DNA of 64,000 nucleotides from an uncultured Hyphomicrobiales bacterium. GTDB taxonomy: Bacteria; Bacteroidota; Ignavibacteria; Kapaibacteriales; UBA2268. Positions 1 to 64,000 of the stretch are shown here, piece after piece. Location of the stretch: positions 29,770-93,769 of the forward strand of contig CAZSWR010000003.1 of the NCBI GenBank assembly GCA_964610885.1, read 5' to 3'. The notes under the pieces were generated by a model that was given only the letters and a program-made list of their open reading frames with translations, did not search any database and had not been told where the DNA came from. How positions within the stretch are numbered: the first letter of the stretch is position 1; every line of letters starts with the position of its first letter. The translations under genes and the position numbers were made by a program.

Positions 1-834
1 CTCAATTTTTCCTTTTACGCATTCATGTTTCGAGATAGGAATACTCAATCGCTCATATATATCTACGTATTCGTTGTAGCGCAGCCTGCTTTGCGGTTGG
101 ATGGAATTGTCGATGAAACGCCATTTCGAATCGGAAAACCTCAGAAAGTTAAAGCAAGTGATAGATTTGTCCAAATTCGCAAAGTGGTCAGTCATATCGA
201 TACCGTGGGACATAATTCCATTTTTCTTTTTCACAACTCGCTTGAATTCGGCAAGTATAGGCACTAAAATATCGGGATAGATATGTTCGAATGTATTATT
301 CGAATGCACTAAATCGATGGAATCATCAGGCAAAGAGAGTGATCGGGCATCCTCCACCTTGTAAACTATCCTGAGCCTTTCGAGTATTCCATCGAGCGAA
401 AGTGTATCGAATTCTTCATAGATGGCATGTAGCTCATCCATTCTTTCTTCTTTGATTCTAATAAGTTCTTTCAACTTACCAGTTTTTTCTGCAATAAAAA
501 ACTTTTCCAAAGCAATTCTAATCCTATCTTTCGAGGTCAGAAAAGAAATATCAACCGAATAAATCACATTCGCTCCCGAAAGGAAGTTAGCTATCGGCAC
601 AACCGGATACCAACCAGTACCGATTTCTAAACATACATCTGGAAAATCAAGATTGGTAAACTCACTATACGATTTCAGATGCATTGCCCCGCTATTCAAT
701 CGATCATAGAAATACTGATCGTCAAGATATACAGCCTTAGTAATAAACTTTTGAAATAAATAGTTGATTTTATGCTTAAAGGGCATAAACGAAGTAATTT
801 TTTGCACAATGGCTTTCAGTATCCACAATTTCAT
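1..834 (-). CDS. class I SAM-dependent methyltransferase; the C-terminus lies beyond the window edge
   Basis: Absent from the ORF track because there is no stop in the window. My reverse-strand translation from ATG 834-832 stays open to base 1 (278 codons): MKLWILKAIVQK...VCLEIGTGWYPVVPI (SAM motif I-like)...SIDLVHSNNTFEHIYPD. Confidence 0.7.
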   Translation of the reverse strand, partial: MKLWILKAIVQKITSFMPFKHKINYLFQKFITKAVYLDDQYFYDRLNSGAMHLKSYSEFTNLDFPDVCLEIGTGWYPVVPIANFLSGANVIYSVDISFLTSKDRIRIALEKFFIAEKTGKLKELIRIKEERMDELHAIYEEFDTLSLDGILERLRIVYKVEDARSLSLPDDSIDLVHSNNTFEHIYPDILVPILAEFKRVVKKKNGIMSHGIDMTDHFANLDKSITCFNFLRFSDSKWRFIDNSIQPQSRLRYNEYVDIYERLSIPISKHECVKGKIE

Positions 835-1461
835 GTTTATTGTTTGAATTATGCAACATCCACAATACTGTTATTTCGATTGTTGCCATGCAAGAAGTTT
901 TCTGTTTCTCTGAGTCGATTTACTATAGCGACTCCTCCGAAAGGCTCAGGAAATGATGCAAAACAACCGTATGCAAATATAAGATATTATGGATTATTTT
1001 CGCAAGGAATAATATCAATCGCTATTTACAGTAGCTGTTTTTTGAACAAAAAAAGTGGTTCTATATCGGACACTGTGGGAGTTCGAATTAATTACTCCAA
1101 TCACGAGATTAATCATCGTAATGAAATTCTCAATATTTCAACAACTCCCTAGTATTACCTCTCCATAGTTTTCCATTGTAGGGTATTGTTGCCATCTTCA
1201 ATTAGTACCGCGTAAAACTCACATCGAATCCTCTTCTGCGGGGCAAGGTCTTTTTCGCCAATTGCCCTCTGGGAGACACTTCTGAAAACTCAGTGACCGC
1301 TAAGGGCGAGGGTTCCCAAGGAAATTCGATAATTTTTATGAGTTTGGGGCTAATATCAATACTAAAAATACTACTAACCCCTACTAACAAGAGAGGTTAG
1401 GTGGTGTGTCAAATATAAATTGATTCATGGTTGACTTGAACTGTATCCATGAAAAAGGTTA

Positions 1462-2040
1462 TTATTTCTTGCCAGCCAAGAACTGCTCGTATTGTTTGCG
1501 GTATTCGGCAGCGTATTTGATGTAATTGGGAGGCGTATTCACGATTCGTTCGATTTCCTTGTCCGTCAGTTCGCGAATCACCTTCCCGGGCACCCCGGCG
1601 ACGAGCGAACGCTCCGGCACCTCGAAGCCCTCGCGGACGACAGCGCCGGCCGCAATCAAGCAGTATGGATTGACGATCGCCCCGTCCAGTACGCTGGCGC
1701 CGATGCCGATCAGCGAGAATTGCTTGATCGTGGCGCCGTGCAGCGAGACCGAATGCGCAATCGAGACGTCGTTCTCGATCACGAGCGGGTACTTGCCGTT
1801 GGTTACGTGGAGCATCGAAAGGTCTTGGATATTCGACCTGTCGCCGATTTTGATATAATGCACGTCCCCGCGGATAACCGTGTTGTACCAAACGGAAACT
1901 TGTTCGCCGATTTCCACATCGCCGATGATTCGCACTCCCTCGCAAAGGAATGCCGATGGATGTATCTTGGGCATGATGCCTTTATATGCCAGTATCGATG
2001 CGCCGTTTCCGGTTTCGCACCTAATTTCTTGAGTATTCAT
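1462..2040 (-). CDS. gamma-carbonic-anhydrase-like hexapeptide-repeat protein (YrdA/PaaY family)
   Basis: 192 aa with left-handed beta-helix hexapeptide repeats (IGDVEIGEQVSVWYNTVIRGD, VSIAHSVSLHGATI, IGIGASVLDGAIV). ATG start at 2040. Confidence 0.85.
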   Translation of the reverse strand: MNTQEIRCETGNGASILAYKGIMPKIHPSAFLCEGVRIIGDVEIGEQVSVWYNTVIRGDVHYIKIGDRSNIQDLSMLHVTNGKYPLVIENDVSIAHSVSLHGATIKQFSLIGIGASVLDGAIVNPYCLIAAGAVVREGFEVPERSLVAGVPGKVIRELTDKEIERIVNTPPNYIKYAAEYRKQYEQFLAGKK

Positions 2041-2097
2041 ACTTCTTTTCCAAAGCCAATCGTTAAAAAAACACTAACTTTTCGAAATAATTGCAAA

Positions 2098-2877
2098 TTA
2101 TTTCTTCACATATTTTCCGGCCGAAAACGAGTAATGTTCGGTCTTGTTCATATCGATCAATTTTTGTGATTCGCTGTCGTATTGGTTTCCGGTGGTTTTA
2201 ATCACAAGGTCGTACCAACCGTCCTGCGTGCGTTCGAATTTGTAATCGGATTTGAACTCCCATTCCTGGTCGTCTGTGCCGCCGTCGTCGTTTGCCGTGA
2301 TGAAGTGAATCGCTTCGGTGAAGGCATTTTTGTAGTACGTGTACACCAAGGCGTACTCGGCATTTGTTTCGTCCACGCCGGTGAAAATGATACCGAATTC
2401 GCCATTTGTCCCAAGTTCGATCGTCTTGACCGGATCGCATGTGCCCTCCGAGCCGATTTCGCTAAGGTAGTAGTCCTTGGATTCCAATCGCCATTTCCCG
2501 TCGGTTTTAGCAAAGACGAAGCACGAGACGAAAGGCGCGCAATCGCTTTCCTTCGTGTTCGATGCCGTAACGAGAACGAGCTTCTCTGTGCCGGCCGATT
2601 TTATTGTCTCGAACAATTCAATCGAAGTGTAGAGTTTGCTTTTCCCGGCGAATTTGGCAACTTCCTTTTCGTCCTTGAGGAAATCGGCTTGCCATTCGGT
2701 CGATTCTTTCTTGCCGAAAGTGCCGAAAAACAGCTTCATGGCAACTTCCTCTGTGGGCTTCTCGGCCGAAACGAAATCTTCCGGTTTGGCGAATTGAGAC
2801 AGGTCCACGTCCTGCTTCTTCGAACACGAAACAATGGCGAGCGCCAGCATTAAATATAAGAAAAGGTATCTTTTCAT
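2098..2877 (-). CDS. hypothetical lipoprotein
   Basis: 259 aa with a lipobox-type signal peptide (MKRYLFLYLMLALAIVSC|SKK). No recognisable catalytic motif. Confidence 0.7.
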   Translation of the reverse strand: MKRYLFLYLMLALAIVSCSKKQDVDLSQFAKPEDFVSAEKPTEEVAMKLFFGTFGKKESTEWQADFLKDEKEVAKFAGKSKLYTSIELFETIKSAGTEKLVLVTASNTKESDCAPFVSCFVFAKTDGKWRLESKDYYLSEIGSEGTCDPVKTIELGTNGEFGIIFTGVDETNAEYALVYTYYKNAFTEAIHFITANDDGGTDDQEWEFKSDYKFERTQDGWYDLVIKTTGNQYDSESQKLIDMNKTEHYSFSAGKYVKK

Positions 2878-2936
2878 TTCAAACGTCCTTAATCAATATC
2901 ATCAATTTATCAAATGTTCCTTGTCGTAGCCGCCAC

Positions 2937-4169
2937 CTACCATGGCAGAAGTTTGTTCAGGAATGTGTCGTCCACCTTGGCCATGAATAGCTTCTCGGAG
3001 CCGCCGAAGACGAACGATCCGTCCACGTCCACTTGCGGACTGAGCAGCAAAGCATCGCCGGAGGTCAGCGTTACTGTGTTCCCAAGCGTCCCGTCCCGCT
3101 TGACGGTATAAAGGCCGGCGACGCCACCTTTGGAGGCAACGAGCGCGAGCTTCTTTTTGCTGATGTAGAGCGGCGAGTGCGCCGTCATTTCCAGATACAA
3201 TTTCCAGTTTTCTTTCCCATCCTTATCGAAGGAAAACACTCCCGAAAGTGGATTGGCAGTGGTGGTGCTGACGCCGACGCAATAAACGTTTTGCTTGGAG
3301 TCCGCCGAGACGAATTTGGGCATCACGTCGATCGAGGAGCGCCACAGCTGGCGGCCGTCCGTGGAATACGAGGCCACGAAGCTGCGTTTCTCGCGTTGGG
3401 CGTCCAATTGCGAACCGCACACAAAGAGCCTGTCCTCCGATAGTATCGCGCCGCTGAGCAACCGAAGGCCGTCGGTGGCCCATTTCTGGAGAATTTGGCC
3501 GGCGGGGGACACCTTCGCGATCGTATCGGATTGAGAAAAGTCGTTGCATGTATAGCCCACGTAGAGATTCCCCTTCTCGTCGGCCGGGAAGCTTTCGGAA
3601 ATCTCTTTGCCGAGCGAGAGCGTCCAGACGTTCGATCCGGCGAAAGACACCTTCTGGAGCAATCCGTCGGTGTTTCCCACGACGATGCCGTCCTCGGTCT
3701 TCAGCAAGTTCCCAAAGAGAGTCATCGGCGACGGGTCGCAGAGCTTGTATTTCCAATTGAGTTTGCCGATTGGGCTGACCGAATAAAGGTATCCGTTCGA
3801 TAGTACGACATAGATATTATTGTTGTCGTCCGAACACATTTTCCCAATCGGGAAGGCAGCAGTATCGAGCCGTATTTCCCAATTGGTTTCGTATAGCTTG
3901 CCAATTGCCACAATCGAAGCGCGCTCGGTCGCGAAGGCGATCATCGTGTCGCAGACGACCAAGGGCGGAATCTGCGCACCGCTTACGTCGGTGGTTGCGA
4001 ATTGGTACGGAAAGAGTTTGTAGCAATAGAAGGTGCCACAGGATTCGTAATTGTTCTCGCGTGTGGCTCCGCCGTCTGTGTTACCATGGAAATCCATGCG
4101 CGAATTCCCGCAAGACGAAACGAGGGCCATGCAAAGGAAGGCAGCAATAATGTAAGTATATTTTTTCAT
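2937..4169 (-). CDS. PQQ-like/BamB-like beta-propeller lipoprotein
   Basis: 410 aa with signal peptide plus Cys (AAFLCMALVSSC|GN). Repeated ~40-aa blades (NIYVVLSNGYLYSV, GNLYVG, DRLFVCGS, QNVYCVG, GSFVFGG). Confidence 0.65.
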   Translation of the reverse strand: MKKYTYIIAAFLCMALVSSCGNSRMDFHGNTDGGATRENNYESCGTFYCYKLFPYQFATTDVSGAQIPPLVVCDTMIAFATERASIVAIGKLYETNWEIRLDTAAFPIGKMCSDDNNNIYVVLSNGYLYSVSPIGKLNWKYKLCDPSPMTLFGNLLKTEDGIVVGNTDGLLQKVSFAGSNVWTLSLGKEISESFPADEKGNLYVGYTCNDFSQSDTIAKVSPAGQILQKWATDGLRLLSGAILSEDRLFVCGSQLDAQREKRSFVASYSTDGRQLWRSSIDVMPKFVSADSKQNVYCVGVSTTTANPLSGVFSFDKDGKENWKLYLEMTAHSPLYISKKKLALVASKGGVAGLYTVKRDGTLGNTVTLTSGDALLLSPQVDVDGSFVFGGSEKLFMAKVDDTFLNKLLPW

Positions 4170-4276
4170 AGTAACATTGCTTGGTTCAATTGTTTAACAA
4201 ATTCCAATTGCGAATAAAACTTTTCTTGTCAATTTTCAATTAATTGGGGCCATTTTGTCCGCCAGCTGTAGCCTGA

Positions 4277-5362
4277 TTATTTGTTGCGGAACAGCCGAAG
4301 GCCGCAAAATGCGCTCGAAGTGTCCTCGGCCAGCCTGGCGGGCAGCCGGCAAGCGAGCATCCCTTCGGAATACGAGCCTCCGCGGCTAACCCTGCGGCCG
4401 CCAGTGGCCGGGCCTTGCGGGTCCGTGGCGGGCGAGGCCGCATAGTAAGTCTCCGAATACCAATCCCAGCAATACTCGCGCACATTCCCGTGCACGTCGT
4501 ACAAACCGAATGCGTTTGCCGCTTTCTGGCCGCCGCGCTTCAGCAATCCGCCCGAATTGCCCGAATACCAGCCCATATCGGCAAGCAAGCCCGAGCCGGC
4601 GAAATCCTCGGCGGAACCAGCTCTGGCGACGTATTCCCATTCGGCCTCTGTGGGCAGCCGGAATCCGTTGGCCGTGTCGATGAATTCAACTTTCGACCCA
4701 TTTATTTCGTAGCAAGTGTCGTAACCGTATATCTTCGAGATGGCATTGCAGAACCTGATCGCGTCCGCCCAAGCAATGGAAGCAACGGGGAGCGATTCGT
4801 CGTATTGCGCCACGGGTTTGGTGCGCATCACGCGCCACCACAGTCCTTGGGGCACTTCGAGCGCGCTCGCGAAAAATGGCTTGCTGATCGATACGCTATG
4901 GACGGGCATTTCGCCGGCCAGCCCTGCTTTGCTGCCCATCTGGAAGCTGCCAGCGGGGATTTCGACCATCGCGAACGGAGGCAAAGGGATTATTTCGAGG
5001 AAGCGTTTCTTCGTGGTGTCGCGCCCGATAACGATGCAGACGCTGTCTGATGCGATTGTGTCCGCAAGAGCGACGCGGACGATTGCGTCCGTCCAAGTGC
5101 GGCACTGCGCCGAAGGAATCGGAACCGAACCAACCAAAACGAAGCTCGAATCGGAACGAAGCCCGAAACCAGTTCCATATATGACTAATTCATCGCCACG
5201 GACCAATGTGTCTGCGCCCAATCCATAAATTTCCAATCCGCCGGGAGTTTGCAGCGTTTCGTCGTTGCATCCCGAGGACAGCCACGCGAGAAGGGCGAAA
5301 GCCAATGTGGCGACAATATTTCTTAAAATACTCATTTTGCTTTTTGTAAATGGACTTTTCAA
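4277..5362 (-). CDS. formylglycine-generating-enzyme (SUMF1/FGE-sulfatase) domain lipoprotein with an N-terminal IPT/TIG-like domain
   Basis: 361 aa with lipobox LSSGC|ND. FGE-family motifs: VEIPAGSFQMGS, RLPTEAEWEYVARAG, VHGNVREYCWDWY, RVSRGGSY. Confidence 0.8.
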   Translation of the reverse strand: MKSPFTKSKMSILRNIVATLAFALLAWLSSGCNDETLQTPGGLEIYGLGADTLVRGDELVIYGTGFGLRSDSSFVLVGSVPIPSAQCRTWTDAIVRVALADTIASDSVCIVIGRDTTKKRFLEIIPLPPFAMVEIPAGSFQMGSKAGLAGEMPVHSVSISKPFFASALEVPQGLWWRVMRTKPVAQYDESLPVASIAWADAIRFCNAISKIYGYDTCYEINGSKVEFIDTANGFRLPTEAEWEYVARAGSAEDFAGSGLLADMGWYSGNSGGLLKRGGQKAANAFGLYDVHGNVREYCWDWYSETYYAASPATDPQGPATGGRRVSRGGSYSEGMLACRLPARLAEDTSSAFCGLRLFRNK

Positions 5363-5691
5363 TTAAATGGAAACATTATAACGTTTTCAAACGAAGCCCT
5401 GCCGCTTCTTTTGAAATACAGCTCCGGTGCGGATTTTCAAACCAATATTTTGATGGGCCGAACCCGCCGCCCACAAGCTTTTTGCGAATTAATTCCAGCT
5501 TGGAAACTGTACCAAAGTTGAAATTAAACCAACTTCAAATATAAAAAAAAAAGCAATAGGGCGCTCTCGGCCGGCGCCACTTAATCTTATGAGCTTCAAT
5601 ATCGTTATGAAACAAGGCAAAAGGCAGACATGGAAACACGAGCAAAACGCAATGTTTTTGATAATGTGATGATTAGCAGATGTGGCGATTA

Positions 5692-5760
5692 GACTCATCC
5701 GATGACTCTTGGAATATCCATTCGACATTGACTCGATAATTTGGTAGTCATCGGATGAGT
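5692..5760. repeat. family 1: ~68-bp element with ACTCATCCGATGACT / AGTCATCGGATGAGT terminal inverted repeats
   Basis: gactcatccgatgact...agtcatcggatgagt. The conserved core is cttttggaat.tcat...taattgag.ttgttacg. Confidence 0.85.
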
Positions 5761-5773
5761 TGCTTACGAATTG

Positions 5774-5950
5774 ATACCGCGTTAGCGGTTGTTGTGTTGT
5801 AGAAATTAGTTTCCCCGTGCAAGTCATACAGCGTAGCGGTTGTTTTATAAAACTCCGATTGAATCAACCAAACAAATAGAACATTCGCTACGCGAAATCA
5901 CTACTAAAAAATCAAGATTTAGCTACAATATAACAACCGCTACGCGGTAT
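5774..5950 (+). repeat. family 5: ~177-bp element with ~28-bp TIRs (ATACCGCGTTAGCGGTTGTTGTGTTGTAG / CTACAATATAACAACCGCTACGCGGTAT)
   Basis: Also carries internal sub-repeats cagcgtagcggttgttttat and acattcgctacgcgaaatcac. Confidence 0.8.
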
Positions 5951-5985
5951 AATGCAATATCGATTTACATGTCTTTCGCTTTTTC

Positions 5986-6663
5986 TCAGAGTTCGGCGCA
6001 TTTCATCAGGAAGTGGTAGAGCTTTGCGTTGAATTGCATCGAGTCGGCGATTCGGTTGGCGAGGTCGGGCGAGAAGAAGCTGGCATCGATACGGCCGGAA
6101 GTGCCAGTGTAAAGATTCTTTTTCTGGAGCCAGGGCGCGAGCTTATCGCCGTGGCGGTTGGGCATTTTCTTCTTGTATTCCTCGCCAAAGACTTTGTATT
6201 CGCTGTGGTTTTCGAATGGGGCGACGATCGAGGCGAACTCTTCGGGGTGCGTATCGATGCTGTAGCGGTAGCGTTCCATGAAATCAGGCGTTGCGGCGTA
6301 GAAGCCCATTCCGAATTGGTATTCCTCGGGCGTGAAGTAGAAATAGAACTCCGGCACCATGGCCCATTGCTTTTTCGGGCGGCGGAACGAAACCCAGGCA
6401 TTGGTGCGGTAGGGCGTCTTGTCGCGCGAGAATCGTATGTCGCGATAGATTCGAGAGATTGTTTTGTTGACTGCCGGAGCGGTCTCGACAAGTTCGTCGA
6501 TTGCCTTGGCTTGTGGCCCGAGCGCCGTGGCCAGCCCGCGCAGAGGCCCGAGCACGTGCGTTTCGTATTCGCCCTTGTGCGTCTCGAACCAGTCTTTGTT
6601 GTTGTTGGCGGAGAGATTCTCGAAGAATTTAATTGAATTGGGAGTAAAGCCAGAAAACAGCAT
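5986..6663 (-). CDS. DUF2461 (TIGR02453) family protein
   Basis: The N-terminus FTPNSIKFFENLSANNNKDWFETHKGEYE and IYRDIRFSRDKTPY are typical of DUF2461. The track starts at a GTG (6675); the ATG at 6663 is more likely. Confidence 0.75.
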   Translation of the reverse strand: MLFSGFTPNSIKFFENLSANNNKDWFETHKGEYETHVLGPLRGLATALGPQAKAIDELVETAPAVNKTISRIYRDIRFSRDKTPYRTNAWVSFRRPKKQWAMVPEFYFYFTPEEYQFGMGFYAATPDFMERYRYSIDTHPEEFASIVAPFENHSEYKVFGEEYKKKMPNRHGDKLAPWLQKKNLYTGTSGRIDASFFSPDLANRIADSMQFNAKLYHFLMKCAEL

Positions 6664-6796
6664 AATCAACCACACAATAATTTGAAATAACTACGCAAAG
6701 ATACTCAAAAATTTGGTGAATATGGGCAAAGAGATTGGAAGAAAAAATTGGTTCTGTAACGCTTTGTGTGTGAAAATTGTTCAGGCCCTTCTATTA

Positions 6797-6864
6797 CTCA
6801 TCCGATGGCTCCCGGGGTTATTCATTCGTATTTGACTCCTTACTTCTGTGGTCATCGGATGAGT
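6797..6864. repeat. family 1 copy
   Basis: actcatccgatgg...gtcatcggatgagt. Confidence 0.8.
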
Positions 6865-7190
6865 TTACAAGCACTATGAAGACTGCGCCCACACAGAGCA
6901 GCTGAGTTTTGCAACATATTACCATCCAATACCAATTAAATGCCTTGAAAGTCAGTACTGCCAAGGCCTACGGGCGTGGCCACCAGACAAAGTTCAAATA
7001 TGATATTAATCAAGAGGTAAATTATCGGAAAAAATTTTCTAAAACTTAATAATATCTTTTGCATATATACTTATTTATAACGTAATTTGGATGTTTGAAT
7101 AAATGAAAAATTTGAATTAATTCTGTATAGGATTTCATAAATTTTGGAAACGCATTATTTCATTTGTTAAACTATACAACAGGAGTGCAA

Positions 7191-10100
7191 ATGCACTTTA
7201 AGAAACTATTTTTCATGCTCAGTATTATAGTGCTCGCAGCCGTTTCGGCCTTTGGCCAGACGCACCCTACAGCATATAACCTGAGCGGCGGCAGCTATAA
7301 TTTCAATAGCTGGCTGGGCACGAACCTTTCCGGAACCTACCCACCCAATATGATGTTCCACAGAACAGGCGGAACTACCGACCCGGTAGTTACAACGGCA
7401 ATGGTCGCCGACTACACTCGCGGATATGCCGAAGCGTCCTATGGCCGTATCTATGGCGATGGCGACAATGGCTTTTCGTTTATTAACTCCGGTACCAATG
7501 CCACAGGCCCATACCTTGGCGCCGCAGTCCTTGCGCTGAATACGACAGGCTGCACGAACATCCAAATCGGCTGGACCGGCAGGACAGTAGCCATCGGAAC
7601 GGGCCGCCCCTACGTGGTGCGTTTGGAATACCGCGTCGATACAACCGCCGATTGGTTGGACATGCCCACGACCTCTATGTATGCCGCAACAGGCATACTT
7701 GGTGACTTTACAGTTATGCCCACGGTTACCCTTCCCGCATCTGCCGAGAACCAAGCTTATGTCGAAGTTCGTTGGCACTATTATCAGAATGCCGCAACTG
7801 GATCAGGCAGCCGTCCGCGCATTGGTGTCGATGACATCACCGTTTCGGCCACTGTCGCTTCGGCTCCTGTCGTTACGACTTCAACCGCCACGGGTACAGC
7901 GACTCAAATCACTACCGGCGGAAACGTTACAAATGGCGGCTCTGCCCCCGTTACCGCTCGCGGCGTCTGCTGGGGAACTGCTGTTAACCCCGAAATCACC
8001 GGAGACCACACAACTGACGGCGCAGGCACTGGCGAATTCACGAGTACGATCTCTGGCCTTACGCCCAATACAGTTTATCACGTCCGCGCGTACGCAACCA
8101 ATTCAGTTGGCACTTCGTACGGTAGCGACGTTACCACAAGCACCGGCGGAGCAATTCCGCCGAGCGTCATAACGGCACAGCCTACAGCAACAGCGACAAC
8201 AATTGAAACCGGCGGCAACGTTACCGCAATCGGCTCGTCGGCTGTAACGGCCCGCGGCGTCTGCTGGGGCACTGCCACCGCCCCGACAATTTCCGGGAAT
8301 CACACAACTGACGGCGCAGGTTTAGGCAACTATTTCTCGACAATCACCGGCCTAACTCCCTCGACAACATACTATGTACGCGCCTATGCTACATCTGCCG
8401 ACGGAACCGCTTACGGTTTTGAATACACAATTGCCACACTTGCCCCGCAACCCCCGACGGTTACTACCACTGCCGGAGTCCCCACGGCAACAACGATCGT
8501 TACAGGCGGCAACGTTACCAACGAGGGTACTACTCCCGTTTCGGCTCGTGGCGTCTGCTGGGGCACGGCCACCGGCCCGACGATCGCAGGCAACCACACG
8601 ACAGACGGCACCGGAGCCGGCGTGTTCACAAGCACAATCAGCGGATTGAGTCCGGTAACTACGTATTACATTCGCGCTTATGCAACGAGCGCCTCCGGCA
8701 CATCCTACGGTAGCGAAATCACCGTGAAAACGGCTGTTGGCGCGTACGACCTCTTCGCATCGGAATACAACATGGTTTATTGGGACAGCCTTGCCCTGGC
8801 CGGATCGTATCCGCCATCGATGATCTTCCGCTGCACCACAGCTGTGGATCCGGGACTTGCCAACGAAATGAACAAGGACTGGACTCTCGGATATAATCTG
8901 AAAACCGGTACAAGAATCAACGGCTTGCTCGATAGCGGTTTTTGCTTTGTCAATACAGGCAGCTCGAACGCGGGCGGCGGCTGGCTCGGCACAGCAGAAC
9001 TTTCGCTGAACACTACCAATTGCGCCAATATCGTGGTTAATTGGGTGGGCGGCTTCATGGACCTTAGCAGCTCATCGACACGCGACTGGCGAATCCGTCT
9101 GCAATACAAAGTCGGAACAACCGGCACGTACAACGACGTGATGGACGCAAACGGCCAACCCGTCGAATATAGCTACGACACATATATTAACAACAACAAC
9201 TGGGCTTCGCTACCGCGCGACTCGAAACAGCTCGCCGGCACTTTGCCCTTCGACGCAGAGAACCAGCCCTACGTCGTTGTTCGCTGGAAATTCTACCAAA
9301 AATCGTCAATAGCAGGCGGCGCACGCCCACGAATGAGAATCGATGATATCAACATCACTCGCCAATCCACAGTTGGGACGCCCACCAAGCTCACAATCAC
9401 AGCCGTTACGCCCGAGAAACCAATGACGGGCCTTCCTTTCTCGATTACTGTGAGAAGTACGGACGCCACCGGCGCACCGAAAAATGTTTCGCAGGCCACC
9501 ACGGTAACCCTCTCGAAAACTATCGGCACAGGCAACCTGATGGGCACGCTCACAGGAACAATCCCCGCCGGGCTTAACTACGTGGTGTTTAACAATCTGA
9601 CCTACGAAACCGCCCAGGCAATTACAGTGCGCGCAGACGCATCGCTTGGCGACGTGCTCGGATTCGCCACCAAACAAATCACCGTACTTGCCAAACCGAC
9701 TGTTGCTCTCAACATCTATCCGAAGGGCCACGTCGGAATCGCATTGCCCACCTTCACGGTCGAAGCTCGCAAGGCAAATGCAGAAATCGAAACAAATTAC
9801 TCGAACTACGACGTTACTATCACGAAAGTCTCCGGCCCAGGCAATATCACGGGCGTGATGACCAAGAAAGCCCAGAACGGCGTTGCTTCGTTCGATGGCT
9901 TGGTGTTCAGCGCAGCCGGCTCGTACGTTATTCGCGCAAGCGCACAATTCATTGGCGACGCACCGGATCAGGAAATCGTTATCAACGCAGCTCCTACGCT
10001 GGGCGAGATTATCATTCCGCGCTTCGCTAAGGGCGTCGGGAACGTCGATGAAGTCGATGAAAACAACAGCACACGAGTCCCCACTTATGCACTTGTTACT

Positions 10101-12569
10101 ATTAACAACTTGCACCCGAATACGGTTTACAAATACGTAACCGGCGGCCAAAAATCTGGCTACACAGGCTCGAAAGCCACTGACGGCGGAGCTGGCAACA
10201 ACTTCCACCACAACCACATAATGGACACATACGTCTATTCGACATTCAGAAATACGACCATGACGGACACAACGCCTTATTCGACATTTATGACAGGCGC
10301 TGCCGAAACCAGCAAGACGATTTGGATCAACTTGGTGCCGACTGCCAACGCTATCTTCGCCGAGGACAACCAATTCTATTGGATCGTAACGCTTGGCAAC
10401 GAAAAAGGCCTTATCAACCGCATGCAAACCACCAACCTCACGACATCGCTCGATTTCGGCGTGGGCAGAAAGAATGCAACCGGCATCGCAGACCGCAAGA
10501 GCGACCTCGACGTGAAGAACTTCGTCTGCCTCTACAACGAAACTGCCACCGGCACCCAGCCGATGACCACAGCTATCGTTATGCAAAACGGAGCAGAACT
10601 CCGCTACAACGGCAAGAGCCAAGCCGCTCCATTCTACAGGCTTTTGGAACTCGTTCCGAATTCGTGGGCGACCGTGATCCCGAACGGAATCAAAACCGGC
10701 CAAGACGAACTCGGCCAGCCGATCTACCAAGACGTTTCGCTCAAGAGACTCGAAGAATACTCGCCCAATGGCGTGCTTCTCCACACATGGATCAAAGACG
10801 ACGGCATTTGGAAAGGCGTCAGCACGCTTAACCTGTCCGGCGGCATGACGGCACCTCTCTATTTCGAGACACCGGAAATCACTTTGGTCAATCCTTTGCA
10901 ACACGACGCACAGACTATCTGCAATAGCGAACCTTTTGCCATCACATGGCAATCGCGAGGCATCTCTAACGTCAAAATCGAAGCCTCCGGCGACGACGGC
11001 GCTACCTGGACAACCGTGGCGGCATCCGCTCCGGCAGTTGCATACTCCGTTGGCGATTATTCCTATGGAAGCTACCTGTGGGATATGCCCCGGAACACAT
11101 ACACAAACCGTGCAGTACGCATCCGCGTAACACCGGTCGAACACAGCTACATTTCCTACACAAGCGGCCAACTTACCGTCTTCGACGGAGCCAAAGTGGA
11201 AGGCCTCACAGCGAATCAAATCATTTGCCAAGGCGAAGAACTTTCGTTGCAAGCCAATGCAAGCGGTTCGGGCGTGGGATACCAATGGTGCAAAGACAAC
11301 AAAGAAATCATCGGCGCCACTCTGCCGACGTACACGATCCCAAGCGCAGAATACATAAATTCCGGTATCTATACCTGCAAACTTACTTCGGCAGGCCCCT
11401 GCGGTGTGGTTACGTCGGATCCGATTCTGGTCTATGTGGCCGGCCCGACTCTCGTTACTCGCCAACCCGAGAATCAATCCGTTACCGAAGGTTCTTATGC
11501 TCGCTTCTTCATCGAAGCCCACATCAATGGCGCTCCGCCGGAGTACGTAACATCGTACCAATGGTACCGCAATGGCATGAGAATCACTGACAATGACAAA
11601 TACATCGGCTCGCAAACAGACGTCCTCGTCGTGGCAAACATCACAGCAGACGACAACGGAACTCAATACCATTGCGTTGCAAGAGGCCTCTGCGGTGCAT
11701 CTGCATCCGAGCGCGCCAAAATCACTGTCATCGACGGCGGAATCGTCGTTTCAGAGCAACCTCGCGACCAACGGACATGCCTTGGCTCGTCGGTTTCGCT
11801 TTCCACAGGAATCGAAATCAAAGCAACGGCACGCCCCACGTTCCAATGGTTCAAAGACGGATCGGCAATTCAAGACAACGATCTGTATTCGGGTACCAAT
11901 TCCAAAGTGCTTACAATTGCTAACGCAAACGAAGCCGCAAACGGATACTATCGCCTGTCGATCGTTAACCAAGAAAACGGGACGGAAATCCTTACATCGT
12001 CCGCCAGAGTATCGGTCCAGCCGGAAATTGCATTCGCAATGCCTGCCGAACTTTCGCTCAACATCGGCGAAACGATGATCGTCCGCGCCGAATCGAACGT
12101 TGACGCTACAGCATTCCAATGGTACTTCAATGGCAAGGCAATCGAAGGGGCAAACAATGCCACATTCGAGAAACCCGGATTCAACTTCACCGATTGCGGA
12201 GCATACCACTGCACAGCCACCACGGCCTGCGGCGATTTCACTTCGCCCACGGTGAACGTTACGGCTCTCTACAATCCGACATCGGCCGGAGACGTTTCGG
12301 TTAATGGCTACACACTCGAAGCCATCTCGCCGAATCCTGTTACGACCATCGCAGCAGTTCGCTACTCGCTGCCCGCTGCCGATCAGGTTCGCATCGAGCT
12401 TAGCGACATGTTTGGCAACAAGGTTGCAACGCTTAAATCCGCTTCCGAACAGGGCGCAGGCATTGCGTACATCAATGCAGAAAGCCTGAACCTGGCGAGC
12501 GGCATCTATTACGTAACGCTTAGGGCAGGCAAAGCCACTCTGACGCAGAAAATTTCAGTCGTCAGGTAA
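7191..12569 (+). CDS. giant secreted surface protein with repeats, Ig-like domains and a T9SS C-terminal sorting domain
   Basis: The track ORF starts at TTG 7164. The ATG at 7191 is preceded by AGGAG (7181-7185) and gives the signal peptide MHFKKLFFMLSIIVLAAVSAFGQ. There are three tandem ~99-aa repeats (about 7863-8745), a duplicated ~200-aa N-domain and four Ig I-set-like modules (QWCKDNKEI, YQWYRNGMRI, FQWFKDGSAI, FQWYFNGKAI). The C-terminus is a T9SS CTD (ISPNPVTT...SGIYYVTLRAGKATLTQKISVVR). Confidence 0.9.
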   Translation: MHFKKLFFMLSIIVLAAVSAFGQTHPTAYNLSGGSYNFNSWLGTNLSGTYPPNMMFHRTGGTTDPVVTTAMVADYTRGYAEASYGRIYGDGDNGFSFINSGTNATGPYLGAAVLALNTTGCTNIQIGWTGRTVAIGTGRPYVVRLEYRVDTTADWLDMPTTSMYAATGILGDFTVMPTVTLPASAENQAYVEVRWHYYQNAATGSGSRPRIGVDDITVSATVASAPVVTTSTATGTATQITTGGNVTNGGSAPVTARGVCWGTAVNPEITGDHTTDGAGTGEFTSTISGLTPNTVYHVRAYATNSVGTSYGSDVTTSTGGAIPPSVITAQPTATATTIETGGNVTAIGSSAVTARGVCWGTATAPTISGNHTTDGAGLGNYFSTITGLTPSTTYYVRAYATSADGTAYGFEYTIATLAPQPPTVTTTAGVPTATTIVTGGNVTNEGTTPVSARGVCWGTATGPTIAGNHTTDGTGAGVFTSTISGLSPVTTYYIRAYATSASGTSYGSEITVKTAVGAYDLFASEYNMVYWDSLALAGSYPPSMIFRCTTAVDPGLANEMNKDWTLGYNLKTGTRINGLLDSGFCFVNTGSSNAGGGWLGTAELSLNTTNCANIVVNWVGGFMDLSSSSTRDWRIRLQYKVGTTGTYNDVMDANGQPVEYSYDTYINNNNWASLPRDSKQLAGTLPFDAENQPYVVVRWKFYQKSSIAGGARPRMRIDDINITRQSTVGTPTKLTITAVTPEKPMTGLPFSITVRSTDATGAPKNVSQATTVTLSKTIGTGNLMGTLTGTIPAGLNYVVFNNLTYETAQAITVRADASLGDVLGFATKQITVLAKPTVALNIYPKGHVGIALPTFTVEARKANAEIETNYSNYDVTITKVSGPGNITGVMTKKAQNGVASFDGLVFSAAGSYVIRASAQFIGDAPDQEIVINAAPTLGEIIIPRFAKGVGNVDEVDENNSTRVPTYALVTINNLHPNTVYKYVTGGQKSGYTGSKATDGGAGNNFHHNHIMDTYVYSTFRNTTMTDTTPYSTFMTGAAETSKTIWINLVPTANAIFAEDNQFYWIVTLGNEKGLINRMQTTNLTTSLDFGVGRKNATGIADRKSDLDVKNFVCLYNETATGTQPMTTAIVMQNGAELRYNGKSQAAPFYRLLELVPNSWATVIPNGIKTGQDELGQPIYQDVSLKRLEEYSPNGVLLHTWIKDDGIWKGVSTLNLSGGMTAPLYFETPEITLVNPLQHDAQTICNSEPFAITWQSRGISNVKIEASGDDGATWTTVAASAPAVAYSVGDYSYGSYLWDMPRNTYTNRAVRIRVTPVEHSYISYTSGQLTVFDGAKVEGLTANQIICQGEELSLQANASGSGVGYQWCKDNKEIIGATLPTYTIPSAEYINSGIYTCKLTSAGPCGVVTSDPILVYVAGPTLVTRQPENQSVTEGSYARFFIEAHINGAPPEYVTSYQWYRNGMRITDNDKYIGSQTDVLVVANITADDNGTQYHCVARGLCGASASERAKITVIDGGIVVSEQPRDQRTCLGSSVSLSTGIEIKATARPTFQWFKDGSAIQDNDLYSGTNSKVLTIANANEAANGYYRLSIVNQENGTEILTSSARVSVQPEIAFAMPAELSLNIGETMIVRAESNVDATAFQWYFNGKAIEGANNATFEKPGFNFTDCGAYHCTATTACGDFTSPTVNVTALYNPTSAGDVSVNGYTLEAISPNPVTTIAAVRYSLPAADQVRIELSDMFGNKVATLKSASEQGAGIAYINAESLNLASGIYYVTLRAGKATLTQKISVVR

Positions 12570-12603
12570 ACCGACTGCAACCAATAGAGTTATTACCAAA
12601 ACG

Positions 12604-12640
12604 AACTCCCTTTCCGGCTGCCGGGAAGGGAGTTTTGTTT
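12604..12640 (+). terminator. rho-independent terminator of the giant surface-protein gene
   Basis: 14-bp stem AACTCCCTTTCCGG / CCGGGAAGGGAGTT with a 3-nt loop, followed by TTTTGTTT. Confidence 0.85.
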
Positions 12641-12679
12641 GGAGCACCGGAGTTGGGAACTGTACCATTCCGAATGGCT

Positions 12680-12750
12680 GAGACTTCCATAAAAAAACGT
12701 TTTCTTAAGTCCCTTCTACCGTCGGGAGAAGGGCTGGGGACGAGGGTATA
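12680..12750 (+). repeat. family 3: ~70-bp module ending in hairpin CCCTTCTCCCG-CCG-GGAGAAGGG + CCGGGGATGAGGGTATA
   Basis: gagacttccat...acgttttcttaagtcccttctaccgtcgggagaagggctggggacgagggtata. Confidence 0.8.
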
Positions 12751-12798
12751 GAATATATTTCATATTTTTAATGAATAATCCAGGTTTATATCGCTTAG

Positions 12799-13016
12799 GA
12801 GGCTGTTGAAAAAGTAAAAGATTTGCAACAATGGGTTTCAACCTATTGCATGTATTGCTGTAACTCATTGAAATATCGACAAATCCCCCAACCCCCTTTT
12901 TCTAAGGGGGCTAAAGAATGGTATGGGCTAATACATTGATAATATAGTAGTTATGGTTTGTATCGAACCCACGGGTTAACCCGTGGGATGGCACAGAGCT
13001 ACTTTTTCAACAGACT
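12799..13016. repeat. family 6: composite bounded by AGGCTGTTGAAAAAGTA / TACTTTTTCAACAGACT, enclosing a family 4 module
   Basis: Left end at 12799-12815 and right end at 13000-13016. The right sub-module is ccacgggttaacccgtgggatggcacagagctactttttcaacag. Confidence 0.65.
12878..12921 (+). repeat. family 4: AAATCCCCCAACCCC...AAGGGGGC module
   Basis: gacaaatcccccaaccccctttttctaagggggctaaagaatgg. Confidence 0.8.
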
Positions 13017-13501
13017 GTTAGTATGGGTAGATACAATACGCCAAAAAACCGAGGCATGCATATCTTGAAATCCTCTTCTCGAGAATAATTTCTAACCACC
13101 CCAGAAACCCATTGCTGCGCAACGGATTTCTCATCCCATCCTTGGCAAGGAGGGGACCAAAGGGGAGGTTTAATGATTTAAATAGCTCGCCCACCTAACA
13201 CGATATAGAACCAATAATAACACGAGTATAATACTTTCACTTGAAATGCGCCGTAACGAACTTGCGGCGCTTTTTTTGTTTGTGCCGCTGTTTTTCTTCG
13301 ATTTTCCTTCGGCGAAACGAGTTAATTTCCTTATTTTTGTACGGAGTTTGAGCGTGCAATCGGCACAAACCAATTCATGTGGCGACTGCCACTATATTAT
13401 CAAGGGCAGCGCAATGATGAAATGAATGGTGAACAAGATTCATTATTCCTTATGTTAGAATGAAATTTAACTTTTTATATTAATAATCAAAGTACTAAGC
13501 A

Positions 13502-14794
13502 ATGATACCACGCTACACTCGGCCCGAAATGGGAAAAATCTGGAGCGACGAAAACAAGTATAAAATCTGGCTCGATATCGAAGTCCTCGCCACCGAAGCC
13601 CAAGCGATTCAGGGCATAGTCCCGCAATCTGCCATCGATACCATTCGCGAAAAGGCTCGGTTCGACGTCGGCCGAATCAACGAAATCGAAGAGACCACCA
13701 AACACGACGTTATCGCATTCCTGACAAACGTGGAGGAATACGTCGGCGAGCCGTCCCGATACATTCACCTGGGCATGACCTCCAGCGACGTTTTGGACAC
13801 TTGCTTCGGGATGCAGTGCAAGCAAAGTGGCGAACTGCTCGTGGAGGGTCTCGAGCGGCTGAAGGAAGTCCTGGCCCGCCGCGCCCGCGAGTTCAAATAC
13901 ACAATTTGCGTGGGCCGCACGCACGGAATCCATGCCGAACCGGTTACTTTCGGATTGAAATTCGCCCTCTGGTACGAAGAGTGCAAACGCAACATCGAGC
14001 GTATGCGCCGCGCCGTGGCCGAAGTGGCCGTAGGCAAGATCAGCGGTGCAGTCGGCACGTTCGAGCACCTCAGCCCGCAGGTGGAGGAATACGTCTGCGA
14101 GAAACTCGGACTGAAGCCCGCGCCGGTCGGAACGCAAGTGGTCCAACGCGACATCCACGCCGAATACATGGGCGCAATGGCTCTGGCGGCCAGCATGCTC
14201 GAGAAAATTGCCACGGAAATCCGCCACCTGCAGAAAACCGAAGTGCTCGAGGCAGAGGAATATTTCTCGAAAGGCCAGAAAGGCAGCTCGGCAATGCCCC
14301 ACAAACGCAACCCGATCGCCAGCGAAAACATCTGCGGCCAGGCAAGGATGATCCGCGCAAATTTGCAAGCAGCTATCGAGAACAATGCACTCTGGCACGA
14401 ACGCGACATCTCGCATTCCAGCGTCGAACGTATCATTTTCCCCGATTCGACCGTTACGCTCGATTACATACTCCACAGAGCTATCAACCTCTTGGACAAA
14501 TTGCTGGTCTATCCGGACAATATGATGCGGAACCTGAATATCACGAACGGGCTGATTCACTCGCAATCCGTATTGCTCGCGCTGGCGAAAAAAGGCCTCA
14601 AACGCCAAGAGGCTTACGTCCTCGTGCAGAGGTCGGCAATGCGTACGTGGTCCGAACGGATCCCGTTCATGCAGACTCTGCTCGAAAACGAAGAACTGAT
14701 GCAGCACACCACGAAGGAAGAAATTGAATCGCTCTTCAATTACGACGTAATCCTGCGGAGCGTGGACTATATCTTCAATCGCTGCGGACTCTAA
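13502..14794 (+). CDS. purB: adenylosuccinate lyase
   Basis: 430 aa with N-terminus MIPRYTRPEMGKIWSDENKYKIWLDIEV and the fumarate-lyase signature GSSAMPHKRNP. Confidence 0.95.
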   Translation: MIPRYTRPEMGKIWSDENKYKIWLDIEVLATEAQAIQGIVPQSAIDTIREKARFDVGRINEIEETTKHDVIAFLTNVEEYVGEPSRYIHLGMTSSDVLDTCFGMQCKQSGELLVEGLERLKEVLARRAREFKYTICVGRTHGIHAEPVTFGLKFALWYEECKRNIERMRRAVAEVAVGKISGAVGTFEHLSPQVEEYVCEKLGLKPAPVGTQVVQRDIHAEYMGAMALAASMLEKIATEIRHLQKTEVLEAEEYFSKGQKGSSAMPHKRNPIASENICGQARMIRANLQAAIENNALWHERDISHSSVERIIFPDSTVTLDYILHRAINLLDKLLVYPDNMMRNLNITNGLIHSQSVLLALAKKGLKRQEAYVLVQRSAMRTWSERIPFMQTLLENEELMQHTTKEEIESLFNYDVILRSVDYIFNRCGL

Positions 14795-14934
14795 ACTGCA
14801 CCAACAGAATAAAACTTGCTCGCCCTGACTGCGCTGCGGCCGATGCGCGAAGGGCGAGCGGGTGGCGACTGCCACTTTAATTTTCCTTGCTTTAGAAAAG
14901 AAGAGATTTCCAAGAATTGATTCCAAGCCAAACA

Positions 14935-15873
14935 ATGAATTCTCCGATGAACGAAAATAAGTGCGACGTAACCGTAATACTAATCAACTACAATTCAGTT
15001 GGATTCACGCGCAATTGTATTGAATCGTTAGAAAAATTTGCGCCCAGAGACTTCCGCTTTTCCATCGTAGTGGTGGACAACAACTCTCGGGCCGAAGACC
15101 GCGCCGCACTCGAAGAGTTTTGCGCTGGGCGGTCTGGCGTGCGCCTTGTCGAGAGCGTTATCAATCTGGGCTTTTCCGGCGGGAATATGCTTGGCGCGCA
15201 ATACGCCGACGGCGAGTTCCTCTGGTTCCTGAACAACGATACAGTGCTGCTGAACGACAACATTACGGAGTTCGTCAAATTCTTCAAATCGGAGAAAAAG
15301 GCAGCGCTGGCCACCGGCAGGATTTACGATGCGGAAATGAGGCCGTTCAATAGTTTCTCGCATCTGCCGACGGTAACGCAAACCATACTGGGGAAACGAA
15401 TACTCGAGAAGCTGAAACCGGAGAAATATCCCAAGATAACGCCGGATTACGACTCTCCGCTGCGCGTTGGGATGGTCTCGGGCGCGTCGATGTTCGTCCG
15501 GGCGGAACACTTTGCGCAAATCGGCGGATTCGACACTGTCCACTTTCTTTACTGCGAAGAGGAAGACCTGGCGATGAGGTTCACTCGCGCCGGCTATTCT
15601 GTTTTCTATGTCCCCACGCCGGAATTGGTTCATTACGGCGGCCAGAGCACGGCCAGCAATTTCGATATCGACAGGGAGTATTTCATCTCTTTGTTCTATT
15701 ACTTTTCCAAGCACTTCAATCCATTCCAAAGAGCGTTGATGCGCGCCTACTACGTCGTCCGAAACCTCAAGAGGACCACGCGCGGCCTTAAGTACCTCCG
15801 GCTTGCATGGTTCGTCGTGAGCTTTGCCGGATTCGAGAAATCGCTACGCCACAAGCAGAAAATGCGTAGGTGA
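14935..15873 (+). CDS. family 2 glycosyltransferase
   Basis: GT-A motifs: TVILINYNS, VVVDNNS, FLNNDTV, DLAMRF. The track ORF begins at TTG 14917; an in-frame ATG at 14935 is preferred. Confidence 0.8.
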   Translation: MNSPMNENKCDVTVILINYNSVGFTRNCIESLEKFAPRDFRFSIVVVDNNSRAEDRAALEEFCAGRSGVRLVESVINLGFSGGNMLGAQYADGEFLWFLNNDTVLLNDNITEFVKFFKSEKKAALATGRIYDAEMRPFNSFSHLPTVTQTILGKRILEKLKPEKYPKITPDYDSPLRVGMVSGASMFVRAEHFAQIGGFDTVHFLYCEEEDLAMRFTRAGYSVFYVPTPELVHYGGQSTASNFDIDREYFISLFYYFSKHFNPFQRALMRAYYVVRNLKRTTRGLKYLRLAWFVVSFAGFEKSLRHKQKMRR

Positions 15874-15947
15874 TATCTTCGCCCATAAACCCAAATTGTT
15901 CGTTTGAAAACCCTCAATCCCTAAATCCCTTTCTCCCAAAGGGCGAT

Positions 15948-16019
15948 GAGGGACTTCCAACAAATCACGTTTTCTTACTCCCTTCTCCCGCCGGGAGAAG
16001 GGCCGGGGATGAGGGTATA
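15948..16019 (+). repeat. family 3 copy
   Basis: gagggacttccaa...cacgttttcttactcccttctcccgccgggagaagggccggggatgagggtata. Confidence 0.85.
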
Positions 16020-16119
16020 ACAAAAATGTCAAATCCTTAATGAACAATTTGGTATAAAAAAAACTCTATTGCGCGCATTTCGTTTGCAATAGAGTTTCTT
16101 CGTTTCTCGAGGTGTAAAA

Positions 16120-16632
16120 CTATTTCTTTACTTTGGGCTTGATTTTGTTTCTCTTCGGGCCGCTGATAAGGTCTTTGAGCGATTTCACTTTGTTCAAATC
16201 GATATCGCCGGAGATCCAGATCATCGTTGTCCCGGTCTTATTGAAGGCTTTCATAAGCAATTCTTCGACTTTTGCGCCATTCTTTTTGATCATAATCCTG
16301 ACGTCTGAACCCTTTTCGCTAACGGACATCCACTCCTTGAAGCCGGACGGGGTCGAAAGCGATTTGAGGTCTGCGGTGAGCGATTGGCCCTCCGTATTCG
16401 ATTCCAAGTGGTGGCAATTCAGTATCTTGATCAGCTTCACGTCCTTCAGGGCCTGTTCCAATTCGGGCGAATCGATAAGCGAGAAGACTGACGTCGGGTC
16501 TGTGAAGGAAACGCTGGTGATACCGTCCTTGCCGGAGTATTTGCTGATGATGTTTTGCACTTCGGCGGGTTGGGCCAGGGCGACTAATGGAACAATGAAC
16601 AGAGAAAGCAATATAGTAGCAAGTTTTTTCAT
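16120..16632 (-). CDS. DUF4252-like secreted protein
   Basis: 170 aa with a signal peptide (MKKLATILLSLFIVPLVALA). Its position downstream of an ECF sigma/anti-sigma pair is the typical DUF4252 context. Confidence 0.6.
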   Translation of the reverse strand: MKKLATILLSLFIVPLVALAQPAEVQNIISKYSGKDGITSVSFTDPTSVFSLIDSPELEQALKDVKLIKILNCHHLESNTEGQSLTADLKSLSTPSGFKEWMSVSEKGSDVRIMIKKNGAKVEELLMKAFNKTGTTMIWISGDIDLNKVKSLKDLISGPKRNKIKPKVKK

Positions 16633-16650
16633 ATCAGAGATTTCCTTTCA

Positions 16651-17178
16651 TTAATAGGTGTCGGTCGAAGCGATCAGGTTAATGTCTTCGGCGGCTTCGA
16701 TTCCAGTTTCAATAAAATCAAGGGTTTGCAGTTGTTCGTCGGCTGTGTAGAGGCTCGACGAAAGTATCTCGAGAGCGTCGAGCGTGGCCGCAACGCTTTC
16801 GTCTTCGTATTGGGCCGCATTGGAATTGTCGATAACCAAGCCCTTCGGAGCGCCGAATGGGTTCATGTCCGACAAGAGAATAAACAGGGCCGAACAGGCG
16901 ACAAGCACGGCAGCGGCAGAGCTATAGAGCATTTTCCGGCGGAACGTGCGGATGCGCGACACCTTGAGGCGCGAGCGGAATTGATTATCGAAATCGGCTC
17001 CGAGCGGTTCGTCCAGCACGTCGGCCGAGCAGCATTCGAAGAAAAGACGGGTTTCGTAGTGTTCGCTGCCGATCTCCGCTGCCGAAGTCAGCTTGCGCAG
17101 CTCGGCTTCTTCGGCTTCGGTGGCCTCGCCGGAGTAGAATTTCTCCGCAAGAAGCCTTATATCGTCATTTGTTGTCAT
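16651..17178 (-). CDS. putative single-pass anti-sigma factor
   Basis: 175 aa with one TM segment (LYSSAAAVLVACSALFILL). Its start overlaps the stop of the upstream ECF sigma gene by 14 nt. Confidence 0.55.
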   Translation of the reverse strand: MTTNDDIRLLAEKFYSGEATEAEEAELRKLTSAAEIGSEHYETRLFFECCSADVLDEPLGADFDNQFRSRLKVSRIRTFRRKMLYSSAAAVLVACSALFILLSDMNPFGAPKGLVIDNSNAAQYEDESVAATLDALEILSSSLYTADEQLQTLDFIETGIEAAEDINLIASTDTY

Positions 17179-17695
17179 TGTATTTATAATTGTATTTCTT
17201 CAACATAATTTCTTTAATCCTTGTCCGAGCCCTCGATAGCGTCGCTTTGATCACGGTTTCTTCGTAGCCGGTAACGTCTTTGATTTCCTTGTAGCTCATT
17301 CCCTCCACGTCCCTGAGTTGAACCATAGTTTTCCATTTCTCGGGGAAAGCGTCGATTATGGCGCGCACGGCGTCGTAGGCGTCTTTGTGTTCGGTCCATT
17401 TGTCAATGTCGTAGTCATTACTTTTGATTTCGTATTCCAAATCGTCGTAATTGACCTTTTTGTACTTCTTGTGTTTGGAGCGAAGCATGTCGAGGCACAA
17501 GTTCCGCGTAACGACCATTGCGAAGCTGATCGGTGGCGGGTCTGCCTCGAACGAGGCTCTTTTGTTCCAAAGCTTTATCAGTGCTTCCTGCACAATTTCT
17601 TCGGCGTCTTCGTGGCTTGATAAAAGTCGTTTGGCGAGTCGAAACATCTTGTTTTTCATCGGGAGAACTACTTTTTCAAAGTCTCTATCTTCCAT
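17165..17695 (-). CDS. RNA polymerase ECF-type sigma-70 factor
   Basis: Region 2 (AEEIVQEALIKLWNK) and region 4 HTH (MSYKEIKDVTGYEETVIKATLSRARTRIKE). The internal ATG at 17695 (MEDRDFEKV...) is preferred over the track start at 17857. Confidence 0.85.
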   Translation of the reverse strand: MEDRDFEKVVLPMKNKMFRLAKRLLSSHEDAEEIVQEALIKLWNKRASFEADPPPISFAMVVTRNLCLDMLRSKHKKYKKVNYDDLEYEIKSNDYDIDKWTEHKDAYDAVRAIIDAFPEKWKTMVQLRDVEGMSYKEIKDVTGYEETVIKATLSRARTRIKEIMLKKYNYKYNDNK

Positions 17696-17872
17696 AATAT
17701 ACAACGATAAAAATTTAAAAAGGTAACGCGAAAAATGAAAATTAAATGAACGCAATTGCAAATATATCAAATTTTTCTCTAACCGGCGGGCAGGAATGTT
17801 TGGGGGCTGCCGGAAAATGTATTCTCCGGCGTCAGTGGCGGCGCCAGCCCCGCGCAAGTGGTTCTATTCGTA

Positions 17873-17939
17873 ACTCGTCCGATGACTACAGATTCTGCAA
17901 TGTCAATTACGAATGAATGCCTATATTCATCGGATGCGT
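17873..17939. repeat. family 1 copy (diverged)
   Basis: actcgtccgatgact...ttcatcggatgcgt. Confidence 0.7.
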
Positions 17940-18036
17940 ATTTTTGAAAAAAGGAAGAACGATGTTGACCATTCTCCCTTTTTATTCAATCTCTTCGTCT
18001 TTGCAATGCAATTATGAACAAACTGGCAGGCGCCAC

Positions 18037-20592
18037 CTATCCGACGATGAAATTAATCAGTTTGTTCTTAACGAAAATCACTTTCCGCACCGAGAGGCCT
18101 TCGATGGCTTTGGCCACTTTCTCTTCGCGGCGGGCGAGCGCGTCCACGTCTGATTGCTCCAAATCCGGGGCGAGCGCGATTTTCGATTTGATTTTCGAGT
18201 TCACCTGCACGACGATTTCAATCGTGTTCTTTTTGGTTTTCGCTTCGTCGAATTGGGGCCAGTCTTCGTGGAAAATCGACTGGGAATCGGCGCCCACAAG
18301 CAGGTGCCAAAGCTCTTCGGCGATGTGCGGCGCGAACGGCGCGAGCAGCTTCACGAAGTCCATCATTGCCGATTTGGGGCGCACTTCGAGCGGCGTGAAC
18401 TCATTGACGAATATCATCATCTGCGAAATTGCCGTATTGAAGCCGAGCGAGTCGATGTCTTCACCGATTTTCTTGATTGTCGAGTGCAACACGTATTCCT
18501 GTTCGGGCGCGATTGGGGCGTCCTGCACCTTGGGCGAAAGCGTACCCTCTTCGGTGGCGATCATGCGCCAGGCGCGGTTCAGGAAGCGCGATACGCCTTC
18601 GATTCCCGTTGCCACCCAGGGTTTGTGGTCCTCGAGCGGGCCCATGAACATCTCGAAAATGCGAAGCGAATCGGCTCCGTATTCCTCCACCACGTCGTCC
18701 GGATTGACCACGTTTCCGAGCGATTTGCTCATTTTGCGGCCGTCCTCGCCCAGAATCAATCCCTGATGGAACAGTTTGGCGAAGGGTTCGAGCGTGGAAA
18801 CAAGGCCGTAATCGTAGAGCACTTTGTGCCAGAAACGGGCGTAGAGCAAGTGCAGCACGGCGTGTTCGGCGCCGCCCACGTAGAGATCGACTCCTTTTTC
18901 GCCCATCCAGTATTTTTCTTTGTCCGATCCGACAAACATTTCGTTATTTTGCGGATCGATATAGCGCAAATAGTACCAGCACGAACCGGCCCATTGGGGC
19001 ATCGTATTGGTTTCGTAGCGTGCCTTTTTGCCCGTTTTCGGGTCGATGAAATTAATCCAGCTTTCGATGCGTGCCAGTGGCGATTCGCCTGTGCCGGCCG
19101 GGCGGAACTCCACCACGTCGGGCAGGCGTAGCGGCAATTCGTCTTCGTCCAGGGCGCGGCGCGTGCCGTCCTCGAAGAACATGATCGGCATGGGTTCGCC
19201 CCAGTAGCGCTGGCGAGAGAACAGCCAATCGCGAAGTTTGAACTGCACTTTGCCTTTGCCTATGCCTTTCTTTTCGATCCATTCAATAGCGGTTGCGATG
19301 GCAGCGTCAGTGTCCATGCCGTTCCACGAGACCTCATCATTTGCCGAATTGATGGCTATGCCGTCCGCAGTGAAGGCTTGGGCCTGGATGTCGAACTCGG
19401 AGCCGTCCGGCGTGGCCACCACTTGGACGATCGGCAGCGAGAAAGCGCGGGCAAATTCGTGGTCGCGAGTGTCGTGGGCGGGGACGGCCATAATGGCGCC
19501 AGTTCCGTAGTGCGCCAGCACGTAATCGGCGATCATTATCGGAATGGGTTGGCCTGTGGCGGGATTAATCGCGAAGGCGCCGGTATGGACGCCGGTTTTT
19601 TCTTTCGAGAGTTCGGTGCGTTCCAAATCGCTTTTCAGCGAGGCCGTTTTAATATATTCGTCCACTGCGGCGCGGGCGTCGGGCGTGGTGATAACGGCTA
19701 CTGCGGGGTGTTCGGGAGCCAAGACCATGTACGTTGCGCCGAAGAGCGTATCGGCACGGGTCGTGAATACTGTAATTTTTTCGTTGGAAGCGGCCACATC
19801 GAAGCGAATCTCTGCGCCAATACTTTTCCCGATCCAATTTTTCTGCATTTCCTTGGTGGAGTGGGGCCATTCGACCAATTCCAGATCCTCCAATAGCCTT
19901 TCGGCATATTTAGTGATGCGAATCATCCATTGACGCATTGGGCGGCGCTCCACGGTGTAACCCTTTTCGCGCCACTCGTCCACCTCTTCGTTGGCCAGCA
20001 CGGTGCCAAGCTCTTCGCACCAGTTGACGGGAATCATGGCGATATACGAGAGGCGTTGGCTGTCGCGATATTCTTCGATTTCCTTGGCGTCGGTAATCTC
20101 GGCCGGAATCGGCAATTCGTCGATTGGGCGGGCGCGGCGAAGCGTTTCGTCGTACCACGAGTTATAGATCTTGAGGAACATCCACTGAGTCCACTTGTAG
20201 TATTCCGGCTCGGTTGTGTTGATTTCCCGCTCCCAATCGTAGCCAAGGCCGAGCATTTTCAGTTGGTAGCGAAACACTCCGATATTGATATTGGTGGCGT
20301 CCACGGGGTGGATACCTTTCGTCATGCAATATCTTTCGGTTGGCAATCCAAAGGCATCGAAGCCCATGGGATGCAGCACGTTGAAACCTTTCATGCGTTT
20401 GTAGCGCCCGATGATATCTGTGGCCGTATAGCCCTCGGGGTGGCCTATGTGCAGCCCTGCGCCGCTCGGATAGGGGAACATATCAAGTATGAAGTATTTC
20501 GGTTTGGTTGGGTCTTCGCCCGTGCGGTTGGTGGCGTTTTCGTCCCAGTATTTGTGCCACTTTTTCTCAATTTGTTTGAATGGATAAGCCAT
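18037..20592 (-). CDS. leuS: leucine--tRNA ligase
   Basis: 851 aa with the class I HIGH (LHIGHPEGY) and KMSKS (RKMSKSLGN) motifs and a LeuRS-type CP1 insertion. Confidence 0.97.
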
Positions 20593-21185
20593 TGTGTCTC
20601 GCGTGGATATTTATAATTAAGTCAAAATAATAAACGTAAATAATGCTTCCGATAAAGCAATTACAAAAATACAAAAAAATCGACAAACCCGGCCTTATGT
20701 AATATGGATGCGAGACGACCAGCAGCGCGCGATTACGCGAATTTCGCAATTCAGGATGGAGCATCGAAGCCATGAATCGTAATACTAAGGCGAATATGTG
20801 CTTATCAAATATGATCGGAAATGAATTCATGCTCATCTTCCATTTCGCCATTGCGCTGCTCATGAAAAACAAGTGGCAGATGCCACCTGAATTGTGCCAT
20901 CCTTTCCCACTGCCCAATTCCTTGCCAACTCTCTAATATTCACGAGCATAAAATAGATTTACGGCACATACATCATTAGTATTATTTAGCTGTGAATTAT
21001 TGGGGGGGATAATTGAGCTGAGCAAAATTGATACTTGGGCAGGGCAGGAGGAGCAAGAAAAAAATCATTTTTTGCCTCCTGACGTGCAGGAGTGAATGCA
21101 AAATAGATTGTGCGCAGCAAGTAGCGTTGCAAGCTGTGCCGCTATCTTTTATTTGTGATTTTCCATCATTATTTTTGGAGTATCT

Positions 21186-22223
21186 ATGAAAAAAACAGTG
21201 CTGTTTCTGATTCTGTCTTTGATTATTGCGAATGTGGCCGAGCGATTGGAGGCTTGCACCAAAGTTACCTACACCGGCCCGAACAAGACCGTACTCACCG
21301 CCCGTTCGATGGATTGGAAGTCCGACTTAAGGACAAATATATGGGCATTCCCGAAAGGAATCGAAAGGAATGGCGCCACAGGGCCGAACACAATTAAATG
21401 GAAATCGAAATACAGCAACGTAATCGCCACAGCATACGACGTCTGCACCACCGACGGCATCAACGAAATGGGTTTGGTCGCGAATTTGCTTTGGTTGGCC
21501 GAATCCAAATTCCCGGAATGGGACAGCAAAAAACCGAGCTTGAGCATAGCAGCTTGGGCGCAATACGTGTTGGACAATTTTGCGACTGTCGATGAGGCTG
21601 CCCGAGATCTTGCCCAAGAGCGCTTCGTGGTCGTTACGGCAAACCTGCCCCAGGAAACAAGGTTGGCTACGCTTCATTTGTCGATTTCCGACGCCACGGG
21701 AGACAATGCAATTTTCGAGTATATCGACGGCAAACTGACGATACACCACTCCGAGCAGTTCAAGGTGATGACCAACTCGCCAATCTTCGACAAACAAATT
21801 GCTATTAACGAGTATTGGTCGCAGGTCGGTTCCAAAATGCTGCCCGGCACCAATCGCGCCGCCGACAGGTTCGCCAGGGCTTCGTTCTACAACGACAGTA
21901 TCAAAAAAACAGACGACATCGATTCGGCCCTGGCCATCGTTTTCAGCATAATTCGCAATTGTTCGGTGCCTTTCAGCATGCTCACCGAGGGGCAGCCCAA
22001 TATTTCTACTACAATCTGGAGGACGGTGGCCGACCATAAGAACAAGACTTACTACTTCGAGTCGTCGTTCGGGCTGAATCTCCTGTGGGTCGATCTGAAG
22101 AAGCTCGAGTTTGCTCCCGGCAAGGCATTGAAGCTCGTCTTAACGGGCAAGGAGCGGATTTCCGGCAGCGCCGAGAGCCGCATGGTTCCTGCCGTACCTT
22201 TCCGATTTGCAGGAATTGAGTGA
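21186..22223 (+). CDS. choloylglycine hydrolase / linear amide C-N hydrolase (Ntn) family protein
   Basis: 345 aa. The signal peptide ends ...AERLEA|CTKVTYTG, placing the Ntn nucleophile Cys at the mature N-terminus; TARSMDW follows. Confidence 0.8.
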   Translation: MKKTVLFLILSLIIANVAERLEACTKVTYTGPNKTVLTARSMDWKSDLRTNIWAFPKGIERNGATGPNTIKWKSKYSNVIATAYDVCTTDGINEMGLVANLLWLAESKFPEWDSKKPSLSIAAWAQYVLDNFATVDEAARDLAQERFVVVTANLPQETRLATLHLSISDATGDNAIFEYIDGKLTIHHSEQFKVMTNSPIFDKQIAINEYWSQVGSKMLPGTNRAADRFARASFYNDSIKKTDDIDSALAIVFSIIRNCSVPFSMLTEGQPNISTTIWRTVADHKNKTYYFESSFGLNLLWVDLKKLEFAPGKALKLVLTGKERISGSAESRMVPAVPFRFAGIE

Positions 22224-22287
22224 GAGAGCGAGTGAATAATTGGTTTCTATCCATTGCCTGTATCGCAGTAAGTTATTGATATACCAG

Positions 22288-22400
22288 CAAATCCCCCAAC
22301 CCTGCTTTGTCAAAGGGGGCTTAAAAAACAATTATTATGACACTAAATTTATATTTAGGTGGATTCTTATCCCCCTCTAAAAAGCAGGGGTTAGGGGGTG
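22288..22400. repeat. family 4: two inverted copies 48 bp apart (MITE-like)
   Basis: Left copy is caaatcccccaaccctgctttgtcaaagggggc (22288-22320). Right copy is atccccctctaaaaagcaggggttagggggtg (22369-22400). Confidence 0.75.
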
Positions 22401-22569
22401 TGTAGCACAATGAGACATACACGCGGAGTTTAAAAAGAATAGTTGCAACATCTTTGTTGTTGGACGGTACTTACGGAAAGCGTTATAGAGATAAAAATAT
22501 TTCCATTCTGAGTGCGTCAAATTTGTTTGGTAAAAATTTTATGTTGGACAATCAAATACAAGGCAAGAC

Positions 22570-24417
22570 ATGAGCGAAAAAACAAGTTTCGAATTCAGAG
22601 CAGAAATGAAACAATTGCTTAACCTGATCATCCATTCGCTTTATACGCACCCCGAGGTGTTCCTTCGCGAATTGGTTTCCAACTCTTCCGATGCGCTAAA
22701 CAAAGTCCGATTCCGCCGGCTGACCGACCCGAACATCGCCGACCCCGAGCTTGAGCTTAACATTAAAATTACTGCCGACAAAGAGCAGGGCATCTTCGCA
22801 ATCGAAGACTCCGGCTGCGGCATGACTCGCGAGGACTTGGTGAACCAAATCGGGACTATCGCGCAGAGCGGTACGCTACAATTCCTCTCGAAGCTGAAAG
22901 AAGAACAAAAATCACTGGACGGCAACCTTATCGGCCAGTTCGGCGTCGGGTTCTACTCCGTCTTCATGGTTACCGACGAGGTTACAATCGAAACCAGGGC
23001 GGCAGACCCGGACTCGAAGTCCTGGCGGTGGAATTCGCGCGGCGAGGACAGCTTCACCATCGAGGAAATCGATGCGCGCCCCCGCGGCACTCGCATTTCG
23101 TTCAAGCTCAAGGACGAATACCAAGAGTTCTACGAAGACTATCGCATCAAAAGCACGATCAAGAAATACTCCAATTTCGTCGATTTCCCGGTTTTCGTGG
23201 GCGGAGAGGAAGTCAATAAAGTTACGGCACTATGGCACCGCAAGAAAGAGGACATCACGGACGAAGAGCTGAACGAGTTCTATAAATTCCTTACGAACGA
23301 TTTTTCCGAACCGATGGGCCACGTGCAGCTGAACATCGAGGGGAACCTCAATTTCAAAGGCCTGCTTTTTATCCCGAAATCCGCACCGCCGATGATGTTC
23401 CGCGAATCGCACGAAAAGACATTGCACCTGTACTCGAACAAGGTTTTCATCCAAGACGACGCCAAAGAACTGCTGCCGGACTACTTGAAATTCGTCAAAG
23501 GCGTGGTCGATACCGAAGATCTTCCGCTGAACGTCTCGCGCGAGGTAACGCAGAATTCGCCCCTCATGGGCAAAATCAGGAACGTGGTTACCGGGAAAAT
23601 CCTTTCGCTGCTCGAGGAATGGGCCGCGAATGACGCCGAAAAGTATAATACATTTTTCACAAATTTCGGCACTATGTTCAAAATCGGTATAAATTCGGAT
23701 TTCACGCACAAACAACGCATTCTCGAGTTGCTCCGGTTCGAAAGCTCGCGCACCGAACCCGGCAAATACACATCGCTGAAGGACTACGTCTCGCTCATGC
23801 AACCCGAGCAGAAGGAAATATACTACATCCTGGGCGACAGCCGCGAGAAGTTGGAACGCAATCCCAACCTGGAATACTTCAAAAAGCAGAATATCGAAGT
23901 AATCTTCCTGACCGACCCTGTGGACGTCTTCACGATTCCTTACGTCCACGAATACGAAGGCAAACAACTGAAGTCCATCGACAAATCGGATATCGACATC
24001 CCGAAGGACAGCGCACCCACGGACAGCTTGGCGCCGGAGATGTCTCGGTCGATCATCGATGCATTCAAGTCCGCACTGGGCGACCGAGTGGAGGACGTGG
24101 TCGAATCGCAACGTTTGGTCAGTTCGCCGGTTACGCTCGTCGGCTCGAAGAACGCACCGGACGCGCAGATGGAAAAAATGATGCAAATACTCGACAAGGA
24201 CTTCACGGCATCGAAGAAAGTCCTCGAGGTCAACATGGGCCACGAAATTATCAAGAGCTTAGCAAAAATATCACTTTCGGATCCGTCGGATCCAAGGATT
24301 GGCCGCTCGGCGCTCCAGCTTTTCGAAAGCGCATTGCTTCTGGACGGGCAGCTGCGCTCGCCATCGGATTTCGTCAGCCGAATGAATGAAATTCTGGCCG
24401 ACGAGCTGAAGAAATAG
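22570..24417 (+). CDS. htpG: molecular chaperone HtpG (Hsp90)
   Basis: 615 aa with GHKL N-domain motifs FLRELVSNSSDALNK, EDSGCGMT and IGQFGVGFYS. Confidence 0.97.
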   Translation: MSEKTSFEFRAEMKQLLNLIIHSLYTHPEVFLRELVSNSSDALNKVRFRRLTDPNIADPELELNIKITADKEQGIFAIEDSGCGMTREDLVNQIGTIAQSGTLQFLSKLKEEQKSLDGNLIGQFGVGFYSVFMVTDEVTIETRAADPDSKSWRWNSRGEDSFTIEEIDARPRGTRISFKLKDEYQEFYEDYRIKSTIKKYSNFVDFPVFVGGEEVNKVTALWHRKKEDITDEELNEFYKFLTNDFSEPMGHVQLNIEGNLNFKGLLFIPKSAPPMMFRESHEKTLHLYSNKVFIQDDAKELLPDYLKFVKGVVDTEDLPLNVSREVTQNSPLMGKIRNVVTGKILSLLEEWAANDAEKYNTFFTNFGTMFKIGINSDFTHKQRILELLRFESSRTEPGKYTSLKDYVSLMQPEQKEIYYILGDSREKLERNPNLEYFKKQNIEVIFLTDPVDVFTIPYVHEYEGKQLKSIDKSDIDIPKDSAPTDSLAPEMSRSIIDAFKSALGDRVEDVVESQRLVSSPVTLVGSKNAPDAQMEKMMQILDKDFTASKKVLEVNMGHEIIKSLAKISLSDPSDPRIGRSALQLFESALLLDGQLRSPSDFVSRMNEILADELKK

Positions 24418-24423
24418 TATAAT

Positions 24424-24775
24424 GGCGTGTTTGGAACCCGCCCTTTGATGTGATGATGTGCTGATGTGATGATGTGCTGATGTGATGATGTGCTGATGTG
24501 ATGATGTGATGATGTGATGATGTGATGATTGACTCTCGTATAGGAAAATGTTGTAGGGGCACGGTATGACATGCCTCTACTCAATGCAGAGTATTTGAAA
24601 TAACCGAATTATATTGAATTCACATGAATATCTAATATTGTTCTATATGAATCATATTCTCGGGCGGGTTTGGAACCCGCCCCTACATTCTTTTCACATT
24701 ATTCAATCAAACCAATCACAGAAATCACACGAATCACAGTTCAGACAAACAACTCATCAGCCAATCATCACGTGA
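24424..24775 (+). repeat. family 7: composite element (8-mer tandem arm, hairpin A, AT spacer, hairpin B, inverted 8-mer arm)
   Basis: Module A is tgtaggggcacggtatgacatgcctctac (24552-24580). Module B is tatatgaatcatattctcgggcgggtttggaacccgcccctaca (24644-24687). The right arm has aatcaca units (24713-24775). Confidence 0.8.
24447..24526 (+). repeat. perfect-period 8-bp tandem repeat, 10 units (GATGTGAT/GATGTGCT)
   Basis: gatgtgat gatgtgct x3, then gatgtgat x4, followed by gattgact. Confidence 0.95.
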
Positions 24776-24776
24776 A

Positions 24777-26036
24777 TTATCTCTTGGGTTGTATGTTGAG
24801 CATTTTGGGGCGCATGATCGCCTTTTCTACTGATTTGCCGTATGCCTTCGGGGCCAGGTATTTGCCTTTTTCTGATTGTGGCTTCTCGGATTCGACGACG
24901 ATTCTGTTCTGCTCGGCCCAAGCGTCGCGCCTCGTGCCCGTTACCTGCCAGGATACCTTCTGGCCTGGTTTGCCGCCGGAAATTGTGAAGCGGTTGTTTG
25001 CGATTTCCTCGGCCACATAGACAGGCGCCCACGCGCCAATAGAAGTGAGTTGGTAGCGATAGTCCTTGTTCAAAGCGGCGAACCAATCGGGCAGTACAAC
25101 AGTTGCCGAACCGTCGTCGCCGAGCACTGCGATGCCGTCGTAGAGGTTTTTCATGTCGGGCGATTCGACAAATGAGTGCGCAAGGTATTTGTTTTCGGGG
25201 TCCAGAGGATGGTCGATCTTGAAGCTGCCGCCCAATTTCTCCAAGGTACCAGTTACCACCACGCGGCCCTCGAAATAGGCTGCTTTGTCCGCTCCGCCGA
25301 TGAATCCCCAGTTGCCATTGATGTGTTCTCCGCCCACGGCATAGTTGTCGTTGCCGAGGTAGCCGAAAGTGGGTGCTGTCGGGATACTGTCTCCGTAGAT
25401 ACCGACCACGCCGGCTGTCGTTGTGCCCAAGTATCCTTTGAAGCCCGGATATTCGCCATTGGTGCCTGTTGCGCCGGCATCGTAGGCCCCCAGGGTTCCG
25501 GAATTGCCCGCAAAGGACGAACCAAAAACACCGACGTCGAATCCGCCGAGCACTCCTGTATTGCCCATCGATTTGCCTGTGATGGCGTCGCCTTCGATTA
25601 GGTTTTTAATTTGGAACACTGTCGATGGAGTGGCCGCCGAATCCGCATACGGTAGCGAAATTGATTGCGACATTATCGCCGAGGGGACGGACGAAAGAGC
25701 TATGCGCGGATAGATAATGAAATCAGTTGAGTTCTCCACCTCGAGGTACAACTGTTGGGAGAAATTGACGAATGAAAGCGGAGTAATGCGGCCCAATATG
25801 CTGCTAATCAGTCCATCTTCGATATATGCACTTTGGTTTTCGACCCAAAGCGGAGTGCCGCCGGTTTCGGTGGAAAACAGCCTGTAGATAATACTTTTGT
25901 TCCCCACGAGTGGCGCGCCGGACTGGAGCGTGAACTTCCCTTGGAAATTAATAGTTTGGGGCGCACCGGCTCTCGCTGCAACGAAGCAAAGCACAAACAA
26001 CAAAAGTACAAGTATCTTTTTCATCATTGTCTCCAA
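24777..26036 (-). CDS. hypothetical secreted fibre-like protein with a Gly-rich middle region
   Basis: 419 aa with signal peptide MMKKILVLLLFVLCFVAARA, a Gly/Thr-rich repeat tract (GNTGVLGGFDVGVFGSSFAGNSGTLGAYDAGATGTNG) and a conserved-looking C-domain (FKIDHPLDPENKYLAHSFVESPDMKNLYDG). Function unknown. Confidence 0.6.
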   Translation of the reverse strand: METMMKKILVLLLFVLCFVAARAGAPQTINFQGKFTLQSGAPLVGNKSIIYRLFSTETGGTPLWVENQSAYIEDGLISSILGRITPLSFVNFSQQLYLEVENSTDFIIYPRIALSSVPSAIMSQSISLPYADSAATPSTVFQIKNLIEGDAITGKSMGNTGVLGGFDVGVFGSSFAGNSGTLGAYDAGATGTNGEYPGFKGYLGTTTAGVVGIYGDSIPTAPTFGYLGNDNYAVGGEHINGNWGFIGGADKAAYFEGRVVVTGTLEKLGGSFKIDHPLDPENKYLAHSFVESPDMKNLYDGIAVLGDDGSATVVLPDWFAALNKDYRYQLTSIGAWAPVYVAEEIANNRFTISGGKPGQKVSWQVTGTRRDAWAEQNRIVVESEKPQSEKGKYLAPKAYGKSVEKAIMRPKMLNIQPKR

Positions 26037-26113
26037 AAAGTTATCAATACAACAAGAACGACGAACCCGCCTGGGAGGTTTCGTTTTTTTGATTCAAATA
26101 TATATAAATAGGT

Positions 26114-27631
26114 TTATTCCGGTTTACTAATTATTACTTCGACGCGCCGATTTTTTTCATCGTCGCCCTCGGTTTGGATGCGTTTGCCGTACCAAAGAAC
26201 TTCAATTTTTGCCAAGGGCAGGATTTTTTGAATGTACCGAGACACTTTCCTTGCTCTCTCCTCGGAGAGCTTTTCGTTGAATTCGTCTGTACCGGACGAA
26301 TCAGCATACCCGCGCACTGTGATTTTGCATTCGATGCAATCGGCTTTCTTCATGCCTTCGGTAAGGGCCGCCGCGGTTGCTGCCGAAATCTCGGACGAGG
26401 CGAAATCGAAATACACAGTCGCGGCAATCGCCGATTTAGAAATTGTTCGCGACAGTTTCAGTTTGTAGTCAATGTATTGAGTGCGGGCGATTCCTTCGGT
26501 ATTGATCGAAAATTCTTTCGGATCGAATCCCGGGACGAGCGCGCGGATGTGGGCCGTCTCTCCGGCGGGCAGCACGAAGTAGAATTCCTTATTGCCCGAC
26601 GAGGAGAGGAAGCGGTCGAAACCACGTTTCTGTTTGTAGCTGGCGGTGAATTCCACTTTGCTGCGCAGTTCGGTGGGAGCGCCGGCGGAATCCGCCTCGA
26701 TCGAGCCGCGAAGCACGACGTAGGGCAGCGGTTGAAGCTCGGCCGGAAGAGCCACGCGGTAGAATCCGGAACGTTTCTCCGTTGTATCGTAGGAGTTGAT
26801 TATTGCCGTGTCGCCAAGCGGAAACAGGCAAATCCCATTGTCATTCTCTATTGAATTGATTGGGCCGAACGAAACCGGCTCGGTCCAATTGAGCCACGTG
26901 TCGTCCGTGCGGCGGGACATGTACAAATCGAATTTCCCCGAGCCGCCGGGCCTTTCGGACGAAAAATAGAGAGTGCGGCCGTCCGGGGCGATGTACGGAG
27001 AGCCTTCGGCTTGCGGGCTGTTTATACGGCTGCCGAGGTTCTTCGGGGCCGACCAAATGCCCTTCGATTCGTCCAATTGCGAGAAATACAGGTCGTGGCC
27101 GCCCAAGGTAGAATCGCCTTTGAAGCAGAGAATCAGCGTCCGCATGTCCGGCGACAGGGTGGCATAGAACGAATTCGAATAGTTCCTGTAGCTTTCGATC
27201 AAGAGCGGGACAGCGTTCTGAAATTTGAAATTCTGGATTTCGGCGATCGAATACCCATCGATTTTGCGGTTGGTAACGGAATCGTATATGCCGTAGATAA
27301 GCGCATGGCTCATGTCCGGCGAAAGCGAAAAAACGACGTCGGAGAACCGGGTGTTGTCGCCCGGCGCCATGCGGTATGGATACGACCAGATCGAATCGAA
27401 GCTGCGGATCGAGTACCAAATATCGTCTTCGTCTTTGGTGCCGCCCACGTTTTCGATGCTCCATTTCCTGTCGAAATATAGCACTTTGCCATCGATCGAA
27501 AGCACGGGCACGATGGCCGGCTGGTAACTATTGACTGATTGCGGAAGGCGCTGCTTTTCGGCAAGTGTCGGGCAGGCGCACGCCGCCATGATGGCAATAG
27601 TTATGCAGAGCGTTAGAATGTTCTTTTTCAT
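26114..27631 (-). CDS. OmpA-family protein with TolB-like (PD40) beta-propeller repeats
   Basis: C-terminal OmpA domain (VRGYADSSGTDEFNEKLSEERARKV...NRRVEV). PD40-like repeats (DGKVLYFDR, PDGRTLYFSSERPGG). The ATG at 27631 (MKKNILTL...) is preferred over the track start at 27658. Confidence 0.8.
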   Translation of the reverse strand: MKKNILTLCITIAIMAACACPTLAEKQRLPQSVNSYQPAIVPVLSIDGKVLYFDRKWSIENVGGTKDEDDIWYSIRSFDSIWSYPYRMAPGDNTRFSDVVFSLSPDMSHALIYGIYDSVTNRKIDGYSIAEIQNFKFQNAVPLLIESYRNYSNSFYATLSPDMRTLILCFKGDSTLGGHDLYFSQLDESKGIWSAPKNLGSRINSPQAEGSPYIAPDGRTLYFSSERPGGSGKFDLYMSRRTDDTWLNWTEPVSFGPINSIENDNGICLFPLGDTAIINSYDTTEKRSGFYRVALPAELQPLPYVVLRGSIEADSAGAPTELRSKVEFTASYKQKRGFDRFLSSSGNKEFYFVLPAGETAHIRALVPGFDPKEFSINTEGIARTQYIDYKLKLSRTISKSAIAATVYFDFASSEISAATAAALTEGMKKADCIECKITVRGYADSSGTDEFNEKLSEERARKVSRYIQKILPLAKIEVLWYGKRIQTEGDDEKNRRVEVIISKPE

Positions 27632-27753
27632 ACAAGGGCAAAATTCCAATTTCAACATGACTGCAATTTAACAGTTCAAGACGAAAAAAAAGAATTTTTG
27701 TTCTGTGCGGCGGTGCGATAATTGCGTTTTGTTTGATTGGCGAGGGAAAACGA

Positions 27754-27890
27754 AGGGACTGTCTCAAATGTGTCATTCTGAACGTAGTGAAGAATCCATG
27801 CCATTCATAAGTACTTGCTAATAATGGATGTTTCACTTCGCTCAACATGACAATAAAACAGTTTTTCGGGCTTTTGAGACAGCCCCCTAC
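27754..27890 (-). repeat. family 2: ~137-bp element with GGGGCTGTCTCAAAAG TIRs and an inner 26-bp inverted repeat
   Basis: About 90% identical by eye to the reverse complement of 57439-57575. Its terminal CTAC...GTAG contains the stop codon of the gene at 27887. Confidence 0.85.
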
Positions 27891-30043
27891 TCTACCATAA
27901 ATTTTCCGACGGCCACTGTCCGGCCGCCAACGCTTGCGCGGGCAAAGTACGCACCCTTCGCGAAGGCGCTGCAATCGATGCTGATTTCGGCTGTGGCTGT
28001 GGATTTCTGGAACGCGGCCACGTAACACCGCTCGCCGAGAGATGAGGATACTTCGACAGTACCGCTTCCAACTTCATCGCCACCGATAGTGAGGATTGTT
28101 TGCGCGTGGGCCGGATTCGGCACGGCCACGATCGAATTCATCGGCGGGACGGATCCGTCGCCCTCGGCCGGCGTGAAGTTCCAATCGGGCGCCCATTCGG
28201 CCAGGTCGGAGCGATAGGTCATTGCAAGCAAGTATTTGCCCGACGGAGAAATAATGACTTTGCATATCGGAGTGCCGAACAGGTCATTGTAAACGAACTG
28301 GGTGCGGCCCGACTCGGCGTCCAGGGTTGCTATTTCGCCCATCGAAGATGAATACACAATGTGTTTCCCGTCCGGCGTGTAGTTCAGAGTGAACGGAGCG
28401 ACCCATTTGAGTTTAAAAGTCTTAAGGACGGAACCGTCCGCGGTGGAAAAAATGCGCAGAGTGTCTGTGGAGTCCGCAATGGCAATGCTGCGGCTGTCCG
28501 GCGCGAAGGCGGCCGAGCCATAGCCAATATAGGCATTGTTGAATCCAAGGGCATCAAACACTTTCCCGCCTGTCCGTGTGTTGTATATGCTGTATCCCGC
28601 GTATGGTTCTTTCCAATCGATTAAATAGTTTTTGATGGCGAGGCAAGTATTGCCGTCGGGCGAGAGCTTCACAATCCCGGCGGGGCAATCGAAGGACGCG
28701 CCAACTTCTTTCGTGCGCAGGTCCACCACGAAGGCTTTGCCTGAAGTGTCCTGTACGACTACACTTGTAACGTCTTGATTGGAGCAAGCACGACTCGCAC
28801 CCAATTTAGGAATAGGAATTGAATCCAATAATGCCTCTTCGCCCAAAGTTCGTTTCTCAATCCTGCCTGCGCGGACGTACCACACGCTCTCGAGGGATGG
28901 GTCTAGAGTAAACCGAGGACCTATGAATGGGTATTCATTCAAATTATAAGAATACGAACCGGCATAATTTTCATTTTCAATTTTATTGCCAAAAGAAGAG
29001 GCCCAATAATGCAATGGGCCAACAGAAATTGAAACACCGGCAATTACTTCTTCGTTTTGCGAATATCGCAATGGAAAAGCATAGTAATTATTGAGGGAAT
29101 ATAGTGTGTCCCCATTGAAATTGAAACCAAATAAACTGAAGTCATCAAAGTACAAAAACTTGTCACCCGACCTAAACATCTGGCCATAGAATGGCTTGTT
29201 GTGGCGAGTGAATGGCTTATCAGGTTCCATATAGAATAGAGTATCGCCTGTTTGAAAAATCAGTGCGTTATTCGCCTTGTCGAATAGATATGCACCGCCA
29301 TGGAGAAACAAGCTGTCCTCCCAACGGCACAACTCGGCTCCGTTATCGGAACTGTGCTTAATAAAAAACACACTGTCCGCCGTGAAGAAGCATTTCCCAT
29401 CTTGGGAAAAGCCTCTGAAACTCGAATTGTCGTGGAATCGAGTAAAAAGCGAATCGCCCGTTTTCATGTCGTAGTAAACGTCGAAATACGTATAGGCAAC
29501 TCGCAGGCGTGACCGATCCTTGGATGCTGAAGCGCCCTGCACTTCGTCCCAAGCCTCTTGGGTGGGGAAGCTGAAGGTGGCCAATCGCTCTTTGTTCTCG
29601 AGGTCGTAGCATTTCAGCACGCGCTTATCAAGGCTGTAGAGCGCTTTGATGGGCTTAGAATCGTAGAGGTATTGGCAAAAGGATGAGCCTACCGGGAATG
29701 TGTCGGGGATGGCCAAAGTGCTCATAACATTGCCGTGCTTGTCCTTTTTCTCCACGCTTCGCACTCCATCCATGAAGTATTCGGTGATGAAAGTCGAATC
29801 CGATTCGTCGAACAAAAGGGATAATTGCACAGTGTCGCTTATCAATACGGGAAACCCATTTGCCTTGTTTAGGACAATTGCATGGGATGCATTATTATGA
29901 AAAACGAAGCAATTGTATTGAATTGAGTTCTGAAAACTATCATCATTATTGAAGAAGTTAATGAACTTCAGGTATGGGTTTGTCTTGGCAAAGCAAGTAG
30001 CCGAAATAGCGAGCAGAATCAAAGGGAGGAATGTTTTTTTCAT
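27887..30043 (-). CDS. secreted WD40/beta-propeller protein with a T9SS C-terminal domain
   Basis: Signal peptide MKKTFLPLILLAISATCFA from ATG 30043 (the track starts at TTG 30055). Propeller-like repeats (SPDGNTCLA, APDSRSIAIA, TPDGKHIVYSS, SPSGKYLLA). CTD-like end (VPNPAHAQTILTI...GAYFARASVGGRTVAVGKFMVE). Confidence 0.8.
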   Translation of the reverse strand: MKKTFLPLILLAISATCFAKTNPYLKFINFFNNDDSFQNSIQYNCFVFHNNASHAIVLNKANGFPVLISDTVQLSLLFDESDSTFITEYFMDGVRSVEKKDKHGNVMSTLAIPDTFPVGSSFCQYLYDSKPIKALYSLDKRVLKCYDLENKERLATFSFPTQEAWDEVQGASASKDRSRLRVAYTYFDVYYDMKTGDSLFTRFHDNSSFRGFSQDGKCFFTADSVFFIKHSSDNGAELCRWEDSLFLHGGAYLFDKANNALIFQTGDTLFYMEPDKPFTRHNKPFYGQMFRSGDKFLYFDDFSLFGFNFNGDTLYSLNNYYAFPLRYSQNEEVIAGVSISVGPLHYWASSFGNKIENENYAGSYSYNLNEYPFIGPRFTLDPSLESVWYVRAGRIEKRTLGEEALLDSIPIPKLGASRACSNQDVTSVVVQDTSGKAFVVDLRTKEVGASFDCPAGIVKLSPDGNTCLAIKNYLIDWKEPYAGYSIYNTRTGGKVFDALGFNNAYIGYGSAAFAPDSRSIAIADSTDTLRIFSTADGSVLKTFKLKWVAPFTLNYTPDGKHIVYSSSMGEIATLDAESGRTQFVYNDLFGTPICKVIISPSGKYLLAMTYRSDLAEWAPDWNFTPAEGDGSVPPMNSIVAVPNPAHAQTILTIGGDEVGSGTVEVSSSLGERCYVAAFQKSTATAEISIDCSAFAKGAYFARASVGGRTVAVGKFMVE

Positions 30044-30062
30044 AATAACTTCCAATCTAAAC

Positions 30063-30091
30063 GGGGCTGTTGGAATTACTCCAACAACCCC
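30063..30091 (-). terminator. stem-loop between the decayed cargo gene and the next gene
   Basis: GGGGCTGTTGGA / TCCAACAACCCC (11 of 12 pairs, 5-nt loop) with a weak U-tract on the minus strand. Confidence 0.4.
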
Positions 30092-30099
30092 ATTGATAA

Positions 30100-31002
30100 T
30101 TATTTAACAACAGTGAAAGAACCTGTTAGGAATGAATAGTTCGGAGATACTCCCAATCTAATTCTATAAGTATAGACTCCATTGGGTAATTCAGAGATAT
30201 TCGCGTTTTAAGTACTGTTTAATGAAGAAATGCTGAAAGAATTTGAAATTAAAAGCACATTATATGTATTGTAAATTTCTAGAACACACGTACCTTCGTA
30301 CGATGAAAAGATGTTGAAATTAATTGTTTCTGATGCTGGATTTGGTGAGATACGAACAGTATTTGCATTAAGAGTTGTTGAATCCTGAGGGATAGGATTC
30401 GGATTATTTCCACCACTAGCGGCCTCCATTGCCGAAAGTGTTGTGACTTCTCTTGTTAAAGTTCCGGCGTTATAAATAATTCCACCTGTTGTTGGTGAGA
30501 TAATATCATGATAATGGGGTGGTTCATTAAAGTCTATGGTCATAGGATTATCTGTTGTGCCATTGCCAACGTACATTGGTGCTTCAGAATCGGCCACTGG
30601 GCCACAGGCCATATCAAGGCATTGTTCCTGACAGGGCCTGTTATCACTTGAAATAGCAATATCATCTTGTAAAGTAAATGCACTTCTACTTTTGTTTAAT
30701 TGTTTTCTAACTTTAATTCTGTGTTTACAACATTTTAGCCAACAACTCTGTATATTTGATGTTATCATTCCATCGCTGACATCGTTGTATCTTTCGGTAA
30801 TCGTATTGTTATCATTATCCAACCTTTGATAAAAATAATATGTCAGTCTCAAATCATTTGAAGAATTGTATCCGACACAGCTAGGTGTAGCAATTTCATA
30901 ACTATAAGTAGCACCAATATTCCAAGGATAACGAATAAAAGAATATGCTGACAAAGTAAGCAAATCAACAGCCCTTCTAATATTAAATCTAATCGAAGAC
31001 AT
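30100..31002 (-). pseudogene. decayed T9SS cargo gene whose CTD is split by an in-frame TAA and which has no signal peptide
   Basis: The ORF ends ...ISPNPASETINFNIF...VLEIYNTYNVLLISNSFSISSLNST then TAA (30208-30210). The same frame continues NANISELPNGVYTYRIRLGVSPNYSFLTGSFTVVK to TAA at 30100-30102, which is the missing second half of a T9SS CTD. AT-rich. Confidence 0.7.
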
Positions 31003-31088
31003 ATCTTGAAGAAATCTCTGTGCACAAATATCGCAATTAGATTTTGTGCCATGTGATCCGTTCTGATTTAGATAATATAGATCAAATT

Positions 31089-31493
31089 CTAAAAATTAAC
31101 TTCAATAACAACTTCATTCGCATGTTTCCTTTCTCTAATCCACAATTTTGCAAGGACAACACAATTGTTATCTATTTCATTACCTGAATAAGAACCATCT
31201 GATGTAGTTGGATTTACAGCATGATATTGAAAACCAATAGGATGCCACGGGCCGTAACGACAGTTAGTATCCTCGACAAAACAATTTGGACCTACTACAA
31301 TATAGTCTTCGATATAAGGTCTCATTCTTTCATTATCTAGAACTTCCTCAACATAATCAAATGTCCCTGGGAATAACCCTGTAGGCGGGAATGTTACTAC
31401 TTGAGCTTCTGCAACTACGTTTGCAGCGAAGAGAACGAAAAGCACTGCGAGTGCGGATTTGATAGTCATTTTCATGTAATTTTCTTTTTTCAT
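31089..31493 (-). CDS. small secreted hypothetical protein
   Basis: Signal peptide ...MKMTIKSALAVLFVLFAANVVAEA|Q. Possible starts are at 31493, 31475 or 31469. AT-rich. Confidence 0.5.
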   Translation of the reverse strand: MKKENYMKMTIKSALAVLFVLFAANVVAEAQVVTFPPTGLFPGTFDYVEEVLDNERMRPYIEDYIVVGPNCFVEDTNCRYGPWHPIGFQYHAVNPTTSDGSYSGNEIDNNCVVLAKLWIRERKHANEVVIEVNF

Positions 31494-32220
31494 TTGTGTT
31501 ACAAAAATAAATAATTTTTTCACACAAGCATTGACTATATTTGCAATGCCTGCAAGGGCGAACAAGTGCGGCAGAAATGCCGTGCGAAGGGGTATCCGAA
31601 ACAAAAGTCTTCGAAAACTATTCGGATACTCTTTTTTATATTCATGTCATAGCAATTTCCTTTCTATTCCTTTCGTAAAATCATTTTATACAAATCTACA
31701 AAACAATCCCGAATAAAACAAATAGAAAAATTATATCAACTATTATATTTATCATATACTTATGAATACAGCAAACGGCGGCGGTGGCCAGTTTTGGTTC
31801 GTGGCTTCGGGGGTCAGGCTCTCGCTTCTGGATAAGCCCATCGGCAAAACACTTTTTCGTGAATTGCATTCATTGATATTAGTACAACAATCGAGATTGC
31901 ATTTTGATTCATCTTTTTGAAAATATTTTTTTCGTCGTTTATTATCAACGACTTACGCCTGCGGGAAATTACCCAATAAGCTACTAATTTGAGGTAGTAT
32001 TAATATTTATATGGTTCAATTGCGGATTGAATAGGTTGGGTCAGATTCCAAACCCGACCAAAGGGGATATAATAGAGTTATCTATTGAAAAAGTTGATTC
32101 TGATCGGTTGCACTTCGAGTTTCATAAGACATGTAATATATTGACACAAGAGGAGATTCCTCATTCGCGTGAACGACAGAAACACCCGAATTCAAATAGT
32201 AAATGATACTATTGAAACAT

Positions 32221-33249
32221 TTATCTTTCGTATTCCCCGTTGTAGAATCGGAGGAATTCTGTGATGTTTCTTTCGCTGCCCACGAAAAATGGGGTCTTCT
32301 GGTGAATTGAATCGGGCTTGATTTCGAGAATTCTCTGCTTGCCGGTCGTGGCCCTGCCTCCGGCCTGCTCGATGATGAACGAAAGGGGATTCGCTTCGTA
32401 AATAAGCCGAATTTTTCCGTCAGGTTGCGCTTCGTCCGCCGGATAGAGATATATTCCACCGTAATGGAGAATACGGTGCACGTCGCCAACGGCTGTTGCG
32501 ATATATCGCATATAATACGGCCTGGTTTTGTCCTCCGAAGGTGTTTTGATCCAATTAAGGTAGTTGCGGACTCGTTCGCTCCAGTTGAGTACGTTGCCTT
32601 CGTTGCACGAATAATGATTTCCCCAGATGGGCATGATAAGGTTCTTTTTGGTAAGAAGAAATTCGCCGATTGTGGGGTCGAAAGTGAAAACGTTGACGCC
32701 GTTCCCCGTGGTGTAAGCAAAAAGGGTGCTGCTGCCATAGAGGGCGTATCCGGCGGCCAACTGTTTGTATCCGGGCTGTAGCACGTCTTCGCGGGTGCCG
32801 TCGTTGTTAGCCGACGGATCCAGCCGTTCGTAGATCGAGAAAATGCTGCCGATGGTGATGTTCACGTCGATATTCGTGGAGCCGTCCACCGGGTCGAATA
32901 GCAGGACATATTTCCCGAGTGTGTATTTTTTGGGTATGCGAATTATATCGGTGCTCTCCTCGGAGGCCATAGCGCAGAAGTGCCCGCCATAGCTCATGGT
33001 TCGGATAATGGCTTCGTTGGCGTATTCGTCCAGCCGGCGCAGTCTGTCCCCCGAATAGTTAAAGCTGTCGGTCATGCCGAGTATGTCGTTCAGTCCGGCT
33101 CGGCGCACTTCCTTTGCTATCAAACGGATTGCGAAGGCCAGGTCTGCCAGGATGAGTGTGAATTCGCCTGTTGCCTCGGGGTGCACGGCTTGCTCTTCGG
33201 CCAGGTGGCGGCCGATCGTTACCAATTGCGATATATTATTCAATGCCAT
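32221..33249 (-). CDS. fbp: class 1 fructose-1,6-bisphosphatase
   Basis: 342 aa with LFDPVDGSTNID metal site, GSSTLFAY and GGIYLYPAD. Confidence 0.93.
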   Translation of the reverse strand: MALNNISQLVTIGRHLAEEQAVHPEATGEFTLILADLAFAIRLIAKEVRRAGLNDILGMTDSFNYSGDRLRRLDEYANEAIIRTMSYGGHFCAMASEESTDIIRIPKKYTLGKYVLLFDPVDGSTNIDVNITIGSIFSIYERLDPSANNDGTREDVLQPGYKQLAAGYALYGSSTLFAYTTGNGVNVFTFDPTIGEFLLTKKNLIMPIWGNHYSCNEGNVLNWSERVRNYLNWIKTPSEDKTRPYYMRYIATAVGDVHRILHYGGIYLYPADEAQPDGKIRLIYEANPLSFIIEQAGGRATTGKQRILEIKPDSIHQKTPFFVGSERNITEFLRFYNGEYER

Positions 33250-33268
33250 AAGTCACCATTTTAATATA

Positions 33269-33302
33269 AATGCCGCCGAAAAGGTGCAAAATCGGCGGCA
33301 TT
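33269..33302 (-). terminator. strong hairpin between the Mor-like gene and fbp; either a terminator or a leader structure
   Basis: AATGCCGCCGA / TCGGCGGCATT stem with a 12-nt loop and T-rich runs on both strands. It sits only about 20 nt upstream of the fbp ATG. Confidence 0.5.
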
Positions 33303-33328
33303 ATTTTCTTCCATCGAATTATTGTATG

Positions 33329-33598
33329 TCAATAAATCTTTCTTTCTCGCTTTATGCGTCTCAAATACTGTGCCGAAACATTCAGATTGGCCGCAATTTG
33401 ACTGACGGATGTGTCCCGATTTTCGCGCAGGTAGCGTTCCACAAATTTGTCGAATCGGGAAATCCGCGGGAAATAAATGCTTACGCCCGCAAATTCGCGT
33501 AGCAGCCCGCGGACCACCTCCATGCCGAGCGCGTCGGCCACCATACGCAGGTCCTCCGTCAGCTCGTCCGGCCTCAAGGCCTCGAATACATTTTTCAT
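33329..33598 (-). CDS. Mor-like (phage Mu middle-operon-regulator family) small transcriptional activator
   Basis: 89 aa. The layout matches short Mor-family proteins: L..DLRMVADALGMEVVRGLLREFAGVSIYFPRIS followed by a C-terminal HTH (SVSQIAANLNVSAQYLRRIKRE). ATGA overlap with the upstream ORF. Confidence 0.6.
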   Translation of the reverse strand: MKNVFEALRPDELTEDLRMVADALGMEVVRGLLREFAGVSIYFPRISRFDKFVERYLRENRDTSVSQIAANLNVSAQYLRRIKRERKIY

Positions 33599-33906
33599 CG
33601 CCCAGCGCCCTCCTCTGCGAAGTCAGGCATACAATACGGCTCGAGGGCCGACCAATTCCTTTCGGAAAACTCTCCGACTATGAACGCCAAGTCCGCGTGG
33701 TCATCCTCGGAAATAATGCTCTGAGCGGCGCCGAGCGCCAGCACACAATCGACAGCCCTCACGAGCGAATCGACATCCGCGATCGCCTCGACAGCCGATT
33801 GCAATGCCTCCTGGCACCTGCCAATGGCCAACGCCCGCCTCCGGGCCAATTGCGACTGCTCCGCAAGGCCTCCGGCCCCAATCCGATTCCTAATATTAAC
33901 TGACAT
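33595..33906 (-). CDS. hypothetical acidic 103-aa protein, first gene of the leftward operon
   Basis: Its ATG at 33906 is the first start codon downstream of the leftward promoter, and its stop overlaps the next ATG (ATGA). No recognisable domain. A 164-aa ORF on the opposite strand overlaps it. Confidence 0.5.
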   Translation of the reverse strand: MSVNIRNRIGAGGLAEQSQLARRRALAIGRCQEALQSAVEAIADVDSLVRAVDCVLALGAAQSIISEDDHADLAFIVGEFSERNWSALEPYCMPDFAEEGAGR

Positions 33907-33942
33907 TTTGCAAATTCCCTTATTTGTTCGAAAAAAAGTTAC

Positions 33943-33971
33943 TTGACAAAAAGCTGAACATTTGTTATATT
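33943..33971 (+). promoter_or_regulatory. sigma70-type promoter P(right): TTGACA-N17-TATATT
   Basis: TTGACA at 33943-33948, a 17-nt spacer, then TATATT at 33966-33971. It points toward the HTH/S24 genes. Confidence 0.6.
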
Positions 33972-33978
33972 GGAAATG

Positions 33979-34054
33979 GTAAATATTACAATATTGAAAA
34001 GTAATATTTACTCTAATATAAGTAAATAATACGACAATGTCAAGTAATATTTAC
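33979..34054. promoter_or_regulatory. array of four 11-bp GTAA-N3-TTAC palindromic operator-like sites
   Basis: GTAAATATTAC at 33979-33989, GTAATATTTAC at 34001-34011, GTAAATAATAC at 34022-34032 and GTAATATTTAC at 34044-34054. Centre-to-centre spacing is 22, 21 and 22 bp. Confidence 0.65.
34015..34043 (-). promoter_or_regulatory. sigma70-type promoter P(left): TTGACA-N17-TATATT on the minus strand
   Basis: The minus strand reads GTAAATATTAC-TTGACA-ttgtcgtattatttact-TATATT-aga-GTAAATATTAC. The -35 is at 34043-34038 and the -10 at 34020-34015. Confidence 0.6.
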
Positions 34055-34127
34055 GAATATCGAAAATATATTTTTTGATGTATGGCTGGCTTTTGGGAAG
34101 GCACCAAACTCAAACTATACCGGCACA

Positions 34128-34550
34128 ATGTTACTAACACGAAGGGAATTCCAAATGGAAGAAATCAACAAGGCCATCGGCAAGCGATTGCAGGATGTGC
34201 GCAGGATCTACAACAACGGCTACCGTTGCTCTGCCGAACAGTTGGCCGCCGAGATTGGCGAATCCGTGGCAAATATTCGGAACTACGAATGCGGAAAGGC
34301 CGGCATTCCCAATCGTGTATTGTTGGCTCTGTACCACAAAGGAATTAATCCGATATACTTGCTTTCTGGCGAGGGTGAAGTCCACGCGCCAAACGCTGCC
34401 GGCGCTGCGCTCGGGTCGAGGACAATTGAGAACAAATTGAACAATGCGCAGTCTGTCTATCGGATCGAATCGCCCGCTCGGCCCGAAGGTATCGGGACGG
34501 CGGCTGCCGGTTCCATCGAGGATGAAATCAAGAGCAAGGGCAGAAAATGA
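34128..34550 (+). CDS. XRE-family helix-turn-helix regulator (stand-alone HTH with a long tail)
   Basis: HTH region: IGKRLQDVRRIYNNGYRCSAEQLAAEIGESVANIRNYECGKAGIP. The tail contains Ala-Gly dipeptides (NAAGAAL, TAAAGS). An alternative ATG lies at 34155. The stop overlaps the next ATG (ATGA). Confidence 0.8.
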   Translation: MLLTRREFQMEEINKAIGKRLQDVRRIYNNGYRCSAEQLAAEIGESVANIRNYECGKAGIPNRVLLALYHKGINPIYLLSGEGEVHAPNAAGAALGSRTIENKLNNAQSVYRIESPARPEGIGTAAAGSIEDEIKSKGRK

Positions 34551-35140
34551 ACTATTACGAAATGACGGACACAGAGCTGCGGAGGAAAATCAAGCGTTAC
34601 TACATGGACGAGCACTACGGGCTGCGGGACCGCGCCTCGGCGCTCGCCGAATTATTGTCCGAGAGTTCGCGGCGGCTCGAAAGGTCGTATTCGGGAACCA
34701 TTTCGATTTTCGATAGCGCAATTAACGACGCCGTGAAGGAAATCGGCGGACTGGACGCCGCTGCGTTTTCTCGCCGAGCATCCGCGAGGCCGGGCAATAC
34801 GGGCGCTCCTGGCATTGCGGCCGTCGAGCACCATGGCCCGGTACCGAAGGATTACGTGGTCTATCGCATAAGTGGCGATTCGATGATCGGCGCGGGAATT
34901 TCGGACGGGGACAGCGTCGTAGTCGAGCTTGCCAGCCCCGAGCTTTCTATCAATAGCTTTGACGGGAAAATTGTGGTCGCCGAGGTGTGCGGAGTGTCGT
35001 TCGTCAAAAGGCTCTGCTCCTGCGGCAATTCTTCGTTGCTACTGAAGTCCGAGAACCCGAAATATCCACCGTACGAGTTGAAAACATCCGATTCGCTGAA
35101 ACTGATCGGCGAAGTGAAGCAGATTATTCATAATATTTAA
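34547..35140 (+). CDS. S24 (LexA/UmuD/cI-type) peptidase-domain protein lacking an HTH, with an unknown ~95-aa N-domain
   Basis: 197 aa with the catalytic-type Ser in YRISGDS112MIGAGI and Lys in SFVK154RL, plus an S24 beta-core (GDSVVVEL, GKIVVAEV, LLLKSENPKY). Confidence 0.75.
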   Translation: MNYYEMTDTELRRKIKRYYMDEHYGLRDRASALAELLSESSRRLERSYSGTISIFDSAINDAVKEIGGLDAAAFSRRASARPGNTGAPGIAAVEHHGPVPKDYVVYRISGDSMIGAGISDGDSVVVELASPELSINSFDGKIVVAEVCGVSFVKRLCSCGNSSLLLKSENPKYPPYELKTSDSLKLIGEVKQIIHNI

Positions 35141-35370
35141 ATTCATACTTCTTGTCCGATTTGCATCCTTAAAATAAAATAATCTAAGAGTAATCCGTTA
35201 TTAGTGTGGATTCTGGGCGCACTTGGAGCGAAATGAATCAGGGCGCGAAGTGTAAATTTATCATTAAATTTATTTAATACTTTGCACTTACGGCAGCCCG
35301 CATTTTTTTGGCGCACGGATATTTCTTAATTTTGTAACGATTGATTAGTAACATACAGGAAAAATGATTT

Positions 35371-36306
35371 ATGAGCAAAGAGAAATTTATGGATTCCCGC
35401 TTCGGGCAATACTTCTTTATCGCCATCGGTTCCGCGATCATGGCGTTGGGAATCGGCGTATTCATGGTCGATGCAAAAGTGGTCCCTGGAGGGGTTAGCG
35501 GCCTCTCGATTGCCGTGCACTACCTGACTGGCGGAAATCTGCCCGTCGGTATGCTGATGTGGGTAATGAACATACCTCTATATATATGGGGATTGAAAGA
35601 ACTCGGTAAGACTTTTGGAGTTCGGACATTCTATGCGTTCACACTCAACTCGGTCTTTATCGATTTGTTCCGTGGCGACATCCCCGGGTTTAGATTCATC
35701 AGGCTTCAGGACATGACCGCAGTTCAGGAATTGCTACAGCACGATTTCTTGTTCTTCGTCCTGATCGGTGCCGTGCTGCTGGGCGTTGGCCTTGGAATCA
35801 TATTTAAATTCCGCGGTACGACCGCCGGATCGGATATTGTGGCCTCGATCATGCAGAAACGCGCCGGCTTCAAGCCCGGCCAGGCAATCATGATCATCGA
35901 CTTCTTCGTTATCACGTTCGCCGGCATCGTCATCGGCATGAACGATATTTCGCCGGAACGTTCGGCAATGACGCTGACTTTCTACGCTTTCCTTTCGTTG
36001 TACCTGTCGAGCAAAATTATCGATGTCATCATCGACGGCTTCGACTATGCCCGCGTGGCGTATATCATTAGCGAAAAAAGCGACGACATTGGCAATCTGA
36101 TCCTCCACGACATGGGCCGCGGCGCCACAGCGTACAAGACTCGTGGACTCTACACAAACCAAGACCGCGAAGTGCTCATGGTCGTCTGCTCCGTCAAGGA
36201 AGTAAGCACGCTCACGGAAGAAATCCGCGCGATCGACCCGAATGCGTTCATCATCATAAGCAACGTACACGAGGTCATGGGCAAGGGCTTCCGCCGCAGG
36301 ATATAA
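35371..36306 (+). CDS. YitT-family membrane protein (DUF2179 C-domain)
   Basis: 311 aa, multi-TM N-region (FFIAIGSAIMALGIGVFMV...) and C-terminal DUF2179-like region (NAFIIISNVHEVMGKGF). Confidence 0.75.
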   Translation: MSKEKFMDSRFGQYFFIAIGSAIMALGIGVFMVDAKVVPGGVSGLSIAVHYLTGGNLPVGMLMWVMNIPLYIWGLKELGKTFGVRTFYAFTLNSVFIDLFRGDIPGFRFIRLQDMTAVQELLQHDFLFFVLIGAVLLGVGLGIIFKFRGTTAGSDIVASIMQKRAGFKPGQAIMIIDFFVITFAGIVIGMNDISPERSAMTLTFYAFLSLYLSSKIIDVIIDGFDYARVAYIISEKSDDIGNLILHDMGRGATAYKTRGLYTNQDREVLMVVCSVKEVSTLTEEIRAIDPNAFIIISNVHEVMGKGFRRRI

Positions 36307-36330
36307 CTTTACTTATTATCTTATATAAAG

Positions 36331-36367
36331 ATGGCTACCTCTCGAGTTGGGGTGGCCATTTTTGTTT
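36331..36367 (+). terminator. rho-independent terminator after the yitT-like gene
   Basis: ATGGCTACCTC / GGGGTGGCCAT stem (with G-U pairs) and a 7-nt loop, followed by TTTTGTTT. Confidence 0.7.
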
Positions 36368-36408
36368 GGTGATTTTATGTCATAAACTATTTCAACTCGG
36401 GTGTTTTT

Positions 36409-36432
36409 GTCAATCCCGCGAATGCGGGAAGC
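36409..36432 (+). repeat. family 8 hairpin GTCAATCCCGCGAATGCGGGAAGC
   Basis: TCCCGC-GAAT-GCGGGA stem-loop. Confidence 0.7.
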
Positions 36433-36505
36433 TACTCTTTTTACTGTTAGTTACTTATTTCTCAAAGCGAATAATTATTCCTTTTTCATCAAAGAAATTA
36501 TATTA

Positions 36506-36547
36506 CACCGTTCTCCTGTCGGGAGAAGGGCCGGGGATGAGGTAATA
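36506..36547 (+). repeat. family 3 copy (5'-truncated)
   Basis: caccgttctcctgtcgggagaagggccggggatgaggtaata. Confidence 0.75.
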
Positions 36548-36569
36548 TAGCTAAAGGTCAAATTATATA

Positions 36570-36746
36570 TTACCGCACGAGCGGTTGTTCTTTTGTAGCA
36601 AATTGTTGAATTTTTGTATGTGATTTCGCGTTAGCGAATGTTTTATATAATTGGTTGAATTATACAGGGTATAATAAAACAACCGCTTGCGGTATTACTT
36701 GCAAATCAAAAATTACACCTACAATACAATAACCACTACGCGGTAT
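36570..36746 (-). repeat. family 5 copy in the opposite orientation
   Basis: The same TIRs and the same internal modules, in reverse-complement order. Confidence 0.8.
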
Positions 36747-36843
36747 CAGTTCGCAATTATTACTTTTTTGGAGGGCCACTTTAGCAGCAAACAGATTAGT
36801 TTTGGGGTAACATATATTCGAGAAGTTAATTGCATGAAGATGA

Positions 36844-36867
36844 GATTCCCGCCTTCGCGGGAATGAC
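36844..36867 (-). repeat. family 8 hairpin, inverted copy
   Basis: gattcccgccttcgcgggaatgac is the reverse complement of gtcattcccgcgaaggcgggaatc. Confidence 0.7.
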
Positions 36868-36923
36868 AAAAGCAGATATTTCAAGTTAAAACGAAAAAAC
36901 GCTTAAACAACAGAATCCCCACC

Positions 36924-37679
36924 CTACTTCTTCGAGTCGTTGCAGGGGCAGATTTCGCGGCGGGTTGCGTCGTCGATCTCGAATTCGGGGAAGGGGCGGA
37001 AGTCGCGCACTTGCTTCTTGACTCGGTCGTAGCCTTTGTTCACGCCGTCGGTATTCTTCAGCCAGTATTGGTAGGCTTCGTCGTCCGAGAACTTGCAGAA
37101 CTGCTTCAGAATCGCCGAGGAAACGTATCCCGACTGGTGCCAGCCGTTCCAGCAGTGCAGGTAGATCGGGCCTTTGTTTGGGTCTTTTATTGCATTATAG
37201 ACCAAGCGGAGGATTTTTTTCATATCTTTCGTGCTATTGCCCGAGTTCTGTATGTAATCAATTGTATCCGCCCTGTAAACCTTGCCGCCGTGTTCCTCAA
37301 GCGAAACGAGCGATTGGCTGCCTTCGAAATTAGTCGAATAGAGGTAAATGGCCGTCGAGAAGCCTTCGCTCAGCAAATTACTCACGCCGTCCTCGGGCAG
37401 CGGGTTGTGGTTGTCCCTTTTATTCGTCTTGTGGAAAGCGTTGTTGGCTCCGCCGCGGTATGCGATGCCGTAGAGGATTGTGCGCATGTTCCGAGTGCCG
37501 TAGAGCGCATCGAAGCCGTTGCCGTGGTTATCCGTGATTTTCTCGGAGAGGCACTTTGCGCCGTATTGCTTTTTGTAATGTTCGACTTTGGAGTGCAGGT
37601 CGGGGAATTGGCGAGCAAATGATGGTTGGGCGCCAAAAATAATTAGGAATGCAAGCAGTGCAATTATTGATTTCTTCAT
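36924..37679 (-). CDS. secreted Cys-based phosphatase-like (PTP/DSP-fold) protein with a variant P-loop
   Basis: 251 aa with signal peptide MKKSIIALLAFLIIFGAQPSFA. H175-C-W-N-G-W-H-Q182-S-G aligns to the HCxxGxxR(S/T)G P-loop, but with Gln in place of the Arg. Confidence 0.4.
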   Translation of the reverse strand: MKKSIIALLAFLIIFGAQPSFARQFPDLHSKVEHYKKQYGAKCLSEKITDNHGNGFDALYGTRNMRTILYGIAYRGGANNAFHKTNKRDNHNPLPEDGVSNLLSEGFSTAIYLYSTNFEGSQSLVSLEEHGGKVYRADTIDYIQNSGNSTKDMKKILRLVYNAIKDPNKGPIYLHCWNGWHQSGYVSSAILKQFCKFSDDEAYQYWLKNTDGVNKGYDRVKKQVRDFRPFPEFEIDDATRREICPCNDSKK

Positions 37680-37712
37680 AGGATTATCGGATTGAATTGG
37701 AGAAATGAAGTT

Positions 37713-38870
37713 TTACTGGGTCGGTTCGTCTGGCGTGGCCGGGTGTTGTTCGGCCATCCTAACCGTGAACGTGGAGCCGACGTCGGGTGTGCTTTCCACT
37801 GTGGCATCGCCGCCGTTCATCTGAGCGATTTTCTTCACGGTCGACAGGCCGATGCCCGAGCCGAGTATGCCGGTGGTCTTTTTGTTTTTAATTCGTACAA
37901 ATTCGCCAAACAAGCGGGCAGTTTCCTCTTTGCTCAGCCCTATGCCCGTGTCCTGCACCTGGAAAACAATTTCCGTTGCATCACGGCGGATGCGCACGTC
38001 CACTCTGCCGCCCTCGCGGTTGTATTTGACGGCGTTCGTGATCAGGTTGTTCAGCAGCATCTGCACTTCGTCGCGGTCGAAGCAGGCGACGAGATCGGGG
38101 TCGCACTCGAGGCGCATCGCGATGTTCCGTTTTTCGGCATCCGGCAGCGCGCTGTCCATGCTCATCCGGGCTTCGTCGGCCAGGCGTAGCGGCACGAATT
38201 CGCGCTTGCGGCGTCCCGATTCGATTTTCGTAAGCTCGAGAATGTCCATGATTAGTTTGTTCATCTGCTCCGAACGCACTAAGCAGCGGTCGATCATTGT
38301 GTCGTAGGCCGCAAGGTCGTCGCCCAGGGTGCGTGCCTTGATCATATTGATATAGCCCTCGACGGCGCTCAGAGGCGATTTCAGTTCGTGCCCGAGCACG
38401 GAGATGAACTGAAATCGCACCTGTTTCCTCTCCTCGTTCAGTTTCCTGACTTGCTTGGAGAGGATGAGGCTATGGGCCGCTTTGTCCACTTTGTTCTTGA
38501 GTTCTTTGGGTGTGAATGGTTTCGACAGAAAATCGAACGCACCGCTCTTTATGGCGCTGACGGCCGTATCGAGCGATGCGTAAGCTGTTATCATTATCGT
38601 TAGCATGTCGTCTTTGTTCTCGATCGTCTCGATTCTCTCGAGCAATTCCAAACCGGTCATTCCGGGCATTTTGTAATCGAGAAGCAGCAAATCCGGTACT
38701 TTGGTGTTAATCTTTTCGAGGGCTTCCTCGGCGCTTTCCGCCGTATCCACCTCGAAAATCACTTCGTCGTCGACGTCCGGGACAGATAATTTGTATCCCG
38801 AGAGAATCCTTTCGATGCCTGATCGCATTCCAGCTTCGTCATCGACGGCGAGCACCTTCATTTCGAGCAT
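37713..38870 (-). CDS. hybrid response-regulator receiver / histidine kinase
   Basis: N-terminal REC domain (KVLAVDDEAGMR...DLLLLDYKMPGMTG), HisKA H-box (VLGHELKSPLSAVEGY) and HATPase_c (NAVKYN, DTGIGL, GSGIGLS). Confidence 0.9.
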   Translation of the reverse strand: MLEMKVLAVDDEAGMRSGIERILSGYKLSVPDVDDEVIFEVDTAESAEEALEKINTKVPDLLLLDYKMPGMTGLELLERIETIENKDDMLTIMITAYASLDTAVSAIKSGAFDFLSKPFTPKELKNKVDKAAHSLILSKQVRKLNEERKQVRFQFISVLGHELKSPLSAVEGYINMIKARTLGDDLAAYDTMIDRCLVRSEQMNKLIMDILELTKIESGRRKREFVPLRLADEARMSMDSALPDAEKRNIAMRLECDPDLVACFDRDEVQMLLNNLITNAVKYNREGGRVDVRIRRDATEIVFQVQDTGIGLSKEETARLFGEFVRIKNKKTTGILGSGIGLSTVKKIAQMNGGDATVESTPDVGSTFTVRMAEQHPATPDEPTQ

Positions 38871-38871
38871 A

Positions 38872-39270
38872 TTACTTCAAATGTTTGTTTATTTCTTTCA
38901 TTAACTGTTCAAAACGAATCGGTTTGTTCAGTATTGCATCCGCTTTGATCCAGTTGCGTTCCTCTTCCTTGTCGGTAAAGAAACGGAAACCGAGTTCGTG
39001 CGTAACGCCGGTGATGATAATAACCGGCAAAAGCGGGTCAATTTTCTTGACATAATACGAAAGAGAGAAACCACCGTCTAACGATTCCATCATAAGGTCT
39101 GTGATCACCAGATCGGGTTTGTGGTCTTTAAGGATATTTTCGGCTTCTTCCTGCGACTCTGCTCTGAGCACATCGAAACCTTCTGCTTTAAGGTTAATCT
39201 CGTATTGAGTTAGCAGATCAACATCATCGTCAACAATTAAAATTGTTTTCTTTGATTCAACTGCATCCAT
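38872..39270 (-). CDS. single-domain (CheY-like) response regulator
   Basis: KKTILIVDDDVDLL...PDLVITDLMMESLDGG...K. The ATG at 39270 is preceded by GGAGG, whereas the track start is at 39309. Its stop lies 1 nt from the next gene's start. Confidence 0.85.
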   Translation of the reverse strand: MDAVESKKTILIVDDDVDLLTQYEINLKAEGFDVLRAESQEEAENILKDHKPDLVITDLMMESLDGGFSLSYYVKKIDPLLPVIIITGVTHELGFRFFTDKEEERNWIKADAILNKPIRFEQLMKEINKHLK

Positions 39271-39459
39271 TATTCCTCCGGATATATATAAATCAAAATC
39301 AGTTTTCAAAACCTACAAAGTTACTAAATATTTCACACAATAGCAATGCAGCACAAGTTTATTTATTGTAATATTTTTCACAGTCGCATTGCTCGGCAGT
39401 GCCCTTTGCGCTATTCATCGGCGTTTTGCGACTCCGGGGCAAGTGCGGGACCGGCTCCG

Positions 39460-41094
39460 TTACGCCACAACATCCTCGCGGACAATCGGGAGCTTGATGA
39501 CGAACGTGGTGCCTTTGTTCAATTGGCTTTCGGCCGTAATCACGCCGTCATGGGCCTCGATGATCCATTTCACGATGGAAAGCCCAAGGCCTGTGCCCTG
39601 AATCTCTTTCGAGCGAGCGCGGTCCACGCGATAGAAACGGTCGAATATGTACGGCAATTGCTCCTCGGGGATGCCTATGCCTGTATCGGAAACGCGCACG
39701 AACGCAAAGTTTTCGTCGCGCTTCAGCGAAACCGTGATGCTCCTGCCGTGCGGCGAGTACTTGATTGCGTTGTCGATGACGTTAAGGAAGGCCTGGTGCA
39801 GCCTCGACGGGTCGCAATCGACAATGACGTCGCGGTCGATGTCTGTATTCACCTCGATGTCTTTGGCGGAGGCAAGGATTTCGGCATCTTCGGAAATATC
39901 GGCGAGCAATTTCGAGATATTGCTCTTGGTACTGGTCATTTTGACCTGGCCGGCGTCCGCGCGCGACAGCTCGAGCAGCGTTTCCACTACGTTCGAGAGG
40001 CGCACCACTTCCTCGAGGGCGCTGGCGATCACTAATTCGTATTCAGAAATTGTTTTCTTCGAGTTCAGGGCGATTTCCAGCTCGCCACGCAGAATCGTCA
40101 GCGGCGTCCGCAGTTCGTGCGAGGCGTCCGACGTGAATTGCTTGATCTGCGAAAACGAAGCGTCGAGCCTTTCGATCATGTTGTTGATCGTTTTCGTCAG
40201 ATGCCCGATTTCGTCGTTTGTGTTCGGTTCTTTCAGCCGCCGGCTCAGGTTCCGGGCGGTGATCTCCTGCGCGAGCCGCGAAATCTCTTCAACTGGCCGC
40301 AGCGAGAACTTGGAGAGGAACAGCCCGCCGAGCGTTGAAATTGCGAGTAGCAGGGGCAATCCGACCACGAAGATCGAGAAGAGTTGGTTGAGAGTGCTCT
40401 GTATGTCCACGAGCGAATACCCGACAGAAATAATTGCATTTTCCGTCCGCTTCACCAGAAGCCGCACCTGCTGGCCCTGCACTTGGATGTTGAGGTAAAC
40501 CGAATCGGGCGCCTTGCCGGTGGGTTGTTTCTTGGACGAAAAGAATCTATCGAAAACGGACCTGCTCGCCTCGGGCAGCGAATCCTTTGCGGCAAGGATG
40601 AAAATGTTGTCCGGGATGCCGAGCGAATCGAATTGCAAATTCTTCGAACGCCAGATGATTTTCTGGTCAGTATCGGCAATTTGAATGAAATAATTCCTCG
40701 GGTTCAGCAGTATGTGTTCGTAAACGGCGGACCAAACGATGTCTTTTTCTTCCTTGCGGGCCATCGAATCGGGCGCAGGGCGCAGCGGCCCGACAAATTC
40801 GCGGAGGTTGCTTTTCCTGAAGAGCGAGAATTTGTCGCCGATTTTTTCTTTTTTCAATTGTTTGCGCTCTGTCGAAATCTTGTCCGCCTCGGACTGGCTA
40901 TCTTTAATGATGTCGTCCAAGGAATTGGCTACCTTCACCAGCGATGCGTCCAAATTGGAATGAAGTTCGTTTTCGGCCAAATAGTACGTGAATATACCGA
41001 AAGCCAGAAGCGAAAATGCTACTATTGCAGTGTACCAAAATGCTAACCTGACTCTGATAGGTGCCTTCATCAATTCATTTCCATTTTTAGGCAA
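39460..41094 (-). CDS. membrane sensor histidine kinase (two TM segments, HAMP, HisKA, HATPase_c)
   Basis: 544 aa with H-box SDASHELRTPLTILRGE, N-box NVIDNAIKYS, and G-boxes SDTGIGIP and GTGLGLSIV. Confidence 0.9.
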   Translation of the reverse strand: MPKNGNELMKAPIRVRLAFWYTAIVAFSLLAFGIFTYYLAENELHSNLDASLVKVANSLDDIIKDSQSEADKISTERKQLKKEKIGDKFSLFRKSNLREFVGPLRPAPDSMARKEEKDIVWSAVYEHILLNPRNYFIQIADTDQKIIWRSKNLQFDSLGIPDNIFILAAKDSLPEASRSVFDRFFSSKKQPTGKAPDSVYLNIQVQGQQVRLLVKRTENAIISVGYSLVDIQSTLNQLFSIFVVGLPLLLAISTLGGLFLSKFSLRPVEEISRLAQEITARNLSRRLKEPNTNDEIGHLTKTINNMIERLDASFSQIKQFTSDASHELRTPLTILRGELEIALNSKKTISEYELVIASALEEVVRLSNVVETLLELSRADAGQVKMTSTKSNISKLLADISEDAEILASAKDIEVNTDIDRDVIVDCDPSRLHQAFLNVIDNAIKYSPHGRSITVSLKRDENFAFVRVSDTGIGIPEEQLPYIFDRFYRVDRARSKEIQGTGLGLSIVKWIIEAHDGVITAESQLNKGTTFVIKLPIVREDVVA

Positions 41095-41284
41095 TACATC
41101 TCAGGCCAAATTTAAATAATGAACTGCTCGGAAACAAATCTTTTTCTGCCAATATGCATATATGAATGTTTTCCAACTACTTAGCATTCCATGTTATTTA
41201 AAATATTCATCAAATAATAATTGAATTTTAAGAAATAATTAATTATCTTGTAATGTTGGTTTGGTTTAACTTGAAAATATTAAA

Positions 41285-42034
41285 ATGAAAAAGTTCATTA
41301 TATTTACTATTATTATACTGTCGGGCCTTGCGAATTTGCTCGCTCAGGACTCGTCGAAGGGGTTGGTCGAGATTCGCCAGATCGCCGAAAATGTGTACGT
41401 ACACGTCTCCGAGCAAGACGTCGATGGGAATCTTTATTCGTCCAACGGCCTTTTGGTGCGCACTTCCGAAGGTTTCGTGCTGCTCGATACGCCGTGGAAC
41501 GACGAGCAGACCGAGTTCTTGCTTGGGAAAATCGAATCTGAATTCGGTTCTCGGATTGTATATGCAATAATCACTCACTCGCACGACGACCGCATCGGCG
41601 GCATTCGCACACTGCTCAAGCACGACATTACGGCGGTGTCCTCCGCCATGACAGCGCAATTCGCCACAAAGGCCGGATTCCCGTCGCCCAAAATCCTCGA
41701 CAAAACCGACACGACGATTCGCATTGGCGACAACAGTTTCGAGGTTTTCTATCCCGGGCCGGGGCATTCGCGGGATAATATCACCGTATTCGTAAAGAAC
41801 TCGAATATACTTTTTGCCGGCTGTTTCCTCAAATCGCTCGCTTCGAATACAATCGGCAACGTGGAGGACGCAGACGTCAGCGCGTGGCCTGCCTCGGTGG
41901 CCAAGCTCGCGGCAAAGTATCCGAAACCCGCGATAATCGTACCCGGACACGGACCTGAGGGCAACTCATCGATATACAGCCACACCACGAAAATTATCGA
42001 AAACTACACAAAGTCCCAGAACAAGAAAAAATAG
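41285..42034 (+). CDS. subclass B1-like metallo-beta-lactamase
   Basis: 249 aa with a signal peptide. HSHDDRIGG (H116/H118/D120 equivalents), GPGHSRDN (H196), LFAGCFLKS (C221) and VPGHGPEG (H263) are all present in B1 order. Confidence 0.8.
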   Translation: MKKFIIFTIIILSGLANLLAQDSSKGLVEIRQIAENVYVHVSEQDVDGNLYSSNGLLVRTSEGFVLLDTPWNDEQTEFLLGKIESEFGSRIVYAIITHSHDDRIGGIRTLLKHDITAVSSAMTAQFATKAGFPSPKILDKTDTTIRIGDNSFEVFYPGPGHSRDNITVFVKNSNILFAGCFLKSLASNTIGNVEDADVSAWPASVAKLAAKYPKPAIIVPGHGPEGNSSIYSHTTKIIENYTKSQNKKK

Positions 42035-42169
42035 CACAGATTTTGCGGCAACAAAAAAATGACAATTTCGTCATAATTATGATATTCTTTCTTGCAGAAT
42101 AGAAAGAATTAGTTATTTTTGTATGCGTTTTTTTGAAACAATTTACGAACAATATAGAAGATTCAATAG

Positions 42170-42871
42170 ATGGATGGAATGTTCAAACTCTCAATAATAA
42201 TAATCCTGAGCTACGTCATCGGGTCGATTCCGACAGCTGTCATCATCAGCAAGAAGTTTTTCGGATTCGACATCCGCAAGCAAGGCTCCGGCAATATGGG
42301 CAGCACTAATGCCTTCCGCGTTCTCGGTTGGAAATGGGGCCTCGCCGTGCAAGTAATCGACATCCTTAAGGGCATCGCCGCTGTTTTGGGAATTGGTGCG
42401 CTTATGGGCGACGGTATCACTTTCGGCAGCCAAACAATGTTCGAACACATTACAATCGTGAAATTCATCGCGGGCTTGGCAGCGGTTTGTGGCCATATAT
42501 GGTCTGTATTCGTCGGCTTCCGCGGCGGCAAGGGCATCAACACCACAGCCGGAATGCTTATCGGGCTTTTCCCTGTGGACATAGGCATTGCCTTCGGCAT
42601 CTTCATTCTGGCGGTAATTTTCTCGGGCTATATTTCGCTCGGGTCGATCGCCGGCGCGATTGCATTCCCGTTCTCGATGTTTTTCAGGTACAATATCCTG
42701 AACGACAACATTCCCGAATACGGCACATTGATATACTTCGCGCTCGGGCTTACTGTGCTTCTCGTCTTCACGCACCGCACAAATATCCAAAGGCTAATCA
42801 AGGGCACCGAGAACCGATTTTCGAATCTGCAACTGATAAAATGCCGACTGCGAAAAAGCCCAAGCAATTAG
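42170..42871 (+). CDS. plsY: glycerol-3-phosphate acyltransferase PlsY
   Basis: YVIGSIPTAVIISK, GSGNMGSTNAFRVLG and HIWSVFVGFRGGKG. Confidence 0.9.
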   Translation: MDGMFKLSIIIILSYVIGSIPTAVIISKKFFGFDIRKQGSGNMGSTNAFRVLGWKWGLAVQVIDILKGIAAVLGIGALMGDGITFGSQTMFEHITIVKFIAGLAAVCGHIWSVFVGFRGGKGINTTAGMLIGLFPVDIGIAFGIFILAVIFSGYISLGSIAGAIAFPFSMFFRYNILNDNIPEYGTLIYFALGLTVLLVFTHRTNIQRLIKGTENRFSNLQLIKCRLRKSPSN

Positions 42872-42891
42872 CAACAAGCAAAGAGAAAACG

Positions 42892-42919
42892 AAACCCGCC
42901 CTCAGAAGCGGGTTTTTTT
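42892..42919 (+). terminator. rho-independent terminator of plsY
   Basis: AAACCCGC / GCGGGTTT stem with an 8-nt loop, followed by TTTTT. Confidence 0.8.
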
Positions 42920-42920
42920 A

Positions 42921-43167
42921 TATGATGTGCAGATGTGAAGATTCGCTCTCGCACAAGCAAATGTTGTAGGGGCATGGCTAAATATATATTTGCTCTCCAT
43001 TGTTCTCTCCCGTCTCCCGTTGCTCCGCCTCGCGAGACGGGGTTATTCATATTCAACCCCATCGGGGTTGGTTTTATATCGCAGCATAGTTTCCCCACAA
43101 ACGAATCACACTAATCAAACGAATCATATTAATCACACTTCAGACAATCACCACATCATCACATCAA
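42921..43167 (+). repeat. family 7 copy with different internal hairpins
   Basis: Left arm is tatgatgtgcagatgtgaagattcgctctcg...aaatgttgtaggggcatgg. Internal hairpins are cccgtctc..gagacggg and caaccccatcggggttg. Right arm is aatcacactaatcaaacgaatcat...catcatcacatc. Confidence 0.7.
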
Positions 43168-43386
43168 CTCCGAAGTAGTTGAACATGAGTAGTGGAAAAA
43201 AAATTTTCCACCAATGTAATTTTTGTTGATAATTCATTTCAAGAAAAGTTTAAATTTGTATTCAAGGATGGGGGACAAAAAGAAGAATACTGACTATCTA
43301 TAGAATATAATAATTGAATTCGCAAATTTTATTCAAAAGCATTCATAAGTGCTTATGATGTATTAATATACTTATTTTTAAATGCT

Positions 43387-43974
43387 ATGAAAAAAGTAAG
43401 TCTAAGACCGGGAACATTCCTGTATCCGATGCCGCTCGTGGTGGTCGGATCGGTGGTCGATGGTATGTGCAACTACATGCCCGTCAGCTACTGCGGAATC
43501 GTTCAACACAAGCCACCGATGATATCAATAACATTGGGCAGGAACCGCTACACGAACCGCGGGATCAAAAAGAACCAAGCTTTCAGCGTCAATATTCCGT
43601 CTGTCGAAATGATTAATGCTGTTGACTTCTGCGGTATGTACTCCGGCGCGCACGTGGACAAAAGCGAAGTGTTCGACAGCTACTTCGGCCGCTTGGGCAA
43701 TGCCCCGATGATCGCATCCAGCCCGCTCTCGATGGAGTGCGAATTGGTGCAAGTAGTGGATTTTGGCGGGACGAACGAAATATTCATCGGCGAAATCGTC
43801 GAGGTCTATTCCGAAAAGAAATACCTCACAAACGGCCTGCCAGACATCGAAAAGATTCAGCCGGTGGCATTTTCAATGCACGACAACCGCTATTGGTCGC
43901 TTGGCGAACACATCGGAGACGCCTGGAATTGCGGGCACAATTATGCGCTACAGGTGGCCGAGTATGAAGCATAG
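43387..43974 (+). CDS. flavin reductase-like (FMN-binding split-barrel) protein
   Basis: 195 aa: FLYPMPLVVVGS...KPPMISITLGRNRYTNRGIKKNQAFSVNIP. Confidence 0.75.
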   Translation: MKKVSLRPGTFLYPMPLVVVGSVVDGMCNYMPVSYCGIVQHKPPMISITLGRNRYTNRGIKKNQAFSVNIPSVEMINAVDFCGMYSGAHVDKSEVFDSYFGRLGNAPMIASSPLSMECELVQVVDFGGTNEIFIGEIVEVYSEKKYLTNGLPDIEKIQPVAFSMHDNRYWSLGEHIGDAWNCGHNYALQVAEYEA

Positions 43975-44782
43975 CTACTCTGCTCCAGAATTTTTCGATG
44001 AATTGCCTCTTTGGTCTGCGCCCTTCGGGATCGCGCTGCTGGAGGCTGTCGATTATCGCTCGAACACGGTTGCGCTGGACCTCTGCTCCGGGACCGGCTT
44101 CCCCGCACTGGAATTGGCCACCCGTTTGGGCCGGAATTCGCGCGTATTTGCTCTCGATAATTGGCCCGAAGCCTGCCAAAGGCTAAGAAATAAAATTGAA
44201 TATTTCGGCTTGGAAAATATCGAAGTGGCCGAAGCCACTGCCGAAGAGCTGCCATTCGCCAACGACACATTCGATTTGATTACGTCGAACAATGGCATCA
44301 ACAACGTGGCGGACCCCGAACGCGCGCTGCGAGAGTGTTTCCGCTGCTCGCGGCTGATGGCCCAGCTACTGATCACGGTCAACCTGCCGGACACATTTTC
44401 GCTTTTCTACGACGTTCTCCGCTCGGTGCTCAGGAATTCGGGTATGATGAAGGAGGCCGCCGCAATCGATGCGCACATCCGGGACAAGCGAAAACCGCTG
44501 GAATTCACGACAGCGCTCGCCGAGCGATGCGGTTTCAAAATAATTGAGGCAAAACGCTTCGAATGGCGAATGTACTTCTCGACGAGCGAAGCTTTTTTTC
44601 GCCATCCACTCATAGCCACTTCGTTCGCACCGGCCTGGGAGGAATGCATTCCAGAGGACAAACGGGATGATCTGTTTCGCAACGTATCGGCAAAAATGGA
44701 CGACTACGCAATAGCTCGCGGACGGCTCAGCATGGACGTGCCATACGCGCTAATCGAAGCCAGAAAGAATAATTCGAGATAA
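43964..44782 (+). CDS. class I SAM-dependent methyltransferase
   Basis: The ATG at 43964 overlaps the flavin reductase stop by 11 nt. Motif I is VALDLCSGTGFPALELA; also DLITSNNGINNV. The track ORF start at 43763 is an upstream extension. Confidence 0.8.
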   Translation: MKHSYSAPEFFDELPLWSAPFGIALLEAVDYRSNTVALDLCSGTGFPALELATRLGRNSRVFALDNWPEACQRLRNKIEYFGLENIEVAEATAEELPFANDTFDLITSNNGINNVADPERALRECFRCSRLMAQLLITVNLPDTFSLFYDVLRSVLRNSGMMKEAAAIDAHIRDKRKPLEFTTALAERCGFKIIEAKRFEWRMYFSTSEAFFRHPLIATSFAPAWEECIPEDKRDDLFRNVSAKMDDYAIARGRLSMDVPYALIEARKNNSR

Positions 44783-44890
44783 GATTTTTATTCGAAAAAA
44801 CAGCTTTAACAAATATACGTACAATGTCTTTATCTGAGTGTGTCGAAATTGTATTCCTTGGGCAGTGGGGCTTGCCCCACTGTGGTAGAT

Positions 44891-44938
44891 CAACAAATCC
44901 CCCAACCCCCTGTTCCAAAGCAGGGCTAAAGAAAATGG
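44891..44938 (+). repeat. family 4 copy
   Basis: caacaaatcccccaaccccctgttccaaagcagggctaaagaaaatgg. Confidence 0.8.
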
Positions 44939-45170
44939 CTCTATGATGTTTTGTATGGTTAACAAAGCACTTGATACAGAACGTTTCCAAAGGTTAATGC
45001 CACTGAATCTTGATCTATTCTCATAACGTATTTTTTGAAACCTTCGGAAGGGTTAGAAAAATGCAATCTTTAGCAGATTTCTCTACTGTTGTGCATTTGC
45101 ACGGCGTGCCCTACCCTTACAATATTCATTTATATGCTCCACAATAGGACCAAAGGATGAGCGCGGCTGG

Positions 45171-45283
45171 GTAGGGGTTCAAAATTTTGAACCCGTACAA
45201 AAACAAATTGAACCCTACAAAAGAGAAATGCATCATCATCATATGCTGTGGTTAAAATGGGGTTCAAAATTTTGAACCCCTAC
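45171..45283 (+). repeat. two direct copies of a 20-bp perfect palindrome GGGTTCAAAATTTTGAACCC flanked by GTAG/CTAC
   Basis: Copies at 45171-45198 and 45258-45283. These are a variant of the family 7 module B hairpin. Confidence 0.8.
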
Positions 45284-45360
45284 TATCCCACACTAAACGT
45301 TATAGACCCAAATAATCACGTATAACACTGATATTATTAGAGATGGTGTCATGCACAAAT

Positions 45361-45404
45361 CCACTGGTTAACCCGTTGGATGGCACAGAGATACTTTTTA
45401 ACCA
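45361..45404 (+). repeat. family 6 right sub-module copy
   Basis: ccactggttaacccgttggatggcacagagatactttttaaccag. Confidence 0.75.
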
Positions 45405-45490
45405 GCTCCAAAAAGTAACAATTTTGGTTTTAATTCGTATTATAGATATGAATTTTAAATGGAATATTTTCTAACTATCAGGACATTCAA

Positions 45491-47560
45491 ATGAACAGGT
45501 TGTACTCAGCTTTTTTGCTTTGTTTAGTGCTTGGATTCTTCTTTTCCAACGCGAAGGCAGACGTATGGGAGAAGTATTGCTCGTCGCCAGAGGGCGCGGT
45601 AATAGTGGGAATCCAGGGTGACGCCGCAAATGGACTCGGTGTGGTAACGTACTCCAAAACTTTTATCCAAAGCGCGACGGACGCCGTCTGGTCTTTTGCG
45701 GGCAACGCTGACCTCGACGAAGGGAAACCGTACTTTTACGTCGGAGATGGGTTTATGTATTCGCTCTTCGAACAAAAATTGAACCAGGTCAGTTTATTTA
45801 CAAAAGCGACTGTTAGCGTTGACTTGCCCCAGGGCGTTTCGACCTCCGACGTGAAACGCATCGCAGCGAAGGGCGCGAAATGCGCCATTTGGTGCGCGGG
45901 CGATGCTTCGTCGATTCGCTACATTTATGATTATTCCACAAAGACATGGTCCGAACCGAAAACCTATGACTATAATTACTACGATGTATATGTGAGCCAG
46001 GGCGGTATCGTTTGGAGGAACTCATATGGCGAATTTGGGTTCGACCATCGGAAATCGACCGATCTGGGCGAGTCATGGTCGGATTTATTCACGAATGTAT
46101 CCAACGATATTTTCGTTGACCACCTTGGAAATCAATACACTTACTTCGAAGGGGTTGCTACCAAGATTGACAATTCCGGCAACAAAATCGAAGATTTCCC
46201 ATTCTTGCAGAACGAGACTCCGGAATCCATTGAAACCTTCCGGGATTCCAAATTACTTGTTCAATACTCAAACAGCATCGTTGTCATCGATATCGCCTCG
46301 AAGACGCCTATCGATACAATAGAATTCGATCCACTAACCGACGGCAGATTAGTTGGTTTGGCTATTGTTGGCAAAGATTTGTACGTTGGGACAAGCAACA
46401 GCGTTTTTATATACTATGATTTAGCTACGCTACCTGTGATCGACAAATCTGGGCTGAATGCGGCGATGGGTTTGTACCTTACTCCGTACAAAGGGAAATT
46501 GCTTATGAGGTCGGTGGTTGGCTTGTATAGCATCGACCAATTGGGCGCAGTGAAACTTTCGGGTGCTATGTCCAATATGGAGAATCCTTCGGGCAGGGAT
46601 ATGGTCGTTACCTCGGACAGTAAGATTTATCTTATCGACAGAATGTTACGCAAACTCATGTGCTCCACGAATGACGGACAAAACTGGCAAGAGATTGTCC
46701 TTCCTTCCGGCGACGTTGCTGATTATATTACAGAAATCCAACCCGTTGGTCTCGTCGTCGGAACTGCAACCGGCAACAAAATCTATTCAATAGCGTCCGG
46801 TTCGACCACACCAAAGCTAATCGCAACAATTAACTATCCGGAGAATTTGGAATTCCAATTTATAAAATTGTTCGGGTCCACCGTTGTTGTAGTTACTGAC
46901 CAATTAATCTTCAGATCGATTGATATGGGCTCAAATTGGACCGGTACGCCGTCCACCGTATTCTCCACCGTGTCCGACATGTTCTCGATGGGCGAAGGAA
47001 TCATATGGTTGGCATCCCAAGGTAAATTCTACGAATCGACAGACGATGGCGAAAGCTGGACAGAAATTTCCGAGGAGTATAATTTCCTCTATCCGCTCCA
47101 ATTGCCCGACAAGAGTATTATGTTTGCCCATGCAACCACATACGATACATATATCATCCATCCGGACAAATCAATAACCAAGTTCGCATATCCGGCGCCG
47201 GATAAATTTATTTCCTCGCTTTGCCTCTTCGAGGGATACGTTTACGCAACAACAATCGGCGGCGAAATCTATAGATTTCCGTATTCGGTCCTTCCCGCCG
47301 AGGAGCAACCCGCATGGGAGCAAGTCTCGGCCTTCCCCGTTCCGGCATCGGAATTGGTTACAATCTCGCTTGGCGGCGCTTCGGCCGGCGATGCAATAAT
47401 CGAAGTCTTCAATTCCTTGGGCGAAAAGCAAAACGTCAGATTCGCAATCGAGGGCAACGAAGCCAAACTGAACGTTGCCAGCCTGCCCCAAGGCGTTTAC
47501 ACAGCAAGAATAATGAACCAGCCCAATGCAACAACGACAAAATTCGTGATTGCAAGGTAA
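45491..47560 (+). CDS. secreted BNR/Asp-box (sortilin/Ycf48-like) beta-propeller protein with a T9SS C-terminal domain
   Basis: Signal peptide present. Asp-boxes: STDLGESW, STNDGQNW, SIDMGSNW, STDDGESW. CTD: FPVPASELVTISL...LPQGVYTARIMNQPNATTTKFVIAR. Confidence 0.85.
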   Translation: MNRLYSAFLLCLVLGFFFSNAKADVWEKYCSSPEGAVIVGIQGDAANGLGVVTYSKTFIQSATDAVWSFAGNADLDEGKPYFYVGDGFMYSLFEQKLNQVSLFTKATVSVDLPQGVSTSDVKRIAAKGAKCAIWCAGDASSIRYIYDYSTKTWSEPKTYDYNYYDVYVSQGGIVWRNSYGEFGFDHRKSTDLGESWSDLFTNVSNDIFVDHLGNQYTYFEGVATKIDNSGNKIEDFPFLQNETPESIETFRDSKLLVQYSNSIVVIDIASKTPIDTIEFDPLTDGRLVGLAIVGKDLYVGTSNSVFIYYDLATLPVIDKSGLNAAMGLYLTPYKGKLLMRSVVGLYSIDQLGAVKLSGAMSNMENPSGRDMVVTSDSKIYLIDRMLRKLMCSTNDGQNWQEIVLPSGDVADYITEIQPVGLVVGTATGNKIYSIASGSTTPKLIATINYPENLEFQFIKLFGSTVVVVTDQLIFRSIDMGSNWTGTPSTVFSTVSDMFSMGEGIIWLASQGKFYESTDDGESWTEISEEYNFLYPLQLPDKSIMFAHATTYDTYIIHPDKSITKFAYPAPDKFISSLCLFEGYVYATTIGGEIYRFPYSVLPAEEQPAWEQVSAFPVPASELVTISLGGASAGDAIIEVFNSLGEKQNVRFAIEGNEAKLNVASLPQGVYTARIMNQPNATTTKFVIAR

Positions 47561-47584
47561 CACCGGCGTTCATCGCATAACTCG

Positions 47585-47629
47585 AAAAAAAGGGATACGG
47601 CTTGGTGGCTGTATCCCTTTTGTATTTTT
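47585..47629. terminator. bidirectional rho-independent terminator between convergent genes
   Basis: AAAAAAAGGGATAC - 12-nt loop - GTATCCCTTTTGTATTTTT, with an A-run and T-run flanking an 8-bp GC-containing stem. Confidence 0.8.
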
Positions 47630-47645
47630 GATAGCGTGGAGAGAA

Positions 47646-48743
47646 TCAATCGGTTGGTTGTTGCGCCGTCCCACCACCAGCCAATTGCCCGCAGGCGGCG
47701 TTGATATCGTCTCCGGCGGAGGCGCGAACGAAGGCATTGACGCCGAGCGCGCGAAGGTCATCGGCGAATTTACGTACCGAATCGTTCGTCGAGGGCCGCA
47801 ATTCCGATGCGACGCCTTCGGGATTGGTGAAGGAGATGTCGTGGTAATGGATAAGGTTCACTTTCGAGGGCACACGCCGGCAAATACGCGCCAGCCGAGA
47901 CACATCCTCGTGGGTATCATTAAGGCCCTCGAAGAGTATGTATTCGTAGGTGATCGGCAGCCCGGAAGCATTGTAATACACTTCGGCAGACGAGATTAAT
48001 TCATTGATGGGCCATTTCTCCGAAGCAGGAATGATTTTCCTTCGTACAGCGTCCGTTGGGGCGTGGAGCGAAATTGCCAATTTGACATGAGGATATTCTT
48101 CGGCCAAACGAAGCACTCCCGAAACGACTCCCGAAGTGGAGATCGTGATTTTTCGCTTGGACATTATTGTGTTTTCGCAGATGATGCGAAGGGATTTGAT
48201 GACGTTGTCCAGATTCAGCATCGGTTCGCCCATGCCCATGAACACGATATTCGTAATCTTGCAGTCAAGCTCGCGTTCGGCAGTGATTAATTGGCTTATG
48301 ATCTCTTCGGTGCTGAGGTTCCTTTTGAATTGCAGCTTTCCGGTGGCGCAGAATGCACAATCGAATCCGCAACCGACCTGCGTCGAGACGCAAAGAGTGC
48401 GCCGGGCCTCGTCCGAACGATTCTCCGGTATCATCACGGTCTCGAAATGCAGCCCGTCGGCAGTTTCCAAGAGCAATTTGGTGGTGCCGTCCTTGCTCGT
48501 TTGGCGCGAGACAGGTTTGAGCGAATTGAGGAGGAACTTTTCCTCCAGGCTGGACCTTACGTTGAGCGGCAAAGTGGAAATTTCGGAAAGGCAACTAACT
48601 CTATTGTCGAAGATTGCTTTTTGGATCTGCCGCGAACGGTATTTTGGCAATCCGAGCTTTTCGACAGCGCCGGACAATTCATCAAATAGCAAGCCATAAA
48701 CGGGTAACCTGTTCAATAAGCACTCCAAATTAATCTTACACAC
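47646..48743 (-). CDS. rlmN: 23S rRNA/tRNA adenine-C2 methyltransferase RlmN (radical SAM)
   Basis: CxxxCxxC cluster (VGCGFDCAFCATG), plus GMGEPMLN and CGQL near the C-terminus. GTG start. Confidence 0.92.
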   Translation of the reverse strand: MCKINLECLLNRLPVYGLLFDELSGAVEKLGLPKYRSRQIQKAIFDNRVSCLSEISTLPLNVRSSLEEKFLLNSLKPVSRQTSKDGTTKLLLETADGLHFETVMIPENRSDEARRTLCVSTQVGCGFDCAFCATGKLQFKRNLSTEEIISQLITAERELDCKITNIVFMGMGEPMLNLDNVIKSLRIICENTIMSKRKITISTSGVVSGVLRLAEEYPHVKLAISLHAPTDAVRRKIIPASEKWPINELISSAEVYYNASGLPITYEYILFEGLNDTHEDVSRLARICRRVPSKVNLIHYHDISFTNPEGVASELRPSTNDSVRKFADDLRALGVNAFVRASAGDDINAACGQLAGGGTAQQPTD

Positions 48744-49168
48744 CCTTTTTGTGAATTACCAAAAAATTGAAACCTCTGCGGAACGATTTCCGAAGTGTGC
48801 TTTGGGGGCGCTTGCCAATGGCCTGTAGAACTCTTGGGCCTGATGCGAGCAAATCCACTATTTCAATTCTTGGCCGGAAACCCTTTCGATTCTTTGCTGC
48901 GAGGCGCGAGTGATTAGATTTCCAATTCATATACTTAAACAAAGATAGTAAAATGATTTGAAAAAAAAAATAAATAATAAATTATATTATTTATTTCTCA
49001 AAAAAAATGTTTCATAGGACACATCATTTGCCTCCGATTTGCAATTTTGGAATATGGCTGCCCAGGAAATTTCGAATAACGCCGAGCCAATTGGCTTTAA
49101 TAATCTGCTCTATCTTGTCGCACTATAACGCTTTATGGTGGTTTTATAGCCCAAGTCCTCTTCCAAAC

Positions 49169-49236
49169 ACTCATCCGATAGTTAAAGAATTATGAGAAAA
49201 TTTCGAATGACAATTTACCGGAGTCATTGGATGAGT
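49169..49236. repeat. family 1 copy (diverged)
   Basis: actcatccgatag...gagtcattggatgagt. Confidence 0.7.
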
Positions 49237-49351
49237 CCCCAAGCAAAATATTGCGAGCAAATTTTATCTAACTTAGCAGATATGCGGGATCAACCATAGA
49301 ATTCGATGAGAGTTAGAAAAGAGTAAATATCGTTCAGCATCTTCTGCGAAT

Positions 49352-49570
49352 CGTAGGGGCACGGCACGCCGTGCACTGGTAGCCGGTTAGAATAGAACGG
49401 GATTGTATTATACCCACATGTGTATTTCATTATGTCCTATATAAATCATATTCTCGAACGGGTTTGGAACCCGCCCCTACACCTCTTTCTACTTGCTACT
49501 TTTACCTTTTTACCTGCAACTATTTTCACTACATCATCACATCTTCACATCAGCTTATCAACTAATCTTC
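49352..49570 (+). repeat. family 7 copy (no left arm)
   Basis: Module A is cgtaggggcacggcacgccgtgcactg (49352-49378). Module B is tatataaatcatattctcgaacgggtttggaacccgcccctaca (49438-49481). The right arm contains ctacttgctacttttacc...catcatcacatcttcacatc. Confidence 0.8.
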
Positions 49571-49635
49571 TGGGCACCTTTTACTTTTTCTTTTGTATAT
49601 TGCTTGTTGATTGGTTTGTCAGATTTGGATAATAT

Positions 49636-50937
49636 ATGAAGGTACCGATAGCGTTAGTCGATTGCAATAATTTCTATGCCTCTTGCGAAAGGGTTTTCAA
49701 CCCAAAGCTCGCAGGCAAGCCAATTATTGTGCTTTCGAACAACGACGGAATGATCGTTGCCCGCTCGAACGAAGCCAAAGCTCTCGGTATTAAAATGGGC
49801 GAGCCACTCTTCAAAGTGAAGAGAATCGTCGATCAGTACGGCGTTTTCGTCTTTAGCTCGAACTACACACTCTACGGCGATATGTCCATGCGCGTGATGC
49901 GGACGCTCGAGCGGTTCGCGCCCGAAGTCGAGATCTATTCAATCGACGAAGCCTTCCTGAACTTCCACGGCGTGGAGCGCAAAGGGCTTACCGAATATTG
50001 CCGCAAAATTCGCGAGACAGTCTTTCAGTGGACGGGGATTCCCGTTTCTATCGGTGTCGCCGAAACGAAAACTCTGGCCAAACTGGCCAACCGATACGCA
50101 AAAAAGCATCCCGAAACCGGTGGCGTTTTGAACTTGATCGACTATGAGAATATCGATTCATATTTGGAGCAAACCGATACTGCGGACATTTGGGGCATCG
50201 GCCGCCAATACACAAAGGCTCTGTGGGCGCGGGGCATCACCAATGCGCTCGAATTCGCCCACGCGAACAGCAAATGGGTGCGAAAGCGCTGCACCGTCAT
50301 GGGACTGCGCACCCAGCAGGAGCTGCTCGGCCGGCCTTGCATATCGATAGACCACGCACCGAGGCCGAAAAAGTCGATCGTATGCTCGCGATCTTTCGGG
50401 GCGGTTACGTCGGACAAGCAACACATCAAAGAAGCTGTTGCATACTTCGCATCGCTTGCCGCACAGAAACTGCGCAAACAGAAATCAGGCGCCACGCTCC
50501 TGACCGTCTTCCTGCGTACAAACCCGTTCCGGGACGCACCGCAATACCACAACGGCGCGCTCGTGCAGCTCCCCGTGCCGACGGATTCGACATCGGAACT
50601 GATAAAATATGCCGAACAGGGCGTCGAACAGATATTCCGCGAGGGTTTCGAATACCACAAAGTGGGTGTACTGCTGGCCGGATTCGTGCCGATCGACCGA
50701 TCGCAGCTTCAGATATTCGAACCGGAGGACAGGGCACGCATGGCCGTCGTGAGCGAAACAATGGACAAAATCAACAAAGATTTCGGCGCAAATACGGTTT
50801 TCTTCGCTGCCGCCGGCACTCGCAGGAATTGGAGCATGAAGCGCGAAAAGAAATCCCCGCACTACACCACCGACTGGGACGACCTGCCGCAAGTCAAAGC
50901 CGGCGAACAATCGGGCGAATCCGCTACTGGCAAGTAG
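49636..50937 (+). CDS. umuC: Y-family DNA polymerase, UmuC-like subunit
   Basis: The N-terminus [50 protein letters not shown] closely parallels the E. coli UmuC N-terminus. YSIDEAF is the catalytic acidic motif. Confidence 0.85.
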
Positions 50938-51027
50938 TATAATCTATTGCTATCAAACAAAAAGTTTAGTTTTTTCAATAATACCTTTTAGATTTGTAAA
51001 GTTGGAAAACAGTTTTTCGAGGGAAAA

Positions 51028-53859
51028 ATGAAAAAGATTATTATACTCGTATTGTCGTTAGTTATTGCAAGCTCTGCCGTGCTTTCGGCCAAGGATTTTC
51101 GCATCATCGAAACCAAACAGGGCACCTCGATGGTAGCCGGCCACGCAATGGTGCGTCTGAAAGAAATGCCTTCTGGCGGTTCGGCCCAAAGCGCTTCGTG
51201 GGACTTTACCATCGTAGAGCCGCTGCTTTCGGCCACGGAAGCCACAGAGGCCAAGCGCACGCTGCGCCCGGCTGTCCTTGCTGCCAATCAATCCGAATTA
51301 TCGATGCTTGAGGATCGGCTGACTCGGACCTTCGTAGTGGAATTCGACCCCAAAGAAACGCCTGATGAGTTCTGCCACAGAATCGTGGCCGATTGCCCCG
51401 ACGTCGAATATGCCGAGCCGTGGTATGTGGCCGAAATTCAGTACAGGCCAAATGATAACTTGGTGGATTTCCAGGCTATGCTCGCCAACTGCAAATTCTT
51501 CGAGGCTTGGGACATCTACAAAGGCGATCCGTCTATCGTCATTGGCATCAGCGACAATGGCATTGACCAATCGCACGAAGACCTTGCGCCAAATATTGCA
51601 ATCAATACGGCAGACCCAGTGGACAGCATCGATAACGACGGCAACGGCTTCATTGATGACTACAACGGCTTCAATTTCGCCAACAGTGTGGACCATCAGG
51701 GCTACAACAATACATACGTGGAGAACGACCACGGCACAATGACCTCCGGAATCGCCGCCGCCAAGACTAATAACACAAAAGGCATCGCCGGGACAGGCTG
51801 TTTCTGCTCATTTTTCCCGATGAAAACAGCAGAATACGACTATCCGAAACGCATCGTTTACGGATACAAATCGCTTCTGTATTCAGCGATTCGCCATTTC
51901 AAAGTAGTTAGCTGCAGTTGGGGATTCCCGCTTAAGTATTCGCGTTTCAACCAAGAAATCGTGCGCTACGTGGCCGCAAACGATGTGGCTATTGTGGTCG
52001 CCGGCGGAAATGTCCGCTCAGTCATCCTTCAGACTAACTATCCGGCCGGATACACAGACTTGCTCTCCGTCGGCGAGGTGGACCAATCGGATATTATCTC
52101 CGGCAGCACCACACTCGGAGCGCATATCAACGTTATGGCTCCCGGCATTGGGGACTATTATACAACTTTCGAAAATGGATATTTGCAAGAAACGATTGGC
52201 GGCACTTCTGTGGCGACTCCGGTCGTGGCCGGATTGGTTGCGCTCGTCCGCGGCAAGAATCCGACTCTCAATGCCCTTCAATCCTTGGAAATTGTGCGCC
52301 AGGCAACCGACGACATCCGCTCGGTCAATGTGCCCTATGCGGACATTGTCCCGGGCAGGATCAACGCACAGCGCGCCCTCCAGACCGACCCGAACACGAT
52401 TCCTGGGCTTCGCCCACAGAGCATGCAATTCATCGGGCGCAGTGGCAATCCGGTCGTCCGCTACGACGTCGGGGACACCGTCAGGCTTCGCTTCCAGATG
52501 AAGAACCATTTGGCCGCGGCCAAGAATGTGCGTTTCGTGCTTTCTTTTGCTCAGGACGCGAAATCGTCGCTCCAAGCGGTCGAATCCACCGTCGTGGTGC
52601 CGAGTATTGCAGCTTCGAGTTTGTTCGATCTGGGCGATTTCAGCTTCGTCCTCAAGAACAGGAGCAGCGACAAGGCTTTCATCCGAGTGGATATTTACGG
52701 CGAAAACGGCTACAAAGATTTCTTCTTGATGTCGATTTATCCATACAACGAAATGCGGACGCTTGCGAACAGCACGGTAATGGCTTCGTTCGGCGACCGT
52801 GGCAATTTCGGCTACAGCCCTGATTTGTACGAATACGTGGGCGAAGGATTCTCGTATAAAAACATTGGAACCACGCTGGACAAAGGCGGACTATTCGTAA
52901 CGGCCGATTATACCCAAGCAGTTTCGTCACTCTTCAGCGAAAGAGACGACAACAACGATTTCGCGATCGAAAAGCCTTTCCTGGAGCCTTACGAGAACCA
53001 AGCCATATTCACAGACGCCAATGCCTACGAAGAATTCGCAATCGGCGTGCGCGTGCACCAAGACATTAGCATCGGCAGCGATGGCAAGGGCTACGTCAAG
53101 ATTATTAATCAAATCCAAAACACAGGCATAACCAGAAACCTGCTTGCTGCGTCGTACTATGTGGACTTCGACATGTCAAATGTGGATTCCAACCGCACAT
53201 CTCTTTTCCCCGAGGCCATTCCCGAATCGTATGCTGCAATGCCCGCCTCGGCCGAGCTTATTGAATCATCCGATCCGGATTGGCCATTCGTGGGCGTGGC
53301 TGCATTTGCAGGCAACGAACATCCGGCCCGCGCATTCACGGCCGGCATAGACCGGCGCACAAATTTCTCGATCGATCAATTGTGCGACATCGTGGCCACT
53401 GGCAGCAATACCCAATCGGAACTGTGGCGCGACGTAGCAGTAGCGGCCGGCGTTGAGTTCTCCGGCACAATCGAGAAAGACAGCCAGCGCACCTGCGCGG
53501 TTTGTTTCGCAGCGGCTGCGACCAAATCCGAACTGGCGGCTTTACTTCAGGATTGCATTTTGTCCGGGACTTATATTTCTGCGCGAGAGGACGCCCCGAG
53601 CGCACAAGTGGACTTTGCCGTGCTGCCCCAACCGGCGCAAGCGCATTCATCGCTCGTGATTACGGGCACTGAGGGCGGGCCGGCAAGGCTCGAAGTAATC
53701 GACATGCTCGGGAATTCGGCTATCGTGAAGAATGACTTGCAACTCGGCAAAGAATACTCAAACGTCCCATTGGACCTTTCCTCGCTCGCCCCTGGTGTTT
53801 ATATTTTGAAACTTACGATAAATGGTAATTCATTAGTTAAAAAAATAATATTACAATAA
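51028..53859 (+). CDS. S8 (subtilisin-family) serine peptidase with a T9SS C-terminal domain
   Basis: Catalytic triad motifs IGISDNGID, DHGTMTSG and GGTSVATPVVAG. CTD: VLPQPAQAHSSLVI...LAPGVYILKLTINGNSLVKKIILQ. Confidence 0.9.
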   Translation: MKKIIILVLSLVIASSAVLSAKDFRIIETKQGTSMVAGHAMVRLKEMPSGGSAQSASWDFTIVEPLLSATEATEAKRTLRPAVLAANQSELSMLEDRLTRTFVVEFDPKETPDEFCHRIVADCPDVEYAEPWYVAEIQYRPNDNLVDFQAMLANCKFFEAWDIYKGDPSIVIGISDNGIDQSHEDLAPNIAINTADPVDSIDNDGNGFIDDYNGFNFANSVDHQGYNNTYVENDHGTMTSGIAAAKTNNTKGIAGTGCFCSFFPMKTAEYDYPKRIVYGYKSLLYSAIRHFKVVSCSWGFPLKYSRFNQEIVRYVAANDVAIVVAGGNVRSVILQTNYPAGYTDLLSVGEVDQSDIISGSTTLGAHINVMAPGIGDYYTTFENGYLQETIGGTSVATPVVAGLVALVRGKNPTLNALQSLEIVRQATDDIRSVNVPYADIVPGRINAQRALQTDPNTIPGLRPQSMQFIGRSGNPVVRYDVGDTVRLRFQMKNHLAAAKNVRFVLSFAQDAKSSLQAVESTVVVPSIAASSLFDLGDFSFVLKNRSSDKAFIRVDIYGENGYKDFFLMSIYPYNEMRTLANSTVMASFGDRGNFGYSPDLYEYVGEGFSYKNIGTTLDKGGLFVTADYTQAVSSLFSERDDNNDFAIEKPFLEPYENQAIFTDANAYEEFAIGVRVHQDISIGSDGKGYVKIINQIQNTGITRNLLAASYYVDFDMSNVDSNRTSLFPEAIPESYAAMPASAELIESSDPDWPFVGVAAFAGNEHPARAFTAGIDRRTNFSIDQLCDIVATGSNTQSELWRDVAVAAGVEFSGTIEKDSQRTCAVCFAAAATKSELAALLQDCILSGTYISAREDAPSAQVDFAVLPQPAQAHSSLVITGTEGGPARLEVIDMLGNSAIVKNDLQLGKEYSNVPLDLSSLAPGVYILKLTINGNSLVKKIILQ

Positions 53860-53862
53860 AAG

Positions 53863-54549
53863 ATGAAAAAAAAGTTAACGATTGATAGCTTGATTAATGA
53901 AGCCAAAATATTCTCGAATTCGGAATCATTACTCGAAAACAGCGAGCTTTTTGGTATCACAGACGGAAAAGCTGTAGGGACATATATCGAACAAAAGTTT
54001 CAAAATCATTTACTATCCAAATATGAACTTGAGATAGGTTCATCAGCATCGGGAATTGACCTGCCTTCTGATGAAATTATGACGGATATAAAAGTAACAT
54101 CAATCAAACAGCCACAGTCATCGTGTCCATTCAAGGATGCAAGGCAGAAAATATTCGGTTTGGATTACAATTTATTAGTTTTTGTTTATAATAAATCTGA
54201 CAATACCATTACCAAAACTGCTAAACTAGATTTTTTAAGCTGCATATTCCTGTCCAAGAATAGAACTGCTGACTACACAACCACTTATCGGCTCAGGCAG
54301 ATGATTGCGGACAAAGCCAACTCGGATGATATTATTTCATATCTTAGAGACAGAAACATCCCGGCAGACGAGATAACTTTGCAGAACTTAGCCGAGGAGA
54401 TTCTGTTACGTCCCCCGTCCCAAGGTTATCTTACAATATCCAACGCTTTGCAATGGAGATTGCAATATGGCAGGTTGGTATCGCTAAGCGATGAAATCGA
54501 TGGTGTTATAAGAATTGTTGACAAAGTTGCAAAAAATGATACTAACTGA
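53863..54549 (+). CDS. putative type II restriction endonuclease (PD-(D/E)xK)
   Basis: 228 aa, AT-rich. Candidate core is E43...GID66LP...D75-I-K77. It overlaps the adjacent MTase gene by 14 nt. The assignment rests mainly on context. Confidence 0.55.
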   Translation: MKKKLTIDSLINEAKIFSNSESLLENSELFGITDGKAVGTYIEQKFQNHLLSKYELEIGSSASGIDLPSDEIMTDIKVTSIKQPQSSCPFKDARQKIFGLDYNLLVFVYNKSDNTITKTAKLDFLSCIFLSKNRTADYTTTYRLRQMIADKANSDDIISYLRDRNIPADEITLQNLAEEILLRPPSQGYLTISNALQWRLQYGRLVSLSDEIDGVIRIVDKVAKNDTN

Positions 54550-56302
54550 CACAAACATTAATAATATAGCAAAAGAATTCCTGCTTAATTTGGTAAATGC
54601 AGAAGCATCAATCGACATGTTGAATGCCGAAATTGAAACCGTTTGCGGAATTCGTGATTTTTTCGCGAACAGCGGCGAGCTTGACGCTTTCCGCCAAACA
54701 ATTAGCAACAGACAGGAAACGATTCATGATAGAAATAAGGTTGAATATGGCGATTTTCAGACGAATTTGAACCTTGCCCGCTCCGTATGCAGTCAAATTA
54801 ATCCCCAGAACAACGAGCCTCTTGTCTTGGTAGAGCCAACATGTGGCAAGGGTCATTTTATCATTGCTGCATTAGATACTTACCAATCAATTTGTTCGAT
54901 AATCGGAATCGAAATCTATCAGCCCTATGTGTGGGAAGCAAAACTTAACATACTTGAATACTTTTTGAAGAATGATCGAAACCGAAAACCATCGATTAGA
55001 ATCATTCATGCAAATGTTTTCGATTATAGCTTCATCGGTTTGAAAAAAGAATTCAAGTCCTCGAATTTCCTGATAATCGGGAATCCGCCATGGGTTACGA
55101 ATTCCGGGCTGGGCAAAATTGCGTCAACGAACCTTCCGAAAAAGGTTAATATTAATAAAACAAGTGGGATCGAAGCACTTACCGGAAAAGGGAATTTCGA
55201 TATTGCCGAAAGCATAGTGCTCCGGCTCATTGATGCGTTTGGCGATTCAAATGCTACGATTGGCCTTTTAGTCAAAAACTCCGTAATAAAGAATTTGATG
55301 TATTACCAACACAAAAAGAAATATCCCATTCGCAATATTAAAAAATTCAATATCGATGCGAAAAAGGAATTCGATGTGTCCGTTGGAGCATCTCTTCTAT
55401 ATGCCGAAATAGACAATCAATACAGTTTGCAATGCAGAGAATATGACCTTTATTCGAATCAATACTTGAAGTCCTTCGGTTGGGCCGAGGATAAGTTTAT
55501 TTCAGACATTGATGAATACTCGAGCAATATCGAAGGAGTATGCCAAATCGAATGGAGGCAAGGCATTAAGCACGACTGCTCAGAAATTATGGATTTCGAG
55601 ATATTTGGCGATAGATTTACGAACTCGAAGGGAGATGTTTTCGACTTAGAAACCGATTTGGTTTACGGACTGATTAAGAGTTCAGACCTAAAACATAGGG
55701 TTGTTGATTCTGTAAGAAAATACACAATTGTAACTCAATCATTCATCGGCCAGGATACGGAGTACTTAGAAAAGAAGTATCCCAAAGTATTCAAATACCT
55801 CGATGCGAACAGATCGAGATTCAATTCTCGCAAATCATCCATTTACTCCGGCAAGGCACCTTTTTCGATCTTCGGTATTGGCGATTACTCTTTCAAGCCA
55901 TATAAAGTTGCAATTTCTGGCTTGTATAAAAAACCGGATTTCTCTTTGATAATGCCCCTCCAATCGAAACCTACGATGCTTGATGACACCTGTTATTTCA
56001 TCGGTTTCGATATATTGGAATATGCTGTTTTTTCAATGATACTGCTAAATTCCAGTATCACAAAAAAGTTCTTGAACTCGATTGTTTTTCTGGATTCCAA
56101 AAGGCCATACACAAAAGATATTTTGATGCGCATTGACCTGTTTGCAATTGCCACACTTATCTCTTTTTCGGAAGTGGAAATTAGCTTTAATCAAATAAAG
56201 CATGAGAAATTGTCCGACATCGACATTACTCTTTGGGATAGTTACCTCAGTTCTGTTTTCAGAAATACTAAAAACCAATTAGCTCTATTTGAAACCACAT
56301 AA
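54536..56302 (+). CDS. N6-adenine DNA methyltransferase (TaqI/Eco57I-like gamma class)
   Basis: Motif I is [11 protein letters not shown], upstream of motif [11 protein letters not shown], with a long C-terminal target-recognition region. The ATG at 54536 is preferred over the TTG at 54515. Confidence 0.8.
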
Positions 56303-56313
56303 ATTACTCTCTT

Positions 56314-57342
56314 ATGAAAAAACCGAACGCTCCCGAACGCGCCGTCGGCGGGGAAAAGATAAAAGAAGACGAAATCGAAGCCGCGCTCCGGCCCAAGCAC
56401 TTCGACGATTTCACGGGCCAACCGAAAATTGTCGAGAACCTGAAGGTGTTCATCAGCGCGGCCAAATCGCGCAAAGAGCCTTTGGACCACGTCCTGCTGA
56501 CCGGACCGCCGGGACTGGGCAAGACCACGCTCAGCTATATTATCTCCCGCGAAATGGGATCGAATATCAAAATCACTTCAGGCCCCGTGCTGGACAAACC
56601 CGGAGACTTGGCCGGCCTGCTGACGAACCTCGACGAGGGCGACGTCCTATTCATCGACGAGATACACCGGCTTTCGCCCGTCGTGGAGGAATACCTATAC
56701 TCGGCAATGGAAGAGTTCCGTTTAGACATTATGATCGATTCCGGCCCGTCCGCTCGGACGATTCAGCTCAGCCTGCCGCGCTTCACTCTGGTGGGCGCCA
56801 CCACCCGCGCCGGATTGCTCACCGCGCCGCTTCGGACCCGCTTCGGCATCTTGAACCGCTTGGACTACTACAGCAAAGATGAGCTTTTCAAAGTGGTGCT
56901 GCGCTCCGCCGGGCTGCTCGGCGCTCCGATCGACGACGGCGGCGCTGCCGAGATTGCCGGCCGCTCCAGAGGCACCCCCAGAATTGCGAACCGATTGCTG
57001 CGCCGCACTCGGGACTTCGCCACCGTCAAAGGGAACGGTACAATTACCGAAGAGATTGCCAAGATGGCCCTGACCGCGCTCGACGTGGACGAATTCGGAC
57101 TTGACGAAATGGACAAACGCATACTGCTGGCCATAATGGAGAAATTCGACGGCGGGCCGGTCGGAGTCAATACAATCGCCGTGGCCGTGGGCGAGGAACC
57201 CGGCACAATCGAAGAGGTTTACGAACCCTTCCTGATCCAGCAGGGCTTCCTGAAACGCACACCCCGCGGGCGAATGGCCACCGAACAGTGCTACCGCCAT
57301 TTCGGATTGGACAGGGCGCGCCCCGAAGGGCTTTTCGATTGA
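56314..57342 (+). CDS. ruvB: Holliday junction branch migration helicase RuvB
   Basis: Walker [12 protein letters not shown], Walker [10 protein letters not shown], and sensor/arginine-finger region [15 protein letters not shown]. Confidence 0.97.
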
Positions 57343-57438
57343 TTTGCCCGGAATGGTTTGAAATACTTTCGAGAGATGGATAATTCAGAATAATATTAAA
57401 TTATAAAGAATTCTCTTTTTCGAAATGATACAAAATGT

Positions 57439-57575
57439 GAGGGGCTGTCTCAAAAGTCCGAAAAACTGTTTTTGGTCATGTTGAACGAAGTGAAACATCC
57501 ATTATTAGCAAGGACTTATGAGTGGCATGGATTCTTCACTTCGTTCAGAATGACCCTTTTGAGACAGCCCCCTAC
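57439..57575 (+). repeat. family 2 copy
   Basis: gaggggctgtctcaaaag...gtcatgttgaacgaagtgaaacatcc...ggattcttcacttcgttcagaatgac...cttttgagacagccccctac. Confidence 0.85.
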
Positions 57576-57728
57576 ATAGAGCAAAACCACGATTCTCTTG
57601 ATCGGATGAGTTTTTGATATCAAAATTCGTTGTTGAGTTTGGGTTAGTACCCACACAAAACTTTATTGAACCATATTTTCATGTAGTAGTTCGCAATTTG
57701 CAATAATAAATCGGGGAGGGATACTCGC

Positions 57729-57950
57729 ATGGCACGAGATATAAGATTTGCAGACCTAATGACGGACCTGCTGATCGAGCAGAAGAAAACCAACGAATTG
57801 CTTACCGTTCTGAACCAAACGATTATCACCGTGGCCGAAAGGCTCCAGCGCGTCGAAAAGGACGGCACGCGCCACACCACAGAACTGGGCGACTTGCGCA
57901 ATTCGATGATCGAACTGGCATCGAAAATCGTGAAGAAGGATATTAAGTAA
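57729..57950 (+). CDS. small hypothetical coiled-coil protein
   Basis: 73 aa. The ATG is preceded by GGGAGGG. The sequence has heptad-like Leu/Ile spacing. No known domain. Confidence 0.4.
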   Translation: MARDIRFADLMTDLLIEQKKTNELLTVLNQTIITVAERLQRVEKDGTRHTTELGDLRNSMIELASKIVKKDIK

Positions 57951-58253
57951 ACAGTTGATGTGGCGGTCACCCGATTATTCCGCCATAATTTCTCGATTCA
58001 AAAGCGCTTAGTGCAGGCCCGAAACTCAGGCTGCTTTGGCGATTGGTTTGCGGAATACTCCTTCGATCCGGCCTATCGATACAGCTGCCAAAGTCGATGC
58101 GTGCCAAATCAGCAGAAATATTTTTATATTTTTCCACATTTAGTTTTTATTTATTAACATTTTATTTTAATTTCGTATGATTTGAAAATTATACCATAAT
58201 TATTGTTTTACCGACAGCGGCACTACATTGTTAAATATATACGAGATTTCTAT

Positions 58254-59654
58254 ATGATAGTATTTGGTACAGATGGCTGGAGAGGCTTGATAGCCCGCGA
58301 TTTTAACTTCGATAACTTGCACTTGGTTGCCTTGGCGACCGCCCGTTTGGTCAAGAAACTCGAAAAAGACAATCCGACGATTGTCGTCGGCTACGATACA
58401 CGATTCCTCTCGAAGGAATTCGCTCACGAAACAGCGCAAATCCTCGCATGGCAGGGCGTTACGGTGCACCTCTGCGACAATATTTCATCGACGCCACAGG
58501 TATCGTACCATACGAAACAGAAAAATGCACAGCTCGGCGTCGTTATAACCGCCAGCCACAATCCGCCAGAGTACAACGGCTACAAACTCAAAGCCCATTT
58601 CGGCGGCCCGGCAGCGCCCGAGCAAATCGCACAACTCGAAATGGAACTCAAGAAAGTCTCGGCACGCCCGCCGCAGATGAATTTCAAGCCGATGGAGCAC
58701 TACCTGAACAACAAAAAGATACGCCTCTTCGACGCGAAAGAGCCTTATGTCCGTTATATCAAAAAGAAAATTGATATCGAAGCAATTAAAAAGGCCGATT
58801 TCAAAATCCTTTACGACCCGATGTATGGCGCCGGAATCGACACCATGCGCATGTTGCTCCCGGCCGATGAGATTCACGGGATCCATAATCCTTCGTTCGG
58901 CGAACTGGGCCACCCGGAACCAATCGGCGAATGCCTCACGGAGCTGATCAACAAAGTCCGCAACGGCGGCTACGACATTGGTATCGCAACCGATGGCGAC
59001 GCAGACCGCATCGGCTTGGTCGATAACGAAGGCACATTCGTGGATTCGCACCGCATCTTTATGATCCTGCTCAAACACCTCTACGAAAAGAAGAAAAAAC
59101 GCGGCGCCGTTGCCAAAACGGTTTCGCTCACCTCGATGGTGGACGCATACTGCGAGAAAAAAGGAATTCCTCTGCACGAGACTCCTGTCGGGTTCAAACA
59201 CATCGCCAAGCTGATGATCGAAGAGAAAATCATCGTCGGCGGCGAGGAATCGGGCGGCCTCAGCACTATACTCCACATCCCCGAACGCGACGGCCTTTTC
59301 AATGCTTTCCTGATACTCGAAATCATGGCCACCGAAAAGAAATCGCTCAAGGAACTCTGCAAAGAGCTTGACGAAGAATTCGGGCCGCACCGCTACGCCC
59401 GCCGCGACGTGCGCGTTACGCCCCAGCTGAAGAAACAAATCCTCTCGGCCTGCGAAAAGACTCCGAAGCAACTCGGCCGCCACACAGTCATCGGCACTAA
59501 CCACCGCGACGGCTTCAAATTCTTCGTCGACAAAGGCTGGCTGCTGATTCGCGCCTCCGGTACCGAACCGCTCGTCCGCTTCTATGCCGAGGCAGACACC
59601 ACAGGAAACGTGAACGAACTGCTTGACGAAGGCCTGAAACTCGGGAAGAAGTAA
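58254..59654 (+). CDS. phosphoglucomutase/phosphomannomutase family protein
   Basis: MIVFGTDGWRG, the phosphoserine loop ITASHNPPEYNGYK, the metal loop ATDGDADR, and GGEESGG. The internal ATG at 58254 is preferred over the TTG at 58203. Confidence 0.9.
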   Translation: MIVFGTDGWRGLIARDFNFDNLHLVALATARLVKKLEKDNPTIVVGYDTRFLSKEFAHETAQILAWQGVTVHLCDNISSTPQVSYHTKQKNAQLGVVITASHNPPEYNGYKLKAHFGGPAAPEQIAQLEMELKKVSARPPQMNFKPMEHYLNNKKIRLFDAKEPYVRYIKKKIDIEAIKKADFKILYDPMYGAGIDTMRMLLPADEIHGIHNPSFGELGHPEPIGECLTELINKVRNGGYDIGIATDGDADRIGLVDNEGTFVDSHRIFMILLKHLYEKKKKRGAVAKTVSLTSMVDAYCEKKGIPLHETPVGFKHIAKLMIEEKIIVGGEESGGLSTILHIPERDGLFNAFLILEIMATEKKSLKELCKELDEEFGPHRYARRDVRVTPQLKKQILSACEKTPKQLGRHTVIGTNHRDGFKFFVDKGWLLIRASGTEPLVRFYAEADTTGNVNELLDEGLKLGKK

Positions 59655-59684
59655 ATCAGTTTCTTACGTGAAATATTTGAACAA

Positions 59685-59720
59685 AAAGAGCATTTGCCGG
59701 AAGTCAAGTGCTCTTTTTTT
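59685..59720 (+). terminator. rho-independent terminator after the PGM/PMM gene
   Basis: AGAGCATTT / AAGTGCTCT stem followed by TTTTTTT. Confidence 0.75.
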
Positions 59721-59821
59721 AGGCGCAGCTAAAATTCTGCATTGTTTTGTTCGTCTTATATATTATTATTTGCAGTAAAGTAAGTGTGTTTGTACTGCAT
59801 TCGATTAGAAGGAGTTGCCAA

Positions 59822-60985
59822 ATGAGCTATCAAAATGTTGATTATTTCCAGATAGATGAGCTATACTCGCCGGAGGAAATATTAGTGCGCGACACGGTTC
59901 GCGAATTTGTTGACAACGAAGTGCTACCCATCATCGAGGACAGGTTCGAGCGGGCCGCACCGCCCACAGAACTTCTGCCGAAAATGGCCGAGCTTGGGCT
60001 GTTCGGCATCACCCTGCCGGAGGAATACGGCGGCGCCGGAGCAAACTACACATGCTATGGGCTGGCCATGCAAGAGCTGGAGCGCGGGGACTCGGCGATT
60101 CGTTCGGCCGCGTCAGTGCAGAATTCGCTCGTCATGTTCCCAATCTTTGAGTATGGATCCGAAGAAATCAAGAGGAAATGGCTCCCACGCTTGGCTGCGG
60201 GCACCGCAATCGGTTGCTTCGGGCTGACGGAGCCGGACTTCGGGTCGAACCCGTCGGGCATGGCTACGACCGCCCGCAAGACCGACAGCGGATACCTGCT
60301 GAACGGTGCGAAAATGTGGATCACGAACGGCACAATTGCCGACGTCGCTGTGGTATGGGCCAAACTCGATGGCCAAGTGCGCGGCTTTTTGGTCGAGAAG
60401 GGCACCAAGGGCTTCACTGCGCCGGAAATGCACGGCAAGCACTCGCTCCGCGCATCGGTAACGTCCGAACTGATACTTCAGGACGTCGAAGTGCCCGAGG
60501 AGAATATCCTGAACGTCAGCGGACTACGCGGCCCGCTGAGCTGCCTGACGAACGCAAGGTATGGCATCGCTTGGGGAGTGATCGGCTCGGCCATTGCGGT
60601 TTACGAATCCGCTCTCGACTACGCGAAAAGCCGCATCCAGTTCGGCCGGCCAATCGCCGGATTCCAACTGACGCAAGACAAATTGGTGCGAATGCTGAAC
60701 GAGATCACGAAAGCCCAACTCGTTGCCTACAGGCTCGGGCGTCTCAAAGACGACCACCGCGAGCGCTTCCAGCAGGTCTCGTTCGCCAAGAGGAACAACG
60801 TGGAAATGGCCCTGAATTGCGCGCATACAGCCCGCGAGATCTTGGGCGCGAACGGTATCTCGAACGAGTACCCGATCATGCGCCACGCAGCGAATTTGGA
60901 ATCCGTCAAGACATACGAAGGCACTCACGAGATACACACGCTAATCGTCGGGCAGGACATAACCGGAATCGCGGCATATAGTTAG
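59822..60985 (+). CDS. gcdH: acyl-CoA dehydrogenase, glutaryl-CoA dehydrogenase-like
   Basis: The ATG at 59822 is preceded by AGGAG. GCFGLTEPDFGSNP, KMWITNG, ARYGIAWG and ESVKTYEGTHEIHTLIVG resemble the GCDH subfamily. Confidence 0.75.
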   Translation: MSYQNVDYFQIDELYSPEEILVRDTVREFVDNEVLPIIEDRFERAAPPTELLPKMAELGLFGITLPEEYGGAGANYTCYGLAMQELERGDSAIRSAASVQNSLVMFPIFEYGSEEIKRKWLPRLAAGTAIGCFGLTEPDFGSNPSGMATTARKTDSGYLLNGAKMWITNGTIADVAVVWAKLDGQVRGFLVEKGTKGFTAPEMHGKHSLRASVTSELILQDVEVPEENILNVSGLRGPLSCLTNARYGIAWGVIGSAIAVYESALDYAKSRIQFGRPIAGFQLTQDKLVRMLNEITKAQLVAYRLGRLKDDHRERFQQVSFAKRNNVEMALNCAHTAREILGANGISNEYPIMRHAANLESVKTYEGTHEIHTLIVGQDITGIAAYS

Positions 60986-61022
60986 AGCTGGGCAGGTTAG
61001 GCTGCAAATCTTTGCGTGATAT

Positions 61023-61090
61023 CCTCTTCCGATGACTTTTGGAATTTCATCTATAATTGAGATTGTTACGTTTGTAGTCATCGGATGGGT
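61023..61090. repeat. family 1 copy
   Basis: cctcttccgatgact...agtcatcggatgggt. It directly abuts a GATGTGAT-type arm. Confidence 0.85.
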
Positions 61091-61224
61091 TGATTAGCAG
61101 ATGTGATGATATGATGTAGGGGCGGGTTCATAACCCGCCCGAGGATATGATTTATATAGTACAATATAAGATTTTCAGGCGAGTTTAAAACAATTCCGAG
61201 GGCACGGCGTGCCGTGCCCCTACG
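61091..61224 (-). repeat. family 7 copy, inverted
   Basis: Arm is tgattagcagatgtgatgatatga. Inverted module B lies at 61115-61158 and inverted module A (gagggcacggcgtgccgtgcccctacg) at 61198-61224. Confidence 0.8.
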
Positions 61225-61417
61225 ATCTCAATACCACTAAGAACTTTATCAAAATTCCCTAACCTTGATTGCCAACGGAAATCCAAACCTGAAAAACGAC
61301 CTTTTTATCTTATGTACTGTATGAGTGAATAAGGTTGGATTCGATGATAAGGTTGTTGTATTACAAAACAATTTATATAAAGTATTATATAAAATATACG
61401 CATAATTTTGCTTGGAA

Positions 61418-61486
61418 GACTCATCCGATGACTTTTGGATTTTCATTCGTAATTGAGTTTGTTACGTTGGTATTCATCGGATGAGT
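61418..61486. repeat. family 1 copy
   Basis: gactcatccgatgact...attcatcggatgagt. It directly abuts a GATGTGxT-type arm. Confidence 0.85.
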
Positions 61487-61684
61487 TGATGAGCTGATGT
61501 GGTAATGTGCTGATTACTCGTAAGTCGCGCTACGAGAAGGAAATACCACCCACGTATTAACCAGATGTGCCACACTTCCGAAGTGTGGCACATCTTCCTA
61601 CTTGCAACTTTTACCTTTCTACTTGCAACAATTTTCACCACATCATCTCATCATCACATCAACACATCATCACATCATCTAATC
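61487..61684 (+). repeat. family 7 copy with a substituted hairpin
   Basis: Left arm is tgatgagctgatgtggtaatgtgctgattactcgtaag. A perfect 14-bp-stem hairpin gatgtgccacactt-ccg-aagtgtggcacatc lies at 61564-61594. Right arm is ctacttgcaacttttacc...catcatctcatcatcacatcaacacatcatcacatcatc. Confidence 0.8.
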
Positions 61685-61702
61685 GTCGTATCATTATTAT
61701 AA

Positions 61703-61734
61703 TAAAAAACCCCTAACCGAGAGCGGAAAGGGGC
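61703..61734 (-). terminator. terminator downstream of the degP-like gene (minus strand)
   Basis: The minus strand reads CCCCTTTCCGCTCTCGGTTAGGGG followed by TTTTTTATT. Confidence 0.6.
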
Positions 61735-61761
61735 TTGAGAAGAATTGGATTTATATAGTGT

Positions 61762-63294
61762 TTATTCCGGTACCTCGATTGCCACGACGTTCGTGAATTC
61801 TTTGTATTTAATTGTCATCTTGAAGGCATCGCCGGGGCTTTTCGATTTGATGATTCTGTTCAGGTCCGCCACCGAACCGACATCTTCGCCGGCTGCTTTC
61901 GTGATAACTCCGCCGGGGTTCATACCACGGCGGGCAGCATTGCCGTAGCGATCTACTTTCGAGATATAGGCTCCGCGTTCGATTCCGAGTTTCTCGCCTA
62001 TGTCTTTTTTCAGTGGTTCGACTGTGAATCCGAGTTTCTCGAACGAAACGGGCTTGTCTGTGTCCACGTCTCCGCCGGATTTGGCTCCGCCATTGGACGA
62101 ACCGGCCAATTCGGCATCTTCGGGGCGCATTTCGAGTTTGACATCTTTTGTGATGACTTTCTTATCTCGCGAAATTGTAAGCGTAACTGTTTCGCCGGGG
62201 CGTTTGAGCGCGATTGCGGCTTGGAATTCGTTCGACGAGTTAATCGTCTTGCCGTTCAGCTCGTATATATAGTCTCCTGCTTCGATTCCGGCCTTTTCGG
62301 CGGGCGAATCCTTGACCACTTCGGCCACTTTCACGCCCTTGACTTCGCTGAGGCCTTCGGCTTTTGCATCGGTTTTGTCCACGTTTTGCATTTTAATGCC
62401 GACGTATGCACGCATCACTTTGCCGTTTTGGATCAGGTCCATTGCGACTTGTTTGACCATGTCCACAGGGATTGCGAACCCATAGCCTATGTACGAACCG
62501 GTACGAGTAGCGATTGCGGAGTTAATGCCTACGAGGCTTCCCTCCAGGTTGTATAGACCACCGCCGCTATTGCCCGGGTTGATTGCAGCATCGGTTTGGA
62601 TGAAGTTTTCGATGTTGAATCCGCTTTTCTTGGATGGTAGGTTCAATCCGCCGCGTCCGATTGCGCTGACGATGCCGGCGGTAACCGTGGAATTCAGCCC
62701 CAGAGGGTTGCCAACGGCGATAACGGATTCGCCGACTTTAACAGTTTCCATATCGGCGAAATGAGCCACTGTGAGGCCTTCGGCTTCGATTTTGATCACT
62801 GCCAGGTCGGTCGTGGGGTCGGTGCCGATTAGCTTTGCAGTATATTCTTTTTTGTCGTTGGTGGTAACGGTAATTTTGCTGGCGTCCTCGACGACGTGGT
62901 TATTTGTAACGATGTATCCGTCGGAGGAGATAATGACGCCCGATCCGGCTCCGGTTTGGGGTTGGGACCCCGAATCGTCATTGCCGCCGTATGGGCTGCC
63001 GAAGAAGCGGAAAAACTCCTGGAATTCGTCAGGGATTTGGCCTGAGTTTGATTTCTTTCGGTCGATTTCCACGCTGATGCTGACCACAGTCGGAATAACC
63101 GCTTCGCTGGCTGCGACCATTGCTTGGTTAAGTGCCTTGATGTTCTCGTTCAAAACCACCGGTGGCCGAGCCGCCCCAATATCGCCTGCTGTCAGGTTGT
63201 GCAGAAAGCCTGTCGCGGCAGCGTAAGTGATTAAAGCGCCGATCAATACTCCGAGTGAAGTAAGTCCGATTGTTTTTGAGATCCGTTTTTGCAT
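61762..63294 (-). CDS. Do/DegP/HtrA-family periplasmic serine endoprotease with two PDZ domains
   Basis: 510 aa with N-terminal TM/signal, the trypsin-like motifs TNNHVV, DLAVIK and GNSGGGL, and two PDZ-like regions. Confidence 0.92.
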   Translation of the reverse strand: MQKRISKTIGLTSLGVLIGALITYAAATGFLHNLTAGDIGAARPPVVLNENIKALNQAMVAASEAVIPTVVSISVEIDRKKSNSGQIPDEFQEFFRFFGSPYGGNDDSGSQPQTGAGSGVIISSDGYIVTNNHVVEDASKITVTTNDKKEYTAKLIGTDPTTDLAVIKIEAEGLTVAHFADMETVKVGESVIAVGNPLGLNSTVTAGIVSAIGRGGLNLPSKKSGFNIENFIQTDAAINPGNSGGGLYNLEGSLVGINSAIATRTGSYIGYGFAIPVDMVKQVAMDLIQNGKVMRAYVGIKMQNVDKTDAKAEGLSEVKGVKVAEVVKDSPAEKAGIEAGDYIYELNGKTINSSNEFQAAIALKRPGETVTLTISRDKKVITKDVKLEMRPEDAELAGSSNGGAKSGGDVDTDKPVSFEKLGFTVEPLKKDIGEKLGIERGAYISKVDRYGNAARRGMNPGGVITKAAGEDVGSVADLNRIIKSKSPGDAFKMTIKYKEFTNVVAIEVPE

Positions 63295-63745
63295 ATTTTC
63301 CTCACTTGTTATTATAATATAAAATTATAAAAAACCTGCAAACATATAACGATGTTAAAGTGTAAAAAGTTTGTCGAAAAGTTACAAAAAAATTTTAAAA
63401 ATATTTCGGTCCATAATTTTTGGCTGTTTCCATACCATTCATCCGATGAATTTCAACTCCTATAAAAATGTATGGGCGGGTTCCAAATACGTTTATGATG
63501 TTTGCTGATGCTGAATAAATCAAGTTTTTTTGTCCGATTGTCATTACTTTAACAATAAAAATATTATTAAAATTTTATTTACCAGATTGCGTCTTGAAAT
63601 ATACTATGATCGCGCAGTAGCGATTCCGGGATAAACACTTGAAATATTAAATAATTAAGCAGTTACCAAGGCATCTGTTAAATTTCTGACAATAACTTTG
63701 GAATGCGAATATTCTTTATAGAATAGAAAGTTTTTCATAATCGTG

Positions 63746-63761
63746 CCGATAAATTTATCGG
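63746..63761. promoter_or_regulatory. perfect 16-bp palindrome upstream of a response-regulator gene
   Basis: CCGATAAATTTATCGG, 61 bp upstream of the ATG at 63822. Confidence 0.3.
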
Positions 63762-63821
63762 TATCATTGATACATTGAATTTTTGAAGAATTGGTTAGAC
63801 TCCTGCCGAATAGGAGTTATT

Positions 63822-64000
63822 ATGGGAGAGGTAATGGACAACACGGATATAGCAAAGCTCGGAGACGATAAGCCGTTGATTTTGATAGTCGATGACATAC
63901 CGGAGAACCTCCAAGTGCTTAGCGAAACACTTCTAATCTATGGTTACGAAGTGATTCAGGCGTCCAATGGCGAAACCGCCATACAGTTGGCTGCTTCGCG
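63822..64000 (+). CDS. response regulator receiver domain; the 3' end lies beyond the window
   Basis: TAGGAG RBS at 63811-63816. MGEVMDNTDIAKLGDDKPLILIVDDIPENLQVLSETLLIYGYEVIQASNGETAIQLAAS. Confidence 0.8.
   Translation, partial: MGEVMDNTDIAKLGDDKPLILIVDDIPENLQVLSETLLIYGYEVIQASNGETAIQLAAS

Follow-up and report, generated by a model that had tools for sequence, protein, structure and literature searches.

GTAG-type REP dimers and octamer arrays in what is probably a BIME-like intergenic mosaic of an FCB-group bacterium

A GTAG-tagged REP is defined by a GTAG or GTGG tag lying 0–2 nt 5′ of a hairpin (PMC6006769) whose stem is fully paired, GC-rich and 6–13 (7–20) bp long and whose loop has 2–5 nt (PMC6006769; PMC3733652), with CMA as the loop consensus (PMC3733652). 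REPs of this type are extragenic, number tens to hundreds in a genome, maintain their stems by complementary changes among sub-families, and flank a cognate RAYT/TnpA-REP gene in an arrangement called a REPtron. GTAG-tagged REPs and their head-to-head dimers were described by Di Nocera et al. 2013 (PMC3733652), and earlier accounts cover REP mosaics (BIMEs) as well as REP dimers embedded in longer palindromes (PMC3733652; PMC2817692). The recorded hosts of GTAG REPs are Proteobacteria, Cyanobacteria, Chloroflexi and PVC, and not Bacteroidetes/Chlorobi (PMC3733652), so assigning the present lineage would extend the family. Mobilisation is by RAYT/TnpA-REP (Nunvar 2010, PMC2817692; Corneloup 2021, PMC8266576), and RAYTs are usually single-copy (PMC5581495). 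Among short direct repeats, TAACTGA heptamers occur in intergenic DNA of Beggiatoaceae, Cyanobacteria and some Bacteroidetes (MacGregor 2015, PMC4679880).

We analysed a 64,000-nt stretch of DNA (the window; all coordinates are positions within it) in which the first-pass annotation had flagged an element at 24424–24775 (c1) and four related copies (c2–c5). It described one composite element in five copies, with inverted octamer arms around exchangeable GC-rich hairpin modules A and B, and held that no described element class fits. That last statement is not supported, as the GC-rich modules fall within the definition of GTAG-tagged REPs (PMC3733652; PMC6006769), and the composite element is better read as a mosaic of independent modules because its octamer arms are an independent, widespread repeat. 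We consider it probable (roughly 0.6) that c1–c5 are BIME-like intergenic mosaics of GTAG REP dimers, slippage-prone octamer arrays and other palindromes; the hairpin mosaic itself is ordinary. The features are as follows.

24423–24443, minus strand: fourth REP-B, a remnant without GTAG tag, 2 mismatches relative to GGGCGGGTTCCAAACCCGCCC
24446–24529, plus strand: c1 left arm, octamer array GATGTGAT/GATGTGCT, 10.5 units (TRF)
24530–24552, plus strand: linker GATTGACTCTCGTATAGGAAAATGT, common to c1 and c2 (56-nt repeat)
24553–24580, plus strand: degenerate REP-A, GTAG + GGGCACGG..GCCTCTAC; GTAGGGGC match, homologous to 49353–49376
24581–24661, no strand: conserved AT-rich REP-dimer spacer, with repeat matches to c3 and c4
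24662–24686, minus strand: REP-B, GTAG + GGGCGGGTT-cca-AACCCGCCC, 9-bp stem, 3-nt loop, 0 mismatches
24704–24773, minus strand: c1 right arm, degenerate 9-mers (AATCACAnn), TTCAGACAA, degenerate octamers (TRF period 9)
42924–43166, plus strand: c2, whole (repeat detection, alignment; unique hairpins); 2.4-unit left arm, linker, REP-A cut to its first 13 nt (42965–42977), right arm 43098–43166
49169–49236: third copy of the H palindrome, upstream of c3
49353–49481, plus strand: c3 REP dimer, with REP-A 49353–49376, spacer, REP-B 49456–49480
49480–49571, plus strand: c3 right module, CTACTTGCTACTTTTACC.., then reverse-orientation octamers 49526–49570
61021–61091, no strand: H palindrome ACTCATCCGATGAC..GTCATCGGATGAGT, directly adjoining the c4 left arm
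61091–61224, plus strand: c4, with left arm 61091–61114, REP-B 61116–61140 (plus), spacer, REP-A 61200–61223 (minus)
61417–61487: second copy of the H palindrome, adjoining the c5 left arm
61480–61690, plus strand: c5, with left arm 61480–61514, linker, perfect hairpin 61563–61595, right arm 61635–61690

The left arm of c1, first counted as ten units, was recovered by TRF with a period of 8, 10.5 copies, 92% matches and a score of 147. It lies in sense orientation and starts 28 nt past the htpG stop codon (24415–24417), with the REP-B remnant between the two. The right arm had been described as degenerate units reverse-complementary to those of the left; it is indeed degenerate, but has a 9-nt period broken by TTCAGACAA, unlike the left-arm octamers, and it is homologous to the c2 right arm, TTCAGACAA included. 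On the minus strand it forms a sense trailer starting ~6 nt past the stop (24777–24779) of the ORF at 24777–26036. Each c1 arm therefore trails one of two convergent genes, which makes the pair look like inverted arms. Such arms had been ascribed to all five copies, yet both are present only in c1, c2 and c5 (3/5), c3 being without a left arm and c4 without a right arm. On the minus strand, the c5 right arm trails htrA in sense orientation; the c5 left arm, likewise in sense orientation, lies ~500 nt past the acyl-CoA dehydrogenase stop. No gene is trailed by the c2 or the c3 right arm, which counts against the mosaic reading, and the c3 right module ends 66 nt upstream of a dinB-like start. 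Array length in the window runs from 2.4 to 10.5 units. The gene contexts are convergent, co-directional, divergent and convergent, bearing out the variety first noted.

As had also been noticed, the central hairpins differ among copies and the flanks persist. Good preservation of module A is confined to c3 and c4; in c1 the hairpin has degenerated, and c2 retains just 13 nt of it. The unique hairpins of c2 lie at 43009–43041 and 43054–43070, and its left end, 42924, was fixed by comparison with relatives. A perfect hairpin with a 14-bp stem, reported at 61564–61594, does exist in c5, with its extent corrected to 61563–61595, a 15-bp stem and a 3-nt loop; it is unique in the window. A CTACTTGCAAC duplication occupies 61598–61634, and c5 aligns with its own inverse over 201 nt (64% identity, E 7e-15, blastn) as one long imperfect palindrome. 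The motif CTACTTGCAACTTTTACC, said to persist where hairpins are replaced, was found in c3 and c5 only.

That the five copies are related, as first claimed, is upheld, and their similarity did not collapse under alignment statistics: copy-versus-copy blastn, with ~9.6 kb of intergenic DNA as the target, gave E values from 6e-11 to 2e-23 (c1–c3, 143 nt, 73%, 2e-19; c1–c4, 142 nt, 73%, inverted, 1e-21; c3–c5, 92 nt, 83%, 2e-20; c4–c5, 113 nt, 80%, 2e-23; and c1–c2, 259 nt, 59%, 6e-11, full-length including both arms and linkers). A 56-nt repeat of 82% identity (24509–24564 with 42922–42977) covers the linker. The c1 spacer region forms an 86-nt repeat with 49396–49481 (80% identity) and an inverted 83-nt match to 61114–61196 (84%), and the c3 right module resembles 61589–61680 in c5 over 92 nt at 83% identity. 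Two homology blocks, 24553–24693 with 49353–49488 and 49350–49481 with 61226–61115, start at GTAG and end at CTAC, and outside them flanks and orientation vary from copy to copy. Judged from these alignments, the copied unit is the REP dimer. The spacer between REP-A and inverted REP-B is 70–84% conserved among c1, c3 and c4. Counts of four motifs (GTAGGGGC, GATGTGMTGATGTG, REP-B and REP-A) were above every shuffle. The window holds eight occurrences of GTAGGGGC against 0.67 expected, 7/8 within the five copies and the remaining one, at 7606, intragenic and without a hairpin; GATGTGMTGATGTG with up to 2 mismatches has 23 matches there against 0.66 expected.

From their sequence, modules A and B appear to be GTAG-tagged REP hairpins that form a head-to-head dimer, and not a new element class. 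REP-A consists of GTAG + GGGCACGGC-ac-GCCGTGCCC, a 9-bp perfect stem with a 2-nt loop, and REP-B of GTAG + GGGCGGGTT-cca-AACCCGCCC, a 9-bp perfect stem with a 3-nt loop. The GTAG lies directly 5′ of the stem (0 nt) in REP-A at 49353 and 61223 (minus) and in REP-B at 24686 (minus), 49480 (minus) and 61116 (plus); degenerate copies are those of REP-A in c1 and c2 and of REP-B in c3. Joined with tags outward, REP-A and REP-B make a dimer of ~130 bp that occurs in both orientations and in three flanking contexts, the c4 dimer being inverted relative to those of c1 and c3. The arrangement expected of a BIME, REP-A, a spacer and an inverted REP-B, was found in c1, c3 and c4, with flanking modules that vary by copy. 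A REPIN was rejected: the REP-A and REP-B stems are unrelated, and the two have only GTAGGGGC in common and cannot pair. Across its 64 kb the window contains four REP-B and four REP-A copies, all intergenic, with two of the REP-A copies degenerate; by extrapolation, REP copy number in this genome would be high.

A scan of a genome collection was made with the REP-B pattern only, and the window's own genome was not among the matches. The REP-B core CGGGTTWKGAACCCGCCCCTAC has at least 108 loci in the collection, in Firmicutes, Desulfobacterota, Chloroflexi, Planctomycetes and others, and the REP-B 25-mer of c1 (24662–24686) is identical in genomes of many phyla. At the core matches elsewhere the stem was completed by GGG in 109/126, with the partners 19–186 nt away. 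Stem variants in these other-genome relatives (CA/TG, AG/CT, AC/GT) left 46 of 48 variable positions paired against 28 expected; 1000 shuffles averaged 28 and never exceeded 37. Within this genome, the differences among REP copies and among H copies are pair-breaking and not compensatory. Viral contigs gave 12 matches to the array pattern and 15 to the REP-B pattern.

The octamer arms look like a component separate from the REPs, a slippage-prone short tandem repeat. Cyanobacterial STRR heptamers are comparable short tandem repeats, and the internal minisatellite repeat of the BrickBuilt MITE is reportedly 23 bp. Period-8 arrays of (GATGTGNT)n were found at at least 120 metagenome loci, with up to ~30 units. 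Their spread without REPs in metagenome contigs overturns the view of the arms as a specific part of this element: no REP stands beside the array at any of these at least 120 loci, where GTAGGGGC matches are chance intragenic ones, and octamer units accompany only 1/108 REP-B loci. A CRISPR-like array was rejected because the units are contiguous, without spacers. Among 53 arrays, 42 lie nearer the upstream gene (p = 2e-5), and the gap to that gene is ≤15 nt in 32 cases against 6.8 expected; where arrays abut a stop codon, the gene is co-oriented in 38 cases and on the opposite strand in 2. One orthologous site, with a flanking gene 74–87% identical, has between 5 and 27 units, and near-identical contigs have 18 versus 31. 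Inverted array pairs, also seen in other genomes (e.g. loci L138 and L187), are ordered forward-then-reverse in seven cases and the opposite way in none. At some co-directional gene pairs (L187, L157, L153) a reverse array abuts the next start codon. Every frame of the forward array offers ATG/GTG starts and TGA stops, and the reverse array has neither stops nor G. Neither the at least 120 array loci nor the at least 108 REP-B loci have a recurrent protein family nearby, the only recurrences being syntenic orthologues and spurious ORFs that run across REPs, and our literature search found no description of a GATGTGNT array or an array scaffold. It is conceivable, though doubtful, that GATGTGNT arrays are a distinct, widespread, stop-codon-anchored trailer element of the FCB group (Bacteroidota-type), whose facing pairs act as a scaffold capturing or exchanging hairpin cassettes such as REP dimers. 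A function of these trailer arrays could lie in translation termination, re-initiation or transcript fate.

Relatives were compared at the left side of c2 (PlsY contigs) and at the stop of ORF419, and close relatives have other repeat modules at both orthologous sites. Contigs with a 98% identical PlsY carry a different repeat, and not the c2 arm, after the shared plsY terminator, the break at the c2 left boundary falling exactly at the first GATGTG unit; a relative with an 85% identical ORF419 has other modules after that gene's stop. At locus L257, a REP-A-like hairpin, CATCACATCA and REP-B stand in head-to-tail order. Relatives whose genomes were assembled independently contain these modules again, and exact-protein look-ups with HtpG, flavin reductase and acyl-CoA dehydrogenase returned no match.

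Under the mosaic reading, the ~130-bp REP-A/REP-B hetero-dimer would be the unit copied into both orientations. By analogy with known REPs and BIMEs, a RAYT/TnpA-REP (an HUH tyrosine enzyme) whose gene lies elsewhere in the genome would move the dimer in the form of folded single-stranded DNA. RAYT/TnpA(REP) had been named in the first pass as an enzyme to look for; this is the right lead, although the gene was not found, a Pfam search of the 40 window ORFs yielding no RAYT, Y1_Tnp or any transposase. Its absence from 64 kb says little because RAYTs are usually single-copy; a RAYT encoded outside the window probably moves the dimers. The octamer arms would be arrays of GATGTGNT, which elsewhere typically start at the stop of a co-oriented upstream gene, and in c1 and c2 arm and linker would have been copied together with the centre. 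Other palindromes (H and the unique hairpins) would fill the remaining slots, and dispersed arms and hairpins probably recombine with one another and so shuffle the centres, hence perhaps the cassette-like appearance. The arms may pair (GAUGUGAU with AUCACAUC) within single-stranded DNA or a read-through transcript, closing a long hairpin with REP stems at its tip. Such a hairpin would probably act as a 3′-end barrier or insulator between adjoining transcription units, as proposed for REPs and BIMEs.

Counter to the mosaic, the full-length c1–c2 alignment and the c5 palindrome would fit a composite unit that moves whole. Such a unit (arm, linker, hairpins, linker, inverted arm) would be a MITE-like non-autonomous transposon with its transposase encoded elsewhere, octamer transposase-binding sites as TIRs, and central hairpins as cargo or later insertions. 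We regard this as unlikely. The c1–c2 homology does begin within the left array and stop where the right array ends, and the close relative's orthologous site lacks c2, at least as judged at the left boundary of c2, with the break at the first GATGTG; however, no target-site duplication was seen at the boundaries read for c1, c2 and c5, nor at the c2 left boundary against relatives. Likewise, c5 is self-complementary over 201 nt and all three two-armed copies fold with their arms paired, but the arms are unequal or missing: those of c2 and c5 are complementary, whereas c3 and c4 have one arm and c1 combines periods of 8 and 9 with imperfect pairing. Inverted array pairs in other genomes (L138, L187) also favour a transposon, whereas at most of the at least 120 metagenome loci arrays stand alone, stop-anchored and at orthologous sites, as a transposon end would not. 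The lack of a transposase in the window and of a protein family recurring near arrays weighs on the same side.

It is less likely again that the loci are mainly functional RNA, that is, 3′-trailer/5′-leader modules for termination, re-initiation, mRNA decay or read-through, in which GU-rich forward and CA-rich, G-free reverse arrays serve as protein/ribosome-binding platforms spread by selection and not by transposition. Sense arrays start at the stop codon far above chance and persist at one site over the 74–87% identity range of the flanking gene, while the reverse arrays abutting a start (L187, L157, L153) and the frame content of both orientations would suit such a role. RNA fold z-scores against shuffles are strongly negative (c1 −5.5, c5 −6.6, c2 −3.7), with arms paired in the minimum-energy structures of all three. 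Against this, nothing in the whole window reached the Rfam gathering score, and H and REP changes within the genome break pairs; H as a structured RNA was rejected by reading, since changes between its copies are uncompensated. At orthologous sites close relatives carry other repeats in place of these elements, which speaks further against a function tied to the site. The RNA reading and the BIME-like mosaic are compatible, neither excluding the other. Archaeal C/D-box sRNAs (Rfam sR11, sR20 and others) were rejected at 13–23 bits against thresholds of 38–54, the sub-threshold matches arising because the array contains GUGAUGA and CUGA; no tRNA or tmRNA was found. The elements had been called not simply terminators, and indeed no intrinsic terminator (hairpin + T-run) was found in 24350–24850 (c1) or 60950–61800 (c4/c5), a genuine one at 42893–42919 preceding c2 outside the element. 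No sigma-70 promoter was found in c1 or c4/c5 with a model that does not cover Bacteroidota-type promoters.

Low-complexity coincidence or assembly artefact is very improbable: tandem repeats do inflate local alignment scores and relatives' short-read contigs do break at these repeats, but this reading is contradicted by alignment statistics, the best alignments (c1–c3, c1–c4, c3–c4) lying outside the arrays at E 1e-16 to 1e-21, by motif counts above every shuffle and by the recurrence of modules in independent assemblies of relatives.

If the BIME-like mosaic is correct, GTAG-type REP/BIME mosaics extend to a deep FCB-group lineage, and one REP hairpin sequence, nearly unchanged across many phyla, bears on the view of REP–RAYT as inherited only vertically. 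The octamer repeat, which is abundant, stop-anchored, place-keeping across species and length-variable among strains, offers a lead on Bacteroidota-type 3′-end biology. Bacteroidota-type bacteria are not known to rely on classical Shine-Dalgarno-led initiation. The arrays are also a practical cause of assembly breaks. By itself, the flagged composite would be a recombinant patchwork and not a new machine.

Compared with known systems, the hairpins agree with GTAG REPs in having GTAG immediately before a perfect 9-bp stem that is rich in GC and has a loop of 2–3 nt (the CCA of REP-B fitting CMA), complementary stem sub-families and the same family in distant phyla; like GTAG-REP dimers, they are extragenic, tags outward, 60–80 bp apart. 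Unlike the surveyed cases (PMC3733652), the host is of the FCB group, where the survey gave only CGTC-type REPs; unlike in GTAG-REP dimers, the two REPs belong to different families and octamer arrays often flank them; and unlike RAYT-linked GTAG REPs, no RAYT was located among the 40 window ORFs. As in REPINs (Bertels & Rainey 2011, PMC3116915), two inverted REPs and a spacer are copied as a ~100–130-bp unit, but a REPIN pairs two near-identical, mutually pairing REPs, and REP-A and REP-B cannot pair. With enterobacterial BIMEs (PMC2817692) the elements share two alternating REP types, a conserved spacer motif, locus-specific module combinations and an intergenic position mostly downstream of genes. 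Here, by contrast, the additional modules are octamer tandem arrays plus other palindromes, there is no relationship in sequence or lineage, and E. coli BIMEs have binding proteins (IHF, gyrase, Pol I), none being known for the present elements.

A REP dimer centred in a longer inverted repeat recalls the Anabaena variabilis GTAG-15 and Halothiobacillus CGTC-1 dimers (PMC3733652). The outer palindromes in A. variabilis and H. neapolitanus are, however, unique sequence and were not found without a REP (PMC3733652), whereas here they are tandem short repeats and arms without a REP occur (c5 and the metagenome loci). The BrickBuilt MITE of Porphyromonas gingivalis (PMC4596501) is likewise a small non-coding Bacteroidota repeat with inverted and tandem repeats; its minisatellite is internal, between conventional TIRs, whereas here the 8-bp repeats are the arms. 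Finally, the arrays resemble TAACTGA/STRR repeats in their very short head-to-tail units, up to tens in number, their intergenic, orientation-biased placement relative to genes, the stops in all three frames of the forward orientation and a copy number that differs among relatives. They differ from them in that the unit is 8 nt (GATGTGNT), inverted pairs are possible, and their anchor is the stop codon upstream, not simply a position ahead of start codons.

We compared the window's intergenic regions with one another by sensitive blastn, and together with TRF and a pattern count this bore out the first-pass annotation in the main: the five intergenic copies it had described (c1 to c5) are a real, statistically solid repeat family. 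All five are flanked by housekeeping genes.

c1, 24423-24773: HtpG (+) and a 419-aa ORF (-), convergent
c2, 42924-43166: PlsY (+) and flavin reductase (+), co-directional
c3, 49353-49571: radical-SAM protein (-) and DinB-like polymerase (+), divergent
c4, 61091-61224, and c5, 61480-61690: acyl-CoA dehydrogenase (+) and HtrA (-), convergent

Significant alignments, the best of them outside the low-complexity arrays, join c1 to c3 (143 nt, 73%, E 2e-19), c1 to c4 (142 nt, 73%, inverted, E 1e-21), c3 to c4 (132 nt, 70%, E 4e-16), c3 to c5 (92 nt, 83%, E 2e-20), c4 to c5 (113 nt, 80%, E 2e-23) and c1 to c2 (259 nt, 59%, E 6e-11); c5 also aligns with its own reverse complement (201 nt, 64%, E 7e-15). 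The left arm of c1, reported as about ten octamers, is a TRF period-8 array (24446-24529, 10.5 units, 92% matches), and the window has 23 occurrences of the two-unit octamer pattern (0.66 expected). Other details of the proposed architecture needed amendment. The right arm of c1 is indeed degenerate, with a period of 9 nt, not 8; c3 lacks a left arm and c4 a right arm; the CTACTTGCAACTTTTACC motif, said to persist, was found in c3 and c5 only; and module A is well preserved in c3 and c4 alone. The window's source is an uncultured FCB-group bacterium: its HtpG reaches at most 65% identity in the protein collection, with top matches labelled Bacteroidota, Ignavibacteria, Kapabacteria and KSB1, and two window proteins bear a type IX secretion sorting domain. 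Two low-GC stretches, 30001-32000 (0.36; it contains ORFs without a Pfam match) and 54001-56000 (0.39), against about 0.49 in the rest of the window, may be acquired islands. Within the ORF at 7164-12569 (1801 aa), three 294-nt tandem repeats (7896-8614, 69-72% identity) look like coding domain repeats.

Modules A and B each start with GTAGGGGC and face each other; this motif occurs eight times in the window against 0.67 expected, seven of them within the five copies. In module B (REP-B) GTAG is followed directly by GGGCGGGTT-cca-AACCCGCCC, and in module A (REP-A) by GGGCACGGC-ac-GCCGTGCCC. A REP is defined as a GC-rich, fully paired stem closed by a 2-5 nt loop, with GTAG or GTGG 0-2 nt to its 5' side (PMC6006769); for GTAG REPs, stem lengths of 6-13 bp and a CMA loop consensus are given (PMC3733652). 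REP-A and REP-B match these published features of tag, stem and loop. The view that no described class accommodates the element is therefore not supported for its hairpin modules, which are GTAG-type REPs in BIME-like mosaics, a known kind. Scanning one genome per species, we found the REP-B core at no fewer than 108 loci in other genomes, with hosts including Oscillospiraceae, Desulfobacteraceae, Planctomycetes, Nitrospirota, Anaerolineae, Dehalococcoidia, Omnitrophota, Spirochaetota and Rubrobacter. GGG precedes the pattern in 109 of the 126 matches listed, completing a 9-bp stem, and many matches have another GTAG hairpin at a distance of 19-186 nt. In neighbouring variants the two variable stem positions covary (CA/TG, AG/CT, AC/GT), and 46 of 48 positions in the variant stems are paired (shuffle mean 28, maximum 37). 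Matches in many phyla and paired stem variants together place REP-B in a broad GTAG-REP superfamily constrained by structure. Among the REP-B loci listed, the 25-mer GTAGGGGCGGGTTCCAAACCCGCCC is essentially identical across about ten phyla, often in multiple copies per genome (e.g. Desulfobacteraceae JBAZWJ01 and Oscillospiraceae rabbit-gut MAGs). Such near-identity is unexpected if REPs co-evolve with a vertically inherited RAYT, as is thought.

The homology of c1, c3 and c4 begins at the REP-A GTAG and stops at the REP-B CTAC (24553-24693 with 49353-49488; 49350-49481 with 61226-61115), and the AT-rich spacer joining the hairpins is 77-84% conserved (repeat families D8, I2 and I3). The dimer lies in either orientation relative to the octamer arms, with different neighbours in each copy. 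That homology ends at the tags while orientation and neighbours vary points to a ~130-bp hetero-dimer as the duplicated unit. No RAYT or other transposase was found among the 40 window ORFs scanned with Pfam; since RAYT-type enzymes are usually single-copy (PMC5581495), and Bacteroidetes are reported to have subclasses 2.4 and 2.6 (PMC6006769), it is plausible that a RAYT is encoded elsewhere in the genome.

Relatives point to turnover of these modules. Five short-read contigs (ERR3438381-92 samples; PlsY 98% identical to the window's, DNA 80-94%) all end exactly 84 nt past the plsY stop, and after the shared plsY terminator they run into another repeat (..TTTGTCATTCTCGCGAAGC) rather than the c2 arm, which places the left boundary of c2 at its first GATGTG unit, 42924. 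In a more distant relative, where the 419-aa ORF is 85% identical, other repeat modules and no octamer trailer lie past that ORF's stop. L257, a contig of a relative, combines, head-to-tail, a REP-A-like hairpin, reverse octamer units (one or two) and REP-B, and also has a half-site of the palindrome H listed below. Because modules are common to the lineage and differ in placement and combination, they behave as a mosaic. Most of the window's larger intergenic regions hold at least one further repeat module, from families of 45-198 nt with 75-87% identity, some palindromic.

H, ~70-bp palindrome: 5693-5760, 6796-6864, 17873-17939, 49169-49236, 61023-61090, 61419-61486
GC-rich hairpin repeat CCCTTCTCCCGCCGGGAGAAGGGCCGGGGATGAGGG, three copies, 84% identity: 12701-12750, 15970-16019, 36498-36547
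Intergenic repeat: 5764-5958 with 36562-36756
Intergenic repeat: 12827-12918 with 22235-22327
Intergenic repeat: 12875-12918 with 44889-44933
Intergenic repeat: 13371-13444 with 20820-20894

H reads ACTCATCCGATGAC..(about 40 nt)..GTCATCGGATGAGT, each half an 11-bp palindrome TCATCnGATGA, 53-56 bp apart; differences between copies break pairs, uncompensated. Three copies lie directly before or near c3, c4 and c5, and an octamer-like stretch (5654-5693) precedes another. The CCCTTCTCCCGCCGGGAGAAGGGCCGGGGATGAGGG hairpin sits within a longer shared module (12682-12779 with 15952-16048). A 132-nt palindrome, GGGGCTGTCTCAAAAG....CTTTTGAGACAGCCCC (27755-27886 and 57441-57571, 92% identity), is also GTAG-tagged, since CTAC comes next; its family ends the relatives' contigs L256 and L257 and occurs in relatives at sites orthologous to c1 and c2.

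The arms had been taken as part of one element. Scanning metagenome contigs for GATGTGATGATGTGNTGAT yielded at least 120 loci, most with period-8 arrays, some of 26-31 units. Among those listed, DNA-level similarity to the window is absent, bar one weak coding match, and no REP adjoins an array; octamer units occur at only one of the at least 108 REP-B loci listed. Because REPs and octamers scarcely co-occur in the listed loci, we consider the arrays an independent component. Of the 53 listed arrays with genes on both sides, 42 lie closer to the upstream gene in the GATGTG sense (p = 2e-5), 32 within 15 nt of it (6.8 expected under uniform placement), and only two abut the downstream gene. In the loci listed, the array adjoins a co-oriented gene's stop codon in 38 cases (median gap 1 nt) and an opposite-strand gene's in only two; in nine of the co-oriented cases the first unit shares its opening bases with the TGA stop. 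The octamer is thus an independent, widespread, stop-codon-anchored repeat, and a more interesting lead than the REP mosaic. At L213, L137, L216, L218 and L182, for example, (GATGTGNT)n arrays, which reach about 30 units in the listed loci, start at the stop of the co-oriented upstream gene or no more than a few bases from it. At one orthologous site, five contigs (flanking gene 74-87% identical) have 5, 5, 5, 10 and 27 units, and two contigs with identical displayed flanks have 18 and 31. Unit number varies while the stop-anchored site persists, which fits a tandem repeat prone to slippage yet kept in place. Other short-period arrays, (GCTCAATG)n, (AATTATGA)n and (TTCATCA)n, adjoin GATGTG arrays (L137, after the array; L171; L176), so several unit types seem to expand at similar intergenic positions.

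Trailers of two convergent genes yield a forward-then-reverse pair and with it the inverted look of the arms. The left arm of c1 is a sense-strand trailer of htpG, with a REP-B remnant between stop codon and array; the c1 right arm, on the minus strand, starts about 6 nt past the convergent ORF's stop; and the right arm of c5 trails htrA, beyond its terminator. All seven inverted pairs within 400 nt in the metagenome loci listed run forward-then-reverse, none the opposite way. This account is not the whole story, however: neither c2 nor c3 has a right arm that trails a gene, and in co-directional pairs of other genomes the reverse array adjoins the next start codon. Moreover, c1 and c2 have both arms in common, down to such unique features as the linker GATTSRCTCTCG.. 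and an interruption by TTCAGACAA, so at least one copying event took arms and centre together. Single-strand folds gave z of -5.5 (c1), -6.6 (H plus c5) and -3.7 (c2) against dinucleotide shuffles, with the arms paired in all three minimum-energy structures; a long closed hairpin is predicted, rather than observed in vivo, for single-stranded DNA or for a transcript that reads through. The arrays at 24446-24537 and 61658-61701 give sub-threshold Rfam matches to archaeal C/D-box sRNAs because GUGAUGA (C box) and CUGA (D box) recur by turns at 8-nt intervals; these matches were judged coincidental.

A literature search found no published description of the octamer sequence. Its nearest published analogue is the TAACTGA heptamer, an intergenic repeat of Beggiatoaceae, Cyanobacteria and some Bacteroidetes whose function is unknown; both give stops in all frames in forward orientation (PMC4679880). 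The REP dimer, with tags outward and hairpins 60-80 bp apart, is the "head-head" dimer, reported as the commonest type, and REP dimers are reported to be central in longer palindromes in Anabaena variabilis and Halothiobacillus (PMC3733652). Unlike a REPIN, its REP-A and REP-B cannot pair together; the hetero-dimer is closer to the E. coli BIME, where REPs of different types take turns about a conserved motif (PMC2817692).

Follow-up and report, generated by a model that had tools for sequence, protein, structure and literature searches.

A conserved, phage-style genetic switch without a phage, with HTH and S24 peptidase chains encoded separately, in FCB-type bacteria

We analysed a four-gene cassette within a 64-kb window (the whole stretch of DNA that was analysed), in which an earlier note had described four open reading frames forming two gene pairs, each coupled by an ATGA overlap. 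The ORF listing confirmed all four frames at their coordinates, and both 4-nt ATGA overlaps (33595-33598 and 34547-34550) can be read straight from the sequence. The genes, one conserved neighbour and one protein motif are as follows.

33329..33598, minus strand: Mor-like small DNA-binding protein, 89 aa, pI 9.8, presumed activator and output of the switch (ORF, profiles)
33595..33906, minus strand: acidic 103-aa protein of unknown fold, leading gene of the leftward operon, accessory (ORF)
34155..34550, plus strand: XRE-type HTH protein, 131 aa, presumed operator-binding repressor chain (ORF, orthologues, profiles)
34503..34514, plus strand: conserved HTH-tail motif A117-A118-G119-S120, candidate Ala-Gly cleavage or docking site (alignments)
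34547..35140, plus strand: HTH-less S24 peptidase, 197 aa (ORF, Pfam, fold, alignments)
32221..33249, minus strand: fbp, class 1 fructose-1,6-bisphosphatase, conserved neighbour 3' of the Mor-like gene (gene order across lineages)

The XRE-type HTH gene had been placed at 34128-34550. The gene and its stop codon stand, but the start is most likely 34155, as suggested by the orthologues and a GAAGGGA ribosome-binding site, so that 34128 is probably 27 nt too far upstream and the protein has 131 aa. The AT-rich control region of 221 bp was found as described (33907-34127, 28% GC), and with the revised start the spacer therefore measures 248 bp. The two gene pairs are transcribed in opposite directions, as had been proposed; however, they do not diverge from back-to-back promoters, since the two promoters lie face-to-face. 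The predicted control elements are listed below.

33943..33971, plus strand: promoter P_R of the HTH-S24 operon, TG-extended TTGACA-17-TATATT (11/12 consensus match)
34015..34043, minus strand: promoter P_L, TTGACA-17-TATATT, for the 103-aa/Mor-like operon (11/12 consensus match)
33979..33989, unstranded: operator box 1, GTAAATATTAC, at the P_R transcription start (motif search, conservation, shuffles)
34001..34011, unstranded: operator box 2, GTAATATTTAC, at the P_L transcription start (motif search, conservation, shuffles)
34022..34032, unstranded: operator box 3, GTAAATAATAC, a variant, within the P_L spacer (motif search, conservation)
34044..34054, unstranded: operator box 4, GTAATATTTAC, touching the P_L -35 element (motif search, conservation, shuffles)
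33270..33305, minus strand: conserved hairpin, rich in GC and trailed by a T-rich tract, in the gap that separates the Mor-like stop from the fbp start (-21 kcal/mol)

P_R is invariant across the four close lineages and P_L is conserved, with a face-to-face pair at the equivalent position in L076. Because P_L faces P_R, their transcripts would overlap by about 30 nt. The four predicted GTAA-N3-TTAC operators in the spacer are all conserved, and their starts are 22, 21 and 22 bp apart. Box 3 is a perfect GTAAnnnTTAC in L004, L008 and L011, and the same type of box is also present in the spacers of L073, L078 and L080. The motif GTAAWWWTTAC has three copies in the 64 kb, all inside the spacer, against an expectation of 0.15, and three or more copies were seen in 0 of 100 shuffles. 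This enrichment, together with the recurrence of the architecture in diverged lineages, argues that the arrangement is not due to chance. The motif search found no operator copies beyond the cassette spacer within the 64-kb window, and therefore a regulon is unsupported by evidence there. A global SOS regulator such as LexA would be expected to have copies ahead of recA, uvr, dinB and similar genes across the genome. The leftward operon probably terminates at the hairpin that follows the Mor-like gene; the arms of this hairpin differ among the four close lineages, and each version still folds. It overlaps the sole plausible fbp promoter. Weak promoter-like sites that overlap the hairpin lie at 33290-33263 and 33332-33303, and no equivalent hairpin was predicted in L073 or L076.

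T9SS-bearing bacteria of the FCB type carry the cassette in at least ten lineages known from metagenomes or MAGs, among them a Candidatus Kapabacteria MAG (carriers: the window, L004/L005, L008, L009/L010, L011, L073, L074, L076, L077, L078 and L080). The comparison of gene neighbourhoods, which the earlier note had put forward as a check, showed that the architecture recurs in diverged lineages in chromosomal settings, often linked to fbp and with housekeeping genes as neighbours. The HTH and S24 genes are adjacent in all ten lineages, with an ATGA-type or similar overlap in most. The quartet as such is not the conserved unit that had been supposed: the core is a trio, in which the Mor-like gene faces a coupled pair of genes, one for an XRE-HTH protein and one for an S24 peptidase without an HTH, because the 103-aa gene, found in seven lineages, is missing from three (L073, L078 and L077). 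All four genes are under purifying selection, as judged from dN/dS values of about 0 for the Mor-like gene, 0.11 for the 103-aa gene (versus L013), 0.07 for the HTH gene and 0.15 for the S24 gene. In particular, the Mor-like protein is 98% identical in L004 despite a dS >1 (dN/dS about 0-0.015) and is constrained as strongly as fbp and yitT. Orthologues and purifying selection thus speak for both leftward frames, the 103-aa and the Mor-like, whose conservation had been in question.

The logic and parts of the cassette are phage-like, with a CI/UmuD-type S24 domain, an HTH of the XRE type, a Mor-type gene and promoters that face each other in the style of P2/186, as would be expected if it were left over from a prophage immunity region, decaying and now without function. 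However, such decay is at odds with the selection on all four genes, with the fbp- and yitT-like constraint on the Mor-like gene and with promoters and operators that are intact and conserved. In addition, the cassette keeps one chromosomal site across species with saturated synonymous sites and occurs in clades of 28-49% GC. No integrase, structural, replication or lysis genes and no tRNA were found near the cassette or elsewhere in the 64-kb window, no phage genes in the 10-kb flanks of six other lineages and no att-like repeats at the cassette, and profile scans of the viral contigs of IMG/VR recovered neither the Mor-like nor the HTH family. Relatives never carry the cassette inside a prophage, the setting that the earlier note had tied to an ordinary remnant. 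The remnant reading is therefore largely refuted and we consider it extremely improbable, and the description of a phage-like switch with no phage attached holds. The four-gene cassette is a real, conserved chromosomal genetic switch, phage-style yet no phage remnant.

The idea of a defence module fared less well. An anti-phage defence or abortive-infection module, or a regulator of one in the manner of CapH/CapP or BrxR, could account for an HTH protein with a separate protease, which recalls CapH/CapP, and for the dN of the S24 protein, the 103-aa protein and the HTH tail, which is 10-30 times above that of the neighbours. However, dN/dS is well under 1, and the locus is a fixed housekeeping locus and not a variable defence island. 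There is no effector-like gene in the cassette and none conserved beside it, and PADLOC-DB 2.0 gave no significant match, the best and only one being HTH_VI to the Mor-like protein (E 0.004). We consider a role in defence highly unlikely.

The HTH protein is sub-threshold against HTH_3 (PF01381; E 0.021, 15.3 bits, cut-off 23) and matches phrog_8 with an E of 5.5e-5. Its family profile matches the MBF1/EDF1 HTH (E 0.006), and its relatives carry XRE-family annotation in one source. Residues 1-75 are 97% identical to those of L009, with a dN/dS of 0.015. Among 1.84 billion representatives, the family comprises 37 clusters at E<=1e-30 and 85 at E<=1e-10.

For the second rightward gene, the assignment as an S24 peptidase lacking an HTH was upheld. 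The chain matches PF00717 (E 2.3e-16, residues 100-190 only), the best sequence match of its catalytic domain is UmuD' (E 1.2e-13), ahead of LexA, and Foldseek matched it to structures of the LexA C-terminal domain (E 4e-7, probability 1.0). The fold resembles the C-terminal domains of LexA, UmuD' and CI, and no HTH was found in the chain. Three regions can be distinguished, namely an N-domain of three helices (residues 1-75), a linker (76-104) and a LexA/UmuD'-type catalytic domain (105-197). The dyad Ser112 (34880-34882) and Lys154 (35006-35008), within G-D-S-M ... V-K-R, is invariant in six close and nine wider sequences. The linker is near neutral, with a dN/dS of 0.79 versus 0.08-0.09 for both domains. 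The three-helix N-domain, which has no match in Pfam or the PDB, is novel. The alignment contains no conserved AG or CG in residues 60-105, upstream of the Ser, and the scoring matrix finds no site there; the Pfam S24 profile is matched only from position 32, and thus the strand bearing the cleavage site is missing from the S24 chain. The conserved Ala-Gly sits instead on the partner HTH chain, and not about 30-37 residues before the Ser of the S24 chain as expected. The DNA-binding and S24 domains are separate ORFs in all ten lineages, in contrast to the one-chain arrangement of LexA and CI.

In the HTH tail, A118 and G119 are invariant in nine paired lineages, and the surrounding sequence is otherwise unalignable. 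An x-A-G occurs in the tails of about 60 of the 68 HTH family clusters (~88%), some members having canonical-looking tails such as PPVYKVAAGRI and LPVYKVAAGAP. In many members, however, the motif lies within helix-like sequence, for example ELLSKAEQFTAAAGDIMKIV, and about 8 of the 68 clusters are without the tail Gly (AAAD, AADD, AAKD), so that a structural role is possible. A scoring matrix made from 33 canonical sites does not single out the tail beyond the AG itself (shuffle p<0.05 in 11 of 78 members, about 4 expected). Some members have only 4-7 residues after the tail Gly, and cleavage would therefore take off very little. In one single-chain relative, P0137, the same HTH type is joined to an ASAG|PG site and to an S24 domain of 35% identity, which puts the split about 16 residues past the Ala-Gly.

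These observations bear on whether the two rightward genes act together. The HTH protein may be an ordinary XRE autorepressor whose A-A-G is structural (helix cap or dimer packing), with the S24 protein independent of it, either as a UmuD-like accessory, perhaps to a translesion polymerase whose gene lies at another locus, or as a protease with another substrate. The closeness of the catalytic domain to UmuD' and not LexA, a tail that scores unlike canonical cleavage regions, and its often helix-like setting with the Gly missing in ~12% of clusters are all consistent with this, as are the Bacteroidetes UmuD homologues without DNA-binding domains that have been reported (PMC8565304). However, the two genes adjoin each other in every one of the ten lineages and overlap in most, whereas umuC or dinB adjoins the cassette in none. 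Where UmuD has a cleavable N-terminal arm, the S24 chain has a helical domain, which is conserved, and a linker that evolves neutrally, and the existence of a single-chain relative with the same HTH type also argues against independence, which we regard as unlikely.

The 89-aa protein had been called a Mor-like activator, and six of its seven orthologues do match Pfam Mor (PF08765; best E 8.9e-6), but the window protein itself is sub-threshold (E 2e-4, 21.8 bits, cut-off 24.9) and fold searches were non-significant. It matches phrog_836, 'late transcriptional activator', over residues 11-53 only (E 5.6e-7), and its profile aligns with Mu Mor (1rr7; E 0.018) across the G-x-x-YIP motif and the C-terminal HTH. 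The AF2 model is all-helical with a pLDDT of 77. A Foldseek search of the PDB placed 1rr7 at rank 30 (E 4.7, non-significant), and the top match in BFVD was 'Middle operon regulator' (E 0.16, TM 0.35, also non-significant). The Mor assignment is weak. As the earlier note had stated, the 103-aa protein is acidic (pI 4.5) and of no recognised family, having no match in Pfam, PHROG, PADLOC or the PDB. Its homologues in L004, L008, L011, L074, L076 and L080 have a common D-L-x-F-I-x-x-E-Y core.

The order and orientation of the Mor-like gene and fbp are the same in the window, L004/L005, L011, L013, L076, L073 and L078. The gap between them is 80-110 bp in three deep clades whose fbp identity to each other is just 56-58%, and the opposite flank varies (yitT, gcvT or an unknown gene). 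By position, fbp is the only candidate for a target of the Mor-like protein. In phage Mu, a Mor-dependent promoter lies directly 3' of mor. This linkage is what would be expected of a dedicated regulator of fbp or gluconeogenic flux, with the Mor-like protein activating the fbp promoter, or P_L reading through a regulated terminator, in answer to a metabolic or stress cue that the S24/HTH pair would sense instead of DNA damage. The conserved hairpin of the window lineage, covering the sole candidate fbp promoter, is consistent with such a role, but it also resembles an insulating terminator, and the Mor-fbp spacers of L073 and L076 showed no common motif or hairpin. Moreover, the L074, L077 and L080 clades carry the cassette without fbp, and we know of no S24 regulator that answers a metabolic cue. 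We consider a dedicated fbp regulator quite unlikely. In mechanism it overlaps the explanation that we prefer, and it differs in signal and target.

On balance, we lean towards a vertically inherited, free-standing regulatory cassette in which a LexA/CI-type repressor, made as two coupled polypeptides, drives an activator cascade. For this scheme we infer the DNA binding, complex formation, trans-cleavage, inducing signal, and activation by the Mor-like protein with its targets. The HTH chain would bind the four GTAA-N3-TTAC operators, which cover both face-to-face sigma-70-type promoters, and the S24 chain would supply the signal-responsive module and probably also dimerise. In the repressed state, the HTH/S24 pair would silence P_L and limit its own P_R. 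Upon an inducing signal, the S24 chain would inactivate or release the HTH chain, and the favoured step is a cut in the HTH tail, made in trans by the S24 chain at the Ala-Gly conserved there. The signal would most likely be RecA-ssDNA filaments, as the S24 regulators studied so far all suggest by analogy. P_L would then fire to give the acidic accessory protein and the Mor-family activator, which may switch on one or more target promoters. S24 regulators (LexA, CI, UmuD, HdiR, UmuDAb, non-canonical LexA and FddR) are textbook self-cutting sensors of DNA damage. Intermolecular cleavage is established for UmuD, LexA and CI, which supports cleavage in trans, and in RdgA/RdgB and PrtR/PrtN DNA damage sets off a cascade from repressor to activator. 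To our knowledge, every studied S24 regulator has its DNA-binding domain, scissile bond and protease on one chain, with the exception of UmuD, which is without a DNA-binding domain. Tentatively, the pair may amount to a two-polypeptide LexA, a possible if doubtful arrangement in which the Ala-Gly strand of the HTH chain docks in the S24 active site and so assembles the repressor, and RecA-triggered trans-cleavage dismantles it. With the Mor-type activator, this would be an SOS-like regulator of Kapabacteria-like FCB lineages, if these are without canonical LexA. Such a two-polypeptide LexA might also tie damage signalling to central carbon metabolism through fbp.

No described system of this kind was known to the earlier note. 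We also found no description of a repressor split into an HTH chain and an S24 chain, which is the new part; however, free-standing cassettes of an S24 repressor and a small activator have been described. In Pectobacterium carotovorum, RdgA is reportedly a CI-like, RecA-processed protein and RdgB a small, Mor-like one (work of Liu, Chatterjee & Chatterjee from 1994, Mol Microbiol 14:999), and after DNA damage the activator is said to switch on unlinked pectin lyase and carotovoricin genes. Going by this description, RdgA/RdgB is likewise a free-standing chromosomal pair without a prophage, but RdgA is a single chain with HTH and S24, there is no 103-aa partner and the host is enterobacterial. 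In Pseudomonas aeruginosa, the CI-like S24 repressor PrtR silences the gene for the small activator PrtN, and RecA-stimulated cleavage frees the activator for dispersed target promoters. The S24-type repressor over a small activator gene is common to both systems, whereas PrtR is single-chain, PrtN belongs to PF11112 and not Mor, and the pair lies beside tailocin genes, none of which were seen here. UmuD cleaves in trans within a dimer. Like UmuD/UmuD' (1umu, 1i4v, 1ay9), the S24 chain is HTH-less, and their catalytic domains are the closest in sequence. UmuD, however, bears a Cys-Gly site within an N-terminal arm of its own chain and acts together with UmuC, whereas the S24 chain has a 75-residue helical N-domain and no conserved site, and its gene is coupled to that of an HTH protein with no umuC beside it. 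The 89-aa protein resembles Mu Mor/C (PF08765, 1rr7) in its small size, C-terminal HTH and G-x-x-(Y/F)-(I/F)-P motif; in contrast to these, its gene lies outside a transposable phage, the window score is below cut-off and the activator role is putative.

In ImmR/ImmA and CapH/CapP, the protease encoded by an adjacent gene inactivates a small repressor of the XRE-HTH type. Similarly, the XRE-HTH repressor DdrO is inactivated by the separately encoded protease IrrE and loses a short C-terminal segment to the cut (PMC6868357). The proteases of all three systems are COG2856 HEXXH zinc metallopeptidases, whereas the partner in the cassette is an S24 Ser-Lys peptidase, and profile searches found no match to the metallopeptidase family among the cassette proteins. 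An S24 partner in place of a metallopeptidase would therefore be an independent route to the same layout. The non-canonical LexA of Bacteroidetes (PMC8565304) and Francisella FddR (PMC13148647) are co-opted XRE-HTH/S24 regulators of phage-CI ancestry, chromosomally fixed, autoregulated via palindromic operators and organised as self-contained divergent units. Each is one polypeptide with an internal Ala-Gly, whereas the cassette splits the two. Their operators (GGA-N5-TCC, CTAA-N5-TTAG and GTG-N11-CAC) differ from GTAA-N3-TTAC, and their divergent partners are repair genes or unknowns, in contrast to the Mor-type activator of the cassette.

If the preferred explanation is true, the cassette would be a natural case of trans-acting S24 chemistry, paralleling IrrE/DdrO, ImmA/ImmR and CapP/CapH. 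It would also represent a compact and orthogonal switch under protease control, whose operators are defined and whose promoters face each other. If the recurrent linkage to fbp has a function, it would tie such a switch unexpectedly to gluconeogenesis. Overall, the cassette would provide an entry into the stress regulation of poorly studied, uncultured FCB lineages.

All four open reading frames that the earlier note had claimed for the cassette were found at exactly their proposed positions. The ATGA overlap of both gene pairs can be read in the sequence (33595-33598 and 34547-34550), and the spacer between the gene starts as first called is AT-rich, as described (221 bp, 28% GC). The HTH start proposed at 34128 was moved, since orthologues begin at MEEINK with GAAGGGA just before it, which makes 34155 the most likely start of a 131-aa protein.

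Cassette genes and predicted control elements (window positions)
33329-33598, leftward: Mor-like gene, 89 aa
33595-33906, leftward: acidic 103-aa protein gene
33943-33971, + strand: rightward promoter P_R, TTGACA-17-TATATT
33979: operator box 1, over the P_R start
34001: operator box 2, over the P_L start
34022: operator box 3, filling the P_L spacer
34044: operator box 4, abutting the P_L -35 element
34043-34015, - strand: leftward promoter P_L, TTGACA-17-TATATT
34155-34550, rightward: HTH gene (start as revised)
34547-35140, rightward: S24 gene, 197 aa

The description of the 197-aa protein as an HTH-less S24 peptidase was borne out (Pfam E 2.3e-16; UmuD' E 1e-13; Foldseek match to the LexA C-terminal domain, E 4e-7); the S24 match is restricted to residues ~100-195 and an HTH is absent from the chain. 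The HTH and Mor labels receive some support from PHROG matches but are weaker than had been implied, with an HTH_3 score of E 0.02 for the HTH protein and a Pfam Mor score of 21.8 bits, against a cut-off of 24.9, for the Mor-like protein. Pfam Mor is matched by six of the seven Mor-like orthologues (best E 8.9e-6), and the family profile matches Mor of phage Mu (1rr7) at E 0.018, with the G-x-x-Y-I-P motif and the C-terminal HTH aligned. Searches with the predicted fold neither confirm nor refute Mor membership: 1rr7 ranked 30 in the PDB (E 4.7) and the top BFVD match was a 'Middle operon regulator' (E 0.16), both not significant. The 103-aa protein is indeed acidic (computed pI 4.5) and its family shares a conserved core, D-L-x-F-I-x-x-E-Y. 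Pfam and PDB profile searches with this family (alignment A12) gave no credible relative, and a role as anti-repressor or activator partner is speculation.

Relatives of the cassette were recovered from many independent assemblies by exact-match and profile searches, and a profile search with the HTH protein reached distant members on contigs with the same layout.

Cassette-bearing loci in other assemblies (trio: the cassette without the 103-aa gene)
L004/L005: fbp (class 1 fructose-1,6-bisphosphatase), 89-aa, 103-aa, HTH, S24 and yitT-like genes, order identical to the window
L008: all four genes, 2-kb contig
L009/L010: HTH and S24 genes, followed in L009 by yitT
L011: all four genes, then fbp
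L013: 103-aa gene, 89-aa gene, fbp
L076: quartet adjoining fbp, JGI metagenome
L073: trio adjoining fbp, 3.65-Mb contig
L078: trio adjoining fbp, 3.28-Mb contig, GCA_942490685.1
L074: quartet without fbp, Candidatus Kapabacteria MAG
L077: trio without fbp, JGI metagenome
L080: quartet without fbp, GCA_054033535.1

The conserved unit is thus a trio, in which the Mor-like gene faces a coupled pair of HTH and S24 genes, and the acidic protein is an accessory. The HTH family is modest in size but real, comprising 37 clusters at E<=1e-30 and 85 at E<=1e-10 (HMMER, 1.84 billion representatives). No matches to the Mor-like profile were found in GTDB representative genomes, nor to the Mor-like and HTH profiles in scans of JGI metagenomes. 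A search of GTDB species representatives with fbp patterns found no close relative; the window fbp gave only a match at 45%, in a Nitrospirae MAG.

The absence of phage genes around the cassette was confirmed, as tRNA, integrase and other phage genes are lacking both nearby and throughout the window, which is ordinary chromosome (leuS, htpG, two-component systems and several T9SS-sorted proteins). The 10-kb flanks of L073, L074, L076, L077, L078 and L080 contain no phage genes, and among 2.9 million viral contigs (IMG/VR) the Mor-like and HTH profiles had no matches, while the S24 profile gave generic catalytic-domain matches only. The sole 'full-length' S24-profile match in IMG/VR (L058) was rejected as an ordinary single-chain CI-like repressor. 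These results support the proposal of a stand-alone, non-prophage cassette, and counter the concern that the quartet of relatives always lies inside prophages; the idea of a defence module remained unsupported. Four large proteins of the window end in a T9SS C-terminal sorting domain (Por_Secre_tail; 7164-12569, 27887-30055, 45491-47560 and 51028-53859), including a 1801-aa Ig/fn3-repeat protein and an S8 subtilase, and point to a host of the FCB group.

We also observed a 40-48-nt repeat in three copies (32159-32206, 36380-36439 and 36837-36874). Two copies carry the hairpin CCCGCGAA(T/G)GCGGGAA and bound a MITE-like 470-bp segment with no ORF above ~75 aa. The copies at 32159 and 36380 are in inverted orientation (81% complementarity) and lie just beyond the outer gene ends of the fbp-cassette-yitT block. 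We did not adopt these 48-nt inverted repeats as the ends of a mobile element, since one arm is without the hairpin core and relatives keep the fbp-to-yitT block with other outer flanks.

Selection was measured against L013 and L009, where dS is unsaturated; dS against L004 is saturated.

dN/dS of the cassette genes
Mor-like gene: 0.00
103-aa gene: 0.11
HTH gene: 0.07 (whole); 0.015 (residues 1-75)
S24 gene: 0.15 (whole); 0.79 (linker 76-104); 0.09 (N-domain); 0.08 (catalytic domain)

The Mor-like protein is 98% identical to that of L004 despite a dS > 1, and is as constrained as fbp and yitT. Against the same locus the S24 protein (66%), the HTH tail and the 103-aa protein (44%) evolve 10-30 times faster in dN; positive selection on the fast-evolving genes was rejected, with dN/dS <=0.2 throughout except in the S24 linker (0.79). 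The dN/dS and constraint values show that all four cassette genes are functional, and the earlier concern that the leftward reading frames might not be conserved does not hold, all four being under selection. Of the four components the Mor-like protein is under the strongest constraint, as would fit a DNA-binding protein whose targets are fixed.

A consensus scan of the control region predicted two promoters, each an 11/12 consensus match. P_R and P_L lie face to face, and therefore their predicted transcripts overlap by ~30 nt; such geometry is that of P2/186-type switches and not of lambda. P_L would transcribe the acidic gene, where present, and then the Mor-like gene. The four operator boxes are 11-bp palindromes (GTAA-N3-TTAC) spaced by 22, 21 and 22 bp. 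Promoters and boxes are invariant in four close lineages while the spacer around them has diverged; boxes of the same type occur in the spacers of L073, L078 and L080, and a face-to-face promoter pair is detectable at equivalent positions in L076. Within the 64-kb window the operator motif is confined to the cassette spacer (3 exact copies against 0.15 expected; none of 100 shuffles reached 3), with no copies elsewhere in the window that would favour a global regulon, and this distribution indicates local control rather than a regulon visible within the window.

Further features of this region were noted. A 15-nt inverted repeat (33934-33948 / 34038-34052; AAAAGTTACTTGACA / TGTCAAGTAATATTT) gives the two -35 regions mirror symmetry. 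A half-box, GTTAC, abuts the P_R -35 element, at the position taken by the full box 4 in P_L, and may be a fifth, weak operator half-site. The leader from the operators to the HTH gene is variable: in L013 (spacer side, ~200 bp beyond the operators) similarity to the window stops near window position 34075, and the 235 bp 5' of the HTH gene in L010 (1-235) carry hairpin repeats of the GGAGAGGGG type and lack operators. The comparison suggests that the P_R leader of some strains carries small insertions.

The S24 chain aligns to the Pfam profile from position 32 on only, and so is without the cleavage-site strand; no conserved AG or CG precedes the Ser. Ser112 (GDSM) and Lys154 (VKR) are retained by all lineages. 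An AF2 model (pLDDT 68) has three N-terminal helices (8-79), a disordered linker and a beta-domain, and Pfam and PDB searches with the N-domain (alignment A13) found no credible relative. The head of the HTH chain is highly conserved, and its tail, which varies in length, is unalignable save for one motif. In this tail A118 and G119 show no variation among nine paired lineages, x-A-G (AAG, VAG, RAG, KAG or SAG) occurs near the C-terminus in ~60 of 68 family clusters, and some members have canonical-looking S24-substrate tails, e.g. PPVYKVAAGRI and LPVYKVAAGAP. A single-chain relative, P0137, joins the same HTH type through ...FASAG|PGQEITQEELIK... to an S24 domain that shares 35% identity with the window protein (residues 98-195). 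A precursor of the split would be expected to have this form, and comparison with it places the break ~16 residues after the Ala-Gly. The combined evidence suggests that the scissile bond stayed with the HTH protein, leaving the S24 protease to act or dock in trans. Cleavage in trans is well established for UmuD, LexA and CI.

Several observations lower our estimate of this reading. A scoring matrix built from 33 canonical sites of phage CI/UmuD-like proteins placed the top site in the tail for 45 of 78 HTH-family members, but only 11 reached p<0.05 against shuffles (~4 expected by chance), so that recognition was not significant beyond the AG dipeptide; this leans against a canonical cleavage-site strand in the tail. 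Many tails resemble helix-turn-helix segments, e.g. ELLSKAEQFTAAAGDIMKIV, the Gly is replaced in ~8 clusters (AAAD, AADD, AAKD), and some members have only 4-7 residues after it. Because of these caveats, trans-cleavage at the tail Ala-Gly is possible but somewhat doubtful, while it is reasonably probable that HTH and S24 chains work together as a split S24-type regulator. Several relatives show unusual architectures: P0072 fuses four tandem HTH units of the family to an S24-like domain with the catalytic Lys replaced (TRRL), P0074 follows its VAAG motif with ~320 residues of AT-hook-like repeats (APRRRGRPRLSE), and in P0098 and P0092 the AAG motif follows long Lys/Glu-rich, coiled-coil-like segments.

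In three clades the Mor-like gene is directly followed, after 80-110 bp, by fbp on the same strand.

Position of fbp and the Mor-like gene
Window, leftward: 32221-33249 and 33329-33598
L076: 8042-9452
L073: 8411-9835
L078: 8410-9837

The fbp proteins of the window clade, L076 and L073/L078 are only 56-58% identical between clades, and the opposite cassette flank is not conserved among them; the linkage is absent from L074, L077 and L080. It could reflect inherited synteny or a functional link. A GC-rich hairpin with a T-rich tail (33270-33305, -21 kcal/mol) is conserved in the window clade; it ends ~20 nt short of the ATG of fbp, and its arms differ between close lineages yet still fold. All promoter-like hexamers for fbp (33290-33263 and 33332-33303) either overlap this hairpin or precede it, and therefore transcription of fbp would have to begin inside a terminator-like structure or pass through it. 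No equivalent hairpin was predicted in L073 or L076. Phage Mu has a Mor-dependent promoter just downstream of mor; we consider it unlikely that fbp is a direct target. The segment at 29800-32200 is low in GC (31-40% against ~49% for the window) and carries two orphan ORFs (264 and 171 aa) that lack Pfam matches. The far side of fbp has been rearranged or has received an island, since L004 carries a glycosyltransferase, DUF2520, trmE and gidA at the corresponding place.

The earlier note knew of no described system of this kind, and this stands in part. Our search of the literature, partial in coverage and so weak as evidence of novelty, found no description of a split HTH/S24 repressor, but functionally comparable switches exist. 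RdgA/RdgB of Pectobacterium and PrtR/PrtN of Pseudomonas each pair a small activator of other genes with an S24 repressor that keeps it off until cleaved upon DNA damage, and the cassette appears analogous to these in function; RdgA and RdgB reportedly resemble phage CI and Mor, respectively. In DdrO/IrrE, ImmR/ImmA and CapH/CapP the repressor and protease are separate, as in the cassette, but those proteases are zinc metallopeptidases rather than S24 enzymes. The S24 chain is not a strict LexA/CI homologue because it lacks two defining features of such repressors, a single chain and an internal scissile bond. Evolutionarily, we group the cassette with co-opted phage-type S24 repressors that form self-contained divergent units (PMC8565304; PMC13148647), and its HTH/S24 split is a new architectural variant.

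Follow-up and report, generated by a model that had tools for sequence, protein, structure and literature searches.

A short intergenic region in a 64,000-nucleotide (64-kb) stretch of DNA, the whole of which we refer to as the window, raises the question of why two promoter-like sequences should face each other across an array of near-identical palindromes. We propose that positions 33943-34054 are probably the promoter–operator region separating two divergent operons. The module as a whole probably acts as a self-contained chromosomal switch, in which an autoregulated repressor would be combined with competition between the promoters (Table 1). Directly observed are the motifs, with their positions and conservation, and the genes that make up the module; these are set out below together with the readings that they permit.

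Table 1. Features of the control region and of the two operons that it separates (window coordinates)
Feature	Position	Strand	Basis
Mor-like transcription activator, 89 aa; presumed switch output	33329-33598	-	
Acidic protein, 103 aa; first gene of leftward operon	33595-33906	-	
P_R upstream box TTGACA; conserved core is the TTG of cTTG	33943-33948	+	read from sequence; promoter scan
P_R -10/-7 box TATATT (33966-33971), or TATATTGG as Bacteroidota TAnnTTTG, 5/6	33966-33973	+	
Putative operator O1, GTAAATATTAC; at predicted +1 of P_R	33979-33989	strandless	exact GTAA-N3-TTAC
Putative operator O2, GTAATATTTAC; at predicted +1 of P_L, about +23 of P_R	34001-34011		exact
P_L -10/-7 box, minus-strand TATATTAG; TATATT at 34020-34015	34013-34020	-	
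Putative operator O3, GTAAATAATAC; 1 mismatch; within P_L spacer	34022-34032		
P_L upstream box, minus-strand TTGACA; conserved core TTG	34038-34043	-	
Putative operator O4, GTAATATTTAC; abuts P_L upstream box, about -36 to -46 of P_L	34044-34054		exact
XRE/Cro-C1-type HTH protein, 131 aa; presumed operator-binding repressor	34155-34550	+	weak Pfam HTH_3 match
S24 serine peptidase, 197 aa	34547-35140	+	Pfam Peptidase_S24, E = 2.3e-16, profile positions 32-115 only

An earlier note on this DNA had read TTGACA and TATATT boxes on the plus strand (P_R) and again on the minus strand (P_L), and both pairs are present where it placed them, each with a spacer of 17 nt. With 11/12 matching positions each, they are the top two sites of a promoter scan covering 33000-35500. 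Both upstream boxes are embedded, as that note had claimed, in one shared 10-mer, TTACTTGACA, which occurs exactly twice in the 64-kb window, at these two spots. Of the four GTAA-N3-TTAC palindromes that it listed, those at 33979, 34001 and 34044 are exact, and are the only three exact copies in the 64 kb; the one at 34022 is imperfect, carrying one mismatch. From start to start, the four sites are 22, 21 and 22 bp apart, in agreement with the 21-22-bp register first described. When the intergenic region (33907-34154; 71% A+T) was shuffled with its dinucleotide composition preserved, at least three exact dyads arose in 0 of 50,000 sequences and two dyads in 2 of 50,000. A search for further GTAA-N3-TTAC clusters, as the earlier note had suggested for the genome, gave not a single copy beyond the control region in the 64-kb window, including upstream of a umuC-like gene, and therefore no wider regulon of the HTH protein is visible there. 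A fifth site upstream of P_R, AAAAAAGTTAC (33932-33942), was considered and rejected: it holds the TTAC half only, its distance of 47 bp from O1 does not fit the register, and it is not kept outside the close clade.

We searched for related loci by way of the HTH protein. Searching with its single sequence returned only five proteins, and the family emerged solely with an exhaustive profile search, which gave 134 proteins, mostly of 115-165 aa. In a scan of metagenomes, a profile of close orthologues found no match; an alignment of family members gave the related loci. Among genome contigs, the HTH profile had no match, and FBPase matched no closer than a Nitrospirae sequence at 45%. Family members named in the sources come from Ignavibacteria, Kapabacteria/Kapaibacteriota and Bacteroidetes/Chlorobi-group MAGs. 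From these names, together with T9SS sorting domains that occur in the 64-kb window, we infer an Ignavibacteria/Kapabacteria-like lineage for the DNA. Using phmmer, we found the HTH gene in 22 loci (E ≤ 1e-13), with an S24 gene directly downstream in 13 and a divergent Mor-like gene in 15; six further loci with an HTH match had no Mor match, and for at least three of these six the available upstream sequence is too short.

For comparison, 20 loci were stacked on O3, namely the window and 19 metagenomic loci, of which 4 are close orthologous loci and 15 are more distant. The four close loci keep all four genes, with HTH proteins 62-87% identical, and their operator–promoter core is near invariant while flanks and spacer sequences drift; across the distant loci, divergence in the HTH family reaches about 35-45% identity. 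A dyad with at most one mismatch stands at the O1, O2, O3 and O4 registers in 14, 15, 17 and 7 of the 20 loci, respectively, and at eight control registers in 0-1 of 20. This conservation provides the strongest evidence against chance for the dyad array. The best-kept register of the family is O3, which is a perfect GTAA-N3-TTAC in four orthologous loci, and O1 and O2 are invariant in 5 orthologous loci. O4 is kept in the close orthologues, but more than half of the family has it in degenerate form. Thus, the operator array of the earlier note holds family-wide for the O1-O3 register, which recurs at 22 bp with fixed promoter offsets in the 15 distant loci, whereas its fourth site belongs to part of the family only. 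Within the dyads, the half-sites are conserved in sequence and the centre is 97% A/T yet variable; the spacers between them are constant in length and variable in sequence. In these respects the dyads behave like protein operators.

These arrangements can be joined in the following model of the switch. P_R (33943-33973, plus strand) would drive the HTH gene and then the translationally coupled S24 gene, from a leader of about 177 nt that would contain all four operators, and P_L (34043-34013, minus strand) would drive the small acidic protein and the Mor-like activator. The predicted starts, near 33978 for P_R and 34008 for P_L, face each other about 30 bp apart; two RNA polymerase open complexes could therefore not exist there simultaneously, and each transcript would read through the opposing promoter. 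Dimers of the HTH protein would occupy the 11-bp dyads, GTAA-(A/T)3-TTAC, all on one face of the DNA because they are spaced every two helical turns. By binding at O2 (+1), O3 (spacer) and O4 (upstream box), the repressor would cover P_L and hold the activator operon off, while through O1, at +1 of P_R, it would repress its own promoter more weakly. Once the HTH protein is lost, P_L would be released, and the Mor-like protein would then activate targets elsewhere. The likeliest trigger would be cleavage of the HTH protein by S24 at its AAG tail, comparable to the RecA-stimulated cleavage of single-chain LexA/CI. Counting against this model, an 11-bp dyad leaves only about 7-8 bp between its half-site centres, a short distance for a dimer of the Cro/C1 type.

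The presumed repressor resembles known operator-binding proteins in its fold. Its orthologues begin MEEIN or MDDLN, favouring the ATG at 34155 over 34128 as its start. The AF2 model contains a five-helix domain (residues 1-75, pLDDT >90), for which Foldseek returned P22 c2 (target TM-score 0.84, rmsd 1.5 Å over 68 residues) as well as 434 Cro and C-proteins; the E-values were weak because the disordered tail was included in the query. This tail, predicted to be flexible by AF2, carries a C-terminal AAAG motif (residues 116-119). Across 60 family members A118 is invariant and G119 is more than 90% conserved, giving the motif [AV]AAG; some members have AAAD or AADD in place of AAG, including that of L012, where the S24 partner is still present. 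Analysis with hhalign revealed that single-chain HTH-S24 repressors with a canonical AAG/SAG site have a DNA-binding domain homologous to that of the HTH protein. The alignment ends before the AAG tail, so that this motif is no more than a candidate homologue of the LexA cleavage site; its likeness to canonical sites is only partial, the residues that follow it being D/K-I in place of x-P.

The S24 gene overlaps the stop codon of the HTH gene by 4 nt (ATGA), and no HTH domain was detected in its product. HTH and S24 therefore reside on separate polypeptides in the window, and they are split in 13 other loci as well; in L015, the HTH gene has no adjacent S24 gene. Ser112 (in GDSM) and Lys154 (in VKR) are invariant in 14 partners of 20-78% identity. 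When we looked for a cleavage site of its own, Ala-Gly was conserved nowhere in the S24 chain across these partners; the sole conserved Ala-Gly of the HTH/S24 pair is that of the HTH tail. In the AF2 model of S24, a core (residues 101-197, pLDDT about 90) follows a disordered linker (77-98) and a helical N-terminal region of about 80 aa. The combination of a conserved AAG in the HTH tail with a Ser/Lys S24 protein that has no DNA-binding domain suggests a two-chain repressor, with predicted cleavage in trans. Extending this tentatively, HTH and S24 might together constitute a LexA/CI repressor in two chains that is cleaved in trans on DNA damage, releasing a Mor-like activator of a damage regulon that possibly includes the orphan umuC-like polymerase; we regard this fuller scheme as possible rather than probable. 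Our literature searches found no description of a split HTH/S24 system, and a 2021 survey of the Bacteroidetes SOS response makes no mention of Ignavibacteria/Kapabacteria.

Alternatively, S24 could stand outside the switch as a UmuD'-like subunit for the orphan UmuC-type polymerase (49636-50937), linked to its regulator by nothing more than co-expression. The closest relatives of the S24 core among solved structures and in NCBIfam are UmuD' and the Pol V autoproteolytic subunit, the umuC-like gene of the window has no neighbouring umuD, and L032 has a umuC-like gene at a distance of 0.3 kb from the Mor side of its module. However, the Ser/Lys pair is invariant in 14 diverged partners that have no cleavage site of their own, which argues for a substrate in trans; the S24 protein begins with about 100 additional aa for which UmuD has no counterpart, and no umuC was found within the 2.5-4-kb flanks examined at the other loci. 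We consider it unlikely that S24 plays no part in the switch, and a UmuD'-like role and a switch role do not exclude each other.

On the other side of the control region, the 103-aa acidic protein gave no match in Pfam, PHROG, NCBIfam or PADLOC. It has orthologues in L004, L006 and L007; elsewhere, a small protein encoded at the same gene position shares both an acidic tail and the motif ADLxF[IL]xxE[YF]; no such protein is encoded in seven loci. The start of the Mor-like gene overlaps the stop of the acidic-protein gene by 4 nt. Against Pfam Mor (PF08765), the Mor-like protein of the window scores 21.8 bits (E = 2e-4), below the curated cut-off of 24.9, and it matches PHROG 836 'late transcriptional activator' with E = 5.6e-7; PF08765 is matched by 9 of its 15 orthologues (E ≤ 1e-3), with a best E-value of 1.9e-8.

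The Mor-like protein also bears an HTH and is present wherever enough upstream sequence is available, and the phyletic pattern therefore cannot assign the dyad binder. The dyads could instead be bound by the Mor-like protein, alone or with the acidic protein, as an autoregulatory or activator site of the leftward operon. Its HTH is C-terminal and its gene is present in 15 loci; O4 spans about -36 to -46 of P_L, presumably close to the position at which Mu Mor contacts the promoter that it activates. Against such binding, three of the four sites lie across the core or start of P_L, where a bound protein would repress; moreover, the closest structural relatives of the HTH family are operator-binding repressors and its DNA-binding domain is homologous to those of S24-linked repressors. 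We judge the Mor-like protein to be an improbable occupant of the dyads, and retain the HTH protein as their presumed binder.

The surroundings of the module were examined for signs of mobility or defence. In the window, the cassette is flanked by the housekeeping genes FBPase and YitT, with the same synteny in L004; at the distant loci, the flanking genes vary from locus to locus. Neither the HTH nor the Mor-like protein had a match in a phage genome collection. In IMG/VR, we found no relative of the HTH family and a single match to the Mor-like protein, L032. A prophage origin was rejected on the basis of the housekeeping flanks, the lack of HTH relatives in the phage and IMG/VR sets and the single IMG/VR contig for the Mor-like protein. 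A defence system was likewise rejected, PADLOC giving no meaningful match. The window contains no tRNA.

The primary sigma factor of Bacteroidota uses a -33 TTTG / -7 TAnnTTTG promoter and not the sigma-70 code (PMC7366714), and the earlier note had named this as a circumstance that might overturn its promoters. The caution was justified insofar as the consensus of the family promoters is of the Bacteroidota type (TTTG / TAnnTTTG) and not of the sigma-70 type. It does not refute the promoters, as the same boxes in the window fit both codes (cTTG-N20-TATATTgG): P_R reads cTTG-N20-TATATTGG and P_L reads cTTG-N20-TATATTAG, each with a 5/6 match to the Bacteroidota box. We also considered that the hexamers are chance matches in A+T-rich DNA, the real promoters lying elsewhere, either back-to-back or as a single promoter. 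In favour of this, A+T-rich spacers do yield promoter-like matches, the promoter scan having found 7 sites compared with 3.9 in shuffles, and the sigma-70 code to which the hexamers conform is not that of Bacteroidota (PMC7366714). On the other hand, the offsets from operator to box are kept in the 20 loci, with the boxes converging on TTTG / TAnnTTTG.

At P_R, the upstream box is invariant in 5 orthologous loci, and the orthologue L006 has a perfect box, TATATTTG. Among the 15 distant loci, 14 have a 6/6 TAnnTTTG upstream of O1, 9 have TTG or TTTG 19-20 nt upstream of the -7 box, and in 10 the box starts 56-58 bp to the left of O3, which places it about 12-14 bp ahead of O1. At P_L, the -7 box (plus-strand AATATA) is invariant in 5 orthologous loci, and a TAnnTTTG-type box begins 2 nt left of O3 in all 15 distant loci, with a 6/6 match in 11. 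The accompanying TTG lies exactly 20 nt upstream in 12 of these 15 and 19 nt upstream in 2 more; the stack of 20 loci shows a consensus CAA at +19 to +21 from O3, and L006 and L007 have TTGCAT as the P_L upstream box. In L007 and L010, only about 30 nt separate the last operator from the HTH start codon, too little to accommodate a promoter reading rightward. That promoter must therefore be upstream of the array in both loci, which supports the face-to-face reading. The positional conservation of the boxes in related loci thus speaks for promoters that face each other, as first described, and makes coincidental hexamers very improbable.

We give hardly any credence to an RNA-level explanation, in which the operators would be 5'-terminal hairpins or sense/antisense duplexes in overlapping leaders: the P_R leader does fold at -39.6 kcal/mol (z = -3.8), and O1 and O2 are mutual reverse complements in most loci and would give an 11-bp 5' hairpin in both transcripts, but such pairing is automatic with repeated near-identical palindromes, the RNAalifold consensus is no more stable than -8.6 kcal/mol and its covariation term is unfavourable (+0.97), the half-sites are conserved in sequence with uncompensated departures, the P_L leader (z = -0.3) is no stabler than shuffles and no Rfam family matches in the window, and RNA structure was accordingly rejected as a selected element and attributed to the repeated palindromes as a by-product.

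By its layout alone, the module is a compact, non-phage addition to the small set of face-to-face promoter switches, and its 20 natural variants can be used for testing models of promoter competition and cooperative repression with a Bacteroidota-type sigma factor. If S24 does cut the HTH protein at the AAG tail, LexA/CI-type regulation would be divisible into a substrate chain and an enzyme chain, and intra- versus intermolecular S24 cleavage would become directly testable in a natural system. Such cleavage would also point to a DNA-damage response that runs from a repressor to an activator, in a branch of the Bacteroidota/FCB group that has received little study.

In its layout, the control region most resembles those of the P2-like phages (P2 Pe/Pc and 186 pR/pL), where face-to-face promoters have starts 40-60 bp apart and interference is part of the switch (PMC7498355). 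Judged by sequence, the shared features are opposed promoters between divergent operons, overlapping predicted transcripts and sites over or between the starts. With about 30 bp between its predicted starts, the module is tighter, and 'miniaturised', the term used in the earlier note, is a fair description. The module further differs in having one array of identical dyads in a 22-bp register, in place of separate CI and Apl/Cox sites, and promoters of the Bacteroidota type. It has no phage genes around it and is not a temperate-phage immunity region, and the operon under presumed repression encodes a Mor-like activator, in contrast to the lytic operon of the phages. The Ecl18kI/SsoII control region also has divergently encoded genes with convergent promoters and one regulator site between them (PMC2760811); there, the regulator is the N-terminal domain of a methyltransferase, acting at a single operator.

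Non-canonical LexA proteins of Bacteroidetes bind CTAA-N5-TTAG or GGA-N5-TCC (variant TTAC-N5-GTAA) upstream of their own gene and of SOS genes (PMC8565304), whereas the operator here is GTAA-N3-TTAC and no SOS gene of the window carries the motif. FddR of Francisella, an S24 repressor co-opted from a phage, controls its own expression and that of divergently transcribed genes (PMC13148647). The two systems are alike as self-contained chromosomal units outside a prophage, with an S24-linked repressor, its own operator and divergent genes. FddR is a single chain binding GTG-N11-CAC, and the accessible text mentions neither face-to-face promoters nor a multi-site 22-bp array nor a Mor-like output (PMC13148647).

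The likeness of the S24 protein to UmuD' is confined to its core. Compared with UmuD, it has neither the N-terminal arm nor a Cys/Ala-Gly site, and the umuC-like gene is 14.5 kb away. With LexA and lambda CI, the module shares an XRE/CI-type HTH (a homologous domain), an S24 Ser-Lys core, a VAAG-like motif between the DNA-binding and protease parts, palindromic operators and proposed autoregulation. It differs in being divided between two translationally coupled proteins, one with the DNA-binding part and its AAG, the other with the protease core and an unrelated helical N-terminus of about 80 aa. Pairs of an XRE-type repressor and an adjacent dedicated protease, with cleavage on DNA damage and a divergent regulated promoter, are known in ImmR/ImmA (ICEBs1), DdrO/IrrE (Deinococcus) and CapH/CapP (CBASS), in all of which the protease is a Zn metallopeptidase of the COG2856/M78 type. 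In the module described here, the partner is instead an S24 serine peptidase, for which cleavage of the repressor is a prediction.

The promoter-operator element occupies the spacer that separates two divergent operons of two genes each; FBPase and YitT-family genes flank the pair. In a promoter consensus scan, the rightward promoter (PR, toward the HTH and S24 genes) and the leftward promoter (PL, toward the acidic-protein and Mor-like genes) each scored 11/12 and were the top two sites within 33000-35500. The earlier note had read TTGACA-N17-TATATT on both strands, pointing inward, with both -35 elements inside one 10-mer; both readings held, with the boxes where it had placed them and TTACTTGACA present in exactly two copies in the 64 kb, one at each promoter. 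It had also cautioned that the host may use a Bacteroidetes-type promoter code, and correctly so: TAnnTTTG with an upstream TTTG is the published consensus for the Bacteroidetes primary sigma factor (PMC7366714), and PR and PL read as cTTG-N20-TATATTGG and cTTG-N20-TATATTAG, respectively. As the boxes match this code and that of sigma-70 at identical positions, the caveat leaves the promoters in place.

Predicted promoter, operator and gene features of the control region, with small acidic-tailed proteins of related loci
Feature	Position	Strand or operon	Details
PR boxes TTGACA / TATATT	33943-48 / 33966-71	+	17-nt spacer; read from sequence
PL boxes TTGACA / TATATT	34043-38 / 34020-15	-	17-nt spacer; read from sequence
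O1	33979		Exact GTAA-N3-TTAC; window scan
O2	34001		Exact GTAA-N3-TTAC; window scan
O3	34022		GTAAATAATAC, one mismatch
O4	34044		Exact GTAA-N3-TTAC; window scan
FBPase	32221-33249	-	Flanks operon pair on one side
Mor-like HTH protein, 89 aa	33329-33598	Leftward operon	Pfam Mor E = 2e-4; PHROG 836 E = 5.6e-7
103-aa acidic protein (small acidic-tailed)	33595-33906	Leftward operon	No match in any library
XRE-type HTH protein, 131 aa	34155-34550	Rightward operon	Start supported by orthologues
S24 peptidase, 197 aa	34547-35140	Rightward operon	Pfam E = 2.3e-16; ATGA overlap with HTH gene
YitT-family membrane protein	35371-36306	+	Flanks operon pair on other side
Small acidic-tailed protein	L014 3488-3838
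Small acidic-tailed protein	L015 3554-3880
Small acidic-tailed protein	L017 2033-2350
Small acidic-tailed protein	L023 2023-2352
Small acidic-tailed protein	L024 601-858

The earlier note's count of four palindromes was slightly generous, since three of the predicted operators are exact dyads but O3 carries a mismatch. The three exact sites are the only ones in the 64-kb window, and 50,000 shuffles of the spacer (33907-34154; 71% A+T) that preserved dinucleotides never yielded three. O1 and O2 lie at +1 of the predicted PR and PL, respectively, O3 lies inside the PL spacer and O4 adjoins the PL upstream box. The 22-bp period would place all predicted operators on one DNA face, an arrangement that suits cooperative binding. 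AAAAAAGTTAC (33932-33942), just upstream of the PR upstream box, mirrors O4 beside the PL box; it was rejected as a fifth site, as it has the TTAC half only, lies out of register at 47 bp from O1 and is kept in the close clade only. In one distant locus (L012, 3785-3795), an additional perfect GTAATATTTAC lies well away from the main array, 16 bp upstream of the start codon of the Mor-like gene.

Four close loci, with HTH proteins 62-87% identical, share the same gene content, and FBPase and YitT synteny is also kept in locus L004, so the cassette was inherited vertically rather than recently inserted. Among these close orthologues, no changes occur in O1, O2, the TTGACA...TATATT of the plus strand or the TATATT of the minus strand. 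In O3 and O4, GTAA and TTAC are retained around a centre triplet that varies among A/T bases, and the inter-site spacers vary in sequence with constant length. The two most distant of these orthologues have TTGCAT as the minus-strand upstream box, leaving TTG alone as its conserved part.

An exhaustive profile search recovered 134 small HTH proteins of the family, and the wider comparison took in 15 more distant loci. Stacking 20 loci on O3 gave the consensus TTTG ... TAnnTTTG - O1 - 11 nt - O2 - CAAAnATA - O3 - 8 nt - CAA - O4. Dyads with at most one mismatch occupied the O1, O2, O3 and O4 registers in 14, 15, 17 and 7 of the 20 loci, compared with 0-1 of 20 at eight control registers, and the dyad-centre triplet was A/T at 154 of 159 positions in the stack. 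The PL -7 box starts 2 nt left of O3 throughout the 15 distant loci and matches TAnnTTTG perfectly in 11 of them; of the 15, 12 have a TTG exactly 20 nt upstream of the box and another 2 have it at 19 nt. The PR -7 box is perfect in 14/15, in 10 of which it starts 56-58 bp left of O3 (~12-14 bp upstream of O1). In two loci (L007 and L010) the array ends ~30 nt ahead of the HTH start codon, so the rightward promoter can only be that upstream of O1, facing PL. Sequence and conservation thus support the face-to-face reading.

With starts predicted near 33978 (PR) and 34008 (PL), the leaders would overlap by ~30 nt and the two open complexes, whose footprints reach downstream to ~+20, would have DNA in common. 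Initiation at one promoter should therefore preclude initiation at the other, and each should be read through by the other. As three predicted sites cover PL and one covers PR, binding of a single repressor should cause strong silencing of the Mor-like operon and mild silencing of the repressor's own. Such a switch is plausible, and the XRE-type HTH protein is the best candidate for the dyad binder. Its AlphaFold2 model contains a five-helix domain, predicted with confidence, whose closest structures are P22 c2 and 434 Cro; profile comparison shows this domain to be homologous to its DNA-binding counterpart in single-chain HTH-S24 repressors (99.6%, E = 2.9e-24). The strict A/T dyad centre recalls the indirect readout of 434 and P22 operators. 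The Mor-like protein was detected in 15 loci, among them every one with sufficient upstream sequence, so the phyletic pattern is also compatible with this protein as the binder.

Orthologue alignment favours ATG 34155 (MEEIN...) as the HTH gene start over ATG 34128, from which the 140-aa form P0303 (sources NCBI, Logan) would be read. PHROG 836, matched by the Mor-like protein, is annotated 'late transcriptional activator', and 9/15 Mor-like orthologues match PF08765. The leftward operon opens with a small gene that is missing from seven loci and barely alignable between clades but retains ADLxF[IL]xxE[YF] ahead of an acidic tail; its product could be an anti-repressor or modulator. The sources of the HTH and S24 relatives label them Ignavibacteria, Kapabacteria/Kapaibacteriota or Bacteroidetes/Chlorobi-group MAGs, and the host most probably belongs to this branch of the Bacteroidota/FCB group. 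Several secreted proteins in the window (30208-31002, 45491-47560 and 51028-53859; among them an S8 subtilase) carry T9SS (Por) C-terminal sorting domains, fitting a Bacteroidota/FCB-group host.

The HTH and S24 proteins may together represent a divided repressor, with the substrate on one chain and the enzyme on the other. In the HTH family, an otherwise hypervariable C-terminal tail, predicted to be flexible, carries the conserved motif [AV]AAG[DKR]I; across 60 members, A118 is invariant and G119 >90% conserved (AAAG at residues 116-119 in the window protein). In shorter members the motif resembles a LexA site (PVYKVAAGRI and IPIISVAAGKI, among others), and in single-chain relatives with the same HTH signature an S24 core comes after IAAGEP or SAGxG. 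Ser112 and Lys154 of the S24 partner are invariant in 14 proteins with identity down to 20%, and the partner has a UmuD'-like core, modelled with confidence, from about residue 101. Comparison of the partners detected neither a DNA-binding domain nor a conserved Ala-Gly within the S24 chain; a conserved catalytic dyad lacking a same-chain substrate argues for a substrate in trans, for which the AAG tail would be the obvious candidate. However, hhalign alignments to single-chain repressors end short of this tail, the residues after AAG are unlike canonical sites, some members have AAAD instead and one locus has no adjacent S24 gene. We regard cleavage of the tail in trans as possible but less likely than not. 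Our literature search found no description of a split HTH/S24 system.

No further operator copies lie in the 64-kb window beyond the control region, and flanking genes vary among distant loci; the output of the switch is thus probably the Mor-like activator acting on targets elsewhere. There are hints, from gene content, of a link to DNA damage. A UmuC-type Y-family polymerase gene (49636-50937) has no adjoining umuD and is 57% identical to its counterpart in L032, the only IMG/VR contig with the module, where the Mor-like gene lies 0.3 kb from the umuC-like gene and Mu-type structural genes. There (1-5555), the small-protein and Mor-like genes adjoin a convergent umuC-like, Mu-type portal, CHAP and cement-protein block; the contig ends within the operator, at the start of O1. 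In the window, the ~890 bp upstream of the umuC-like gene (48744-49635) contain neither a convincing ORF nor a GTAA-N3-TTAC site.

The PR leader folds strongly (z = -3.8) because the operators are mutually complementary; an RNA-level role was set aside, as the alignment fold had no covariation support. O1 and O2 (33979-34011) are exact reverse complements in most loci (centre ATA vs TAT), so both overlapping leaders would open with the same hairpin (11-bp stem, 11-nt loop), which is probably a by-product, although it might make the 5' ends more stable.

The closest known parallels to the split logic are the repressor/metalloprotease pairs ImmR/ImmA, DdrO/IrrE and CapH/CapP. The promoter arrangement follows the same logic as the P2/186 switches, whose face-to-face promoters lie 40-60 bp apart (PMC7498355), with ~30 bp between predicted starts here. 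The module nevertheless falls outside that phage family: phage genes are absent from its surroundings, the phage genome collection gave no match to the HTH or Mor-like protein, and IMG/VR yielded nothing for the HTH family and one match for the Mor-like protein. As a pair, the HTH and S24 proteins are similar to LexA/CI and the non-canonical Bacteroidetes LexA (PMC8565304), but they do not form a single chain and the operator differs. Francisella FddR, a self-contained, divergently transcribed S24 unit, is the nearest concept (PMC13148647).
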